Under the pieces are notes generated by a model. It was not told the DNA's origin, did no database searches, and saw only the letters and a list, made by a program, of their open reading frames with translations. Shown here piece after piece: positions 1 to 48,947 of a stretch of 48,947 bases of DNA (its first letter is position 1; the number at the start of each line of letters is the position of its first letter). This stretch comes from Flavobacteriaceae bacterium (GTDB lineage Bacteria; Bacteroidota; Bacteroidia; Flavobacteriales; Flavobacteriaceae): contig JAMONB010000078.1 in assembly GCA_027066745.1 (NCBI GenBank), positions 1 to 48,947 of the forward strand. Direction: 5' to 3'. The position numbers were made by a program, and so were the translations under genes.

Positions 1-2
1 AC

Positions 3-2687
3 CAATTTAATAATTTTTCATTAGATGGTGCTATTTTTAATAATCCTTTCGGATTAGATGCGGCTACACCTGGAGGACAAACAGGAGCTCAACCTATATC
101 ATTAGATGCAATTGATCAAATTCAAGTGTCTTCTGCTCCTTATGATGTGACACAATCAGGATTTACAGGAGCTTCTGTAAATGCAGTAACTAAAAGCGGT
201 ACAAATACTTTTCATGGTACTGTTTATGGGTATTATAGAAATCAAGATTTGACAGGTAGTAAAGTAAAGGGAGATGATATTGCTGTACCTAAACTTGCAC
301 AAATACAATCAGGATTTAGTGTTGGCGGACCAATTGTAAAAAACAAATTATTCTTTTTTGTGAATTTTGAAAAAGATGAAAGAGAAGATTTAGGTCAAAA
401 CTGGTTACCAAATAGAGGTACAGGTGCTATTAATGAATCTAGAGTTTTATTGTCAGATTTAAATACTGTAAAAGATGGCTTAGCTTCAATAGGTTATAAT
501 ACAGGTGCTTTTGAGGGGTTTATTCATGAATCAAACTCTACAAAAGGAATTTTTAAATTAGATTGGAATATAAATGATAATAATCGTTTGGCTGTTATTT
601 ATAACTTCTTAAATGCCTCAAAAGATAAACCTGCACATCCAACAGCGTTAGGGTTTAGAGGTCCAAATGCAGCAATGTTACAGTTTGAAAATTCTGGTTA
701 TGAAATTAATAATGAATTGAAATCAATTCAAGTTGAATTGAACTCAACATTGTCTGATGAAGTCTCAAATAAGCTTCAAATTGGTTATACACATTTTAAT
801 GATTTTAGAAACTCAAAATCAGTGCCAATGCCAGCTTTTAGAATACAAGATGGTGCAGGAGGAAATTATATTGTTGTAGGACATGAACCTTTTTCTATTC
901 ATAATAAATTAGATCAAAAAGTATTTCAATTTTCTAATAATTTAAATTATTCTAAAGGAAATCACACCTATACTATTGGTTTTTCTTTTGAGAAATTTCA
1001 ATTTGACAATTCATTTAACTTAGGAACCTATGGTTATGGTTTCGGACCAGGTACTTATACGGAGTATCCTAATGGGGGGTATGTAGGTGCATTTTTTGGT
1101 GATTTCCCTGATATGAACGCTTTTAATACAGCTATTTCTAGTGGAATGTTAGCAGATGCTATGGTAAATGCACAAAGTGTTTTTGATAGTAAAAATGCAG
1201 ATGATTCTTGGGCTTTAGCAGAAACTAATGTGGGACAAATGGCTTTTTATTTACAGGATGAATGGAGTGCTTCAGATAAGTTTAAATTGACGTATGGAGT
1301 GCGTGTTGACAAGCCTTTATTTTTTGATTCTGCTGAAAAAGCACAAAATGTAATTGATAACAGTTTTGTTATTGCTGGTCAACCTTATGTGAATCCTAAT
1401 CATGTAGATCCTAACACAGGGCTAGAAGAAACAGTATTTATTGACAATACTCAACTACCAAATAATGATTGGATTGTTTCGCCTAGATTAGGTTTTAATT
1501 GGGATATTAAAGGTGATGACACCTTCCAACTTCGTGGTGGTACAGGTTACTTTACAGGTCGTTTCCCTTTTGTCTGGTTAGGGAATCAGATTTCATCACC
1601 AAATGTTTATTTCTTACAAGCTGTTGACCCTGATTATAAATTCCCACAAGTTTGGAGAACAAATATTGGAGCAGATAAAAAATTAAAAAATGGAATAATC
1701 TTAACTGCAGATGTATCTTATACTAAAGATTTAAACGGGGCACATGTACAGCATTGGGGCTTAACTAAGCCTACAGAAAGGTTATCTGGTGTTGATAATA
1801 GATCAATATATACTCCAGAAAACTCTCTTAATAGCGGATTTGGTTTAGGAGCAGGACCTTTTGTGTTTACTAACTCAGATAAAGGTAGAATATGGAATGC
1901 TTCTTTAAAAGTTCAAAAATCATTTAAAAATGGATTATACACAATGCTTGCATATAATTATTTAGATGCGAAAGATGTAAACTCTATTGAAGCAGAAATA
2001 ACAGGAGATGCTTTTGTAGGAAATCCAGTTGTAGGAAATGCTAATAATGATAATCTAGGTTTTTCTAAATATGGAGATCAACATAGAATTATTGGTGTTA
2101 TTAGTAAAAAATTCACTTATGGAAATGATAAATGGAGTACTTCTTTATCAACTTTTTTTGAATATGCAAAGGGTAACCGTTTTAATTATACCTATGGTGG
2201 TGACATTAATGGAGATGGCTCTCCGCTAAACGATTTATTATATGTACCAACGTCTAGTGAAATTAATCAAATGACTTTTACAGGAGCTGGTCAAGCAGCT
2301 GCTTTTGAAGCATATATTCAACAAGACGATTATTTAAGCGGAATAAGAGGTCAGTATGCTGAGCGTTATGCAGCTATTTCTCCTTGGAGAGGGAAATGGG
2401 ATGTGAAATTGATACAAGAAGTTAAAGTTTCTGATAATAATGCAATTCAATTTAGCATTGATTTATTAAATGCGGGTAATTTAATTAGTTCAAATTGGGG
2501 ATTAGTACAACAACCTAATAATGTTCAGCCAGTTGGAGTTAATGTTATTTCTTCAACTAATGCAAATAATATTACTACTTATAATCCTGTTTATACTTTT
2601 AATCCAGAATTAAAAGAAACATTTGGTTATGATTCTAGTTTGTTGTCTAGATGGCAAATGCAATTCGGATTAAGATATATTTTCTAA
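3..2687 (+). CDS. TonB-dependent outer-membrane receptor (Oar-like), 5' end outside the window
   Basis: The frame is open from position 3 (QFNNFSLDGAIFNNPFGLDAATPGGQTGAQPISLDAIDQIQVS), so the 126 start is internal. Plug motif PYDVTQSGFTGASVNAVTKSG; C-terminal beta-strand QFGLRYIF. Confidence 0.85.
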   Translation, partial: QFNNFSLDGAIFNNPFGLDAATPGGQTGAQPISLDAIDQIQVSSAPYDVTQSGFTGASVNAVTKSGTNTFHGTVYGYYRNQDLTGSKVKGDDIAVPKLAQIQSGFSVGGPIVKNKLFFFVNFEKDEREDLGQNWLPNRGTGAINESRVLLSDLNTVKDGLASIGYNTGAFEGFIHESNSTKGIFKLDWNINDNNRLAVIYNFLNASKDKPAHPTALGFRGPNAAMLQFENSGYEINNELKSIQVELNSTLSDEVSNKLQIGYTHFNDFRNSKSVPMPAFRIQDGAGGNYIVVGHEPFSIHNKLDQKVFQFSNNLNYSKGNHTYTIGFSFEKFQFDNSFNLGTYGYGFGPGTYTEYPNGGYVGAFFGDFPDMNAFNTAISSGMLADAMVNAQSVFDSKNADDSWALAETNVGQMAFYLQDEWSASDKFKLTYGVRVDKPLFFDSAEKAQNVIDNSFVIAGQPYVNPNHVDPNTGLEETVFIDNTQLPNNDWIVSPRLGFNWDIKGDDTFQLRGGTGYFTGRFPFVWLGNQISSPNVYFLQAVDPDYKFPQVWRTNIGADKKLKNGIILTADVSYTKDLNGAHVQHWGLTKPTERLSGVDNRSIYTPENSLNSGFGLGAGPFVFTNSDKGRIWNASLKVQKSFKNGLYTMLAYNYLDAKDVNSIEAEITGDAFVGNPVVGNANNDNLGFSKYGDQHRIIGVISKKFTYGNDKWSTSLSTFFEYAKGNRFNYTYGGDINGDGSPLNDLLYVPTSSEINQMTFTGAGQAAAFEAYIQQDDYLSGIRGQYAERYAAISPWRGKWDVKLIQEVKVSDNNAIQFSIDLLNAGNLISSNWGLVQQPNNVQPVGVNVISSTNANNITTYNPVYTFNPELKETFGYDSSLLSRWQMQFGLRYIF

Positions 2688-2710
2688 AATTTTAAGAATA
2701 AATTATTACT

Positions 2711-2739
2711 AAAACCCTGTTAATTGGCAGGGTTTTTTT
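2711..2739 (+). terminator. Intrinsic terminator after the TonB receptor
   Basis: AAAACCCTG-8 nt-CAGGGTTTT followed by a T run. Confidence 0.85.
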
Positions 2740-2841
2740 ATTTTTGGAAATGAAACTAGCCAAATAAAAATTTAGTATTGCAATAGAAGAACTACTATTT
2801 TTTTGTTTTGTAAGTTCCATTCGACCAATAATATTAAGCAG

Positions 2842-3312
2842 ATGAAGTACAAACAATTATCAAAAGAACAATTTGAAGCCCTTCATGAAGAATTTGCAAA
2901 GTTTCTAGCTTTACAACAAGTCGATGTTGAAGAATGGAATGCTATAAAAAAAAACAAGCCTGAAGTTGCAGACCAAGAATTAAACCTGTTTAGTGATGTG
3001 GTTTGGGATGATGTATTGAATAAAACAAAATATTTAGAACATTTTTCTGAGCAAAATATTAATTTATTTAAATGTGAAGCCTCAGAAATTTATAGAATAG
3101 TAGTTCAAATTAATAAACCAAAATTTAGCTTCTTTAATGATAAAGATTATAAATGGTTTATTGACAATACACAGGATAAGTCTATTACTTTTTTTAAAGG
3201 CAAAAAAAAATATGATAAGGATAGGAATGAAGAACTATTTGATCTTATCCAAAAAGGGAGTGTAATTGCTGACGGAAGGCTATACAATAGTCTAATGAAA
3301 TTAATCAACTAG
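2842..3312 (+). CDS. Conserved Flavobacteriaceae hypothetical protein (DUF6495-like)
   Basis: MKYKQLSKEQFEALHEEFAKFLA N-terminus recalled as typical of this family; ATG at 2842 preferred over TTG at 2803. Confidence 0.65.
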   Translation: MKYKQLSKEQFEALHEEFAKFLALQQVDVEEWNAIKKNKPEVADQELNLFSDVVWDDVLNKTKYLEHFSEQNINLFKCEASEIYRIVVQINKPKFSFFNDKDYKWFIDNTQDKSITFFKGKKKYDKDRNEELFDLIQKGSVIADGRLYNSLMKLIN

Positions 3313-3341
3313 AAATTTTTTAATAATTAAATTTTATACAA

Positions 3342-3779
3342 ATGGTAAAGAAAATAGTTAAATTAGTAGTGCTATTATTTATTTTGATACAATTTTATAG
3401 ACCTAGCAAAAATATTTCTACAGAGGTTTCAGCAGCAGATTTTTTAAAAATTACAAATGCAAATGAATCTGTGAGTACTATGTTTAAAACCTCATGTTAT
3501 GATTGTCATTCTAACAATACAGAATACCCTTGGTATGCTGAGGTAGCACCAATTTCTTGGATGGTTGCTCACCATGTTGATGAAGGAAAAGAAGAACTAA
3601 ATTTTTCTGAGTGGAATACATTCTCTCAAAAACGGAAGGAGAAAAAATTAGATGAAATGATTGAGATGTTAGAAGAAAGAGAGATGCCTTTGAAAACGTA
3701 TTTACCTATGCACTCTGAGGCTAAATTATCAGATGCTCAAAATCAAAAGTTAATTGATTGGATTAAAAGTTTGCAGTAG
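3342..3779 (+). CDS. Heme-binding domain protein (Haem_bd type c-cytochrome)
   Basis: N-terminal anchor, CYDCH motif, YPWY...APISW...H..EG..ELNFSEW, EMPL..Y..MH. Confidence 0.85.
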   Translation: MVKKIVKLVVLLFILIQFYRPSKNISTEVSAADFLKITNANESVSTMFKTSCYDCHSNNTEYPWYAEVAPISWMVAHHVDEGKEELNFSEWNTFSQKRKEKKLDEMIEMLEEREMPLKTYLPMHSEAKLSDAQNQKLIDWIKSLQ

Positions 3780-3844
3780 GTTTTAAGAATAATTAAATCT
3801 AATTCACGCTCTTGCCATAAAATTTTAGCAGAATTCTATATGAT

Positions 3845-4432
3845 TTAAAGCTTTAGGGCAGTTTCAGTCTGTATTGCCTTAATCACTTTTCTACCTCTAT
3901 TCACCAAGCCTATGCTACCAGAGGGAATGTTCTTTTCTATTATTAATGCCAATTCAGGATGGACCCAATCATGTTTTGTTTTTGTACCCAATAAATATAA
4001 GGTACGCATAGTATAAGCCTGTATTGCAGTTGGTTGATTGTCTATCATCCAATCAAAACCAGATGCAATAATTTTTTCTTCATGAAGATTAGAAATCATA
4101 TTTTTAAAATAGATGTTTTTATTTGAGAAATATTCAAGCATTAGTAATTCGCAAATTTTTGCACATGCCCTAATACTTGCTGCTTGTTTTAAAAGCTTTA
4201 GCATTTCACAAAATTCATTTAAATGCGGAATAATAATAGCTATTTTTTTTTTGCACGTAAGTTCTAAAATTCGAGTAGAGAAAGTGGAGTTTTTATCATC
4301 GACTTGTTGTGCGTTTTCTAATAAAATAGTTAGGTAAGAAGGGTTTTTTAAACAAGAATTTATCAATAGCTTTCTAAGCTCTAATTTAGTTGTTCCTTTA
4401 TTAAGTGTTTCAATAAATAGTGCTTTATCCAT
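3845..4432 (-). CDS. Conserved hypothetical helical-repeat protein
   Basis: ORF with RACAKICE, FDWMI, AYTMRTLY, WVHPEL motifs; second ATG (4432) overlaps the cobB stop, suggesting coupling. Confidence 0.6.
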   Translation of the reverse strand: MDKALFIETLNKGTTKLELRKLLINSCLKNPSYLTILLENAQQVDDKNSTFSTRILELTCKKKIAIIIPHLNEFCEMLKLLKQAASIRACAKICELLMLEYFSNKNIYFKNMISNLHEEKIIASGFDWMIDNQPTAIQAYTMRTLYLLGTKTKHDWVHPELALIIEKNIPSGSIGLVNRGRKVIKAIQTETALKL

Positions 4433-5111
4433 GTAAATAGTTGTCAATTAATAACTGAACTCCAGTAGTTGCTTTTTCTGGAATGATAGTTAAATTGTTA
4501 AAATCGTGTTGAAGTATAGATGGTTTTGGGTCAATAAAAAACAGGGGAGAGCTTACCTTTACATAGTTGACCAAACTTGCTGCTGGGTAAACTTGCATTG
4601 ATGTTCCAATAATAACTAAAATATCAGCAGTACTTGTTATTTTTACAGCTTTTTCTAGTAAAGGTACATCTTCACCAAACCATACAATATGAGGTCGTAA
4701 TTGGCTTCCTTTTTCACAGTTATCACCAAGAGATATGTCTTCCATCCTTTTATAAACTAGATTAGAATCTAAGGTACTTCTTGCTTTTAATAATTCTCCA
4801 TGTAAATGGATGATTTTAGAGCTTCCGGCTCTTTCATGTAAGTCGTCTACATTTTGAGTAATAATGGTAATATTAAATTTATGTTCTAAATTAGCTAAAG
4901 CAATATGAGCAGCATTAGGTTGTACGTCTAATAATTGTCTTCTGCGTTGATTGTAAAAGTCTAAGACCAATTCAGGGTTATTAGCAAAGCCTCCAGGTGA
5001 TGCTACTTCCATAATATCATGCCCTTCCCAAAGTCCGCCTGCATCTCTAAATGTATTGATGCCACTTTCGGCACTCATTCCTGCACCAGTAAGCACAACA
5101 ATATTTTTCAT
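4425..5111 (-). CDS. cobB: NAD-dependent protein deacylase, Sir2/CobB family
   Basis: LTGAGMSAESG..TFRD, ITQNVDDLHERAG, HLHG, LRPHIVWFGE, GTS.QVYPAA. Confidence 0.92.
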   Translation of the reverse strand: MKNIVVLTGAGMSAESGINTFRDAGGLWEGHDIMEVASPGGFANNPELVLDFYNQRRRQLLDVQPNAAHIALANLEHKFNITIITQNVDDLHERAGSSKIIHLHGELLKARSTLDSNLVYKRMEDISLGDNCEKGSQLRPHIVWFGEDVPLLEKAVKITSTADILVIIGTSMQVYPAASLVNYVKVSSPLFFIDPKPSILQHDFNNLTIIPEKATTGVQLLIDNYLHG

Positions 5112-5206
5112 ATAGTTAATTTATTAAGATATTTATATTTTACTAAATCTCTCGATAAGGGTTTTAAAATTTACACTAATTTAGTTGATATTTTTAAAAC
5201 AAAAAA

Positions 5207-5884
5207 ATGACAAATACGAATATGGAGTTGCTCAACTATTTACAGTCCTTTTTAACTGAGAATAGAAAAGCTACTTTTGAAAAAATTTTGGAACAAAGAA
5301 CTCGCCATTTGACTGTAGTTTTAGAAGATATTTATCAAAAGCACAATACCAGTGCGGTGGTTAGAAATTGTGATATTTTTGGTATACAAGACCTTCATAT
5401 TATTGAAAATAAATACAATAGTTATGTGTCAAATCAAGTAGCAAAAGGTGCTCAAAAATGGATAGATTTTTACGAATACAATCAAGAAGAATATAACACC
5501 AAAGACTGTATCAATACCTTGCGTGCTAAAGGCTATCAGATTATTGCAACTACACCACATAATGAGTCGTGTATGCTACAAGATTTTGATATTACAAAAA
5601 AGTCAGCTTTGGTATTTGGTGTAGAAAAAGAAGGGGTTTCAGATTATATTATAAATCAAGCAGATGGTTATTTAAAAATACCCATGGTTGGTTTTACAGA
5701 AAGTTTGAATATATCAGTAGCTGTAGCTATCATTTTACAAGATTTGACTACAAGGTTAAAAAAGTCAGGCGTGAATTGGCAATTATCCAATCAAGAAAAA
5801 GATGAAAAACGATTAGATTGGGCAAAAAAGACAATTAATAATGTAGATGAGATTATAGAAAGATACGTTAGTATTCATGGGTAA
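5207..5884 (+). CDS. TrmH/SpoU family RNA 2'-O-methyltransferase
   Basis: VVLEDIYQKHNTSAVVR, FGVEKEG, IPMVGFTESLNISVA SPOUT motifs. Confidence 0.9.
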   Translation: MTNTNMELLNYLQSFLTENRKATFEKILEQRTRHLTVVLEDIYQKHNTSAVVRNCDIFGIQDLHIIENKYNSYVSNQVAKGAQKWIDFYEYNQEEYNTKDCINTLRAKGYQIIATTPHNESCMLQDFDITKKSALVFGVEKEGVSDYIINQADGYLKIPMVGFTESLNISVAVAIILQDLTTRLKKSGVNWQLSNQEKDEKRLDWAKKTINNVDEIIERYVSIHG

Positions 5885-5957
5885 TAGAAATTTTTAGTTG
5901 TGAAATAAAACATCTAAGCTTTACCTTTCCTTGATTGTGGTAAATTTTTGAGTGAGG

Positions 5958-6644
5958 CTAAAATCCTTGAGAGATATTATGCAATAGAGGTGAATCAATA
6001 ATTTTAATTTTTTTACCTCTTAATTCTATCAGTCCTTTTTTCTTAAATTCAGAAAGTAAGCGGATTGCAGACTCGGTTGCAGTACCAATAACGCTAGACA
6101 ACTCTTCTCTAGTCAATATAATGTCTAAATATCCTTCAGCATCAATACCAAAAGTGTCTTTCAGAAAAATAAGTGTATCTGCCAATCTTTCTTTTACATG
6201 TTTTTGAGCCATATTAGTAATAATCATATTGGCATCACGTAAATCATGACAAACTGTTTTTGTCATTTCCATAGAGAATTTGGGGTTTGTTTTCATTGCC
6301 TCAAGAACAGTGTTTTTTGAAATGTAACAGGTTTTTAAATCTTTAAGAACGGTAGCGGTTAACGTAACAGGTTCCTCACTTAAAACTGAGCGATAGCCAA
6401 GCATATCACCTTTTTTAATAAATTTCACAATCTGCTCTTTGCCATTTTCACTAAGTCTAGACATTTTGCAAATCCCTTCTTTAATACAGTAAACACCATT
6501 TAAAATATTACCTTCTGAAAATAAAACATCTCCTTTCTTAAAATCAATAGTATCTTTGTGATTAGAAAAATTAAGAATCTCTTCTTTGGATAAAGATTTT
6601 ATACTATTCAGTTCACGTAATATGCAGAGTTCACAATTACTCAT
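5958..6644 (-). CDS. Crp/Fnr family transcriptional regulator, probable O2 sensor
   Basis: cNMP-binding fold (GDMLGYRS), HTH LTREELSSVIGTATESAIRLLSEF, N-terminal CxxC plus internal Cys; divergent from the cco cluster. Confidence 0.9.
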   Translation of the reverse strand: MSNCELCILRELNSIKSLSKEEILNFSNHKDTIDFKKGDVLFSEGNILNGVYCIKEGICKMSRLSENGKEQIVKFIKKGDMLGYRSVLSEEPVTLTATVLKDLKTCYISKNTVLEAMKTNPKFSMEMTKTVCHDLRDANMIITNMAQKHVKERLADTLIFLKDTFGIDAEGYLDIILTREELSSVIGTATESAIRLLSEFKKKGLIELRGKKIKIIDSPLLHNISQGF

Positions 6645-6683
6645 GTTACAGGATTATTTTAGTATCCCAAAGATACAAAATTT

Positions 6684-6697
6684 ATGATAATTATCAT
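6684..6697. promoter_or_regulatory. Fnr-type box ATGATAATTATCAT between the regulator and ccoI
   Basis: Core of a perfect 20-bp palindrome (6681-6700); 8 nt from the regulator's -7 element (CAAAGATA on + at 6668-6675), a likely autorepression position. Confidence 0.75.
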
Positions 6698-6739
6698 AAA
6701 AAATTAATTTATTAATAGCGTTTTTTGGAGAAATAAAAT

Positions 6740-9115
6740 ATGTCAAAAGAAACCTGTTATCATTGTGGTTTAGATTGCCTAGACAAGCAATATCAGATTG
6801 AAGATAAATGTTTTTGTTGTAATGGTTGTAAAACAGTTTATGAAATTCTAAATCAAAATGAATTAGGATGCTATTACGATTTTGAACAAAGTCCAGGTTC
6901 TATTCCTAAAGAAATAAAAGGAAAATTCAATTATTTAAATAACCTTGATATTGCTGAAAAATTACTCGAATTTAATGATAAAGAAACTTCGGTAGTTTCC
7001 TTTTATGTACCAAATATGCACTGTAGTTCGTGTATTTGGGTATTGGAAAATTTATCAAAACTACATAGTGGTATTGTTGCTTCATCTGTTAATTTTCCGA
7101 AAAAGGAGATTCGAATAACCTTCAAAAATGAGAAAATAGCACTTAAAAGTGTTGTCGAATTGATTACTTCTATTGGTTATGAACCTTATATCAGTCTAGA
7201 AGATACAGAAAGGGGTAAACATAAATCTAATAAGACCCTAATTTATCAAATTGCTATTGCTGGATTTGCTTTTGGGAATGTAATGTTACTTTCATTTCCT
7301 GAATATTTTCAAGATGACGGATTTTGGCTAGATAAGTACAAACATTTATTTCGCTTTTTAATGTTTGCTTTTTCTGTTCCTGTAGTTGTTTATTCAGCTA
7401 AAGATTATTTTATTTCTGCATATAAAGGATTAAAGCATAAAATACTAAATATAGATGTGCCAATTGTATTGGGAATATCTGTTCTGTTTATCCGTAGCTC
7501 GATTGAGATTTTTTTTGATCTAGGGCAAGGTTTTTTTGACAGTCTAACTGGTTTGGTTTTCTTTTTATTATTAGGACGGGTTTTTCAACAAAGAACTTAC
7601 AGTTATTTATCTTTTGAACGTGATTATAAATCTTATTTTCCTATTGCCGTCACCAAAATTAATAGGGAAGAAGGTAAAGAAGAGAATATTGAAGTGTTTA
7701 AAGTTAAAAAAGGTGATCGATTATTGATACGAAATGAGGAATTGATTCCTGTAGATGGAATTTTAATCAATGGTAACGCCAATATAGATTATAGTTTTGT
7801 TACAGGAGAATCAGTTCCTGTTTTAAAAAAATCAGGAGACAAACTTTTTGCTGGAGGAAAACAACTTTCTGGGGCTATTGAAATGGATGTGCTACAATCT
7901 GTTCAACAAAGTTATTTGACACAATTATGGTCTAATGATGCTTTTTCGAAAGATAGTAATTTCGGAATAAAAAACCTAGTAGACACCTTAAGTAAATACT
8001 TTACCTATATTATATTAGTCATTGCTCTATTTGCAGGGTTATTTTGGTTCTTTAGAGATGAAAACCTTGTTTTTCATGTGGTGTCATCTGTTTTGATTAT
8101 TGCTTGTCCATGTGCCTTGGCACTTTCGGCACCTTTTGCCTTAGGGAATGTATTGCGAGTATTCGGCAAGAGAAAATTCTATTTGAAAAATGCTGAAGGA
8201 ATAGAACAAGTTGCTAGAATTGACACTATTATTTTTGATAAAACAGGAACCATAACTACAAATAAGGATACTTCTATTAATTTTATAGGAGGTGAACTAA
8301 CTTTAGAGGAACAGCAGGGTGTTCGAAATTTAATTCGCTCATCAAATCATCCACTAAACAGGATGTTATATGCGTTTTTACCGAATTCAAAAGAGGTGCC
8401 TGTAATTAATTTTAGAGAAATTTTGGGTAAAGGTATTCAAGGAGAATTAAACAAAATTAATTATGTTTTAGGTTCAGCAAGTTTTATAAATACGAGTACA
8501 TCTACTATAAATGAGACTGCAATCTATGTTTCTATTAATGGCGTAGTTAGAGGGAGGTATATTTTTAAAAACTCATATAGAAAAGGATTGGATACCGTAT
8601 TTAAAACATTGTCTAGTAGGTATAATTTAATTATTTTATCGGGTGATAACGAAGGTGAAAAAGAATACCTAGAAAAAGTACTACCTAAAGGAACAGTATT
8701 TGTTTTTAATCAAAAACCTGAAAATAAATTAGAGTTTATCAAGCAAAAACAAGCTAAAGGAAATTGTGTGCTGATGATTGGAGATGGTTTAAATGATGCT
8801 GGTGCTTTAGCACAAAGTAATTTTGGAATTGCAATCTCAGAAAATACCAATGTTTTTTCACCAGCTTGTGATGCTATTTTAGATGCTACTCAATTTGATA
8901 AACTACCTAATTTCTTGAAATTAACCGAGCAAACCATTACAATAATTAAGGCAAGTTTTGTATTGTCATTTTTATATAATATTATAGGGATATATTTTGC
9001 AGTAACGGGTCAGTTATCACCAATAATTGCAGCAATTTTAATGCCATTGAGCTCCATTTCAGTTGTTGTATTTGTTACCCTTTTGACTAACTTTATAACG
9101 AATAAACGAAAATAG
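6740..9115 (+). CDS. ccoI: Cu-translocating P1B-type ATPase CcoI/FixI
   Basis: CYHC, FCCNGC, MHCSSC, TGES, CPC, DKTGT, GDGLND, YN and MPLSS motifs. Confidence 0.92.
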   Translation: MSKETCYHCGLDCLDKQYQIEDKCFCCNGCKTVYEILNQNELGCYYDFEQSPGSIPKEIKGKFNYLNNLDIAEKLLEFNDKETSVVSFYVPNMHCSSCIWVLENLSKLHSGIVASSVNFPKKEIRITFKNEKIALKSVVELITSIGYEPYISLEDTERGKHKSNKTLIYQIAIAGFAFGNVMLLSFPEYFQDDGFWLDKYKHLFRFLMFAFSVPVVVYSAKDYFISAYKGLKHKILNIDVPIVLGISVLFIRSSIEIFFDLGQGFFDSLTGLVFFLLLGRVFQQRTYSYLSFERDYKSYFPIAVTKINREEGKEENIEVFKVKKGDRLLIRNEELIPVDGILINGNANIDYSFVTGESVPVLKKSGDKLFAGGKQLSGAIEMDVLQSVQQSYLTQLWSNDAFSKDSNFGIKNLVDTLSKYFTYIILVIALFAGLFWFFRDENLVFHVVSSVLIIACPCALALSAPFALGNVLRVFGKRKFYLKNAEGIEQVARIDTIIFDKTGTITTNKDTSINFIGGELTLEEQQGVRNLIRSSNHPLNRMLYAFLPNSKEVPVINFREILGKGIQGELNKINYVLGSASFINTSTSTINETAIYVSINGVVRGRYIFKNSYRKGLDTVFKTLSSRYNLIILSGDNEGEKEYLEKVLPKGTVFVFNQKPENKLEFIKQKQAKGNCVLMIGDGLNDAGALAQSNFGIAISENTNVFSPACDAILDATQFDKLPNFLKLTEQTITIIKASFVLSFLYNIIGIYFAVTGQLSPIIAAILMPLSSISVVVFVTLLTNFITNKRK

Positions 9116-9200
9116 ATTTGATTACAGTATCTAGAAAATAGATAAATAGATTTAATGTTTGTTAATAAAGTTAATGAAATGTTAAAAACAAAAGCAAAAC

Positions 9201-9214
9201 ATGATAAATGTCAT
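9201..9214 (+). promoter_or_regulatory. Fnr-type box ATGATAAATGTCAT of the ccoS-ccoNOQP promoter
   Basis: Sits within an 18-bp-arm inverted repeat (9187-9228); TACATTTG -7 element at 9238-9245 (23-nt gap). Confidence 0.78.
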
Positions 9215-9263
9215 GTTTTGCTTTTGTTCAAATTTAGTACATTTGTGGTTGATAAACCATCGA

Positions 9264-9428
9264 ATGATAGTAATTTATTTAATGATAGGCGTAAGTATTG
9301 TAATTGCAGTACTCTTTTTGATTCTTTTTTTGAAATCAGTTAAATCGGGTCAATATGAAGATATGTATACACCATCAGTAAGAATGTTATTTGATGATGA
9401 ATTAATAGAAGAGAATAAAGAAAATTAA
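9264..9428 (+). CDS. ccoS: cbb3 oxidase maturation protein CcoS
   Basis: TM helix then SVKSGQYEDMYTPSVRML; ATG 9264 lies downstream of the promoter. Confidence 0.9.
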   Translation: MIVIYLMIGVSIVIAVLFLILFLKSVKSGQYEDMYTPSVRMLFDDELIEENKEN

Positions 9429-9449
9429 CTAAAATCAATCTAATTATTT

Positions 9450-11645
9450 ATGGAAAAAGAACAATTTTATTATGATAATAAAATAGTTAAACTATTTTTC
9501 TGGGCAACAGTTATTTGGGGTGTTGTCGGGATGACCGTAGGTCTTATGGTCGCCTTTTTATTTTTATTTCCCAATTATATGGAAGGGATTTCATGGTTGA
9601 GTTTTGGTCGTTTACGTCCGTTACACACCAATGCCGCTATCTTTGCTTTTGTAGGAAATGGTTTTTTTGTAGGGATGTATTATTCAATGCAGCGTTTACT
9701 AAAAGCAAGAATGTTTAGTGATACATTGAGTAAAATTCACTTTTGGGGATGGCAATTGATTATAGTTGCTGCTGCGATTACATTACCTTTAGGGTTGACA
9801 TCATCAAAAGAATATGCTGAGTTAGAATGGCCTATTGATATTGCAATAACACTTATTTGGGTGGTTATGGGTATTAATATGGTTGGTACAATGATAAAAA
9901 GAAGGCAACGTCATATGTACGTAGCCATTTGGTTTTATATAGCAACATTTGTAACGATTGCTGTTTTACATATATTCAATAACTTAGAAATGCCAGTTTC
10001 TGCATTTAAAAGCTATTCTGTCTATGCTGGTGTGCAAGATGCATTGATGCAATGGTGGTATGGTCATAATGCCGTGGCATTTTTCTTGACAACACCAATG
10101 TTAGGGTTGATGTATTATTTTGTGCCAAAGGCAGCAAATAGACCCGTATATTCTTATAGGTTATCAATTATTCACTTCTGGTCATTGATATTTATTTATA
10201 TCTGGGCAGGACCTCATCATTTATTATATACAGCATTACCAGATTGGGCACAAAATTTAGGTACTGTTTTTTCTGTAATGCTAATATTCCCATCATGGGG
10301 TGGTATGATAAATGGTTTGTTAACACTACGTGGTGCTTGGGATAAAGTTCGTGAATCTGCAGTTTTAAAATTCTTTGTAGTGGCAATTACCGCTTATGGT
10401 ATGGCAACGTTTGAAGGACCAATGTTAGCTTTTAAAAATGTAAATGCCATTGCACACTATACGGATTGGATAGTTGGGCATGTACATGTTGGAACTTTGG
10501 GCTGGAATGGCTTTCTTATTGCAGGAATGTTATATTGGTTGGCAGAAAAATTATTTAAGACCAGTTTGTATTCTCAAAAATTAGCCAATACACATTTTTG
10601 GATTGGTACGGTTGGTATTTTATTCTATACCATACCACTATATATAGCAGGTTTTATGCAAGCCTTAATGTGGAAAGAGTTTAATCCTGATGGAACATTG
10701 GCATATGGTAACTTTTTAGAGACTGTTGTTGCAATTTTACCAATGTATTGGATGCGTGCTTTAGGAGGTACATTGTATTTTACAGGTTTTTGTATATTAG
10801 CTTATAACTTAATAATGACGGCAAAAAAAGGTTCTGCTGTTGAAGATGAATTGGCAGAAGCAGTACCTCTAAAGAAAATTGGCTCAGGAAGAATTTCAGG
10901 AGAGCATTGGCATGGATGGTTAGAAAGAAGAACTGTTTTATTCACAATTTTAACAACGATTGCAATTGCAATTGGAGGTTTGGTTGAGTTTGTTCCGTTA
11001 GCATTAATAAAGTCAAATGTACCTACAATAGCTACAGTGAAGCCATATACACCATTAGAGTTAGAAGGTAGAGATTTATATATTCGTGAAGGATGTAATA
11101 ATTGTCACTCTCAAATGATACGTCCATTCCGTTCAGAGGTTGAACGTTATGGAGAATACTCTAAAGCAGGTGAGTTTGTTTATGACCATCCTTTTCTATG
11201 GGGATCACGAAGAACGGGACCAGATTTACATCGTATTGGTAAAAAGTACAATTCTAATTGGCATTTTAATCATTTCTTAGATCCGATGAATACGTCACCA
11301 ATGGAAGATAAAATATTGGGTATTTTTAGTGAAGAATGGGCTACACGTAATTTCATGCCTAAGTATACTTGGTTCATTAAAAATGATTTAGATTATAGTG
11401 ATTTAGAAGCAAAAATGAGAGGTTTGGTAACATTAGGCGTTCCTTATTCTGAATTCGAAATAGAGAAAGCTCCACATTTATTAAGGCAACAAGCTTTAGA
11501 AATTGAGAAAGAACTAAGACAAGACCCTGAGTTTGTTGCTAATTATGGTGAAAGTCATATAGAAAAGAAAGAAGTAGTAGCTATAATTGCTTATTTACAA
11601 CGTTTAGGTACAGATATTAAAAAAACAGAAACTACTGAAAATTAA
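9450..11645 (+). CDS. ccoN: cbb3-type cytochrome c oxidase subunits I/II fusion (CcoNO)
   Basis: GRLRPLHTN, WWYGHNAV, WAGPHHL, GHVH; CcoO part with CNNCHSQMIRP and WGSRRTGPDL. Confidence 0.96.
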   Translation: MEKEQFYYDNKIVKLFFWATVIWGVVGMTVGLMVAFLFLFPNYMEGISWLSFGRLRPLHTNAAIFAFVGNGFFVGMYYSMQRLLKARMFSDTLSKIHFWGWQLIIVAAAITLPLGLTSSKEYAELEWPIDIAITLIWVVMGINMVGTMIKRRQRHMYVAIWFYIATFVTIAVLHIFNNLEMPVSAFKSYSVYAGVQDALMQWWYGHNAVAFFLTTPMLGLMYYFVPKAANRPVYSYRLSIIHFWSLIFIYIWAGPHHLLYTALPDWAQNLGTVFSVMLIFPSWGGMINGLLTLRGAWDKVRESAVLKFFVVAITAYGMATFEGPMLAFKNVNAIAHYTDWIVGHVHVGTLGWNGFLIAGMLYWLAEKLFKTSLYSQKLANTHFWIGTVGILFYTIPLYIAGFMQALMWKEFNPDGTLAYGNFLETVVAILPMYWMRALGGTLYFTGFCILAYNLIMTAKKGSAVEDELAEAVPLKKIGSGRISGEHWHGWLERRTVLFTILTTIAIAIGGLVEFVPLALIKSNVPTIATVKPYTPLELEGRDLYIREGCNNCHSQMIRPFRSEVERYGEYSKAGEFVYDHPFLWGSRRTGPDLHRIGKKYNSNWHFNHFLDPMNTSPMEDKILGIFSEEWATRNFMPKYTWFIKNDLDYSDLEAKMRGLVTLGVPYSEFEIEKAPHLLRQQALEIEKELRQDPEFVANYGESHIEKKEVVAIIAYLQRLGTDIKKTETTEN

Positions 11646-11650
11646 GAATC

Positions 11651-11821
11651 ATGTTAAAATATATTAAACATAATTTAGAAAGTATTGATGGTGTAGCTAT
11701 TTATCCAATTATATCTTTAGTCACCTTTTTTACTGTTTTTGTAGTGATGCTATTTATCGTTTTAAAAATGAAAAAAAGTGATTTAAAAGAGATAAAAAAT
11801 TTACCATTAGACGAAGATTAA
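11651..11821 (+). CDS. ccoQ: cbb3 oxidase subunit CcoQ (56 aa; missing from the ORF track)
   Basis: Hand translation MLKYIKHNLESIDGVAIYPIISLVTFFTVFVVMLFIVLKMKKSDLKEIKNLPLDED*; position between ccoNO and ccoP. Confidence 0.88.
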   Translation: MLKYIKHNLESIDGVAIYPIISLVTFFTVFVVMLFIVLKMKKSDLKEIKNLPLDED

Positions 11822-11828
11822 CAACCAA

Positions 11829-11860
11829 TTTGACAGCTACTTATTTAAGTAGCTGTCAAA
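11829..11860. other. Perfect 15-bp intra-operon inverted repeat
   Basis: TTTGACAGCTACTTA-tt-TAAGTAGCTGTCAAA between ccoQ and ccoP; no U tail on +. Confidence 0.8.
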
Positions 11861-11876
11861 CATAAAATATAAAAAA

Positions 11877-12521
11877 ATGAGTAATAATATAGAAAATTTA
11901 TCAGCTTGGCAACGGTTCGTTAAAAAGATGACTAAAGCCAATGAGCTTGGCAAAGAAGAAGATATCATGACAGATCATGATTATGATGGCATTCGTGAAC
12001 TTGATAATGTTTTGCCTCCTTGGTGGTTGTACGGGTTTTACATTACCATCGCTATTAGTATTTTTTACTATATCATGATTTTTATGGGGAATTACAATCA
12101 AGAACAAGAATATGTTGATGATGTAGCTAACGGAAAAAAAGAAGTGGCTGCTTGGATGGCACAGGATAAAATTGATCACCCTGAAAAATATACAGAAGCT
12201 AAGGCATCTACAGATCCTAAAGATCTTGCAAAAGGGAAAGAGTTATTTGCATCTAAAACCTGTACGGCATGTCACTTGGCAGATTTAGGAGGAAGTATAG
12301 GTCCAAATTTGACAGATAATAAATGGGTTCTTGGTGGTGGATTTGAAAAGATTTTTAACACAATTACAAAAGGTGGTAGACCAGGAAAAGGTATGGTAGC
12401 TTGGGAGGCAAAAATTTCTAAGGAAGAAAGACAGCAACTAGCAAGTTATATTATTTCTATGCAAGGTACAACACCTGCAAAACCAAAAGATCCTCAAGGA
12501 GAATTTACTTGGCCCGAATAA
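11877..12521 (+). CDS. ccoP: cbb3 oxidase subunit III CcoP (monoheme)
   Basis: HDYDGIRELDN.LPPWW, CTACH, GPNLTD, GMVAW. Confidence 0.92.
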   Translation: MSNNIENLSAWQRFVKKMTKANELGKEEDIMTDHDYDGIRELDNVLPPWWLYGFYITIAISIFYYIMIFMGNYNQEQEYVDDVANGKKEVAAWMAQDKIDHPEKYTEAKASTDPKDLAKGKELFASKTCTACHLADLGGSIGPNLTDNKWVLGGGFEKIFNTITKGGRPGKGMVAWEAKISKEERQQLASYIISMQGTTPAKPKDPQGEFTWPE

Positions 12522-12807
12522 ATTATCAAGTACAGATTCAACTAATTGTTATTAATTAGTAAATTAGGACTGTTTTTTATGAGTTGAATGATGTTACAAA
12601 TGTTGCTTAAATTAATTAATAATTGTAGTATTTTTGTAGTATTATAAACCCATAAAAAACAGTTTTTTTTGGTGTCTTATTTTATTGTAATTTTTAAAGA
12701 AAATATTTTTTGAATAAGCTTTAGAATTAGTAACCTTTAGTTAATTTAAGGTTGAAATATTTTCTACAATTAAAGAGAATGGTATAATACATTTTTAATA
12801 AAAATTT

Positions 12808-14217
12808 ATGTCAGATCAAGGAAAAGAAGTTTTTAGAGATTCTATTGGTACTATAGATGATTCAGGGAGTAGAAATTTTATCTATCCTAAAAAACCAAAA
12901 GGAAAATTTACAAATTATAGAACCTATGTTTCTTGGGTTCTGCTAGCAATGTTATTATCTGCTCCTTTTATAAAAGTAAATGGTAATCAGTTTTTGTTAT
13001 TTAATTTAGGGGAACGTAAATTTAATATTTTCGGATTTCCTTTTTGGCCTCAAGATTTTTATTTATTAGTAATATCAGTATTAATAGGTGTTGTATTTAT
13101 TATTGTTTTTACTGTTATTTTTGGTCGTATTTTTTGTGGTTGGATGTGCCCGCAAACTATATTTTTAGAAATGGTATTCCGTAAAGTTGAATTTGCTATA
13201 GAAGGAGATAGACACAAGCAAATAAAATTAAGCAAGCAAGAATGGAATGCTGAAAAGATACGAAAGAAAGGATTAAAATGGTTTGTCTTTTTTGTGATTT
13301 CATTTATCATGGCAAATGTTTTTCTTGCCTATTTTATAGGTAGTGATGTATTGATACAACATATTAAAGACGGACCATTCGTAAATTTAGCTACTTTTAT
13401 TAAGCTGTTGGTATTCACAGGAGTATTCTATTTTGTATTTGCTTGGTTTAGAGAGCAAGCTTGTATCATTGTTTGTCCTTATGGAAGACTTCAAGGCGTT
13501 TTATTAGATAATAAGTCAATCAATGTAGCTTATGATTATAAACGTGGAGAATCAGAAAATGGAAGAAAGAAGTTTAGGAAAAATGAAGATAGAGCCGATT
13601 TAGGACATGGTGATTGTATTGACTGTAATCAATGCGTTCATGTTTGTCCAACAGGTATAGACATAAGAAATGGTACTCAGTTAGAATGTGTAAACTGTAC
13701 AGCTTGTATAGACGCCTGTGATGAAGTGATGGGTAAAGTAGGCTATGATAAGGGGCTAATTCGTTATGCATCAGAAGACAATATTGCTAAAGGTGAAAAG
13801 TTTAAATTTACTGGAAGGTTAAAATTTTATGCAACAGTTTTATTACTTTTGATGGGGCTTTTAGTTTCTTTACTTTTTATTAGACAAGATGTAGATGCAA
13901 CTTTAGTAAGGTTACCAGGAAAAATGTTTTATACAGAAGGAAAGAATATTAAAAATGTATATACCTTCAAGGTGATAAATAAAACCATAAAGAATATTGA
14001 AAATATTGAATTAAAATTGATAAATCATAGCGGTACTATTGAAATGATTGGAGGCAATGTTACTGTTAAAAATCAAGACTTAGCTGAAGGAACTATTTTT
14101 ATATTGATTCCTAAAAAAGACTTAAAATCATCAAAAGAAAAGATTAAAATTGGTGTTTATTCTAACGGAAAATTAATAGAAACAACCATTACCAATTTTC
14201 CAGGGCCAATTAAATAA
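12808..14217 (+). CDS. ccoG: Cytochrome c oxidase accessory protein CcoG/FixG
   Basis: CGWMCPQT, CIIVCPYG, CIDCNQCVHVCP, CVNCTACIDAC. Confidence 0.95.
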   Translation: MSDQGKEVFRDSIGTIDDSGSRNFIYPKKPKGKFTNYRTYVSWVLLAMLLSAPFIKVNGNQFLLFNLGERKFNIFGFPFWPQDFYLLVISVLIGVVFIIVFTVIFGRIFCGWMCPQTIFLEMVFRKVEFAIEGDRHKQIKLSKQEWNAEKIRKKGLKWFVFFVISFIMANVFLAYFIGSDVLIQHIKDGPFVNLATFIKLLVFTGVFYFVFAWFREQACIIVCPYGRLQGVLLDNKSINVAYDYKRGESENGRKKFRKNEDRADLGHGDCIDCNQCVHVCPTGIDIRNGTQLECVNCTACIDACDEVMGKVGYDKGLIRYASEDNIAKGEKFKFTGRLKFYATVLLLLMGLLVSLLFIRQDVDATLVRLPGKMFYTEGKNIKNVYTFKVINKTIKNIENIELKLINHSGTIEMIGGNVTVKNQDLAEGTIFILIPKKDLKSSKEKIKIGVYSNGKLIETTITNFPGPIK

Positions 14218-14308
14218 GTCGTCAGCTGAGCGGGTGTGTACAAACAATAGATTTAAATAAAACAAAGAGACCATTGTTACACTTTATTAGCAAATTAAAT
14301 TAGATATC

Positions 14309-14755
14309 ATGAAAATAAATTGGGGAACAGGGGTGGCAATTGCAATGATTTCATTTATGGTTTTTATACTTTCATTTGTATATAAAACTTTTACAGACAG
14401 AAGTTATGATCATCATTTGGTTAGTGAAGAGTATTATAAAGATGAAGTCAATTTTCAACAAGAAATAGATGCTTTAGCTAATGCAAGAAAGTTAAAAGAA
14501 CTTATTGTATTAGAAAATACAGATAATGGTATTTTGATAACTTTCCCTTCTGATGTAGCAGACAAAAAAGTTGAAGGGGTAATTGCTTTTCAAAGAGCTT
14601 CGAATATCAAATTAGACTTTAACTTACCTATCAATTTAAAAGAGAATAAACTTTTAATTCGTGATAAAAAATTGGCAAGAGGTTTGTACAATGTCAAAAT
14701 CGACTGGAAGGCAGGTGCTGTAAAATATTTATATAAAGAGAAATATACATATTAG
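14309..14755 (+). CDS. ccoH: FixH/CcoH family protein
   Basis: NWGTG, single TM helix, LVSEEYY motif; position after ccoG. Confidence 0.85.
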   Translation: MKINWGTGVAIAMISFMVFILSFVYKTFTDRSYDHHLVSEEYYKDEVNFQQEIDALANARKLKELIVLENTDNGILITFPSDVADKKVEGVIAFQRASNIKLDFNLPINLKENKLLIRDKKLARGLYNVKIDWKAGAVKYLYKEKYTY

Positions 14756-14786
14756 TCTTTAAATTTACTGGCTAAATATTACAATA

Positions 14787-15491
14787 ATGCTATACACCGC
14801 TTTTATATTAGGTTTATTAGGTAGTTTCCACTGTATTGGTATGTGTGGCCCTATAGCTTTTGTATTACCTTTAGATAGATCTAGCAAGACAAAAATGGTA
14901 TTTCAAACATTTTTATACCATTTTGGAAGGTTATTGACCTATGCGATTATTGGTTTAGTGTTTGGTATGATAGGTAAAGGGCTTTATTTAGCAGGGTTTC
15001 AACAGCGTTTGTCTATCTTAATGGGGGTAATTATGATTTTGACAATTATTGTTCCTGTAAATTATTTTAATCGTTTTCAAATTACAAAACCTTTGTATAA
15101 AATCATAGGAAAAGTAAAACAACAATTAGGATTATACCTTAATAAAAAGTCAAATAAATCTATCTTTCTAATCGGATTTTTTAATGGCTTTTTACCTTGT
15201 GGATTGGTCTATATGGCTTTGATAGGTTCTATAGCCACATCAAATGCAACTAATGGAGCAATTTATATGTTTCTTTTCGGATTAGGGACAGTGCCTATGA
15301 TGAGTGCAGCTGTTTTAGCTGGTAATTTTTTAAAGGTTTCAATACGAAACAAAATTCAAAAAGCTATTCCCGTTTTTGTTGTTATTATCGGGTTGTTATT
15401 TATACTCAGAGGTCTAGGCTTAGGTATTCCTTATATTTCCCCTTCTGACGCTAAATTACAAATCTCTAACAATGCAGCTGCTTGTGAGTGA
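14787..15491 (+). CDS. DsbD_2 / TauE-SafE-like membrane protein (cbb3 biogenesis)
   Basis: GSFHCIGMCGP, YHFGR, GFLPCGLVY, FGLGT.P. Confidence 0.88.
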   Translation: MLYTAFILGLLGSFHCIGMCGPIAFVLPLDRSSKTKMVFQTFLYHFGRLLTYAIIGLVFGMIGKGLYLAGFQQRLSILMGVIMILTIIVPVNYFNRFQITKPLYKIIGKVKQQLGLYLNKKSNKSIFLIGFFNGFLPCGLVYMALIGSIATSNATNGAIYMFLFGLGTVPMMSAAVLAGNFLKVSIRNKIQKAIPVFVVIIGLLFILRGLGLGIPYISPSDAKLQISNNAAACE

Positions 15492-15529
15492 CAAGGTTAT
15501 AAAATTCTTTCATTAAGGACGAAGGAGAT

Positions 15530-16201
15530 TTAATTTACATATTCATTCATATCTATATGAATGGAATCATTTTTAATATTCTGAAGGGTTGCTTTTAAAT
15601 ATAAGTAATCTTTATAGCTTAAGTGTTTATCAAAACTCAAATGCAATTTTAGAGAGGTTGATTGATGATTGATATAATTCTTTAATTCAGCAATGTCAAT
15701 AATACTATCATTAATTGAGAATTTACTTTTAGTACAGTTGATGGAAAGATGTTTAGTGACACTATTATTTTTAAATTTTGTTAACTCAAATCTTTTATCC
15801 GTAATATAATTGATGTCATCAAACTGCACCATTGATAGTTTTTTAGAACCAGAATCTACATAAGAGAAATAATTAGTATCATCTTCATCTTTAGGATGCA
15901 TACCTTGTTTTTTCCTTTTTTTAATCATTTTAATTAAATGAGGAACAATTTGATGCAATGTTAATTTTTTATCAATATTATAAATCCAATTTGTAGATGA
16001 AATGGCATTTTTTCTATTTAATTCAGCAACAGTATCGTTTTCGTGCAATTTTAAAAATATCCATATCTGCGAGTTGTCATAAATAGTATCTTGTATTCCG
16101 CTTACATTTAAGACAGGTAATTTCACCTCTTTCTGATTACAACTTGTAAAGCAGATAAATAGAAGTGCTATAGGCAGGAAAAATTTTAACGCATGTTTCA
16201 T
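15530..16201 (-). CDS. Hypothetical lipoprotein
   Basis: Lipobox FTSC; 4-nt overlap with the decarboxylase stop. Confidence 0.7.
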   Translation of the reverse strand: MKHALKFFLPIALLFICFTSCNQKEVKLPVLNVSGIQDTIYDNSQIWIFLKLHENDTVAELNRKNAISSTNWIYNIDKKLTLHQIVPHLIKMIKKRKKQGMHPKDEDDTNYFSYVDSGSKKLSMVQFDDINYITDKRFELTKFKNNSVTKHLSINCTKSKFSINDSIIDIAELKNYINHQSTSLKLHLSFDKHLSYKDYLYLKATLQNIKNDSIHIDMNEYVN

Positions 16202-17646
16202 GACTCTAAATTTAATAAATACTCGTCAGCATATTGTTCACATAGGTCTAAAGTTTCTAGAACATGGTCAATTGTTGTTCTAGGATTTATCAAACACATA
16301 CGTAAAACCACTTGATTTTGGAGTATGGTAGTAACTAATACAGCCTCTCTTGAGTTGATAATTTGTTCTGAAATATATTGATTCAGTTTATCTAATTCCT
16401 TTTCTGAGAGTTTATTTTTTATAGGATGACACCTGAAATTGATTACAGCAAGTGTAGCAGGAGAAATGACTTCCCATTTTGGACTCTTTCTCAAAATCTC
16501 TTCAAGTTCTTCCGTTAAGGAGATACTGTATTGTATAGCACTTTTAAAACTATTGAGACCAAAAGTTTTAATAGACATATAAAATTTTAAAGCCCTGAAG
16601 CGTCTAGTCAACTGAATACCGTGGTCGTAAAAATTTATTTCAGATTTATTTCCTTCAACATCACGTAAATATTCAGGTTTTTCTGTAAAAGTATCACTTA
16701 ACCACTTGTGCTTTTTTACCAAAAGGCAACCCATTTCATAAGGCTGAAAAAACCATTTATGGGGGTCTACAGTTAAAGAATCTGCTTTTTCAATACCTTT
16801 TAAGGTTTGGTATCCTTTATCAGATAAAATTGCAGCAGCACCATAAGCTCCATCTATGTGAAACCATAATTTTTCTTTTTTACAAATTGCAGCAAGTTCA
16901 TTTAAAGGATCTATTGTACCTGTATTAGTTGTACCAGCCGAAGCAATAAAACAAAAAGGTTGATTGCCTTGAAGCTTGTCTTTTGCGATGGCGTTTTTAA
17001 GTTTATTTAATGAAATTTTAAACTCATTATCCGTAGGGATAATACGGATCTGTTTTTTTGAAAAACCAAGCACCCTAATTGCTTTTATATTTGAAGAATG
17101 TGCTTGATCTGACAAATAGATGATAGCTTTAGAAAAGTCATCACCACACTTGACACGCCTTGCGGTTGCTAAAGCTGTTAAGTTTGCCATAGAACCTCCG
17201 CTGGTAAAAATACCACCACCTTTTTTAATAGGAAAACGAAACATTTCTAGCAACCAATGAATAGTCACAATTTCTAATTCTGCAGCTGCTGGAGATGCCT
17301 GCCATCCACCAGAAAAAACATTGAAGCCTGTCGCTAAGGTGTCAGCCATAGTACTAATATAATTACTAGGTCCAGGAACAAATGAATAAAATTTTGGATG
17401 CGTTGGCAAATCAGAATGCGAGAAAACATTATTTACGACATGATCTAATACTTTTTGAGCTTTAGTTGGCTCATAAGGGATACCTTCATGTAATAAAGCG
17501 TCCATTTCTTTTCTATCTGCTATACTTACTGGTTTAAGAGAGTCTAAACTATCAAAATGAGAAGTTAATATATCAATAACTTTATAGCCACACTCTTGCA
17601 TTTCTTTTTTAGAAAGTGAGAGTGTAGTATTTAAATTTTTACTCAT
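16198..17646 (-). CDS. PLP-dependent group II amino-acid decarboxylase
   Basis: TSGGSMAN, AGTTNTG, HIDGAYG, DPHKW (PLP lysine). ATG 17646 follows a TAGCTTTG -7 element (17661-17668); the longer TTG start overlaps the upstream gene. Confidence 0.9.
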   Translation of the reverse strand: MSKNLNTTLSLSKKEMQECGYKVIDILTSHFDSLDSLKPVSIADRKEMDALLHEGIPYEPTKAQKVLDHVVNNVFSHSDLPTHPKFYSFVPGPSNYISTMADTLATGFNVFSGGWQASPAAAELEIVTIHWLLEMFRFPIKKGGGIFTSGGSMANLTALATARRVKCGDDFSKAIIYLSDQAHSSNIKAIRVLGFSKKQIRIIPTDNEFKISLNKLKNAIAKDKLQGNQPFCFIASAGTTNTGTIDPLNELAAICKKEKLWFHIDGAYGAAAILSDKGYQTLKGIEKADSLTVDPHKWFFQPYEMGCLLVKKHKWLSDTFTEKPEYLRDVEGNKSEINFYDHGIQLTRRFRALKFYMSIKTFGLNSFKSAIQYSISLTEELEEILRKSPKWEVISPATLAVINFRCHPIKNKLSEKELDKLNQYISEQIINSREAVLVTTILQNQVVLRMCLINPRTTIDHVLETLDLCEQYADEYLLNLES

Positions 17647-17708
17647 AAATTTACTTTTTGCAAAGCTAGATAATTTAAGACGATAACTATAAATTAAATA
17701 ATGATTTT

Positions 17709-17948
17709 CTATAATATCAATAAAATAATTGTAATAAAAAATAACAAGTAAATTGATAGCATCATTTTCCAAAAGAGATTGGCTTTTTTTAATTCCATAA
17801 ATTGAAAAGAAACATAAAGAAATTTAATTGCAGAAATGAGTAAAATGAAATACACACCAACTTTTAAATCTATTAAATTAGAAACTAATGCTGTTGTAAT
17901 TGTTAAGAAAATTAATATTAGTAGTGTATATGAAATGGTCTTAGTCAT
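17709..17948 (-). CDS. COX subunit IV-like small membrane protein (NorF-like)
   Basis: Hydrophobic 79 aa with KF..V.FQFMELK motif; follows norE. Confidence 0.75.
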   Translation of the reverse strand: MTKTISYTLLILIFLTITTALVSNLIDLKVGVYFILLISAIKFLYVSFQFMELKKANLFWKMMLSIYLLFFITIILLIL

Positions 17949-17951
17949 CTG

Positions 17952-18527
17952 TTAAAAAATTAAATATAGAATTGGAAATAATAATAGCCAAATTAGGTCA
18001 CACATATGCCAAAATGCAGCACCTGCTTCCATATCTTCAAGTAGTAACGTTCTTTTCTTAAGACCTTTTTGTGTAAAAAGTAAAATGACTAAGCCCACCA
18101 ATACATGAATAACATGAAAACCAGTTAATAACCAATAAAAGGTAAAAAATGAATTTGAACCTAAGGTATACCCTGATTTAATTTTGAGGTAATATTCTAT
18201 ACCTTTTAATATTAAAAAGAGTAAACCACCAAGCATTGTTAATTTAATAAATAATGATGCTTCTTTTAAATTATTTTGTTTGAATTGATGTACTGTTACT
18301 GCCATAAAAGCACCGCTTGTTAATAAAAACACAGTATTTATAGCCCCAAAAGTGGAATTTAAATGCAACCTAGATTGATGAAATAGTTCAAGATTATCTT
18401 TACTATTAATTACCAAAATGATAAGAGCTATACCAAAGGTGATCAGTTCTAAAAAAATAAGAATCCATAGTAGTATTCCTCCTGGTGGATAGTAGATGTT
18501 TTTATAATCTATTTTTACTGTTTCCAT
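17952..18527 (-). CDS. norE: NorE-like protein (cytochrome oxidase subunit III family)
   Basis: LELITF, NTVFLLTSG, LTGFHVIHV, FWHMCDLIWLLLFP. Confidence 0.82.
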   Translation of the reverse strand: METVKIDYKNIYYPPGGILLWILIFLELITFGIALIILVINSKDNLELFHQSRLHLNSTFGAINTVFLLTSGAFMAVTVHQFKQNNLKEASLFIKLTMLGGLLFLILKGIEYYLKIKSGYTLGSNSFFTFYWLLTGFHVIHVLVGLVILLFTQKGLKKRTLLLEDMEAGAAFWHMCDLIWLLLFPILYLIF

Positions 18528-18553
18528 AATTGTATATTAAGGCTGTTTACTAA

Positions 18554-19534
18554 TTAATCCCAATCATCTAACAAACGTTTTTGTCCTTCTAATTTTTGTA
18601 TTTCTGTAACATCTTGACTCATTTCTATAACACCGCGATAGATATTTTCTTTATCTCTAATTGCAAAATATCGTATATGTATCATTCTGCCTTTAAAGTT
18701 AATCCAAAATTCAGCAACATCTTTGGTTCCTGCTTTAAATTCTTCTACAATACGTAATACTAAATGCACACTTTTTGGAGGGTGGCAAAATTTCACTTCA
18801 CGGCCAATAATGCCTTTACTACGCGGAAAAACACGGTCTTCACCTCGGTTATAGAAAATCACTTTATCATTTTCATCTACATAAGTAATATCTACAGGTA
18901 AAAATTTTAATAAAAGATTTACTTGCTCAGGTGTCATATGCCCTTCGTCATAATGAAATGTATTTTCAAGTGAAAAGGATAATTCTCGTTTTTTCGTATC
19001 CATACTTGGGTGTATGTATTCCTCTTCCTTTGGTGCAGGATAGGGTGTAGGGTTACTTGTCAGCATCCATCCAATTTCTTGATCTCCTTGGTAAAACTCT
19101 TTCCAGTCATCTTCGGTTAAAAGATCCATAGCATTTGGAAACAAACGAGAGTCTTCAATACCCATTAAACGTCTAATTCCATCAATTAAATAAGGAATGT
19201 TTTCACTAATTTTTGCAATATTTTTTTCTTCATTATAGGTGTTGAGCAATCTAATTTGATCACGTAATGTATCATGAAATGACCACATACCTTGACTAGG
19301 CCCTTCCCAACCATGTTTTTCTAGATAAGGAAATAACTGATTTTCTTTTCTGGCAAAGCGTTTCTCTACAGTTGTTAATTGGTTAAAAATATTGAAATAT
19401 TTTTGAAAATCTACTTTTGGATCTACACTTTCTAATTCTGTTAAAATTTTTTGAAGTAATGTACCTTCTTCGTAATACACTTTTATAGGGTGTCCTTCAG
19501 GTAACTTTTCAACTTTTTGTATAAATGGATTCAT
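18554..19534 (-). CDS. DUF438 / hemerythrin-like plus PAS_10 domain protein
   Basis: GHPI, RKENQLFP.LE, MWSFHD, LPVDITYVDEND, CHPPKS. Confidence 0.8.
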   Translation of the reverse strand: MNPFIQKVEKLPEGHPIKVYYEEGTLLQKILTELESVDPKVDFQKYFNIFNQLTTVEKRFARKENQLFPYLEKHGWEGPSQGMWSFHDTLRDQIRLLNTYNEEKNIAKISENIPYLIDGIRRLMGIEDSRLFPNAMDLLTEDDWKEFYQGDQEIGWMLTSNPTPYPAPKEEEYIHPSMDTKKRELSFSLENTFHYDEGHMTPEQVNLLLKFLPVDITYVDENDKVIFYNRGEDRVFPRSKGIIGREVKFCHPPKSVHLVLRIVEEFKAGTKDVAEFWINFKGRMIHIRYFAIRDKENIYRGVIEMSQDVTEIQKLEGQKRLLDDWD

Positions 19535-19537
19535 ATT

Positions 19538-20041
19538 TTATTCTATTTTAATAAATGTATTATTTTTTATAAGGTAGGAATCTTCTTGATCTATATTCCA
19601 ACTTTTTTCTTGAAGTGTATTTAAACCTATGATAGAGAATTTTATTGAAAGCGTATCTTTATGTCTAAATAGTGTAATTTGCTTAAAAGTATTTTGAATA
19701 GCTGATTTTATAGGTAAATTGGGACATTTGTTGAGCTTGTAAACAGCTAACATATCATTAGAGAACCATTGTAAAAGCATGCTTAAATGTTGAGGGTCAC
19801 ATTCATTCTCTATTTTTAAGCCTTTTAGTAATTGGCACTTTATTTTTGTTGATGAATTGTCACATTCATTTCCGTAGGCATATAAATACCAAGACAATAA
19901 AGCTTTTTCTGGAACAGATATTTGATTTAAATAGGTGCTGTTTATTTTGTTGTTTTCTAAAACAACTTGGGTAAACTTACTATCTTTCTTTTTACAAGAA
20001 AAGAGTAGTGCACATAGAAAAAAGGTATAAATTATTTTCAT
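19538..20041 (-). CDS. Hypothetical lipoprotein
   Basis: Lipobox LFSC; four further Cys; in the nor accessory run. Confidence 0.65.
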   Translation of the reverse strand: MKIIYTFFLCALLFSCKKKDSKFTQVVLENNKINSTYLNQISVPEKALLSWYLYAYGNECDNSSTKIKCQLLKGLKIENECDPQHLSMLLQWFSNDMLAVYKLNKCPNLPIKSAIQNTFKQITLFRHKDTLSIKFSIIGLNTLQEKSWNIDQEDSYLIKNNTFIKIE

Positions 20042-20208
20042 TAGTCTTTACTGTTATCAACAATGAATAAAATGATAGAGATTGTAAAAGAAATTCCAGC
20101 AGCGATCAATACGTGTTTCATATAAGGCCAGTTTACAAAGCTACCAATGGAACCAATCATTGCAAGTTGTAGTCCGATGGCGAAGGCTATTTTCACTTTT
20201 TTTGTCAT
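20041..20208 (-). CDS. Small two-TM membrane protein (55 aa; missing from the ORF track)
   Basis: MTKKVKIAFAIGLQLAMIGSIGSFVNWPYMKHVLIAAGISFTISIILFIVDNSKD*; TAATG stop/start overlap with the next gene. Confidence 0.6.
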   Translation of the reverse strand: MTKKVKIAFAIGLQLAMIGSIGSFVNWPYMKHVLIAAGISFTISIILFIVDNSKD

Positions 20209-20291
20209 AAGTTCTTACTTTTATTCTACAAATGAATTATGAACTAAATTTTTTGAAATTTGTCATTTTAGTTTTTTGGAATTTTATACCA

Positions 20292-22061
20292 TTAAGATTT
20301 ATGTTTTATTCTATCATATAGTTTTGCTAAAGATTGTAACAGCTCAACTGGTGTTGTTAAAATTTCATAATGGTCAGTTCCAAACATTTGAGGTAAATAA
20401 TATTTAGCATTTGCTTCTATGGCTAAGGCATATGAATTGATATTCCGTTCATTTAATTCTCTTAACGCCTGTTTTACATCATTAATACCGTATTTACCTT
20501 CATATTTATCATAATCATTAGGTTTACCATCAGAAATTAAAATCACCCATTTGTTTTTTGTGTCACGTTTGTCTAACAAAGCCCCTGAATGTCTCAATGC
20601 TGTTCCAATTCTTGTGTATCCTTCAGGCTCAACGGCTCCAATTTTATATTTTGATTTATCCCAATCCTCATCAAAATCTTTTAGGCTTAAATAAGTAGAG
20701 TAGTTTCTTGTTTTTGAATAAAAAGTATTGATAGAAAAATCAACATTAAACTCATTTAAAATTTCTCCAAATAAGATAGAAACTTGTTTTTCAACATCAA
20801 TCACTCGATTGTTTGCAGCATAGCCATCGCTAGATAGACTCACATCGAGTAACATTAAAATAGAAAGGTCTTTCTCTTTTTTACGTTTAGATAAATAGAT
20901 GTTTTCTGAAGGCGTATGTCCAGATTGTACATCAATATACAAATCTGTTAGAGCATCTAAATCAAATTCCTCTCCTTGATTTTGCCTACGTTGTTGCTGA
21001 AATTTATTATTTACACTACTTAACATTTTACGTAAGCCTAGTAGGGTAGAAGCATTATCCTTTAACGTTTTTTTATAATATGAAAGGTTGTTTTCTTTTA
21101 GTGTTTTTGGGTATACTTTACAGAAATCTTCTTTGTATTGACGTTTACTATAATCCCATTCATCATAAGAAATATAATAGTTTTCTGTATTGATTGTTGT
21201 ACTTTCTGCTACGGTTGTATTCTCTACAAATTCTGCTTGATATACAGAATGTGATGTGTCGTCAACACGTACTGTATATTTCATATTTAATTCTTCTAGT
21301 GCTTTACTATGTTCGTCTAATTCATCGTCTCCATCAAAATCTCGCCAACCACCATCCCATTCCTCAGCGGTATCAATTTTTTCAAAATCATGTGTCATTA
21401 CATAATCTTCTTGTTGCTTTTGATCTATTTGTAGTGATACCATTTCTTCAACTGGATTTGCTTTTAAAATGGTTTGAATTTCATCTGCTACTGCTTTTTT
21501 AGCTTTTTCATTAAAATTTTTTAAAGATGGTTTGTCTGAGTCGGTTTCTGAACTGTTTAGCATCCATTTTCCATAAATAAAACTATAGTCGGCCAGAATT
21601 TTATCTGTAGATTTTGAATTGTAAAGATCTAGTAATTGTTGATGGATGTTATCTACTACAGGAAACTCTTCAATTAAAACACTTAAAATTTGTTTAGATA
21701 CTGTTAGTGCTTTTTCTTGAGATTCTTCTAGAGAATGTTCAATTTTACCTTGCCAGTTTAAATTTAATTTTTTTTGAATTGATAAGTACAATACCCGAAA
21801 CAGGTAAAAGGAAAGATTATCTTCATAAGTTGTGAATTCTGAGAATAGAGTAGGGAAGAAGAAGTTATTGTTTTTATAGCCACCTTCTCGTTTTGCAGGA
21901 TAAATATCAATTGATTGCCCTGTAATTGCTCTTGCTAAAATACTGAGACGTGGTTTTATATCAACTAGTTTTACTGTTTTTGAATCAGCTTCAAGTGTCT
22001 CTTGCTTTCTTTTTGTAAAGAAGCTTGCTATTTTACCATATATGTATTCGTCTAAAGCCAT
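20292..22061 (-). CDS. norD: Nitric oxide reductase activation protein NorD (vWA domain)
   Basis: YDEWDY, LLDVSLS MIDAS, YTRIGTALRH, ISDGKPND. Confidence 0.9.
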   Translation of the reverse strand: MALDEYIYGKIASFFTKRKQETLEADSKTVKLVDIKPRLSILARAITGQSIDIYPAKREGGYKNNNFFFPTLFSEFTTYEDNLSFYLFRVLYLSIQKKLNLNWQGKIEHSLEESQEKALTVSKQILSVLIEEFPVVDNIHQQLLDLYNSKSTDKILADYSFIYGKWMLNSSETDSDKPSLKNFNEKAKKAVADEIQTILKANPVEEMVSLQIDQKQQEDYVMTHDFEKIDTAEEWDGGWRDFDGDDELDEHSKALEELNMKYTVRVDDTSHSVYQAEFVENTTVAESTTINTENYYISYDEWDYSKRQYKEDFCKVYPKTLKENNLSYYKKTLKDNASTLLGLRKMLSSVNNKFQQQRRQNQGEEFDLDALTDLYIDVQSGHTPSENIYLSKRKKEKDLSILMLLDVSLSSDGYAANNRVIDVEKQVSILFGEILNEFNVDFSINTFYSKTRNYSTYLSLKDFDEDWDKSKYKIGAVEPEGYTRIGTALRHSGALLDKRDTKNKWVILISDGKPNDYDKYEGKYGINDVKQALRELNERNINSYALAIEANAKYYLPQMFGTDHYEILTTPVELLQSLAKLYDRIKHKS

Positions 22062-22102
22062 TTTCTCATTCTAACCTTCTAAAGGGGAGGAACTTATTGA
22101 GT

Positions 22103-22879
22103 TTATATCATTAAATTACATAAATCACGTAAAGCCTCTATAATTTCTAAATCATCAGTTAAGGGTTCTACTATAGCAACTTCAACTGATAAGCGTTTAG
22201 GTAAACCACTATGAATTAATTTTGCGGCATCTACCAACAAACGTGTAGAAACTGTTTCTGTTAACCCTAATTCTGTTAGGTTTCTAATTTTTACAGCAAT
22301 ATTGACTAATTTTTTAGCAATACCAATTTCAATTTCTGTTTCATTAACTAAAATTTCTGTTTCAATTTTTTCATTAGGATAGTCAAATGTCATTGCTACA
22401 AAACGTTGTCTAGTTGATGGTTTTAATTCTTTAAACCCACGTTGATATCCAGGATTGAAAGAGGCAACCAGCATAAAGTCTTTATGTGCTTTTACTGTTT
22501 CTCCTAATTTATCAATATATAATTCTCGTCTATGATCTGTTAAAGAATGGATTGCAACAATCACATCAGGTCTAGCCTCAGCAATTTCATCTAAATAGAT
22601 GATTGCTCCTTCTTTAACAGCTGTAGTTAAGGGACCGTCTAGCCATATTGCTTCAGAGCCTTTAATAATAAACCGACCAATCAAATCAGTTGAAGAGGTT
22701 TCTTCATGGCATGAAATAGTGATTATTTTCTTGTTTAGTTTATGAGCCATGTGCTCAATAAATCTAGATTTTCCAGTACCTGTTGGACCTTTTATTAAAA
22801 ATGGAATTTTATTGGTATAAGAATGTTCGAAAACTTCAATTTCTTTTCCTATTTGATGATAATAAGGTGCTTGAATCAT
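22103..22879 (-). CDS. norQ: NorQ AAA+ ATPase (CbbQ/NirQ/NorQ family)
   Basis: GPTGTGKS, YLDEIAEAR, SFNPGYQ, LKPSTRQRF, STRLL; ATG 22879 lies downstream of a TATCTTTG -7 element (22897-22904). Confidence 0.92.
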   Translation of the reverse strand: MIQAPYYHQIGKEIEVFEHSYTNKIPFLIKGPTGTGKSRFIEHMAHKLNKKIITISCHEETSSTDLIGRFIIKGSEAIWLDGPLTTAVKEGAIIYLDEIAEARPDVIVAIHSLTDHRRELYIDKLGETVKAHKDFMLVASFNPGYQRGFKELKPSTRQRFVAMTFDYPNEKIETEILVNETEIEIGIAKKLVNIAVKIRNLTELGLTETVSTRLLVDAAKLIHSGLPKRLSVEVAIVEPLTDDLEIIEALRDLCNLMI

Positions 22880-22919
22880 TAGCTTAATATTTGTTACAAA
22901 GATAAGTAAAACTGAGGTC

Positions 22920-22963
22920 TTATTCACTATAAAAAGATAAATTTATCTTTTTATAGTGAATAA
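22920..22963. promoter_or_regulatory. Perfect 44-bp palindrome containing an AAAAGA-N8-TCTTTT operator (22932-22951) upstream of norQ
   Basis: TTATTCACTATAAAAAGATAAA|TTTATCTTTTTATAGTGAATAA. Confidence 0.8.
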
Positions 22964-22965
22964 AG

Positions 22966-23007
22966 AAAATGCCAGAGAAAAGATGAAAAATTCTTTAAGC
23001 TCTGGCA
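22966..23007 (-). terminator. Probable terminator after the nirS-TBDR-porin run
   Basis: TGCCAGAG/CTCTGGCA stem followed by TTTT on the minus strand. Confidence 0.55.
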
Positions 23008-23027
23008 ATAATCAAACTAAAATAATT

Positions 23028-24293
23028 TTATTTTGAAGAAGGCGTATAAGAAAATAATTTTGGTTTAAAGGTGAACATAATCCAGCCCCAACTATTATTC
23101 TCATCTTTATCACCATTTTTTAAAACCTCCATAGTATCAGTAGCAAACATCGTAGAGTAGCCAGCACTTAAAGTAATATCTTTTGCAATTTTATAACCTA
23201 AATTCAGATCAATTTCAGTTCCTAAATTGGCACCCATTTTTGTTCCGATATTATTGTAAACCTTAGCAGGAGCAGAGAAAAAATGAGGAATTAATTTTGC
23301 TGAAAATTTATCTTTTTTATAGGCTAACATAAAATTGAGATCAGTTAAGCCGACAGAGCCACCGTGGTTTCCTACATAGAAATAATCCATCCAACCATTA
23401 AATTTATGATTGGTACCAAAAAGAGGGGCAAACGAATTTACATCACTAGAAACATCATTCATATCTTTGCCAGAGAGGTATTCAAAACCCAATCCTGCAG
23501 AAAAATTATCAGATATTTTATAAGCAGCATTTCCTGCAAAATAAGTAGCACTTACATCTTTATCTAAAGAAGACCCTGTTTGAAAATAAGCAGCAGTGTT
23601 AGCACTAAATTTTCCTGATTTATAGGTTAGTCTAGGTCCAATAGTTTGCATATAATCAACAGTTTGGTTACCAGAATTAATATATTCAACACCTGTGTTT
23701 AAAAGTAAAAAACTCAAACCTAATTTGTTAAAATCACCATGATACCAAGCGTATTGAAATGATTTATACCCTGCGGCATTACTATATAAATTATCTGTAC
23801 CAGATTGAGAGTCTGCGTTTAAAGCTAAACCTACGTCTAATTTATTGTTTTTATTAAATAGATGTTTAACGATAACAGCATCATGGCTTCTGGCTTGTTG
23901 AGCCCAACCTACATTACCAAATATTCTATGATCATCATAGACAATTTCTTGACGCCCCAATTTTACTGAAACTTTGTCTGTTAGTTTTACAGTAGCCCAA
24001 GCTTCATGTAAAGCGGTAGCATTGTCATCACTGGCTAAAGTACTTACATCACCCCAAACTCTAACATTTTGCATAGAAACATAGAGTTTTAATTTATTAT
24101 TTTCATAGCCAAAATTTAGTCGAGTACGTTGCGATACAAAATTAGAGCCATCAGCATCTGTTGGGATTAATGTTTTATAGCCATGTTTGTTTTCATAACG
24201 TGGTCTAATTTCGGCAGACAGATCAAATTGTTGTGCTGTTATGCTTGTTACCATAAGAGTAACTAAAGCTGTTAAATAAATTATTTTTTTCAT
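23028..24293 (-). CDS. Alginate-export (AlgE-like) family outer-membrane beta-barrel
   Basis: Signal peptide, EIRPRYE, SQRTRL, GRQEIVYDDHRIFGNVGWAQQARSHDA, GTNHKFNGWMDYF. Confidence 0.8.
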   Translation of the reverse strand: MKKIIYLTALVTLMVTSITAQQFDLSAEIRPRYENKHGYKTLIPTDADGSNFVSQRTRLNFGYENNKLKLYVSMQNVRVWGDVSTLASDDNATALHEAWATVKLTDKVSVKLGRQEIVYDDHRIFGNVGWAQQARSHDAVIVKHLFNKNNKLDVGLALNADSQSGTDNLYSNAAGYKSFQYAWYHGDFNKLGLSFLLLNTGVEYINSGNQTVDYMQTIGPRLTYKSGKFSANTAAYFQTGSSLDKDVSATYFAGNAAYKISDNFSAGLGFEYLSGKDMNDVSSDVNSFAPLFGTNHKFNGWMDYFYVGNHGGSVGLTDLNFMLAYKKDKFSAKLIPHFFSAPAKVYNNIGTKMGANLGTEIDLNLGYKIAKDITLSAGYSTMFATDTMEVLKNGDKDENNSWGWIMFTFKPKLFSYTPSSK

Positions 24294-24314
24294 TGTTTTT
24301 GCTATTTATAATTG

Positions 24315-26318
24315 TTAAAAATTAAATGTTGTTTTTATAAAATATGATTTCCCCCATAGTTGTATATTTCTTTCATGAGCAACACCAATCTGATTTACAT
24401 TATTAATATCTGTAATATCAAAAATATTTTTTGCTCCAATAGAAAGAGCTATTCTATTTTTATAAAATGATTTCTGTAATGAAATATCTAAATTGTTAAA
24501 ACTTTCTCTACTAGTCTTTTTTAGGATGTCTATACTGTTTTCTTTTTCAATATAATGTCCATCTCTTTTACCGGTATATTTGTAAAAAAGATTAAAGTTT
24601 ACTCCATATGGTTTGTAAGAATACACAATAGATCCAGTAGCAGAAGGTGTAAACATAAATTTATCAGAATTGAATTCAGAGGTGTATTCTAGATATCTTC
24701 CTAAATAGGAGAGTCCTAAGTTACATTGCAAATCTTCAAAAATTTTGTACTTGACTTGTACACCATAATTTTGAGATTTCATTTTATTTAAATTGATATA
24801 ATGTCTTTCAAAATTCACCAATTCACTTAAGCCGATTAAATCTTTTATTTCTGTATAACTAAAAGAAGGTTCTATGGAAATAAAACTGTTATTAGAAAGT
24901 GTTTTTGTGAATGAATAGTAAAAATTGAGACTATGTGATGCTTCAAGTTTTAAATCTTTATTTCCTGAAAAAGTGTAGGTAACCGGACCAAAAGTTGGTG
25001 TCCAATCTAGATACAATTCTTTGATGCTTGGAGCCCTATAACCATTACCATAAGCAAATCGTATGGCATTGTTATTATTAATTTTATATTTTAAATTCAA
25101 TGCTGGTGACCATAAACTTTTAAAAGTACTATTGTAGGTATATCTTAAAGCTGGTTGGACTTCTAATCTATCGGTTAACTTATAATTGATACTAGAAAAA
25201 ACTGACGTGTTTTGAATATGTTGTTTCTCATTTAAAATTCTATTTCCTTTGCCATAATCTAATTCGTATTCAAGACCAATAAGAAAATTAATCTTATTTT
25301 CAGGATTACTATCTGCATATTGTCCTTTAAGAAAGAAAGTGTCAAAGTAGTTACCATTTTCATTAGGATTATTTTCTATTAGTGTACTTGAATTTGTAGT
25401 TGGTTTAAATTTATAAGAAGTGTCAAACCTGTCATAATTTAAATAGGAAGCTGTAAAGTCTAAATATTGATTGTTTTTTAGTTTACCTTGAAGGTTAATA
25501 CTATTGTCAAACCTACGTGTAGTATAATCAACATCTGTTGCTTTTTTTCGTTTTACCTCACCTAAAGTTTTTACAAGTTCTTCTGAGAAATTATTTGAAT
25601 AATGCAGTCTAAAATTACCAATATTTCTAATGAATTTAAAACGATGATTGTACTGTCTCTTAGTTGGCCAATTTAAAGATCTTGTATTGTTATTATCAGT
25701 ATTTAAACCATTGAAATAATAATACCCACCACCAAATTTCAATATGCTTTTCCCTATTTTAATGCCTAAATGAGCATTAACATCTTTTACTTCTGTAGTT
25801 TCATAATACCCAGACAAACCTCCTGTAATTACTTTTTTTTGTTTTTTTTTAGTGATTAAATTGATAGTGCCTCCCATAGCATTTGTACCATAAAATACAG
25901 AAACTGGACCTTCAATGACTTCAATTCTTTCAATATCTTCTAAGTTAATTTGATTTAAGTTTAGCACACCGTTTACTCTTCCAATTAAAGGTACACCATC
26001 AATGAGAATTTTTACATTTTCTTTTGACACACCATTCAATTCTATACCAGCTCCAAAAACTGGATTAAAAGAAAAGTCCATATTTAGTTCTTGTCGTAAC
26101 AAGTCAGTTAAATTTGTAGCAGCCTTTGCTATTATTGTTTTAGCATTGATTATTTTAACTTTATAAATTGCATTCTTTTCGCTTGTTGGTGTAAACTGAG
26201 CGGTAACTACAACTTCATCTAATTGTTCTGTTTTGGTTGTATCCTTTTTTTGTTCTTGAGCTGATAACAGATTAAAACAAAGCAACAATAGTCCTAAGGA
26301 TATTAATAATTCCTTCAT
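24315..26318 (-). CDS. TonB-dependent receptor, heme/cobalamin receptor-like
   Basis: LDEVVVTA TonB box, IERIEVIEGPVSVFYG..AMGG.INLIT plug, YRAP...GNKDL (FRAP/NPNL-like), terminal Phe. Confidence 0.88.
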   Translation of the reverse strand: MKELLISLGLLLLCFNLLSAQEQKKDTTKTEQLDEVVVTAQFTPTSEKNAIYKVKIINAKTIIAKAATNLTDLLRQELNMDFSFNPVFGAGIELNGVSKENVKILIDGVPLIGRVNGVLNLNQINLEDIERIEVIEGPVSVFYGTNAMGGTINLITKKKQKKVITGGLSGYYETTEVKDVNAHLGIKIGKSILKFGGGYYYFNGLNTDNNNTRSLNWPTKRQYNHRFKFIRNIGNFRLHYSNNFSEELVKTLGEVKRKKATDVDYTTRRFDNSINLQGKLKNNQYLDFTASYLNYDRFDTSYKFKPTTNSSTLIENNPNENGNYFDTFFLKGQYADSNPENKINFLIGLEYELDYGKGNRILNEKQHIQNTSVFSSINYKLTDRLEVQPALRYTYNSTFKSLWSPALNLKYKINNNNAIRFAYGNGYRAPSIKELYLDWTPTFGPVTYTFSGNKDLKLEASHSLNFYYSFTKTLSNNSFISIEPSFSYTEIKDLIGLSELVNFERHYINLNKMKSQNYGVQVKYKIFEDLQCNLGLSYLGRYLEYTSEFNSDKFMFTPSATGSIVYSYKPYGVNFNLFYKYTGKRDGHYIEKENSIDILKKTSRESFNNLDISLQKSFYKNRIALSIGAKNIFDITDINNVNQIGVAHERNIQLWGKSYFIKTTFNF

Positions 26319-26336
26319 TATTTTAGTTTAAAGAAT

Positions 26337-26369
26337 AATCAATCGGTAGTTTTTAACTACCGATTGATT
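26337..26369. other. Perfect 15-bp hairpin between nirS and the TBDR gene
   Basis: AATCAATCGGTAGTT-ttt-AACTACCGATTGATT; weak U tail on the minus strand. Confidence 0.75.
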
Positions 26370-26386
26370 TAGTTTGATTATTTAGA

Positions 26387-28039
26387 TTAATAAATATCGT
26401 GTGTAGTATTATAAACGTTAAATTTTCCTGTTGGGTTTTGTACCCAATCTCCTTGAATGGTTTGTTTTAATTTTAAGGTTTTATCATTATAAATTAAGAT
26501 TGCAGCTTCTTTACCCATAAAAACGGAAATCCAAACTTCATTTCCTGCTTTGTTGTATTCCATATGAACCATTCTGCCATCAACACCTTCTGGCATTGTG
26601 ATTGTCTTTTTAAGTTCCATAGTTTGTGTGTCAAAAACATCAACACTAGAATTCAATTTTGCATCAGGGTTTAAAGTTCTATCAACCCATAGATGTTTAG
26701 ATCTTGGATGTGACTTTACAAATAGTGCACCACCACCATTACCAGAAGCTTTGAGTTCTTTTACAACGGTCCATTGTCCTTCACCAGGATTGGTTTTAAT
26801 GAGTGATAATTTATTTTCACCTAAGTGAGAAGTTACCCAAAGATTCCCTAATTTATTTTTGATATTTGTTCCCCTTCCAGGATGTGGCTTGATACCCGTT
26901 TCAATAATTTTAACCAATTTTTTATTGGGAACGTCAATTACAACAATTTTATTACTTGCATTTGCCGCAACTAAGAAATAATGCCCAGTTGAATCAAAAC
27001 CGCCATCATGTAAAAATCTTGCAGAAGGAATTTGAGTCATTCCAGGTTTTTTAGGATCTGTATAATCAACAATCCATACCATACCAGTTTCTTTTACATT
27101 ACAAATCCAAACAGGATCTGTATGAGAAGCTACGATGGAAGCAACACGAGCTTCTTCTATAAACTCTTTATCACCATCACAAGCATTTCCAGCAGTTGGT
27201 GTAACACTTATTGGTTTCAATGTTTGAGCATCTAAAATAGCAATATGACTTGGGCTATACCCTCCAAACACTAAATATTTATCTTCAAAGCCTTTATATT
27301 TTGATACTTCTACTGATCGAGAATCAAAACCACCTTTAACTTCCGCAACGATAGTTGGTACTTTTGTATAGGTATCAATCATTGTAATTTTTCCATCTCT
27401 ACCTACAGAGTATATATATCTTCCAGAAGCAGAAGTTCTTAAAATATGAACTGCAAATCCAGTAGGGAGCACTACTAATTTTTCTTTAGTATCACCATCA
27501 ATAATTGCAACTTTTCCTGCATCTCTCATAATGACACCAAAGTAGTTGTCAATATTTCTACTATGTTCAGGTTTGGTAGGTCGGTCAGCAACAGGAATAA
27601 GCAATTTCCAAGAATCGGTCATTTCTTTAAGACCATATGCAGGAACTACAGGAGGGTCAACTTGTAAGAAACGAGTCAATAATTCAATTTCTTCCTCTTT
27701 TAATATTCCTTTCCATTCTGGCATTCCACCTGGTGTACCATTTTCAATAAATGCTCTAATTCCACCAACACCTAAAGCTTTTGTTGCTGCAGCTTTACCA
27801 TCACCATCAGGTAATAGTGAAGGTCCTGTTGCTCCTTTACGTGAAGAACCATGGCAACCAGCACATCTGTCAAAGTATATCGCTGCACCTTTTTCCATCT
27901 CAGCATCGGTTATACTAATTTCATTAGAAGCAGTTTCTTCACCTTTTTTCTCATCTTTTACTTCTGTTTTTTTTTCATTTTTACAACTAAAAGCTAATGT
28001 TACAAACAAAAGAATTAGTATTAAATTCAGTTTTTTCAT
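26387..28039 (-). CDS. nirS: Cytochrome cd1 nitrite reductase, lipoprotein form
   Basis: CAGCH...GATG, GGMPEW, AVHILR (d1 ligand His), FLHDGG and PHPGRG catalytic His, PTGKFNV; lipobox AFSC. Confidence 0.92.
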   Translation of the reverse strand: MKKLNLILILLFVTLAFSCKNEKKTEVKDEKKGEETASNEISITDAEMEKGAAIYFDRCAGCHGSSRKGATGPSLLPDGDGKAAATKALGVGGIRAFIENGTPGGMPEWKGILKEEEIELLTRFLQVDPPVVPAYGLKEMTDSWKLLIPVADRPTKPEHSRNIDNYFGVIMRDAGKVAIIDGDTKEKLVVLPTGFAVHILRTSASGRYIYSVGRDGKITMIDTYTKVPTIVAEVKGGFDSRSVEVSKYKGFEDKYLVFGGYSPSHIAILDAQTLKPISVTPTAGNACDGDKEFIEEARVASIVASHTDPVWICNVKETGMVWIVDYTDPKKPGMTQIPSARFLHDGGFDSTGHYFLVAANASNKIVVIDVPNKKLVKIIETGIKPHPGRGTNIKNKLGNLWVTSHLGENKLSLIKTNPGEGQWTVVKELKASGNGGGALFVKSHPRSKHLWVDRTLNPDAKLNSSVDVFDTQTMELKKTITMPEGVDGRMVHMEYNKAGNEVWISVFMGKEAAILIYNDKTLKLKQTIQGDWVQNPTGKFNVYNTTHDIY

Positions 28040-28106
28040 TTTTTTAAGATTTAAGTATTGATTTTAGTTTTAACAGCATAAGTATGTTGCTAATTTTTAT
28101 GAGTAA

Positions 28107-28171
28107 CAAAAGTAACATAGATTGTGTTGAATAAATATGATTTATGTCATAAAAAGACAATCTTATCTTTT
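28107..28171 (-). promoter_or_regulatory. nirS promoter: -7 element, Fnr-type box and adjacent AAAAGA-N8-TCTTTT operator
   Basis: CAAAAGTA 28107-28114; ATGATTTATGTCAT 28137-28150 (22-nt gap); AAAAGACAATCTTATCTTTT 28152-28171. Confidence 0.82.
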
Positions 28172-28264
28172 TATAATGAAATATATAAAAGAATCAATAG
28201 GTAGGGTAAGGATAGTTAGTTTAGTTATATATTTAGAACATGTAAAATAATTTTCAATAAAAAT

Positions 28265-28490
28265 TTATCCTACTAGGTTATAAAATGCCTTCAAGCAGCT
28301 ATTTTGACGGAAGAAGCTCTCGTGGTTTTAGGTTGGCATTTCTTTGGGAGAGGTCGGAACTGATTTTCGAAGTTCCAAGTGAGGTAAATTACAAATTTAG
28401 ATTTTTGGATCTTAGACCAAAGCGTGTATTTAGATTGACTAGGTATGAAACTAGTGAAACACCTTTAGGGCTCTGCCTCTGGGGTAGTTG
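28265..28490. repeat. Putative dispersed repeat or non-autonomous mobile-element remnant
   Basis: Visibly more GC-rich than its flanks; ends in an imperfect palindrome CCTTTAGGGCTCTGCCTCTGGGGTAG; no transposase present. Confidence 0.4.
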
Positions 28491-28685
28491 GTTTTAAGAT
28501 TTTTTTATTTCATAATAATTTAACCCAAAGATAGCTCATACCAATTTAAAATATAAGAGATTATACTTTGCTGATTAACAATCGTAATATGAACGTCGTT
28601 TAAGCGTATAACTCTATAAAAAGGTTTACACCTTACAATTAAAGTTGTATTTACATTTTGTACGCTAGTGTCTATGAAGTTTATT

Positions 28686-28732
28686 AAAAAAACCAAAGTC
28701 ATCAAAGTAAAAGAACTTTAATGACTTTGGTT
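28686..28732 (-). terminator. norCB terminator
   Basis: AACCAAAGTCAT/ATGACTTTGGTT 12-bp stem followed by a T run on the minus strand. Confidence 0.75.
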
Positions 28733-28758
28733 AATAAATACAGTTTCTTTTAGTGCTA

Positions 28759-30108
28759 CTAATCCTCTACAAGTTCATTTACTTCTAAGGCTTCATCAGT
28801 CGGTTGACCATGTTTAAAAAACTCAATAATATAAAGTGTTATTCCAACAATAAATAAGGTAGCCATAATAATAAGAACATAGAAGTGAATTTCAAGATCT
28901 TTTTGAACGGTCATAAAATCCATTTTCATTTTACGTTCCATATAGACTTGTGCAACACCAGCGACACCAAAAGCAACTGTCATACCAATCATACCAATAT
29001 TTGAAATCCAAAATGCCATTCTACCTCTTGCTGTATCATAGAATTTTCTTCCTGTCATGTTTGGTAAAGCATAGCTAATAATTGCAAAGACAATCATTGC
29101 ATAGGCTCCCCAAAAGGCTAAATGTCCATGCATTGCAGTTACAATTGTACCATGGGTATACAAATTAGTTTGTGGTAGTGTATGTGCGAAACCAAGCAAG
29201 CCAGCTCCAATAAAAGATACAATTGCAGAGCCAATGGTCCATAATAATGCTGTTTTATTTGGATGTTTCTTCTCTCCTTTGCGATACATATTTACGGCAA
29301 ATAACGCCATAGCTAAGAAAGCTAATGGTTCTAAAGCAGAAAAGATACCACCAACAATTAACCAAATTTTATTTACACCTATATAATAGTAATGATGCCC
29401 TGTACCTAAAATACCAGATAAGAAGGTTAATCCTACAATTACGTATAACCATTTTTCAATAACTTCACGGTCAACACCTGTTAGTTTGATCAATAAGAAT
29501 GATAAAATACCACCCATAATCAATTCCCAAACACCTTCAACCCATAAGTGAACAACCCACCATCTAAAGAATGAATCGAGAACTTGACTATCAAAATCTA
29601 TCATTCCTGGTAAGTAGAGTAGTGCTGCAAATAAAAGCCCCATAGACATTACAAGAGCTGTTGTTGTTTTTCTTTTCCCCTTAAATAAAGTAATAAGAAT
29701 TAAGGCCATAAACAGTAATACGTTTACAACAACTAGATAATCTAATGGTCTTGGTATTTCTAAAAATTTTCTACCTTCCCAATAATTAAAGTGATAACCA
29801 ACTATTGCTGCTACACCAACAAGAGCTAATGAGATTAATTGAACATAAGCCAACTTTACACTTACCAATTCATGTTGTGCTTCTTCTGGAATAATGTAAT
29901 ACGCAGCCCCCATAAAACCAGACAATAGCCAAACTACTAATAGGTTTGTGTGTACTGCTTTTGCTGTGTTAAAAGGAATCCATTCATGTAAGCCATCCAT
30001 TCCTGCATGGGCAAAGCCCATAATTAGACCATAGATTAATTGTAGTGATAATAATAGCATTGATAAAGCAAAAAACCAATAGGCTACCTTTTGTGATTTA
30101 TATTTCAT
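28759..30108 (-). CDS. norB: Nitric oxide reductase large subunit NorB (cNOR)
   Basis: VHTN, WWVVHLWVEG, GTGHHYY, ALEP, AHT...HGHLAFWG; 449 aa, no qNOR extension. Confidence 0.95.
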   Translation of the reverse strand: MKYKSQKVAYWFFALSMLLLSLQLIYGLIMGFAHAGMDGLHEWIPFNTAKAVHTNLLVVWLLSGFMGAAYYIIPEEAQHELVSVKLAYVQLISLALVGVAAIVGYHFNYWEGRKFLEIPRPLDYLVVVNVLLFMALILITLFKGKRKTTTALVMSMGLLFAALLYLPGMIDFDSQVLDSFFRWWVVHLWVEGVWELIMGGILSFLLIKLTGVDREVIEKWLYVIVGLTFLSGILGTGHHYYYIGVNKIWLIVGGIFSALEPLAFLAMALFAVNMYRKGEKKHPNKTALLWTIGSAIVSFIGAGLLGFAHTLPQTNLYTHGTIVTAMHGHLAFWGAYAMIVFAIISYALPNMTGRKFYDTARGRMAFWISNIGMIGMTVAFGVAGVAQVYMERKMKMDFMTVQKDLEIHFYVLIIMATLFIVGITLYIIEFFKHGQPTDEALEVNELVED

Positions 30109-30119
30109 GATGTGATTGT

Positions 30120-30560
30120 TTAGTTGTTAGATTTATCTTTTGCTAATGGAGAAACTACTGTTTCAAATCCGTTTAAATCGATTTCTCCAATCCATTTAAA
30201 AAAGGCTACCATATCATCGGCTTCAGCCTCAGACATATTATAGGCTACCATCTTTCTACCTCTTGGTTGCCATGGTTGTTCAGACATTAATGCTGCTTTA
30301 ATATAAGCATCGCCTCTACGTTCTACTACTTTAGTTAATTCTGGAGCATAGTAACCTCCTTCTCCCATAATGGTATGACATCCCATACAATTGTTTGATT
30401 CCCAAAGTTTTTTACCCCGTACGACTGCTTCGGTAATATTTTCTGAGTGAGATTGGTCTTGAGCTTCTCCTAATGAATACACAGTTAATCCTATAAAAAT
30501 TAGAAATGTAACTACTGTACCACCCAAAAAAAACGCTCGTGCTTGTTTTTTTGATAACAT
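30120..30560 (-). CDS. norC: Nitric oxide reductase cytochrome c subunit NorC
   Basis: TM anchor, CMGCHT.MGEGGYYAPELT, RKMV. Confidence 0.95.
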   Translation of the reverse strand: MLSKKQARAFFLGGTVVTFLIFIGLTVYSLGEAQDQSHSENITEAVVRGKKLWESNNCMGCHTIMGEGGYYAPELTKVVERRGDAYIKAALMSEQPWQPRGRKMVAYNMSEAEADDMVAFFKWIGEIDLNGFETVVSPLAKDKSNN

Positions 30561-30589
30561 AATAGATTGGTTTAATTTAATTAATTATA

Positions 30590-30660
30590 AAAAGACTAAT
30601 ATATCTTTTAATGTAACAAATGTATTAAGGCCTTTTAAATAAAAGCATGATTTTTGTCAT
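30590..30660 (-). promoter_or_regulatory. norCB promoter: operator, -7 element and Fnr-type box
   Basis: AAAAGACTAATATATCTTTT 30590-30609; CAAATGTA 30617-30624; ATGATTTTTGTCAT 30647-30660 (22-nt gap). Confidence 0.82.
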
Positions 30661-30762
30661 ATATGTTACATAAATATAAAGTTTAAAATAAAAGATAAAT
30701 TAGTATTTTATGATGTAGGTTTATAAAAAAAATATAACTTTGCGGCATTAAATCAAATTTGT

Positions 30763-31149
30763 TTGAATAAAAATACTTTTAGCATATTATTTACATTTCT
30801 ATATATAACAGCAATGTTACGTCCATTAGCACCTGTAATTGTATATTATGCAAATTACGATTATATTGCAGCAGAACTCTGTAAAAATAGAGATAAGCCA
30901 ATTTTAGACTGCAACGGTATTTGTTATTTAAATGAGATGATTGCTGAGGATAATACTCAATCTAATGGAGATCCAATAAGTACTGTGCCATTAAATATAA
31001 ATGATTACCCTATTTCTACCTTAGATTTTTACAAATATAATTCTTTATTTGAAGTTGATATTGAAGAGCAAATAAAGCCTATTTATAGAAAAGACTTCGT
31101 TATTAATGATTATACCATAGATATATTTCATCCACCACAATTTATTTAG
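30763..31149 (+). CDS. Cys-rich leader-type protein (DUF2946/CruR-like architecture)
   Basis: N-terminal TM, LCKNRDKPILDCNGICYL, C-terminal IFHPP; TAACTTTG -7 element at 30735-30742; start uncertain. Confidence 0.6.
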   Translation: MNKNTFSILFTFLYITAMLRPLAPVIVYYANYDYIAAELCKNRDKPILDCNGICYLNEMIAEDNTQSNGDPISTVPLNINDYPISTLDFYKYNSLFEVDIEEQIKPIYRKDFVINDYTIDIFHPPQFI

Positions 31150-31446
31150 TTTTCTACTCACATATCGTAAATTGATTTGTCAAAGAAGTTTGATGAAAAT
31201 AAGGTTTGTGTTTTCTAATGCAAAAGAAATATTTACCCAAAATTACTTTATTGAGTGCTGAAAACCACTAACTGAAAGTTTACATCCGTAAGCTAAATTT
31301 CAAAATATTATATAAAATAAGTTTTAGCATAATTTATATGTTTAAGCTTAAAACATAAACAAGAAAAGCTATGCAATTTGTAAGCTGTAGTTTTACTTTA
31401 TATAATAAAAAAAAGATAAAATAGAATTTGATTATTGTTGATTATT

Positions 31447-31483
31447 ACCCAGAAAGAGGGTGATTACCTCTTTTTGGGTTTTA
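31447..31483 (+). terminator. Terminator/attenuator-like hairpin just upstream of the TBDR start
   Basis: ACCCAGAAAGAGG-7 nt-CCTCTTTTTGGGT followed by TTTT, ~35 nt before ATG 31518. Confidence 0.6.
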
Positions 31484-31517
31484 TAATTAAGAATTACAAA
31501 ATAATAAAACCAAAGCA

Positions 31518-33818
31518 ATGAATAAAAATATATTATCACTGTTGATGAGTTTGATAGCATTATCAATTTGGTCACAGAGAATTACGGTAGAAGGGAGAGT
31601 AATAAGTGCAGAAAACAATGAACCGATTGAAGGAGTTCACATTAATTCTAAAAACTTAGCTAAAGGAGCAATAACAAATAAGAAAGGACTATTTACATTA
31701 TATGATGTAGAAAAAAATGATTTACTAGTTTTCACTCATATAGGGTATAATAGTCAAAAAAGTAGTGCGAATGAGAACATGATTATAACCATGAATGAAG
31801 CAAATATTGATTTAGACATGGTTGTTGTTAGTGCTTCTCGAACTTTACAGAAACGTAAAGAATTACCTGTAGCAATTTCTTCTATTTCTCGTAAAGTGTT
31901 GGATGAAGTAAACCCAACCTCAATAGATCAAGTCTTGAATCAAAAATCAGGAGTTCACATGATTGATTTAGGAAATGAACAACATATGATGGCTATTCGG
32001 CAACCTATTTCGACAAAAAGTTTATTTCTCTATTTAGAAGACGGTATTCCTATTAGACCAACAGGAGTTTTTAACCACAATGCATTATTAGAAATGAACA
32101 TGTTGGCTACTGAAAGTATAGAAATTATTAGAGGACCTTATTCTTCATTGTATGGAAGTGAGGCTATTGGTGGGGCAATTAATTTTATTACAGAGAAGCC
32201 TAGTAAAAAGCTGTCAGGTAGAGTAGGAGTCAGAGGACATACCGATGGTTATTTAAGAGGAGATTTTAAAATTTCTAATACTTTTGGAAAAACAGGTGTT
32301 TATTTAGGTGTTTACAAATCTGAAATCAAGGATGGAATACGTGACTATGGAGATTATGATAAGTTAGCTATAACAGGAAAGATTACCCATCAGTTTTCCG
32401 ATAAACTAGATTGGTCTAATACATTAACTTATATAGATTACTTTAGTGAGATGAGCGGTAGTTTAGATGAAACTAAATTTAAAAATAAAGATTATTCATC
32501 ATTTCACACTTTTACATTTAGAGATGCCAAAGCCTTACGGTTTAATTCAACATTGAATCAACAATGGAATGATAAAAACATTACTACTCTAAGTCTAGTA
32601 TTTAGAGACAATACGATGAAACAAAACCCTAGCTATAGAATTGCTAGCGATACTGATTTTGGAACTACTACAAAAGGAGAATTAAATAATAATAGTTTTA
32701 AAACTTTTGCAATTTATGCACAGCATAATTTTAAGTTTGATGTTTTGAAATCAAATTTAATTGTAGGAGCTAATTTTGATTCTAGTCCTAAAACTTTTGA
32801 GGCAGAAATATTAGATGTATCTCGTAATAATTTGGGTTTTTTCGATTCATATACTGCAACAGGTGTTTATAAATCAGATTATGAAACAGATATAAAAAAT
32901 ACAGGATTTTATCTTACTGGTGATATAGAACCCTTTAAAGATTTTAAAATTAATGCAGGTATCAGATATGATATTTATAGTTATGATTTTAGAAACGGAT
33001 TAGATGATGCCTCTGATTATTCTTCTGCAGATGCGAAAGAAACATTTACTGCAGTTACACCTCGTATAGGTTTTGTCTATAATTTTACAAAAGGAATTGG
33101 CCTTTATAGTAATTATAGTGTTGGGTTTATTCCACCAAGCATAGGCGATTTATTTAGAAAAGATGACGTACCATTGCTAGACCCAACAACCTTTAATAAT
33201 TTAGAGCTTGGTGGCTGGGTGAGCCTGTTAAATAATAGATTATATCTTGATTTTGCTGTGTACTCTTTAAAAGGTAAAGATGAAGTGGTTTCTGTATCTA
33301 CTAAAATAAATGGAATTACGGTTAGAGAAAATAAAAATGTAGGAGAAACAAAACATACTGGTGTTGAATTTGGAATTAATTTAAAACCAATTGAAGGCTT
33401 ACATATTAGATATAATAGTGCCTATTCTAAGCATGAATATATTAGTTTTGTAACAAAAATAGTTGATGGTCAGCCAACCAAAGATTATAGTGGTAATAAG
33501 ATGCCAGGAGCTCCTGAATGGGTGTCGAATTCAGGAATTGATTATAAACCATCTTTTTTTAAAGGTTTTAGAATAGGTGTAGAATGGCAACATGTAAGTG
33601 AATATTTTACGGATGATAAAAATAAGTTTACTTATGAAGGCTATGATGCTTTTAATGCTAGATTGGGTTATGATATAAAACATTTTGGAATATGGATGAA
33701 TATTATGAATTTATCAGATGACTTATACGCTACAAGAGCAAATACCGCTTGGGGAAGAACAACGTATACGCCTGGAATGCCAAGAACTTTTATTTTAGGA
33801 ATAAATTATAATTTTTAG
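31518..33818 (+). CDS. TonB-dependent receptor with N-terminal carboxypeptidase-regulatory-like domain
   Basis: LDMVVVSA, plug GNEQHMMAIRQP and IEIIRGPYSSLYG..AIGGAINFIT, terminal YNF. Confidence 0.9.
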   Translation: MNKNILSLLMSLIALSIWSQRITVEGRVISAENNEPIEGVHINSKNLAKGAITNKKGLFTLYDVEKNDLLVFTHIGYNSQKSSANENMIITMNEANIDLDMVVVSASRTLQKRKELPVAISSISRKVLDEVNPTSIDQVLNQKSGVHMIDLGNEQHMMAIRQPISTKSLFLYLEDGIPIRPTGVFNHNALLEMNMLATESIEIIRGPYSSLYGSEAIGGAINFITEKPSKKLSGRVGVRGHTDGYLRGDFKISNTFGKTGVYLGVYKSEIKDGIRDYGDYDKLAITGKITHQFSDKLDWSNTLTYIDYFSEMSGSLDETKFKNKDYSSFHTFTFRDAKALRFNSTLNQQWNDKNITTLSLVFRDNTMKQNPSYRIASDTDFGTTTKGELNNNSFKTFAIYAQHNFKFDVLKSNLIVGANFDSSPKTFEAEILDVSRNNLGFFDSYTATGVYKSDYETDIKNTGFYLTGDIEPFKDFKINAGIRYDIYSYDFRNGLDDASDYSSADAKETFTAVTPRIGFVYNFTKGIGLYSNYSVGFIPPSIGDLFRKDDVPLLDPTTFNNLELGGWVSLLNNRLYLDFAVYSLKGKDEVVSVSTKINGITVRENKNVGETKHTGVEFGINLKPIEGLHIRYNSAYSKHEYISFVTKIVDGQPTKDYSGNKMPGAPEWVSNSGIDYKPSFFKGFRIGVEWQHVSEYFTDDKNKFTYEGYDAFNARLGYDIKHFGIWMNIMNLSDDLYATRANTAWGRTTYTPGMPRTFILGINYNF

Positions 33819-33841
33819 TATTTAATTAGAATTAATGTTTT

Positions 33842-33865
33842 GGGGAAATACATTTGTATTTCCCC
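33842..33865. other. 11-bp intergenic hairpin
   Basis: GGGGAAATACA-tt-TGTATTTCCCC. Confidence 0.65.
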
Positions 33866-33883
33866 TTAAAAAAAGTAAAGATT

Positions 33884-35200
33884 ATGAGATATAGTAATTT
33901 AGTGTTTTTTTTTATATTACTGCAATTATCTTTTTTTTCTTGTAAAGAGAAAAATTCCTTAATTGATAAAGAAGAAGGTATAAACGTTAAGAATGAACTT
34001 TTTAAAGATACCATCTATAAATTAACAGATTCAAAAGTGAATTCTGAAGGTGTATTTATATTTAACTCAGGTACAGAAATTTTGATGAATTGGACAGAGT
34101 GGAGTAAGGAAAGCAATAAAAATATATTGAAGTTTTCATTTTTTGATACTATTTCTCAAAAATTTATGAAACCAATTTCTATTCCTCCTTCTAAAGGGTT
34201 ACAGATGCATGCAGAAAGTATGGCTAAAGTCGGGGTTACTGCTGAAGGAGTTCTCTATGCAATTTTTAGATTGAAATCAAAGTCTAGAAAAACGATGTAT
34301 GGCGGTACAATGTATTATACTATTTCTGCGGATAAAGGAAAAACATGGAGTGATAAAATTAAATTGGTAGCTGATGAAAGTTCAGATAGTCAAAGCTTTT
34401 ATGATATTTCTATTCTACCTGATGGAGAAATAGGAATTACATGGCTAGACAGCAGAAAACCAATCCATAAAAATAATAAAGGGAAAACACTATATTTTGC
34501 AAAGACAAATACTGATAAAGGGTTTTATAAAGAAATACCAATTGCTGGTTCAACTTGTGAATGCTGCAGAACAGATATTTATATAGATAAGAATAAAAAG
34601 ATACATGTGGCTTATCGTAATATTATAGAAAAAACAGAAGATTTTTCAAATACTAATTTTACCTTAAGTGATGTTGAAATTAGAGATATGTATTATGTTT
34701 CATCTGATGATAATGGGAAAACATTTTCAAAACCAATACCTATAAGTAATGATAATTGGCATATGAATGGATGTCCTCATACTGGTCCATCACTGGCTCA
34801 GAAAGGTTCTGACTTAGCAGCAGTATGGTTTACAGCAGCAAATAATACTAAGGGAATTTTCTTTACTACCAAGAATAATGGGAAGTTTAATGAACGAAAA
34901 TTATTAAGTGCTGAAGGACGTCATCCACAAATGATTGAGGCAGTAGGGAAGTATTTTGTTGTTTATGAAATGTATTATGAATTAGAGGATATTGGTTACA
35001 CTAAAATAGTGTTAGAAGAAATAAAATCTTCAATAAAAGATAAGATTAAAAGAGAAGTAAGTGATTTAAAAACCAATAATAATCACGCAGTTATTAGTTC
35101 AATTAATGATTCAACAATCTTAATTGCATGGATAAATAAAAATACAAGAAATCCAAGATTAGTTTATAAGTTGATGTCTAATACCAATTTAAACATATAA
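33884..35200 (+). CDS. BNR/Asp-box (sialidase-fold) lipoprotein with CECC and GCPH motifs
   Basis: Lipobox FFSC; Asp boxes SADKGKTWS and SDDNGKTFS; TCECCRT; WHMNGCPHTGP. Confidence 0.78.
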   Translation: MRYSNLVFFFILLQLSFFSCKEKNSLIDKEEGINVKNELFKDTIYKLTDSKVNSEGVFIFNSGTEILMNWTEWSKESNKNILKFSFFDTISQKFMKPISIPPSKGLQMHAESMAKVGVTAEGVLYAIFRLKSKSRKTMYGGTMYYTISADKGKTWSDKIKLVADESSDSQSFYDISILPDGEIGITWLDSRKPIHKNNKGKTLYFAKTNTDKGFYKEIPIAGSTCECCRTDIYIDKNKKIHVAYRNIIEKTEDFSNTNFTLSDVEIRDMYYVSSDDNGKTFSKPIPISNDNWHMNGCPHTGPSLAQKGSDLAAVWFTAANNTKGIFFTTKNNGKFNERKLLSAEGRHPQMIEAVGKYFVVYEMYYELEDIGYTKIVLEEIKSSIKDKIKREVSDLKTNNNHAVISSINDSTILIAWINKNTRNPRLVYKLMSNTNLNI

Positions 35201-35347
35201 CGTTGTATATAACAATTTCTTTTTCAAAATATTATCGTTAAAATTATATCGTAACTATGGCTATGCTAAAATATTTTGTCTCAACCTTGCAAAAAATAAT
35301 AGCAATTTTATTTTACGACATCAAATATTTAAATTGGTATAAGTAAT

Positions 35348-35393
35348 AAAAAGGCTGTCTCGAATAGAAAATCTATTTTTCGATACAGCCTTT
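35348..35393 (-). terminator. Intrinsic terminator (minus strand; possibly bidirectional)
   Basis: AAAGGCTGT.TCGAA...TTCGA.ACAGCCTTT with a longer T run on the minus strand. Confidence 0.78.
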
Positions 35394-35500
35394 CAAACTA
35401 AAATAATCAAAAAATGCAAATTTACATCATCAAATGATTCTGTAAATTAAAATTTTGTTAACGTAAATCCAAAATTACCAGAATAAGGTTCACTTTTACA
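35348..35500 (-). ncRNA. Candidate Fnr-activated small RNA (~150 nt)
   Basis: Box ATGACATTTGTCAT 35534-35547, 22-nt gap, TACATTTG (35504-35511), no credible ORF, internal hairpin AATTTACA/TGTAAATT, terminator. Confidence 0.55.
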
Positions 35501-35573
35501 ACACAAATGTATAATAAGTAGTTCTAGTAAAAAATGACATTTGTCATGTGTGTTATCATAAGTATGCAGAGTG

Positions 35574-36356
35574 TTAAAAATCTTTTTTACGTAATTTCAT
35601 TTTCATTCTAGCTAATGGCAAAATCACCCATAAGCAGAGTACTAAAAATGAAAGAAATGATCCTGTTTTTGTACCAAAAAAATCTTTAAAAACAGCACCA
35701 GTATAACCTAACAATACAGAAATATCAAGTTTTAATAAAATCAATATTCGAGAGAGATCTATGGGGTTAAACATCGTAGCGAATAAAGAGAATTTGTCTA
35801 AAGGATATTCATTAAAAGTAATTAAAGAAATCATAAACAATCCATCATAAATAACAGCCAAGAATAACCACAATAAAATGGCATAGCCAAACCCTTTTAT
35901 TTTATTTTCTGTAGATAGAGCTATGTTATAAGCAAGTGCAACAAAAATAAAGTTGAGAAATGACCCAACTAAGATCAGTAAACTAAAATCAAAAATTGCT
36001 GTAGATTTAGACAGTCCGTATATCATAAAAGGAATACCTAATCCTAATACTAGGCTGAGGGTTAATGATAATGAAATACCTAAATATTGCCCTATGAAAA
36101 TTTTACTTCGTTTAATAGGTTGAGCTAGTAGAAGTTCAGTAAATTCTTTAGAGTTGTAGTAGTACATTACTCCAAATATGGTTCCGATTAAGGGGGTTAA
36201 AACTATAATAATATTCATTAAAGTAATTACAGCTTTGTTCATGTCATTATTTAAAAATAAGAGCACAAAACCTAGAAATAAATAGAAAATAAAGTAAACA
36301 TAACTCCATCTACTACGTAACAAATCATAAAAACTATATTTTAATATTTTAAGCAT
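35574..36356 (-). CDS. nosY: ABC permease NosY
   Basis: ELLLAQPIKR, FNPIDLSR; multiple TM helices; follows nosF. Confidence 0.9.
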   Translation of the reverse strand: MLKILKYSFYDLLRSRWSYVYFIFYLFLGFVLLFLNNDMNKAVITLMNIIIVLTPLIGTIFGVMYYYNSKEFTELLLAQPIKRSKIFIGQYLGISLSLTLSLVLGLGIPFMIYGLSKSTAIFDFSLLILVGSFLNFIFVALAYNIALSTENKIKGFGYAILLWLFLAVIYDGLFMISLITFNEYPLDKFSLFATMFNPIDLSRILILLKLDISVLLGYTGAVFKDFFGTKTGSFLSFLVLCLWVILPLARMKMKLRKKDF

Positions 36357-36357
36357 A

Positions 36358-37068
36358 TTATTTAGATATTAAGTTGGCAATTGCATGCTCTAAGTTTGGT
36401 TGATTTGTTTGTTGTTTAAGCTTAGCAACACTTCCTTTAAAGTAAATTTTTCCATCCAATAAAAATACAATTTCATCAGCCATTTCATCTACAAAACTCA
36501 TAATATGTGTTGTTATTAAGATTGTTTTTCCTTTTTCTTTTTCTTTGACAATAAGTTCTTTAAGGTGGATTAATGCAATGGGGTCTAGGCCTGTTGTTGG
36601 TTCATCAAGTATAATTAAATCACTATCAAACATAAAGGTTAACACTAAATTTACTTTTTGTTTTGTTCCGCCAGACAGATTACCCAATTTTTTATTTAAA
36701 AACTCTTGTAACCCAAAAAGGTCAATTAAATTTTGTTCGTGAGCTTCTTTTGGACGTAAATTTTTAACCATGTTAATCAGTTCAATAACTGATAGGTTAG
36801 CTGGGAAGTTGGCAATTTGGGGTAAATAGTTTAAGTTGTTTCTATAATCCCATTTTTTTAGAACAGATTTTTTAGCAATTGAAATGGTACCTTTATTAGG
36901 TATGACCATACCTAATAAACATTTAATCAAGGTAGTTTTACCTGAGCCATTTGGGCCTAAAATAGCAAATATACCACCTTCTGATCCTTCAGGGTTAATG
37001 GTTAAATCTAAACCATCTAAAACGGTGAGTTTTCCAAATTTTTTATGTAGGTTTTTTATTTCTATCAT
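36358..37068 (-). CDS. nosF: ABC ATPase NosF
   Basis: GPNGSGKT, LSGG, ILDEPTTGLD. Confidence 0.9.
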   Translation of the reverse strand: MIEIKNLHKKFGKLTVLDGLDLTINPEGSEGGIFAILGPNGSGKTTLIKCLLGMVIPNKGTISIAKKSVLKKWDYRNNLNYLPQIANFPANLSVIELINMVKNLRPKEAHEQNLIDLFGLQEFLNKKLGNLSGGTKQKVNLVLTFMFDSDLIILDEPTTGLDPIALIHLKELIVKEKEKGKTILITTHIMSFVDEMADEIVFLLDGKIYFKGSVAKLKQQTNQPNLEHAIANLISK

Positions 37069-37126
37069 ATGAGATATGAATTACAAGAATTAGCACAAAT
37101 TGTTTTCATAATTTTTATGTTGCTCT

Positions 37127-38434
37127 CTATTCTAAAGGGTTTATGGGTTTCATTAATGGTTTATTATCCATTAAGTTATCTGGTGTAAAAACGGGAGAAA
37201 CTTTTTCAGAAAAATTAATAATATCAACAAATAAACTTCGTAATAGTACTAATGTTTCTGGAGTTTTGTTTACAACATATGAAAATAATTTTACAGGCCT
37301 AAAGGGTACATCTCCAATACCATTTTTATCAAGATCGTAGCCAGTATATTCACTCCAGTAATTGGCTTCAAATTTATTGTCGTTTAATCTGCTATTATAA
37401 GATAAATCAAATGCATTGTGCATAAAATTATTAAATTCAAAAACATTGGTATAACAGCCCCCTGTAAATTTTAATGCCCATCCGTTTCTAATAAAATGAT
37501 TATTTTTATAATTGATTCGGTTACAACCATCAATGTTTATACCTGTAGTATTTTGTTCAAAAATATTTTCATAAATTTCAGCATCATTAATTTCTTTTAA
37601 GAGTAGGCCGTATGCAGCAGTACCCCAATTGTAATGAAAGGTGTTATGATGCATTTTTATAAACTTAGAAAACATTACAGCAACCCCAGCTCCATTAGTT
37701 TTAAATTCATTATGATGATATTCATTATAGTGAGAAAACATAAAATGCAAACCATACCTAATATTATTCTTACTTGTATTGTTTGAAATGAAACTTTTAT
37801 TTACAAATTCTAAATAAATACCATCTCTCATCCCAGTAATGGTATTTTGTTCAATCCTTAAATTTTTACACTTCCATACATGTACACCATTTCCTGAACT
37901 GGTTTCATCAATGGCATTGCCTGTTACTTTGTTATTCTGAATTAAACCATATTTAGAACTTTGTATAATGAATCCATAAAAAACATTATTCAATAGATTA
38001 TTTTTTAATGTGAAATTTTTACTGTGTGAAACAAAAATAGCAGCAATTTCTTTGGTGTAACTCATTCCGATATTTATAAATTTAAAACCCGAAATACTGA
38101 AATTATTAGCACTAATAGCAAAAACACTATCCGTTTTGTTTTCAGCGTCTATCACTGGATAATCTTCCCCTATAAGATGTATAGATTTTTTGACAAAGAT
38201 TTGGGTTTCTTTATACAAACCTTTCTTCACTAAAATAGTGTCACCATCTTTTGCAAAAGAAACAGCATCTTTTATTGTTTTTGTTTTACAAGAAGCACAT
38301 ACGTTTATGGTTTTAGTTTGTGCATGAAAATTTGTTGAAAATAAGAAAAGTAATAGAAAACCATATAAGATTCTCCAACCTTGTTTTGTAGAGTCTAGGT
38401 ATTCAGTCTTCTGTTTTGTAACTTCTGACGTCAT
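37127..38434 (-). CDS. nosD: N2O reductase maturation protein NosD
   Basis: Beta-helix repeats, RDGIY, RYGLHFMFS, NYWSEY.GYDLDKNGIGDVPF. Confidence 0.92.
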   Translation of the reverse strand: MTSEVTKQKTEYLDSTKQGWRILYGFLLLFLFSTNFHAQTKTINVCASCKTKTIKDAVSFAKDGDTILVKKGLYKETQIFVKKSIHLIGEDYPVIDAENKTDSVFAISANNFSISGFKFINIGMSYTKEIAAIFVSHSKNFTLKNNLLNNVFYGFIIQSSKYGLIQNNKVTGNAIDETSSGNGVHVWKCKNLRIEQNTITGMRDGIYLEFVNKSFISNNTSKNNIRYGLHFMFSHYNEYHHNEFKTNGAGVAVMFSKFIKMHHNTFHYNWGTAAYGLLLKEINDAEIYENIFEQNTTGINIDGCNRINYKNNHFIRNGWALKFTGGCYTNVFEFNNFMHNAFDLSYNSRLNDNKFEANYWSEYTGYDLDKNGIGDVPFRPVKLFSYVVNKTPETLVLLRSLFVDIINFSEKVSPVFTPDNLMDNKPLMKPINPLE

Positions 38435-38435
38435 T

Positions 38436-38879
38436 CTATTTTGAAAGTTTTGCTTTTAATTGCTCCCATGTCAATAATTCACCACCATTTTTTGCAAGCA
38501 TTTCTTCAGCAGTTTTTTTTGAGCTAAAAGCAGAAAGATTTGCCCCCATGGGGCTTTTAATTTTCTCACTAATTAAATATGTAGCAGCTAATGCATCAAC
38601 CAATTCACCAGGATTTGCGTAGTCTGCAACTAACAAGAAAGACATATTCTCTTCGCTATTATCTCTATTTAGTTCATTAACCATACATTCAATGGCATCA
38701 AACATAAATGCTTTTCCTTTTTTTGTTACATATTGAGCAGCATGTGTTTTATCAACAACAGTCATGTCACAAAAATGGCAATGATCATTACCATAGTTAA
38801 TTTCTTTTGGTTCAACCTTACAAGAAGTGACTATGAATAGACTAAGGAGTAATGTTAATACGGTTAGTTTCGTTTTCAT
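38436..38879 (-). CDS. nosL: Copper chaperone NosL (lipoprotein)
   Basis: Lipobox VTSC, CHFCDM, FDAIEC, SPMG; ATG 38879 preferred. Confidence 0.9.
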   Translation of the reverse strand: MKTKLTVLTLLLSLFIVTSCKVEPKEINYGNDHCHFCDMTVVDKTHAAQYVTKKGKAFMFDAIECMVNELNRDNSEENMSFLLVADYANPGELVDALAATYLISEKIKSPMGANLSAFSSKKTAEEMLAKNGGELLTWEQLKAKLSK

Positions 38880-38917
38880 TAATAATTGTATTAGTAAATT
38901 GGATAACAAATATATAG

Positions 38918-38955
38918 TAAAACAAGCATATTCTAAGTTAAATATGCTTGTTTTA
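38918..38955. other. 15-bp hairpin between nosB and nosL
   Basis: TAAAACAAGCATATT-8 nt-AATATGCTTGTTTTA. Confidence 0.65.
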
Positions 38956-39000
38956 GACCTATGTAAAGTGATAATTGTATAACTTTATAAAAGCTATTTA

Positions 39001-39585
39001 CTATTTAGCTTCTTTTTTACCGACAAAGAATGCTATAAAGGTTAACATCATTCCTGAAAACATTAACCAAGCTCCTGGCATAGGGTAGGAGTGTGCAGTG
39101 AAATTCAGAATATCTTTGGTTCCAAATAGAGGGGGTTGAAAACCCATTTTTGTCCCATCTGGATTTTTGAATTTCATTATTGCATGAGGATCTAAGGTGT
39201 GACCATAATCATATTCCCATAGATAAAAATCATACATTCCAGCAATTCCAAGAGCAGACATTAAAATAAACCATCCTAGATACCATTTATAGTTGCCTGT
39301 AAACCCTATAATGACACCTAGAAGTACCATGATTCCTATCACAACAGGAAAGACTTTGAACTCAGGAATGGTCTCAGGTATATATTGCATACCTACATAA
39401 TGATTCATTAAATTGATATTCTTTATATCAAATTCATGAGTGTCAGAAAATTTATTGATATGAATATCCATTCCCAAAGGAATTGGATATTGAGGTGCCT
39501 CTAAAGTTATATTCCAAAGAGGAAATACGAATAGACCTAGTAGTAATAATGACCCGATAATCATTATGATTTTAGACTTTTTCAT
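39001..39585 (-). CDS. nosB: Clade II nos membrane protein (NosB-like)
   Basis: PLW.ITLEAPQYP, INLMNHYVGM, YGHTLDP, FQPPLFG; directly after nosZ. Confidence 0.75.
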   Translation of the reverse strand: MKKSKIIMIIGSLLLLGLFVFPLWNITLEAPQYPIPLGMDIHINKFSDTHEFDIKNINLMNHYVGMQYIPETIPEFKVFPVVIGIMVLLGVIIGFTGNYKWYLGWFILMSALGIAGMYDFYLWEYDYGHTLDPHAIMKFKNPDGTKMGFQPPLFGTKDILNFTAHSYPMPGAWLMFSGMMLTFIAFFVGKKEAK

Positions 39586-39623
39586 GATATATATTTATTT
39601 AAAATTTAAATGAAATTGATTAA

Positions 39624-39689
39624 CAAATTTACTACTTTATATTAGTATACTAGGTGACTTACATTACACAAAAGATAATAATATCTTTT
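39624..39689 (-). promoter_or_regulatory. Internal nosB-L-D-F-Y promoter with degenerate Fnr-type box and operator
   Basis: CAAATTTA 39624-39631; GTGACTTACATTAC 39654-39667 (22-nt gap); AAAAGATAATAATATCTTTT 39670-39689. Confidence 0.7.
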
Positions 39690-39701
39690 TATTATAATTG
39701 T

Positions 39702-39738
39702 AAAATGGGTAATCATGCTTAGATGAATTACCCATTTT
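39702..39738 (-). terminator. Hairpin/terminator after nosZ
   Basis: AAAATGGGTAAT/ATTACCCATTTT 12-bp stem. Confidence 0.65.
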
Positions 39739-39762
39739 TAGTATTAAAATCTAAATTTAATA

Positions 39763-41769
39763 TTATTCTTCTTCTGCACCTGGAATATCACCATCTAATG
39801 TAAATGAGATAGGGATATCAGAACCTTTAGGAGAAACACGAATATAACCTTGCATTTCTTGGTGCAATGCAGAACAGAAATCTGTACAATAGAAAGGCCA
39901 AACTCCAATTTGTTTTGGCTCCCAAGTAAAAGTTGTTGTTCTACCTGGCATGATTAATAATTCAGATGTATTTGCACCAATCATTGAAATACCATGTGGC
40001 ACATCATAATCTTGTTCTAAATTGGTTACATGAAAAAATACTTTATCACCAACCTTTACACCTTCTATATTATCAGGTGAAAAGTGAGAGCGTATCATAG
40101 ACATAGATATATGCACTTCATTACCTTTACGAACAACTTTAGTTTCTGCTTCACTTTTAACAGCATAAGGGTGAGTGTTTTCATCTAGTTTATAGATTTT
40201 TGTAGTCTTTTTACCATCTTTACCCATAATTTTATCAGCCGAGATACCAGCAGCGTAATGAGGTTCTCCAATAGTTGGGAAATCTAATAATAACTCCATT
40301 TTTTCACCAGAGATATCAAACAGTTGAGCAGACTGACAAACTTCAGGTCCTGTTGGTAAATAACGGTCTTTAGTTATTTTATTCATTGCTACTAAATATT
40401 TATCATCTGGTGTTCTCGAGTTTCCTCCAGGAATCATTAAGTGACCTACAGAATAATAAACTTTATGTCTATCAAGTACTTTTAAATCTTTAACATTCCA
40501 TTTTACAACTTCAGAAGAAATAAAGAAAGTAGTATATGCATTACCTCTTGTATCAAACTCTGTATGTAATGGACCTAAACCAGCACCAGGTTCAACAGAA
40601 CCGTAATTAACAGCTTCAAATTTAATGATAGGAATACCATAAGCATCACCATCAAAAGCTTTATCAGCAATTGCTTTTTGTAATTTAGTAAAAGAATGTA
40701 CTGTCATTGCAGCAGCTAATTTACCATTACCAATAATATATTCACCTGTAGGGTCAACATCACAACCATGAGGAGATTTTGCTGTAGGTAAAAAGAAAAT
40801 AGCTCCAGGCACATCTTTTGGCTCAACAACTAAGACTTCTTTTTTCATTACAGAAGTAGCCGTATGTGAATTGTCATCCCATGTATTATGGGCATAATTT
40901 GCAGGTACTTTTTTACCACCACCATTAGCTACATACTCTTCAATTTTTTTCCAGTTAATTGCAGCAATAAAATCTTTATCATTACGAGAAGCATTATTTT
41001 CTAATAATGAGTTTGCTTCTTCAGTATTATACGTAGAGAAGAAGAACCATCCATGAGACTTACCACGACCAGGATGAGATAAATCATAATTAAAACCAGG
41101 CATTTTAATTTGGAATGCAATATTCATTTCACCAGATTCTGGATCAATTTTCAAAAATGATAAAGCACCACTAAAGTTACCTTTCATATCTTTAATAGAC
41201 ATGTCTCTTTGAGGAAACGGCACAGAAAAACGAGTTCCTGCAACTACATACTCAGAATTTTCAGTAACAAAAGAAGAGGAATGGTTACCAGCTGAGTTAG
41301 GGATTTCAATAATTTCTTCTGTTTCAAACGTTTTTAAAGAAATTCTTGCAATACGTGGTGTATTGTTTTCATTGATAAATATCCAGCGACCATCTACAGA
41401 GCCTTCAGTTTGAGAAATATCAGGGTGATGAGAATCTCCCCAAGGCACAAAACCATGAGAAGTCATTAGCATAGGTTTAGTTTCTTCACTATAACCATAT
41501 CCTTTTTCAGGATCTTGTGAAAATACAGGGATAACTCTAAATAATCTACCAGAAGGTAAACCATATACAGCTAATTGCCCACTAAACCCACCAGAGATAA
41601 ATGCATAGTGAGAGTCGAGCTCGCCTGGAGCTACATATACCTTTTCAGCAGCATTACCAGCCAAAGCACCTTTGTTACTTTTACTACCTTTCTTTTCTGA
41701 TGGAGCACAGCTTACCATAAATACGGCAGAAAGTGCAAATAGAAAAATTGATTTAATAAATGTTTTCAT
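39763..41769 (-). CDS. nosZ: Sec-dependent (clade II) nitrous-oxide reductase, lipoprotein
   Basis: CuZ His motifs DSHH, GNH, SPHG, GPLH, VGH, EPH; CuA VPHG...CTDFCSALHQEM; lipobox MVSC, no twin-Arg. Confidence 0.96.
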   Translation of the reverse strand: MKTFIKSIFLFALSAVFMVSCAPSEKKGSKSNKGALAGNAAEKVYVAPGELDSHYAFISGGFSGQLAVYGLPSGRLFRVIPVFSQDPEKGYGYSEETKPMLMTSHGFVPWGDSHHPDISQTEGSVDGRWIFINENNTPRIARISLKTFETEEIIEIPNSAGNHSSSFVTENSEYVVAGTRFSVPFPQRDMSIKDMKGNFSGALSFLKIDPESGEMNIAFQIKMPGFNYDLSHPGRGKSHGWFFFSTYNTEEANSLLENNASRNDKDFIAAINWKKIEEYVANGGGKKVPANYAHNTWDDNSHTATSVMKKEVLVVEPKDVPGAIFFLPTAKSPHGCDVDPTGEYIIGNGKLAAAMTVHSFTKLQKAIADKAFDGDAYGIPIIKFEAVNYGSVEPGAGLGPLHTEFDTRGNAYTTFFISSEVVKWNVKDLKVLDRHKVYYSVGHLMIPGGNSRTPDDKYLVAMNKITKDRYLPTGPEVCQSAQLFDISGEKMELLLDFPTIGEPHYAAGISADKIMGKDGKKTTKIYKLDENTHPYAVKSEAETKVVRKGNEVHISMSMIRSHFSPDNIEGVKVGDKVFFHVTNLEQDYDVPHGISMIGANTSELLIMPGRTTTFTWEPKQIGVWPFYCTDFCSALHQEMQGYIRVSPKGSDIPISFTLDGDIPGAEEE

Positions 41770-41811
41770 TTTGATTTATAATTGTTGATTAATAATTGTT
41801 GATTTTTATTG

Positions 41812-42300
41812 TTATTTATCTTTTAATCTAAAATATTCTAAAATTGCTCTGGCATCATCTTCAGCCAAACTCTGATTAGACATTGGACTAAGGTATTCGG
41901 TTAACAATGCTTTAGCTACAGGATCCTTTTCTACCATAACTTCAGGGTTTAACATCATATTCATAATCCATTCTGGAGAACGTCTTTTTGTAACACCTTT
42001 TAAAGGAGGACCTACAACTTTTTTCTTAAATTTATGACAAGTTGTACAATTGGTTTTATAAAGTTCTTTGCCTTTTTCAGCTAATTTTTCGTCAATTGCA
42101 TCTAGTGTCAGATTTTTAACAGGACCGACTCCTTTATTGTCTAGTGTTGGAGCAGTTAAATCTATTTTTTCAGAAGTTGTTGTAACTTCCTCTTTAGCTG
42201 GTTCCTCTTTAGCTGGTACATCTTCTTTCTTTTTTCCATCTCCACAACTTGTAAATATGAATGTTGAGGCAATTAATAGTGCAAAAATTTTAATTTTCAT
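41812..42300 (-). CDS. Monoheme cytochrome c lipoprotein, probable NosZ electron donor
   Basis: FTSC lipobox, CTTCH, VGPPL, PMSNQ. Confidence 0.88.
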   Translation of the reverse strand: MKIKIFALLIASTFIFTSCGDGKKKEDVPAKEEPAKEEVTTTSEKIDLTAPTLDNKGVGPVKNLTLDAIDEKLAEKGKELYKTNCTTCHKFKKKVVGPPLKGVTKRRSPEWIMNMMLNPEVMVEKDPVAKALLTEYLSPMSNQSLAEDDARAILEYFRLKDK

Positions 42301-42387
42301 TTTGATTAAATATTTTAATTATTTTAGCGTAAAAATACTATAAAAAGGCTTTAACATCCTTCTTATTTTATTGTTTTTTTTAAACAT

Positions 42388-43005
42388 TTATTTATCAGTA
42401 GGGACTAATACATCTCCAACAACATGAATCCACCCATTACTCACTTTTACTGACATTAAGATTTCTGTACCTCCAACAAATATTTTACCATCTTTATTTT
42501 CTACGGTTACAGATTTTCCAGAAGCCATATATAATTTACGTCCTTTTTTAGCTTCTTTTTTTAATTTTTTGATAGGAAAGTTTGAAGGAGCAACATGATG
42601 TATTAAAACATTTGCCAAAGCCTCTTTATTTTCGGGTTTCAATAATTCGTCAACGGTGTCTTGAATTTTAGCAAAAGCACTGTTAACAGGAGCAAATACG
42701 GTTAATGGCCCAGCATTTACTAAAGCATCTTCAACACCTGCTGCTTTAACCGCTGCAACCAAAGTCGAAAAAGGCATATTACCTTCTTTATCTTTATAAG
42801 TCATTGCAACTTGTAGTACATTAGCATCTTCACCATCGCCTTGTGCTACTCCAGATTGACCTTGACCATCAGTCTTTGTTGCTGTAGCTACTTCAGTTTT
42901 CGTTTCTGTTTCAGTGTTTGTCTCTGTTGTTGCCTTTTGATCATTCTTACATGCAATGAATAAAGACAAAGACAATAAGATAAGGATAAATTGTTTTGAT
43001 TTCAT
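42388..43005 (-). CDS. Fasciclin (FAS1) domain lipoprotein
   Basis: FIAC lipobox, FSTLVAAVKAAG, TVFAPVNSAF, SNGWIHVVGDVL. Confidence 0.9.
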   Translation of the reverse strand: MKSKQFILILLSLSLFIACKNDQKATTETNTETETKTEVATATKTDGQGQSGVAQGDGEDANVLQVAMTYKDKEGNMPFSTLVAAVKAAGVEDALVNAGPLTVFAPVNSAFAKIQDTVDELLKPENKEALANVLIHHVAPSNFPIKKLKKEAKKGRKLYMASGKSVTVENKDGKIFVGGTEILMSVKVSNGWIHVVGDVLVPTDK

Positions 43006-43051
43006 TTTATTGATTTTTGGATTATTATTGTATTTTTGGTTTAATTTTTCA

Positions 43052-43117
43052 CAAAGTTAAACGTTTTATAAAGTATAAACATGACATTTGTCATGAAAAA
43101 AGATATATTTATCTTTT
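43052..43117. promoter_or_regulatory. Divergent nos / rrf2 control region
   Basis: CAAAGTTA 43052-43059; ATGACATTTGTCAT 43081-43094 (21-nt gap); AAAAGATATATTTATCTTTT 43098-43117. Confidence 0.82.
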
Positions 43118-43131
43118 AAATATTAACAATT

Positions 43132-43563
43132 ATGCTATCAAAGTCTAGTACGTATGCCATAAGAGCGGTTTTATATTTATCACTCCATTCTAGTAAATCA
43201 AAAAAATATAGCCCTATAAGTATTGCTGAAGCTATTGATGTACCAGCACCATTCTTAGCAAAAACACTACAGATATTGACAAAAAGAGCGTTGGTTTCTT
43301 CTGTGAAAGGTAGAAATGGAGGGTTTTATTTGACTGAAGAAAATACTATGAATTCATTAATCACTATAGTTGAGAGTATTGATGGTTTGAGTAAGTTTTA
43401 TGAATGCATGTTGGGTTTACCTGTATGTGGAGATGAAAACCCTTGTCCTATTCACCATGCAGTTTCTCCTGTTAAAAAACAATTGATTGAGCAGTTAACA
43501 TTAAAAACAATTAAAGATTTAACAGACGAAGTAAGAAATGGAGAAACCCACATTTTTTTGTAA
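43132..43563 (+). CDS. Rrf2 family transcriptional regulator with three Fe-S-type Cys (NsrR/IscR-like)
   Basis: YAIRA, FLAKTLQ.L, S.KGRNGGF, ECMLGLPVCGDENPCPIH. Confidence 0.9.
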   Translation: MLSKSSTYAIRAVLYLSLHSSKSKKYSPISIAEAIDVPAPFLAKTLQILTKRALVSSVKGRNGGFYLTEENTMNSLITIVESIDGLSKFYECMLGLPVCGDENPCPIHHAVSPVKKQLIEQLTLKTIKDLTDEVRNGETHIFL

Positions 43564-43635
43564 AAAGATAAAACCTAAAAGTTTTACTCAAAAATTTAAA
43601 CCTGCTTCTATATAATTTGGTTTTGGTATTTTAAA

Positions 43636-45003
43636 TTATACCGTCATAGAAAACAGCCTAGTATCTGGTTTTTTTTCTACCAAGCGTAAATCAAATGCCA
43701 TACATACATTTCTTACAAAGGCTCTAGCCTCTTTAGGAATACTAATTTCCGTGTCAGTAATTAGAAGCAAGCCATCCTTTTCTAATTCCTTTAAACGCTC
43801 TAAGGTTTGAGTAAGTTCAGTAAATTTTAGTTGATCATCTTTCCAAGAAGTTTTAAAATGGCACATTAAATTTAAGATATGTCTTCTTATAATTAAATCT
43901 TTTTCAGTTAATAAATGCCCTTTGAAAATTGGTAATTCATTATTATTTACACGTTTCTGATAATCTTTTAAAGATTTTTCGTTTTGTGCAAAGCTATACC
44001 AAGAATCACTTATGGCCGACATACCTAAGCCAATCATCAATTGTGTATCATTAGTAGTGTAACCCATGAAATTTCGATGTAGATTTAAATTTTCAAAAGC
44101 TTTATATAATGAATCTGTTGGTAGAGAAAAATGATCCATTCCTGTTTCTACATAGCCTGAATCTATAAGTAATTGTTTTCCTAACTCATATAATTCTCTT
44201 TTTGAGCTATCTTTAGGTAAATCATTTTCATCAAAACCTCTTTGCCCGACACCTTTAATCCATGGAACATGTGCATAACTGTAAAATGCAATCCGTTCTG
44301 GTTTTAATTCAACCGTTTTTTTAATGGTATCAATGATATCATTTACGGTTTGAAAAGGTAATCCGAAAATTAAATCATGACTTATTGAGTTGTAACCAAT
44401 GTCTCTTGCCCAGTCAGTTACGTTCTTCACATTTTTAAATGGTTGAATTCTATTGATAGCTTTTTGTACTTTTATAGCATAGTCTTGAACTCCATAACTC
44501 ACTCTTGTAAAGCCTAAATCATATAATGTTTGTAGATGTTCTTTAGTGGTATTATTAGGGTGACCTTCAAAACTAAATTCGTAATCTTTATGTAAATCAA
44601 CAGTATTTAAAATACCATTAAGTAATTTAGAAAGGTTTGTTATATTGAAATACGTTGGTGTACCACCACCCAAATGTAATTCTCTTAATATAGGTTTTTT
44701 TGAGAATGAATTTAAATACATTCCCCATTCCTTCAAGAGGGTCTTGATATATGGTAACTCTAATTCATGGCGTTTGGTGATTTGTTTATGGCAAGCACAA
44801 AACGTACACAGGCTTTCACAAAAGGGTAGGTGAATGTATATACTTATACCTTTAGTATCATTACTTTCAGTAATTGATAGCTGTAAAGATTTGATCCAGT
44901 CATTAGCACTTATACCTTCTTTATCCCAAAATGGAACTGTCGGATAACTAGTGTAACGAGGACCTGGAACGTTATATTTTTGAATTAATGTACTTTCTGA
45001 CAT
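43636..45003 (-). CDS. hemN: Oxygen-independent coproporphyrinogen III oxidase
   Basis: GPRYTSYP, HLPFCESLCTFCAC, GGGTP, GMDHF, RNFMGY. Confidence 0.95.
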   Translation of the reverse strand: MSESTLIQKYNVPGPRYTSYPTVPFWDKEGISANDWIKSLQLSITESNDTKGISIYIHLPFCESLCTFCACHKQITKRHELELPYIKTLLKEWGMYLNSFSKKPILRELHLGGGTPTYFNITNLSKLLNGILNTVDLHKDYEFSFEGHPNNTTKEHLQTLYDLGFTRVSYGVQDYAIKVQKAINRIQPFKNVKNVTDWARDIGYNSISHDLIFGLPFQTVNDIIDTIKKTVELKPERIAFYSYAHVPWIKGVGQRGFDENDLPKDSSKRELYELGKQLLIDSGYVETGMDHFSLPTDSLYKAFENLNLHRNFMGYTTNDTQLMIGLGMSAISDSWYSFAQNEKSLKDYQKRVNNNELPIFKGHLLTEKDLIIRRHILNLMCHFKTSWKDDQLKFTELTQTLERLKELEKDGLLLITDTEISIPKEARAFVRNVCMAFDLRLVEKKPDTRLFSMTV

Positions 45004-45019
45004 AAAAAATAGTTGTAGG

Positions 45020-45093
45020 CAAAAGTAGTAAAGTTATAACTATAACTGAATGATATTTGTCATTAAGATTATTAGCTGTATTTAGTATATTTG
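45020..45093. promoter_or_regulatory. Single Fnr-type box centred between two divergent -7 elements (hemN / usp)
   Basis: CAAAAGTA 45020-45027, 22 nt, ATGATATTTGTCAT 45050-45063, 22 nt, TATATTTG 45086-45093. Confidence 0.82.
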
Positions 45094-45113
45094 GGTATCG
45101 TAATTGTCTAATT

Positions 45114-45947
45114 ATGAAAAACATTCTTTTATTAACCGATTTTTCAGAGAAAGCACAAAATGCTATAGATTATGCATTGCAATTTTTTAGTAGCAACAAA
45201 TGTAATTTTTTTATACTTATTGTTCAGAAAGTTTCTGGCTATACCACAAGTAATTTAATGACATCTTTAACAACATCATCTGTATATAATTCTATTATTA
45301 AAAAACCTAAAGAAGTTTTATCAGAAATGGTTAACGGTTTTGAAAAAACATATAAGGATGAAGCATATTCTTTTGATGGAATTTGTGACTATGATTCTTT
45401 TTTAAATTCAGTAAATCAGGTTGTTATATCTAAGAATATTGATTTGATTGTAATGGGAACTAACGGAGCTAGTGGAACTAAAGAAGTGATTTTTGGAAGT
45501 AATACATTGAGTGTTATTAGAAATGTTGATTGCCCTGTATTGGTAATACCAGAAAATTATAAATATAAAACTATTAATTCTATTGTTTTTGCTGTAAATG
45601 CAGATGTTAAGCTTAATAAAAAGTTTTTAAAACCACTTATGCTTATTATTTCTAAGTTTAATTCAGAACTAAATATTCTCACATTTGAAAATGAGGAAGA
45701 TATTTATTCTTCTAAAGAAAAAAAGATTGATATGGATGATTTTTTTAAAGGAATTAGTCATAGCTTTTATGAAATAGAAAATGTACCTATAGATATCGCT
45801 ATTGATAGTTTTGTTCAAATAAAACATGTAGATTTAATGGCTACAATCATAAGTAAAGAATCTTTTTTTAAACGTTTAATTTCAGGCTCTACAACCGATG
45901 AGATTATATATAATAGTAGAGTACCTTTACTGATAATGCATCCTTAA
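45114..45947 (+). CDS. Universal stress protein (tandem Usp)
   Basis: MKNILLLTDFS, DLIVMGTNGASG....FGSNT, CPVLVIP; ATG 45114. Confidence 0.9.
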   Translation: MKNILLLTDFSEKAQNAIDYALQFFSSNKCNFFILIVQKVSGYTTSNLMTSLTTSSVYNSIIKKPKEVLSEMVNGFEKTYKDEAYSFDGICDYDSFLNSVNQVVISKNIDLIVMGTNGASGTKEVIFGSNTLSVIRNVDCPVLVIPENYKYKTINSIVFAVNADVKLNKKFLKPLMLIISKFNSELNILTFENEEDIYSSKEKKIDMDDFFKGISHSFYEIENVPIDIAIDSFVQIKHVDLMATIISKESFFKRLISGSTTDEIIYNSRVPLLIMHP

Positions 45948-45963
45948 GGTTATTTTTATAATG

Positions 45964-46395
45964 TTAAAGTAATATTTTTTGTTCCTTTTTTCGCATAATA
46001 TCTTCAACAATTTTAAAAATATTTCTTTTTAGTTTTTTATATTTTTTTGAATAGATAAAGATTTCTCTTTCAAATTTTTTATGAGTTTCTATAAAGTTTG
46101 TTTTGTTAGAAAATTGTTTAGTTTCGATTAAGTTATATAGTGTTCTTTCGTGGTGTTTAATTTCCTTAAATAGAATATTTCCTATCTTTTTTTCATCATC
46201 TATTTTTTTTACTAAAGTATCTATTTTTTTACGCATACCAGTACTTAAAAAGTCAATATAATTTGAGCTTAATAAATGATTTAAAAAACGTATTTCATCT
46301 TTAATAAAACTAATTTCTGATAACCATAGCTTAGAATCATTATGTATTTCATCAGTACTTGGTAATTTACCAACCCAATCTTTTTTAATTTTCAT
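45964..46395 (-). CDS. Hypothetical helical protein
   Basis: 143-aa ORF with H..SKLWLSE..F..DE motif. Confidence 0.65.
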   Translation of the reverse strand: MKIKKDWVGKLPSTDEIHNDSKLWLSEISFIKDEIRFLNHLLSSNYIDFLSTGMRKKIDTLVKKIDDEKKIGNILFKEIKHHERTLYNLIETKQFSNKTNFIETHKKFEREIFIYSKKYKKLKRNIFKIVEDIMRKKEQKILL

Positions 46396-46416
46396 TATTT
46401 CTGTTTTTTAGTTTAG

Positions 46417-46449
46417 AAAAAACAGGAAGCAAACTATAAATACTTCCTG
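46417..46449 (-). terminator. Probable hsp20 terminator
   Basis: CAGGAAG/CTTCCTG stem with a T run on the minus strand. Confidence 0.55.
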
Positions 46450-46458
46450 CTTACAATA

Positions 46459-46902
46459 TTAATTAACTTCTATTACTTTTTCTGGTAATACTTTTGCTAC
46501 TTCTTTTTTCAATAAGCTAAGCTTTAATATTCCATTTTTGTATTTGGCTTTTACCTCTTCATTTTGATTTATATTTTCTGGCAATCTTAAAGATCTTTTA
46601 AATGAATTGTAACTAAACTCTTTGTGTAGATAACCATCTTCTATTTCTTTTTCTTCTTTTTTACTGCTTTCAGCAGAAATATGAAGTCCATTATTATCTA
46701 TAATTACATTAAAATCATCTTTTAAAAATCCTGGTGCAGCAAGTTCAATTTCAAAGTCATCATCATTTTCTTTAACGTTCATTGCAGGCATTAAACTATC
46801 TTTTGCAAAGAAATCGTTATTAAAAAAATCATCTGTATTTAAAAAGTTAGTAAATACAGAGTTGTTCCAAGGAAACCGGTCGTTAAATTTAATTAGAGAC
46901 AT
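46459..46902 (-). CDS. Hsp20/alpha-crystallin small heat-shock protein
   Basis: PAMNVKE, ELAAPG, EFSYNSFKRS..LP, AKYKNGIL. Confidence 0.92.
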   Translation of the reverse strand: MSLIKFNDRFPWNNSVFTNFLNTDDFFNNDFFAKDSLMPAMNVKENDDDFEIELAAPGFLKDDFNVIIDNNGLHISAESSKKEEKEIEDGYLHKEFSYNSFKRSLRLPENINQNEEVKAKYKNGILKLSLLKKEVAKVLPEKVIEVN

Positions 46903-46944
46903 AGCATTTAGTTTTAAAGTTAATAATTCATTTTAATTATGCCT

Positions 46945-47070
46945 TAAAGTTAAATACTAAACATCAAAAACCAAATGATATATATCAGCTCGATATTGCC
47001 TGTATGTCACTGATTTAATTTGATGTATGATGGATGTCATGTCGTAAAACATTATTAAATCATATATTTA
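46945..47070. promoter_or_regulatory. Two back-to-back Fnr-type promoters (hsp20 and WG-repeat gene)
   Basis: TAAAGTTA 46945-46952 / ATGATATATATCAG 46975-46988; ATGATGGATGTCAT 47027-47040 / TATATTTA 47063-47070; both 22-nt gaps. Confidence 0.68.
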
Positions 47071-47098
47071 TATCATTAATATTTAAATAAATATAATT

Positions 47099-47707
47099 AT
47101 GAAAAACCTAGTAGTTTTAGTCAGTTTTCTTTTCGTTTATTCTTTTGGGTATAGTCAAATTTTGAGTGATGTAGATTATGTTGCTCCATTTCACGATGGC
47201 TTAGCAGCAGTTAAGAAAAGTAATCAATGGGCATTTATTAATGAAGATGGTGAAAAAGTAATTGATTTTAGAAATGATATAGTTATGACTTCTAATAAAG
47301 ATTATTCAGATGCATATCCATTATTTAATGATGATAGGTGTTTAATTAGAAGGTTGGTTAAAGGGGTTTATTATTATGGTTATATTAATAGTTTAGGTGA
47401 AGAAATTATCAAACCCCAATATTTAAATGCTACAAAATTTAAAAATGGACATGCTATAATAATAAAGTTTGCTAAAAATGTTATGGGTAATAATGGAGTG
47501 TTAGGTAAACAAGTGGTTACTTATAAGTTGGAAGAGTATGTTATAGATATATCAGGATCTTTAATTAAATATTTAGATAATGCTAGAAATAGTCTTCCAT
47601 CTAAAATAAAAAATAATACACCTCCTAGTTTTTATTCTAAATTTATAACAGCTCGTTTAATAGCTGTAAAGACTAAAAATAATAAATGGAATATTTATAA
47701 ATTTTAA
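47099..47707 (+). CDS. Secreted WG-repeat protein
   Basis: Signal peptide; FHDGLAAVKK..QWAFIN..G, YGYIN..GE.II.PQY....F.NG.A. Confidence 0.8.
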   Translation: MKNLVVLVSFLFVYSFGYSQILSDVDYVAPFHDGLAAVKKSNQWAFINEDGEKVIDFRNDIVMTSNKDYSDAYPLFNDDRCLIRRLVKGVYYYGYINSLGEEIIKPQYLNATKFKNGHAIIIKFAKNVMGNNGVLGKQVVTYKLEEYVIDISGSLIKYLDNARNSLPSKIKNNTPPSFYSKFITARLIAVKTKNNKWNIYKF

Positions 47708-47724
47708 GCTAAAAATAAGATGCT

Positions 47725-48171
47725 ATGATCCTAAATTTTAATCAATTTGCAGTTGAAGGAAATATATTTCTAAAAGATTATACAAAACAATTAAACCTTG
47801 ACGGAGATACAGCTAAGGCTGGACGTATTTTATCTTCAATTTTGCATGGATTGCGAGAAGTAATACCAATGGAAGAGTCATTACAACTTATAGCTCAATT
47901 CCCCATGTTTTTAAAAGCAGTATATGTAAATGGGTGGTCAAGTCGTAAAAAGAATAAAATTAGAAACATGACTGAACTTATTGATCAAATACGAGAATTT
48001 GACGGGGCAACTTCATTATATGATTTTGAATCTGATGAAATTGCAGAAAATTATATTATTGCTACATTTATTGCATTAAGAAAATACATTTCCTTAGGTG
48101 AATTAGAAGATATTAGAGCGGGACTTCCAAAAGATTTAAAATCTATGGTCTACCATAATATTATGTTTTAA
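47725..48171 (+). CDS. DUF2267 family protein
   Basis: LH.LR......ES.QLIAQFP..LKA.Y..GW, ISLGELEDI...LP. Confidence 0.75.
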   Translation: MILNFNQFAVEGNIFLKDYTKQLNLDGDTAKAGRILSSILHGLREVIPMEESLQLIAQFPMFLKAVYVNGWSSRKKNKIRNMTELIDQIREFDGATSLYDFESDEIAENYIIATFIALRKYISLGELEDIRAGLPKDLKSMVYHNIMF

Positions 48172-48192
48172 AATTAAAAAGTTCTTCTTTTA

Positions 48193-48360
48193 TTATAAAT
48201 ATGGCTTTAATTCATTTTTTCGTTTTTCAATCTGTTTTTCCAGATATCTAATAGTCTTCTTGTTACAAACTCAAAAACCATCTTTATTTGAAGATACATG
48301 AATTCTAGGATCGAGAAGATTTAATTGAACATCATAAATTTTTTATTTTCCTGATGATAA
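48193..48360 (-). pseudogene. Degraded hpf/raiA (ribosome hibernation factor) C-terminal fragment
   Basis: LSSGK*KIYDVQLNLLDPRIHVSSNKDGF*VCNKKTIRYLEKQIEKRKNELKPYL* resembles the Flavobacteriaceae HPF C-terminal half; two in-frame stops, no start. Confidence 0.5.
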
Positions 48361-48410
48361 TTATTAGTTGAAGGAAGAAAGGGAGTTTTTTTATGAAAGA
48401 TATAGTGCCA

Positions 48411-48575
48411 AAATAGAAACAGGAATACTTCACGTATCCCTGTTTCAATTTGGAGATTTCAATTTTATAATTTTAACTATAGAATAAACCTTGAAGTATT
48501 TACTTGTTATGGTATCATCAAGAATTAACCTGAATAAATTATAATATTAAAAAACTTCCAATTGGATAAATACCA
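48411..48575 (-). ncRNA. Candidate structured ncRNA, unit A (diverged copy)
   Basis: TACCTTTG -7 element at 48577-48584; long rod CAAUUGGA...UUAUAAUUU / AAAUUAUAA...UCCAAAUUG; terminal hairpin GAAACAGGGAUAC/GUAUUCCUGUUUC-UAUUU. Confidence 0.5.
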
Positions 48576-48616
48576 ACAAAGGTAAAAATCTCTTTCTATA
48601 TTTCACAGCAGTTAGT

Positions 48617-48777
48617 TTTAAATAGAAACAGGAAGCCGAAACTTCCTGTTTCCTGAAGAGTTTAAGATGGCTTCCTTAGCTTATCAAATAATCTTTTATA
48701 CTATTCTATTGCTAAAATCATACTAAAATTATTCAGAGCTAACTAACGTCTTAAAACTCTCCTTAGTTTATACCATT
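48617..48777 (-). ncRNA. Candidate structured ncRNA, unit B
   Basis: TACCGTTG -7-like element at 48781-48788; rod capped by AUUUUA-GCAA-UAGAAU; terminal hairpin GAAACAGGAAGU-UUCG-GCUUCCUGUUUC-UAUUU. Confidence 0.6.
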
Positions 48778-48799
48778 TTGCAACGGTAAGAACCTGTAC

Positions 48800-48947
48800 T
48801 TTAAATAGAAACAGGAAGTCGAAACCTCCTGTTTCCTGAAGAGGTAAAATTTGTTTATTAACTTTTAGATAATTTTTCACACTATTCTATTGCTAAAATC
48901 GTACTAAAACTATGTATAGCTAATCAACGCCTTAAAACTCTCCTTAG
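48800..48947 (-). ncRNA. Candidate structured ncRNA, unit C (5' end beyond the window)
   Basis: Direct repeat of unit B at a 181-183 nt offset with structure-preserving substitutions. Confidence 0.6.

What the first reader, a model, noticed from the sequence alone, without database searches (positions are those of the whole stretch)
24315..28039. nirS without heme d1 biosynthesis genes but paired with a heme-receptor-like TonB transporter: possible heme d1 scavenging system
Seen: NirS keeps the c-heme motif, the d1-ligand His and both catalytic His, yet no nirE/F/D/L/G/H/J/N/C/M is present in 49 kb that otherwise hold all nor, nos and cco maturation genes. The next gene (68 nt away, past a hairpin with a weak U tail) is a TBDR with a YRAP...NKDL loop. 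That loop has Tyr but not the His typical of heme b receptors, and there is no hmuY partner. Established: heme d1 is used by NirS, is inserted in the periplasm, and its genes usually cluster with nirS. Inference: this organism may import d1 made by other denitrifiers directly into the periplasm, a cofactor cross-feeding route I do not know to be described.
Basis: partly seen in the sequence, partly recalled or inferred. Interest (0 to 1): 0.82.

Follow-up and report, generated by a model that had tools for sequence, protein, structure and literature searches.

The report
Candidate heme d1 import receptor
This bacterium has the nitrite-respiring enzyme NirS but no detectable genes for making its special heme d1 cofactor, and the next gene encodes a heme-receptor-type outer-membrane importer that likely scavenges the cofactor from neighbouring denitrifiers, which would make this step of the nitrogen cycle depend on cofactor sharing.

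Summary
Observation confirmed and extended. nirS is a true, conserved NirS; the TonB-dependent receptor (TBDR) follows 68 nt later, past a 15-bp hairpin. The 91%-complete genome has no NirF, NirN, NirJ, NirDLGH or uroporphyrinogen methyltransferase, but has heme b synthesis genes. None of 44 related Bacteroidota genomes has NirJ or NirDLGH; 38 of 38 assessable loci carry a TBDR after nirS; 33 of 33 assessable metagenome copies of the TBDR follow nirS. Its nearest unlinked relatives are HmuY-paired heme receptors; nine nirS loci include HmuY-type genes and two genomes keep NirN, the last d1 enzyme. In other phyla, 12 of 15 nirS genomes without NirJ have a nearby TBDR from other heme-receptor-like lineages, against 0 of 21 with NirJ. 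Lutibacter profundi carries the pair and in pure culture reduces nitrate to nitrite without anaerobic growth. Best reading (0.7): import of heme d1 or dihydro-heme d1 into the periplasm. The cargo is inferred, not shown; the loop Tyr does not exclude heme b. Not found in my literature searches; this scan proposed the same idea twice before on other DNA.

The parts
26387..28039 (-). nirS, cytochrome cd1 nitrite reductase, 550 aa, with a lipoprotein-type signal (Cys19); heme c motif, d1-site His and Arg intact
   Evidence: lipobox pattern in 35 of 39 related proteins; dN/dS 0.08-0.11
24315..26318 (-). TonB-dependent receptor, 667 aa, of an HmuR-type lineage; candidate heme d1 importer. YRAP 427-430, Y448, NKDL 453-456, H648
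   Evidence: Pfam plug and barrel; model pLDDT 84, TBDR fold; trees; dN/dS 0.10
26337..26369 (-). 15-bp hairpin with a weak U tail between nirS and the TBDR; likely a partial terminator or mRNA stabiliser that lowers TBDR expression relative to nirS
   Evidence: stem-loops of other sequence at the same place in most related loci
28137..28150 (.). ATGA-N6-TCAT palindrome about 100 nt upstream of nirS; likely site of an FNR/CRP-type anoxia or NO regulator (assignment inferred)
   Evidence: 11 copies in the window against 1.75 expected, 0 of 100 shuffles as many; upstream of 14 of 35 related nirS or norC operon heads against 0 of 23 generic receptors
23028..24293 (-). alginate-export-family porin directly after the TBDR; frequent third gene of the cassette, possibly an anion channel (inferred)
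   Evidence: Pfam PF13372; recurs in related loci
17952..22927 (-). norQ, norD, small lipoprotein, hemerythrin/PAS protein, norE-like gene: downstream part of the same gene run
28759..30560 (-). norC-norB, nitric oxide reductase, upstream of nirS
35574..42300 (-). nos cluster (cytochrome c, nosZ, membrane protein, nosL, nosD, nosF, nosY); context showing a nitrite-to-N2 gene set

Best explanation
The genome encodes an intact NirS but no detectable heme d1 pathway, and the adjacent heme-receptor-type TonB transporter likely imports heme d1 (or its last precursor, dihydro-heme d1) released by other denitrifiers into the periplasm, where NirS would bind it. Shown: gene content, linkage, receptor ancestry, purifying selection. 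From the literature: d1 is made from siroheme by NirDLGH, NirJ, NirF/NirC and NirN, and the last step and insertion are periplasmic (PMC13168839), so only the outer membrane has to be crossed; no inner-membrane transporter or heme-degrading enzyme is needed. Inferred: co-transcription under an anoxia/NO-type box with a hairpin damping the receptor; TonB-driven uptake; loading of heme-c-containing NirS without NirF or NirN; in some relatives HmuY-type proteins capture the cofactor and NirN finishes dihydro-d1.
For: (1) No d1 genes found: own genome; 0 of 44 related genomes over cut-off for NirDLGH or NirJ, while ferrochelatase is found in 25 of the same 44 and 4 of 6 control genomes score for both; also none in single-contig G180 and in G388, G450, G454 (99% complete). 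(2) NirS looks functional and d1-type: all catalytic His and pocket Arg172/201/214/241/389 invariant in 78 of 78; dN/dS about 0.1. (3) Linkage both ways: 38 of 38 assessable loci of 44; 33 of 33 assessable of 35 in the reverse search; 6 of 6 nirS genomes and 0 of 294 others in a family sample; the same 4 of 24 in the genus. (4) Tetrapyrrole-type cargo: 23 of 23 fetched nearest unlinked relatives are followed by HmuY; 9 nirS loci carry HmuY-type genes. (5) d1-type cargo: in G319 and G331 a NirN-like gene (240 bits to 6rtd against 69 to NirS) sits in the cassette with no NirF, NirJ or NirDLGH. (6) Convergence: outside Bacteroidota, 12 of 15 genomes without NirJ have a TBDR near nirS against 0 of 21 with NirJ; these TBDRs form two other clades, one PhuR-like (295 bits). 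Sister pair: L058 (TBDR, no d1 genes) and L065 (d1 genes, no TBDR), NirS 73% identical. (7) Not the general heme-iron system: the genome has hemA, C, B, L, E, H and N; G301, G309, G320 and G388 have separate HmuY-TBDR loci. (8) L. profundi LP1: nirS Lupro_11570, TBDR Lupro_11575 (48% identical); nitrate reduced to nitrite, no anaerobic growth on nitrate.
Against: No binding or transport data. Structure search does not discriminate cargo: Cir, PirA, ChuA and BtuB score alike; NCBIfam ranks B12 (119.5) and heme (113.5) models alike, both far below cut-off. Tyr in the FRAP/NPNL loop also occurs in PhuR, a heme receptor. 19 of 44 related genomes, G301 and complete genome G347 show no ferrochelatase, so in some hosts the receptor could serve heme b. 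The Bacteroidota NirS has F507 in 40 of 42 where 21 of 21 NirJ-linked enzymes have Trp, a possible pocket change. The HmuY-linked subgroup is sister to cassettes without nirS (L193, L194), so the wider clade is not purely nirS-linked. One orphan (L082) has no TBDR in 14 kb; two more lack enough flank. Related genomes are not independent: the contrast rests on a few lineages. L. profundi was not itself searched for d1 genes, and its phenotype has other possible causes. The source of free d1 in nature is unknown.
Confidence: 0.7

Rival explanations
1. These NirS enzymes use another tetrapyrrole (heme b or a host-modified heme) at the active site, and the receptor supplies it.
For: Receptor ancestry is heme-b type; F507 replaces a conserved Trp and several residues near Y261 differ in the Bacteroidota clade; 19 of 44 genomes show no ferrochelatase.
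Against: Pocket arginines are invariant (three Arg contact the d1-specific half of the ring, bioRxiv 2020.01.13.904656). The di-heme orphan group keeps the Trp, and L058 is 73% identical to d1-gene-linked L065. The own genome makes heme b. NirN is kept in two cassettes. Poor activity of heme-b-reconstituted NirS is recalled (Hill and Wharton 1978; title only seen).
Confidence: 0.12
2. The receptor imports heme b or iron to meet the demand of anaerobic cytochromes; it sits in the operon for co-regulation, and NirS gets d1 by another route or is mostly inactive.
For: HmuR-type ancestry, H648 shared with generic receptors; the operon is rich in heme proteins; cargo not resolved by fold.
Against: Does not explain why the TBDR is next to nirS only where d1 genes are missing (12 of 15 against 0 of 21), why it follows nirS rather than nor or nos genes, or purifying selection on nirS. 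Separate generic heme-uptake loci coexist in four genomes.
Confidence: 0.12
3. The organism makes heme d1 by a non-homologous pathway.
For: HMM searches see only known families; G388 has a SUMT.
Against: No SUMT over cut-off in G000, G301, G302 or G347, so no known route to siroheme; no conserved candidate enzyme genes appear around nirS in 44 + 35 loci; L. profundi stops at nitrite.
Confidence: 0.04
4. The missing genes are an assembly artefact.
For: Own genome is 91% complete in 448 contigs; many relatives are fragmented.
Against: Three markers are missing in 44 of 44 (NirF judged from the PF02239 count), in 99%-complete genomes, and PF17805 in 301 of 301 family genomes.
Confidence: 0.02

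Closest known systems
HmuR/HmuY heme uptake of Bacteroidota (P. gingivalis HmuR-HmuY; Flavobacterium psychrophilum HfpR-HfpY, bioRxiv 2022.04.04.486927)
   Same: Nearest unlinked relatives are TBDRs followed by HmuY (23 of 23); FRAP/NPNL-type loop; last-loop His shared; nine nirS loci carry HmuY-type genes.
   Different: Loop His replaced by Tyr/Phe (23 of 23); no HmuY in this genome; placed in a denitrification operon behind an ATGA-N6-TCAT box; proposed cargo is an enzyme cofactor used in the periplasm, not nutrient iron. No direct comparison with HmuR or HfpR sequences was made.
PqqU (YncD) of E. coli with the PQQ-dependent glucose dehydrogenase (biology recalled; NCBIfam NF041535 and PDB 9c4o appear)
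   Same: Same logic: a periplasm-facing apo-enzyme, no cofactor synthesis, a TBDR that salvages the cofactor.
   Different: Different receptor lineage (37 bits against a cut-off of 1200), different cofactor and pathway.
PhuR of Pseudomonas aeruginosa (PDB 8the)
   Same: Closest solved relative of the TBDRs next to orphan di-heme nirS in Gammaproteobacteria (295 bits); Tyr at the same loop position.
   Different: Only a weak plug match to the window's TBDR (22 bits); PhuR serves iron acquisition from heme.
Canonical nir cluster (nirS with nirCFDLGHJEN)
   Same: Same NirS motifs and catalytic residues; found in 21 of the 36 non-Bacteroidota genomes examined.
   Different: Biosynthesis genes are replaced by a receptor gene. 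Pold et al. 2024 (PMC10999283) note that NirS clades differ in nirBEFJNT content; the passages I read give no uptake explanation.

Membership tests
NirS (cytochrome cd1) | CaGCHg, LHD and PHpGrG motifs that separate NirS from NirN and NirF (Pold 2024, Fig. S1 legend) | tested here: met
   CAGCH 59, LHD 343-345, PHPGRG 385-390
NirS (cytochrome cd1) | Heme c ligands His/Met, d1 ligand His, two catalytic His (P. aeruginosa H51, M88, H182, H327, H369; PMC8756737) | tested here: met
   H63, M106, H198, H344, H386
NirS (cytochrome cd1) | Heme d1 bound and nitrite reduced to NO | not testable with these tools
   Needs purified protein
Canonical d1-synthesising nir system | NirE/CysG, NirDLGH, NirJ, NirF, NirN encoded | tested here: not met
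TonB-dependent receptor | N-terminal plug and beta-barrel | tested here: met
   PF07715 and PF00593 over cut-off; TM-score 0.77 to Cir and ChuA
HmuR-type heme receptor system | FRAP/NPNL motifs with a His between them | tested here: not met
   Motifs present, His replaced by Y448
HmuR-type heme receptor system | Adjacent HmuY hemophore | tested here: not met
   None in the genome; present in nine related loci
HmuR-type heme receptor system | Descent from HmuY-paired receptors | tested here: met
   Grouped with HmuY-paired receptors, support 98-99; fast tree methods, distant outgroups
HmuR-type heme receptor system | Iron (Fur) regulation | tested here: inconclusive
   No match to a recalled E. 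coli Fur consensus, but the generic receptors score no better
TIGR01785 heme receptors / BtuB | Score above the curated cut-off | tested here: not met
   113.5 of 316.85 and 119.5 of 599.7; generic HmuY-paired L113 also fails both
Heme d1 salvage receptor (proposed) | Binds and transports heme d1 or dihydro-heme d1 | not testable with these tools
   Genomic inference only

The most novel reading that the evidence does not exclude
Heme d1 is a shared good. NirS denitrifiers in several phyla have independently replaced the whole d1 pathway with a dedicated receptor drawn from at least three heme-receptor-like lineages; some Bacteroidota add surface and secreted HmuY-type d1 hemophores and a NirN to finish salvaged dihydro-d1. 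Their nitrite respiration works only near d1 producers.
Probability: 0.5. Interest if true: 0.85.

Novelty: new variant of a known kind. Interest (0 to 1): 0.75.

Why it matters
Heme d1 is assumed to be made by the cell that uses it. If it is salvaged, nirS counts do not equal autonomous nitrite-reducing capacity: a share of nirS carriers would depend on neighbours, with consequences for nitrite accumulation and N2O budgets in sediments and reactors. It would explain isolates that carry a complete denitrification gene set yet stop at nitrite in pure culture. It adds cofactor exchange to the known exchange of N-oxide intermediates among partial denitrifiers, and it gives a first candidate d1 transporter and d1 hemophores. 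A deposited type strain makes the test simple.

Tried and rejected
Single-sequence fold of the TBDR failed (pLDDT 28); the alignment-based model worked but fold search did not resolve cargo. Sigma-70 and Bacteroidota promoter scans were at chance level. The Fur consensus test was uninformative. The claim that all nirS-linked Bacteroidota TBDRs form one nirS-only clade was weakened when unlinked paralogues L193 and L194 fell beside the HmuY-linked subgroup. Tyr-for-His as proof of non-heme-b cargo was rejected. My motif scan missed hemB, hemL and hemH, which were then found by position and HMM, so its negatives for NapA, NarG, NirK and NrfA are weak; tblastn found no NirK and only a 28% NapA match. 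The NirJ query was a wrong-frame ORF; the test was redone. The Atlas search of the 167-aa lipoprotein gave only unnamed Bacteroidota lipoproteins. The PhuR ligand paper was not held. No complex prediction was run, since no binding is claimed. Paper searches with no hits.
Full report
What is there. The window is one contig of a 3.44-Mb, 91.4%-complete assembly; the closest named relatives of its nirS are Flavobacteriaceae and other Bacteroidota. It holds cco, nor, nir and nos genes. nirS (26387-28039, minus strand) scores 500 bits to P. aeruginosa NirS, 146 to entry 6rtd (NirN; name recalled) and 52 to NirF. It has the three NirS-specific motifs of Pold et al. and all ligand and catalytic residues. 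The TBDR starts 68 nt after the nirS stop, behind a 15-bp hairpin with a weak U tail (z -6.5). An ATGA-N6-TCAT palindrome lies about 100 nt upstream of nirS. It occurs 11 times in the window against 1.75 expected, mostly in front of respiratory genes, and upstream of 14 of 35 assessable related operon heads against 0 of 23 generic receptors (9 of 44 loci had too little upstream DNA). That it binds an FNR/CRP-type regulator is inferred.

The d1 pathway is missing. In the own genome PF02239 matches only nirS. NirJ, NirDLGH and SUMT have no match near cut-off, and profiles built from fetched loci agree. The heme b genes hemA, C, B, L, E and H lie on one contig and hemN in the window. One search confirmed 354 nirS relatives and kept the best 80: 44 Bacteroidota (74-88% identity) and 36 from other phyla. 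Of the 44 genomes, 0 have PF17805 or NirJ over cut-off, and 42 have a single PF02239 match. Ferrochelatase was found in 25 of the same 44, and 4 of 6 control genomes scored for the d1 markers, so fragmentation does not explain the absence. PF17805 was found in 0 of 301 family genomes. Three 99%-complete, high-GC genomes of a distant family (G388, G450, G454), the only other NirS carriers among 400 phylum genomes, show the same pattern.

The linkage is tight in both directions. Of 44 loci, 29 have a TBDR as the next gene, 9 have it one gene further on, and 6 contigs end too early. Starting from the receptor, 33 of 35 metagenome loci have nirS directly upstream and the other 2 have no upstream DNA. 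Among 300 family genomes the close receptor (39-63% identity) occurs in exactly the 6 that have nirS (only 4 candidates per genome were scored). Among 24 genomes of the same genus both genes occur in the same 4, one with nirS cut by the contig end. Both genes are under purifying selection, dN/dS 0.08-0.11 in three pairwise comparisons with the window.

What kind of receptor. Profile and fold searches do not name the cargo. Neighbourhood does: 31 family genomes have a 28-32% relative; 23 were fetched and all 23 are followed by HmuY. Trees group the nirS-linked receptors with these (support 98-99). The nine loci with an inserted gene read nirS, a T9SS-tailed protein (HmuY match weak, 24 bits), TBDR, HmuY. 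The His of the FRAP/NPNL loop (14 of 14 generic receptors aligned) is Tyr or Phe in 23 of 23 receptors of the window's type and Ile in 7 of 7 of the HmuY-linked type, while the unlinked paralogues L193 and L194 keep it. The loop therefore changed in both nirS-linked groups. This fits a new ligand but does not prove it, because PhuR has Tyr at the same place (its role as heme ligand is recalled). Against my first reading, L193 and L194 are sister to the HmuY-linked subgroup, so only the window's own group with the distant-family and metagenome members (20 rows, support 95) is purely nirS-linked.

Why d1 rather than heme b. First, the NirS pocket: R172, R201, R214, R241, R389, Y261 and the three His are invariant across 78 sequences with and without d1 genes. 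That these residues line the d1 site is partly recalled; the NirF paper states that three arginines contact the d1-specific half of the ring. F507 for Trp is the exception. Second, G319 and G331 keep a NirN-like gene in the cassette, directly behind HmuY in G331, with no NirF, NirJ or NirDLGH; NirN converts dihydro-d1 to d1 in the periplasm (PMC13168839). Its named relatives include Campylobacterota and Thiotrichaceae proteins. Third, exclusion in other phyla: 15 of 36 genomes have no NirJ and a single PF02239 match; 11 have a TBDR within 1.5 kb of nirS, one at 4.9 kb, two lack enough flank and L082 has none. None of the 21 with NirJ has a TBDR in the fetched flank, several of which are short. 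These receptors form two further clades: one PhuR-like, with 4 of 6 tested over the TIGR01786 cut-off, the other scoring best on TIGR01785 but below cut-off. L058 and L065 are sister NirS proteins, one with a receptor and one with d1 genes. These genomes are kin, so the contrast rests on a few lineages. Fourth, four genomes checked have a separate HmuY-TBDR locus, although 3 of 5 and the own genome have no HmuY. Against: 19 of 44 genomes and complete genome G347 show no ferrochelatase, so heme b import is possible in some hosts.

Phenotype. Lutibacter profundi LP1 has norC, norB, nirS and this receptor as consecutive locus tags 11560-11575. Its genome paper reports all denitrification genes, nitrate reduced to nitrite and no anaerobic growth on nitrate (PMC5219744). 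That is what a d1 auxotroph would show, but I did not search this genome for d1 genes and other causes are possible.

Mechanism. Most likely (0.7): under anoxia nirS and the receptor are made from one operon, with the hairpin keeping the receptor low; heme-c-containing NirS waits in the periplasm, probably lipid-anchored; d1 or dihydro-d1 from lysed or leaky producers is taken across the outer membrane with TonB energy and binds NirS. NirN is not strictly needed for active NirS, and dihydro-d1-loaded NirS is active in vitro (PMC3694632). Gene content, linkage, ancestry and selection are shown; co-transcription, regulation, cargo and loading are inferred.

Novelty and literature. It works like PqqU-type cofactor salvage (recalled) using HmuR-type parts, and fails the HmuR membership tests for the loop His and an HmuY partner. 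Seven searches of the held library listed no paper on d1 uptake; one search listed 30 of 169 hits, and subscription journals are mostly missing. Seen: PMC10999283 passages, section 12 and parts of supplement files 1, 5 and 6 (the spreadsheet supplement was too large; Table S3 was not seen and may list the gene absence by clade); PMC13168839 abstract, introduction and methods; passages of PMC8756737, PMC3694632, PMC6449446, PMC12569097, PMC11651109, bioRxiv 2020.01.13.904656 and 2022.04.04.486927; PMC5219744 passages and supplement rows. Hill and Wharton 1978 and Weeg-Aerssens 1991: titles only. This scan proposed the same reading for two other genomes; those notes are unchecked and not independent evidence. 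Verdict: real feature, new variant of a known kind, interest 0.75.

Noticed in passing
window 30763-35200 (+): A small Cys/His protein, a second TBDR (766 aa) and a BNR-repeat protein lie divergent from norC, near an ATGA-N6-TCAT box; related genes flank nor/nir in L013, L015, L017 and L032. Possibly metal uptake for Nor or NosZ.
   Followed up: no
L047:4627-6168 and L198:2021-3493: NirN-like gene inside the nirS-HmuY-TBDR cassette of two genomes with no upstream d1 pathway; named relatives include Campylobacterota proteins.
   Followed up: partly
L056, L058, L060-L063, L071, L073-L077, L079, L082, L083: Long NirS (two CxxCH motifs in 14 of 15; L083 is cut) in Bdellovibrionota, Verrucomicrobiota and Gammaproteobacteria without d1 genes, mostly beside heme-receptor-like TBDRs of two other clades.
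   Followed up: partly
L041:11722-13047 and nine aligned relatives: Conserved family of about 420-aa T9SS-tailed proteins with a weak HmuY match: candidate secreted hemophores.
   Followed up: partly
L193:6579-14368, L194:8244-13664: Paralogous cassette without nirS: T9SS-tailed protein, CbiX-like protein, FMN-binding or PepSY protein, TBDR, HmuY; keeps both loop His.
   Followed up: partly
window 6684, 9201, 28137, 30647, 35534, 43081, 45050, 47027: ATGA-N6-TCAT boxes in intergenic or upstream positions of cco, nir, nor, nos and hemN genes, with an FNR/CRP-type gene at 5958-6644: a likely flavobacterial anoxia regulon.
   Followed up: partly
window 19538-20041 (-): 167-aa lipoprotein of no known family that recurs in the nor-nir run of many relatives.
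   Followed up: partly
window 23028-24293 (-): Alginate-export-family porin accompanies nirS in Bacteroidota and in several orphan loci of other phyla; candidate nitrite channel.
   Followed up: no
L004:15294-16757, L007:8310-9761: A multicopper-oxidase plus cytochrome c protein (NirK-like) in the same locus as orphan nirS: a possible d1-independent backup. None was found in the own genome.
   Followed up: no
G000 whole genome: No NapA or NarG found (best match 28%); the organism may start at nitrite. Weak negative at 91% completeness.
   Followed up: partly
G301, G347 and 19 other genomes: No ferrochelatase match: possible heme b auxotrophs among these denitrifiers.
   Followed up: no

What the first reader, a model, noticed from the sequence alone, without database searches (positions are those of the whole stretch)
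48411..48947. Tandem array of at least three promoter-bearing, rod-shaped non-coding RNA units
Seen: AAATAGAAACAGG-hairpin-CCTGTTTC recurs at 48411, 48620 and 48803 (spacing 209 and 183). Units B and C are clear ~182-nt direct repeats; A has diverged in sequence but keeps the architecture. On the minus strand A and B read: -7 element (TACCTTTG, TACCGTTG), TGGTAT near the 5' end, a ~110-125-nt rod, then the terminal hairpin plus UAUUU. The unit B rod pairs GGAGAG/CUCUUC, UUUAAGA/UCUUAAA, UUAGCU/AGCUAA, GAAUAAUUUU/AAGAUUAUUU and AUUUUA-GCAA-UAGAAU. B and C have GNRA and UUCG tetraloops. All three terminal hairpins contain G-U pairs on minus that would be A-C mismatches on plus, and B/C differences largely preserve pairing. 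No ORFs. Inference: a paralogous structured ncRNA family, such as 6S-like polymerase or sigma decoys, protein sponges, antitoxins, or RNAs of an enzyme encoded beyond the window edge, where the array is cut off.
Basis: partly seen in the sequence, partly recalled or inferred. Interest (0 to 1): 0.85.

Follow-up and report, generated by a model that had tools for sequence, protein, structure and literature searches.

The report
Low-oxygen tandem rod-RNA operon
Many Flavobacteriaceae carry a row of one to nine repeated hairpin-rod-hairpin RNA units, unmatched in Rfam, behind a low-oxygen-type promoter and the read-through signal found at their ribosomal RNA operons; it is predicted to be made as one long non-coding RNA that likely serves as a decoy for RNA-handling proteins when the cells shut down without oxygen.

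Summary
The array is real and belongs to a conserved RNA family with no Rfam match. Each ~183-nt unit has three helices on the minus strand: a short GNRA hairpin, a ~110-nt bulged rod, and a UUCG-type hairpin; pairing covaries across homologs. Arrays of 1-9 units occur in at least 22 of 150 sampled Flavobacteriaceae genomes (one per genus), with no convincing hit in other Bacteroidota. In relatives, one promoter precedes the array: an FNR-type box, a -7 element 23 nt later, then the same boxA that precedes 16S and 23S rRNA in this family. Of 131 promoters of this type only the 11 array promoters carry boxA there. Internal hairpins have weaker U-tails than the last, as read-through predicts. 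The same box precedes cbb3 oxidase, NO/N2O reductase, hemN, Usp, Hsp20 and HPF genes. The window's contig breaks inside a collapsed repeat (about 5-6 units). It is not 6S, CsrB, Y RNA, an antitoxin cassette or a MITE. Expression and target are untested; a decoy mimicking pre-rRNA is my best guess.

The parts
48799..48947 (-). Unit C: rod P2 (48838-48943) and hairpin P3 (48807-48836); its P1 lies at or beyond the contig end. Stands for about 3-4 collapsed near-identical copies
   Evidence: fold; model hits; depth 42 vs 13 and 58-83 vs 19.5 in two DNA runs
48616..48794 (-). Unit B, complete three-helix module
   Evidence: R2 153.8 bits (B was in the training set)
48765..48794 (-).
   Evidence: homologs
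48655..48762 (-). Unit B P2: 108-nt bulged rod with apical GCAA loop
48624..48653 (-). Unit B P3: 13-bp UUCG hairpin, terminator-like, internal
48600..48611 (-). Linker motif before the last unit (GCTGTGAAA here; GCTATGA in same-genus homologs), role unexplained
48408..48590 (-). Unit A, the last unit: weak P1 (~48565-48590), rod (~48450-48561), P3 (~48416-48446) with U-rich tail, the predicted terminator of the array
   Evidence: groups with last units of relatives at 98/99 support
48199..48351 (-). Context: remnant of the ribosome hibernation factor (HPF/S30AE) gene, C-terminal half only; intact directly downstream of the array in G020 and G021
46976..46987 (-). Context: regulon box (TGAY-N4-RTCA, 23 nt before a -7 element) of hsp20; same promoter type as the array promoter of relatives

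Best explanation
The array is a conserved run of three-helix RNA modules that is predicted to be transcribed under low oxygen as one non-coding transcript from an FNR-type promoter, to be read through its weak internal terminators with help from the rRNA antitermination complex loaded at boxA, and likely to work as a bulk decoy that occupies the rRNA-making machinery (Nus factors at boxA; RNase III or other double-strand-RNA binders on the rods) as the cell enters dormancy. Shown by sequence comparison: the module structure, the single promoter layout, the boxA and its match to the rRNA boxA, the weak internal versus strong terminal U-tails, the regulon membership. Inferred, about 0.85: one read-through RNA induced by low oxygen. 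Inferred, about 0.5: stoichiometric decoy or sponge. Inferred, about 0.25-0.3: the target is the rRNA transcription and processing line.
For: Shape kept while sequence drifts: median rod 110 nt (IQR 106-112), sense strand folds better in 117 of 122 units, z < -2 in 101 of 122; 66 of 71 pairs show double changes, score 0.337 vs 0.10-0.14 slid. GNRA loops in P1 46 of 89 and P2 50 of 89. Box plus boxA upstream in 51 of 60 arrays vs 15 of 600 random windows and in 46 of 47 metagenome arrays with room upstream. boxA sits 13-23 nt after the -7 element in 11 of 131 regulon promoters, all 11 leading into arrays. GTTCATTGA precedes 16S and 23S in 3 of 3 rRNA operons examined and is the form in Lutibacter arrays. 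The promoter pattern alone finds 30 of 300 family genomes, reversed control 0; 24 of 30 loci have a unit downstream, 15 of 21 outside the training set. U in the 9 nt after the P3 core: 5.3 in 76 internal vs 7.1 in 29 last units (related sequences, not independent). Copy number grows by tandem duplication to 6-9 with some identical copies, which fits a dose-dependent role. No protein tested is obligately linked, which points to a core target; nusB is present in 5 of 5 genomes and an RNase III signature in G000. [quoted passage not shown]
Against: No transcript was seen; all of it rests on DNA. The units show no sequence or model similarity to rRNA or its processing stalks (best R2 score 17 bits, E 0.31), and the real 16S stalks here are long, near-perfect helices unlike the bulged rods. 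boxA is fully explained by read-through alone, with no decoy role. A 16S-5'-like string at the rod base is found in only 19 of 122 units. The structure used was derived from the same sequences; the independent column test puts five of its six best pairs in P3 and one in the rod. G-U cells (629) are not above the composition expectation (603); only A-C is depleted (164 vs 345). About three in four genomes with the regulator have no detected array (20 of 75 do), so it is dispensable.
Confidence: 0.4

Rival explanations
1. Self-assembling structural RNA: the two GNRA loops of each module dock on the conserved tandem C-G pairs of P3 in neighbouring modules, giving a compact or multimeric particle that stores, scaffolds or condenses other molecules (RNA, nucleoid, ribosomes) in dormancy.
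For: GNRA loops in P1 and P2; CAGG/CCUG in P3 in 77 of 89 units; P3 sequence is far better conserved than a terminator needs; consensus helices of about 11 bp, one helical turn. GNRA docking on tandem C-G pairs is recalled knowledge.
Against: Only 12 of 89 units vary in the P3 core, too few to test loop-receptor covariation, and no pattern was seen. Rod interiors vary widely between genera.
Confidence: 0.18
2. RNA polymerase decoy that works like 6S or Ms1 but is specific to low oxygen.
For: Long duplex; dormancy-type regulon; the Lacto-usp motif is a recalled precedent for an RNA beside usp genes (listed in PMC2864571).
Against: No central bubble: 2 of 114 rods have a loop with 10 nt or more on both sides, median largest loop 7 nt, whereas the genome's own 6S-Flavo has an 18-nt open strand. 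A canonical 6S-Flavo lies elsewhere in 5 of 5 genomes and the array does not score with RF01685 or RF00013 at E <= 10.
Confidence: 0.13
3. Precursor that is cut into small base-pairing regulators of mRNAs (in the manner of DrrS, or of NsiR1 copies).
For: Regulon-controlled; A-rich single-stranded linkers could be cut; unit types are inherited by position (16 label changes vs 36.8 shuffled). [quoted passage not shown]
Against: The conserved letters lie in paired regions and tetraloops; no conserved single-stranded seed. Target prediction was not run.
Confidence: 0.13
4. RNA partner or antitoxin of the 129-aa membrane protein often encoded just upstream (an OLE/OapA-like membrane RNP).
For: The gene is present in 16 of 22 array genomes vs 9 of 128 others and is often the next gene upstream.
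Against: 6 of 22 array genomes lack it with this query; in 8 genomes with the gene and no genome-wide hit the fetched regions gave at best one weak unit (E 0.002); it has its own regulon promoter in some loci; no Pfam or NCBIfam family, atlas clusters hypothetical. Kin are not independent.
Confidence: 0.07
5. DNA repeat (MITE, REP-like element or stacked terminators) with no function as RNA.
For: Rods are imperfect palindromes; P3 resembles a terminator.
Against: One locus in G000; syntenic and inherited by position; strand-biased folding with RNA-type tetraloops; dedicated promoter with boxA; no match in plasmids, one short weak phage match.
Confidence: 0.04

Closest known systems
rRNA operon leader (boxA / Nus antitermination)
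   Same: Same boxA core as at 16S and 23S of this family, 13-23 nt after the -7 element; non-coding structured transcript
   Different: Low-oxygen FNR-type promoter; no rRNA or tRNA; payload is 1-9 rod modules without rRNA similarity
CRISPR arrays with boxA
   Same: Tandem non-coding array, one promoter, boxA upstream (boxA at CRISPR operons stated in PMC13753749, passage)
   Different: No repeat-spacer alternation; whole 183-nt modules are paralogous and folded; no cas genes among the ORFs examined beside the arrays
6S RNA / 6S-Flavo (RF00013, RF01685)
   Same: Rod of about 110 nt; plausible dormancy role
   Different: No central bubble, no model match, multicopy, separate canonical 6S-Flavo present
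DrrS (MTS1338) of the mycobacterial DosR regulon
   Same: Non-coding RNA under a hypoxia regulator (PMC5360333, abstract); neighbours of the Usp, Hsp20, hibernation-factor, NrdJ and PRTase type (likeness to the DosR regulon is recalled)
   Different: Different phylum, regulator and structure; DrrS is single; homology not tested
NsiR1 tandem sRNA copies of Nostoc
   Same: Tandem paralogous RNA units (search listing only; details recalled)
   Different: NsiR1 copies are short base-pairing RNAs, recalled to have a promoter each; here one promoter and long rods
CsrB/RsmZ protein sponges
   Same: Repeated modules; P3 contains CAGGA
   Different: CAGGA is base-paired, not in loops; no CsrA in 5 of 5 array genomes

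Membership tests
6S / 6S-Flavo | Match to RF00013 or RF01685 | tested here: not met
6S / 6S-Flavo | Large central single-stranded bubble | tested here: not met
   2 of 114 rods with >=10 nt on both sides
6S / 6S-Flavo | Binds sigma-70 holoenzyme, templates pRNA | not testable with these tools
   needs pull-down
boxA-led (Nus-antiterminated) non-coding operon | Host-type boxA shortly after the promoter, in untranslated sequence | tested here: met
   (in relatives; beyond the contig end in this genome)
boxA-led (Nus-antiterminated) non-coding operon | NusB/S10 occupancy and boxA-dependent read-through | not testable with these tools
   nusB present in 5 of 5 genomes; binding untested
FNR/CRP-type low-oxygen regulon | Palindromic box at fixed distance from the promoter, shared with low-oxygen genes | tested here: met
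   23-nt spacing in nearly all of 131 promoters; boxes before cbb3 oxidase, NO reductase-like, nosZ operon, hemN in the window
FNR/CRP-type low-oxygen regulon | Induction by low oxygen or NO, and identity of the regulator | tested here: inconclusive
   two candidates: stand-alone Fnr-like protein (window 5958-6644) and REC-Crp regulator (20 of 22 array genomes vs 55 of 128); induction not measurable here
CRISPR array | Short identical repeats with unique spacers, cas genes | tested here: not met
   no cas among neighbouring ORF clusters; no genome-wide cas search
CsrB/RsmZ | GGA motifs in loops and a CsrA partner | tested here: not met
Bacterial Y RNA | Ro60/TROVE gene in the genome, usually adjacent | tested here: not met
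   0 of 5 genomes
Type I / III toxin-antitoxin RNA | Linked toxin gene or conserved small ORF | tested here: not met
   no obligate neighbour; longest ATG frame median 16 codons, periods of non-triplet lengths
MITE / dispersed repeat | Dispersed copies at unrelated sites | tested here: not met
   target-site duplications not scored separately
Array with one promoter per unit (NsiR1-like) | Conserved promoter in every unit | tested here: not met
   12 of 122 units

The most novel reading that the evidence does not exclude
A dormancy-induced 'rRNA operon without rRNA': a mock pre-rRNA or self-assembling multi-rod RNA, made with the rRNA antitermination machinery, that throttles ribosome production or shelters the gene-expression machinery in anoxia, an RNA counterpart of ribosome hibernation factor and a new class of bacterial stable RNA.
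Probability: 0.35. Interest if true: 0.9.

Novelty: categorically new. Interest (0 to 1): 0.76.

Why it matters
boxA-led antitermination is known for rRNA operons, CRISPR arrays and a few mRNA leaders. A third kind of boxA-led non-coding array, switched by a low-oxygen regulator and amplified up to nine modules, would be a new class of stable bacterial RNA in a family that is central to marine and sediment carbon turnover. It gives a direct handle on how Bacteroidota shut down and restart gene expression without oxygen, and a natural substrate to test whether Nus complexes override intrinsic terminators outside enterobacteria. The sharply defined promoter (box, 23 nt, -7 element) also maps a low-oxygen regulon of Flavobacteriaceae. 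If the RNA proves to be an ordinary protein sponge, the rating falls to a new variant of a known kind.

Tried and rejected
Rfam: window region, best E 1.8; 20 homologous loci, nothing at gathering score, best E 0.046 on terminator hairpins. 6S and 6S-Flavo. Per-unit promoters. Mimicry of 16S helices 44-45 or descent from an rRNA operon: no similarity beyond boxA. Dedicated protein partner: 129-aa membrane protein, secreted WG-repeat protein (18 of 22 vs 23 of 128), island gene clusters (windows centred differently, so biased). CsrA and Ro60. Phages and plasmids: 5 viral-contig pattern hits, none with a convincing unit. Expression: no RNA holder listed; metagenome hits were all contigs over 1.4 kb, uninformative on transcripts. 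The continuation of the contig was not found in G000. RNAalifold on plain MAFFT alignments recovered only P3 and part of the rod, so consensus pairs were taken from averaged pair probabilities; structure-aware MAFFT was unavailable. GNRA-receptor covariation: too few variants. The published CRISPR-boxA paper was not held. Earlier scan findings: nothing by place or sequence.

Full report
Observation. The three repeats, the B/C similarity, the minus-strand rods and the terminal hairpins are as described. The window is the whole of contig C78 of a 91%-complete genome, and the array has no second locus in it. Laying four public runs on the region shows why the contig ends: in two DNA runs the stretch 48750-48941 has 3-4 times the depth of its flanks (42 vs 13; 58-83 vs 19.5) and a loose end at 48941 that reads as the short first hairpin of another unit (one of these runs may be the source sample). 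The true array here is therefore about 5-6 units, and its promoter lies beyond the assembly.

The family. DNA search of 61 relatives and a neighbour-gene search gave clear arrays in 10 of 24 same-genus genomes (weak hits in other families were not followed). A pattern scan of species genomes gave 82 stretches; those with strong model hits were titled Lutibacter, Aureibaculum, Gaetbulibacter, Algibacter, Pontimicrobium or Flavobacteriaceae/Flavobacteriales, and the hits in other phyla scored at best E 0.003. A refined model (R2, 66 units) found 22 of 150 family genomes, one per genus (a lower bound, since only 17 candidates per genome are scored and G066 was missed). In a 150-genome phylum sample it found one family member and one borderline hit (E 8e-4). 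In metagenomes 57 of 79 pattern loci held units, 1-9 per locus, with some redundancy.

The module. Each unit of about 183 nt is P1 (about 13 bp), P2 (rod, median 110 nt, four helices of about 11, 11, 7 and 12 bp) and P3 (13 bp), joined by A-rich linkers. Of 122 distinct units the sense strand folds better in 117, the rod has z < -2 in 101 (12 shuffles each), and 91 fold into exactly three hairpins. GNRA caps P1 in 46 and P2 in 50 of 89 scored units; P3 carries UUCG-type loops and a CAGG/CCUG core in 77 of 89. On a sequence-only alignment of 66 units, 66 of 71 pairs show double changes and the covariation score (0.337) exceeds shuffled (0.213) and slid (0.10-0.14) controls; the structure came from these sequences, so this leans in its favour. 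In an unbiased column test on 94 units the six strongest pairs are all predicted pairs, five in P3 and one in the rod. A-C cells are depleted (164 vs 345 expected) but G-U cells are not enriched over composition (629 vs 603). Units are inherited by position with lineage-specific duplications; unit A groups with the last units of relatives.

One promoter, not three. Upstream of the first unit relatives have TGAY-N4-RTCA, 23 nt, TAnnTT(T/A)(G/A), then GTTC(A/T)TT(G/T)A: 51 of 60 arrays against 15 of 600 random windows, and 46 of 47 metagenome arrays with room upstream. GTTCATTGA precedes 16S and lies in the 16S-23S spacer in 3 of 3 rRNA operons examined, the positions of boxA (boxA function and the E. 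coli and B. subtilis consensus from PMC13753749, passages; PMC5725501, passages; TAnnTTTG as the flavobacterial -7 box from PMC9723704, passages). In 32 loci I counted 131 promoters of this type; 15 had a boxA-like match in the next 45 nt, 11 of them at 13-23 nt and all 11 leading into arrays, the other four at or inside protein starts or at position 2. Used alone, the promoter pattern hits 30 of 300 family genomes (reversed control 0) and 3 of 400 phylum genomes, all in the family. Of the 30 loci returned, 24 have a same-strand unit downstream, 15 of 21 outside the training set; three lead into protein genes, one shows the module by eye without a model hit, and two give only a short hairpin plus terminator. 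P3 tails hold 5.3 U of 9 in 76 internal units and 7.1 in 29 last units, as expected for read-through to a final terminator.

The regulon. In the window the same promoter type precedes the cbb3 oxidase, NO-reductase-like and cytochrome cd1-like genes, the nosZ operon, hemN, usp, hsp20 and the WG-repeat/DUF2267 pair (the cd1 and NO-reductase labels rest on weak family hits and recall). In relatives it also precedes HPF and other island genes such as class II ribonucleotide reductase neighbours, DUF302 and phosphoribosyltransferase genes lie in the same island. cbb3 oxidase and heme genes rise under oxygen limitation in F. psychrophilum (PMC9723704, passage). A REC-Crp regulator is found in 20 of 22 array genomes and 55 of 128 others; a stand-alone Fnr-like gene is in the window. 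Which one reads the box is not settled.

Mechanism. Conserved length and shape with drifting sequence, repeated amplification, no obligate partner gene and an rRNA-type leader point to an abundant RNA that acts by amount on core machinery. [quoted passage not shown] This last step is inference and has evidence against it: no rRNA or stalk similarity, and boxA needs no explanation beyond read-through. A self-assembling structural RNA, a polymerase decoy and an sRNA precursor are the rivals.

Known families and novelty. No Rfam 15 match. 6S, CsrB, Y RNA, toxin-antitoxin, CRISPR and MITE membership fail on tested features. Ten literature searches returned no description of this array or of a boxA-led hypoxia RNA in Bacteroidota. 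The library lacks most subscription papers. I saw passages and supplement excerpts of PMC2864571, the abstract of PMC5360333 and passages of PMC8510549 (not informative). I did not see the supplementary RNA lists of PMC9723704 or of later motif-discovery screens, where an unnamed homolog could be listed. One earlier scan note (e1-4561583) describes three tandem rod repeats in a freshwater Bacteroidota genome; a sequence look-up gave no link and I could not compare it.

Verdict. Real, conserved, undescribed in the sources searched, and stranger than first read: a boxA-led, low-oxygen-type operon of tandem rod RNAs. Expression and target remain untested. Interest 0.76.

Noticed in passing
window 48199-48351 (-): Truncated HPF/S30AE gene: C-terminal half only, N-terminus lost; another HPF homolog lies on contig C47.
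   Followed up: partly
window 9202, 28149, 30659, 35546, 43093, 45051, 45062, 46987, 47028: Nine promoters with the box exactly 22-24 nt before the -7 element: a sharply defined low-oxygen regulon of Flavobacteriaceae (131 such promoters in 32 loci).
   Followed up: yes
L288 and L289, about 1570-1640 (+): Box, -7 element and boxA followed only by a small hairpin and a terminator (about 70 nt), without a rod: a remnant, or a minimal boxA RNA.
   Followed up: no
L351:1006-2630 (-): Nine contiguous units, the longest array seen.
   Followed up: partly
L076, between the last unit and the DUF302 gene: A short reading-frame-like stretch (lipoprotein-like fragment by eye) inserted after the array; not examined.
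   Followed up: no
window 48600-48611 (-); L042-L048, L050, L052: Conserved GCTATGA linker before the last unit in this genus; a similar GGCTATTAATCA follows the last unit in other genera. Unexplained.
   Followed up: partly
L042:6577-6966 (-): 129-aa membrane protein without Pfam or NCBIfam family, in 25 of 150 family genomes, often just upstream of the array.
   Followed up: partly
G000:C361:4785-4911: Canonical 6S-Flavo RNA of this genome.
   Followed up: yes
L291 (G013 rRNA operon), leader before 16S: The 16S 5' end is predicted to pair with the leader through a GAGUUU/AAACU helix like the rod base of the array units in this genus; only 19 of 122 units have the 16S-like string, probably coincidence.
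   Followed up: partly
G017 (C122 and C137), G098 (C13 and C29), G441 (C110): Genomes with two separate array promoters.
   Followed up: partly
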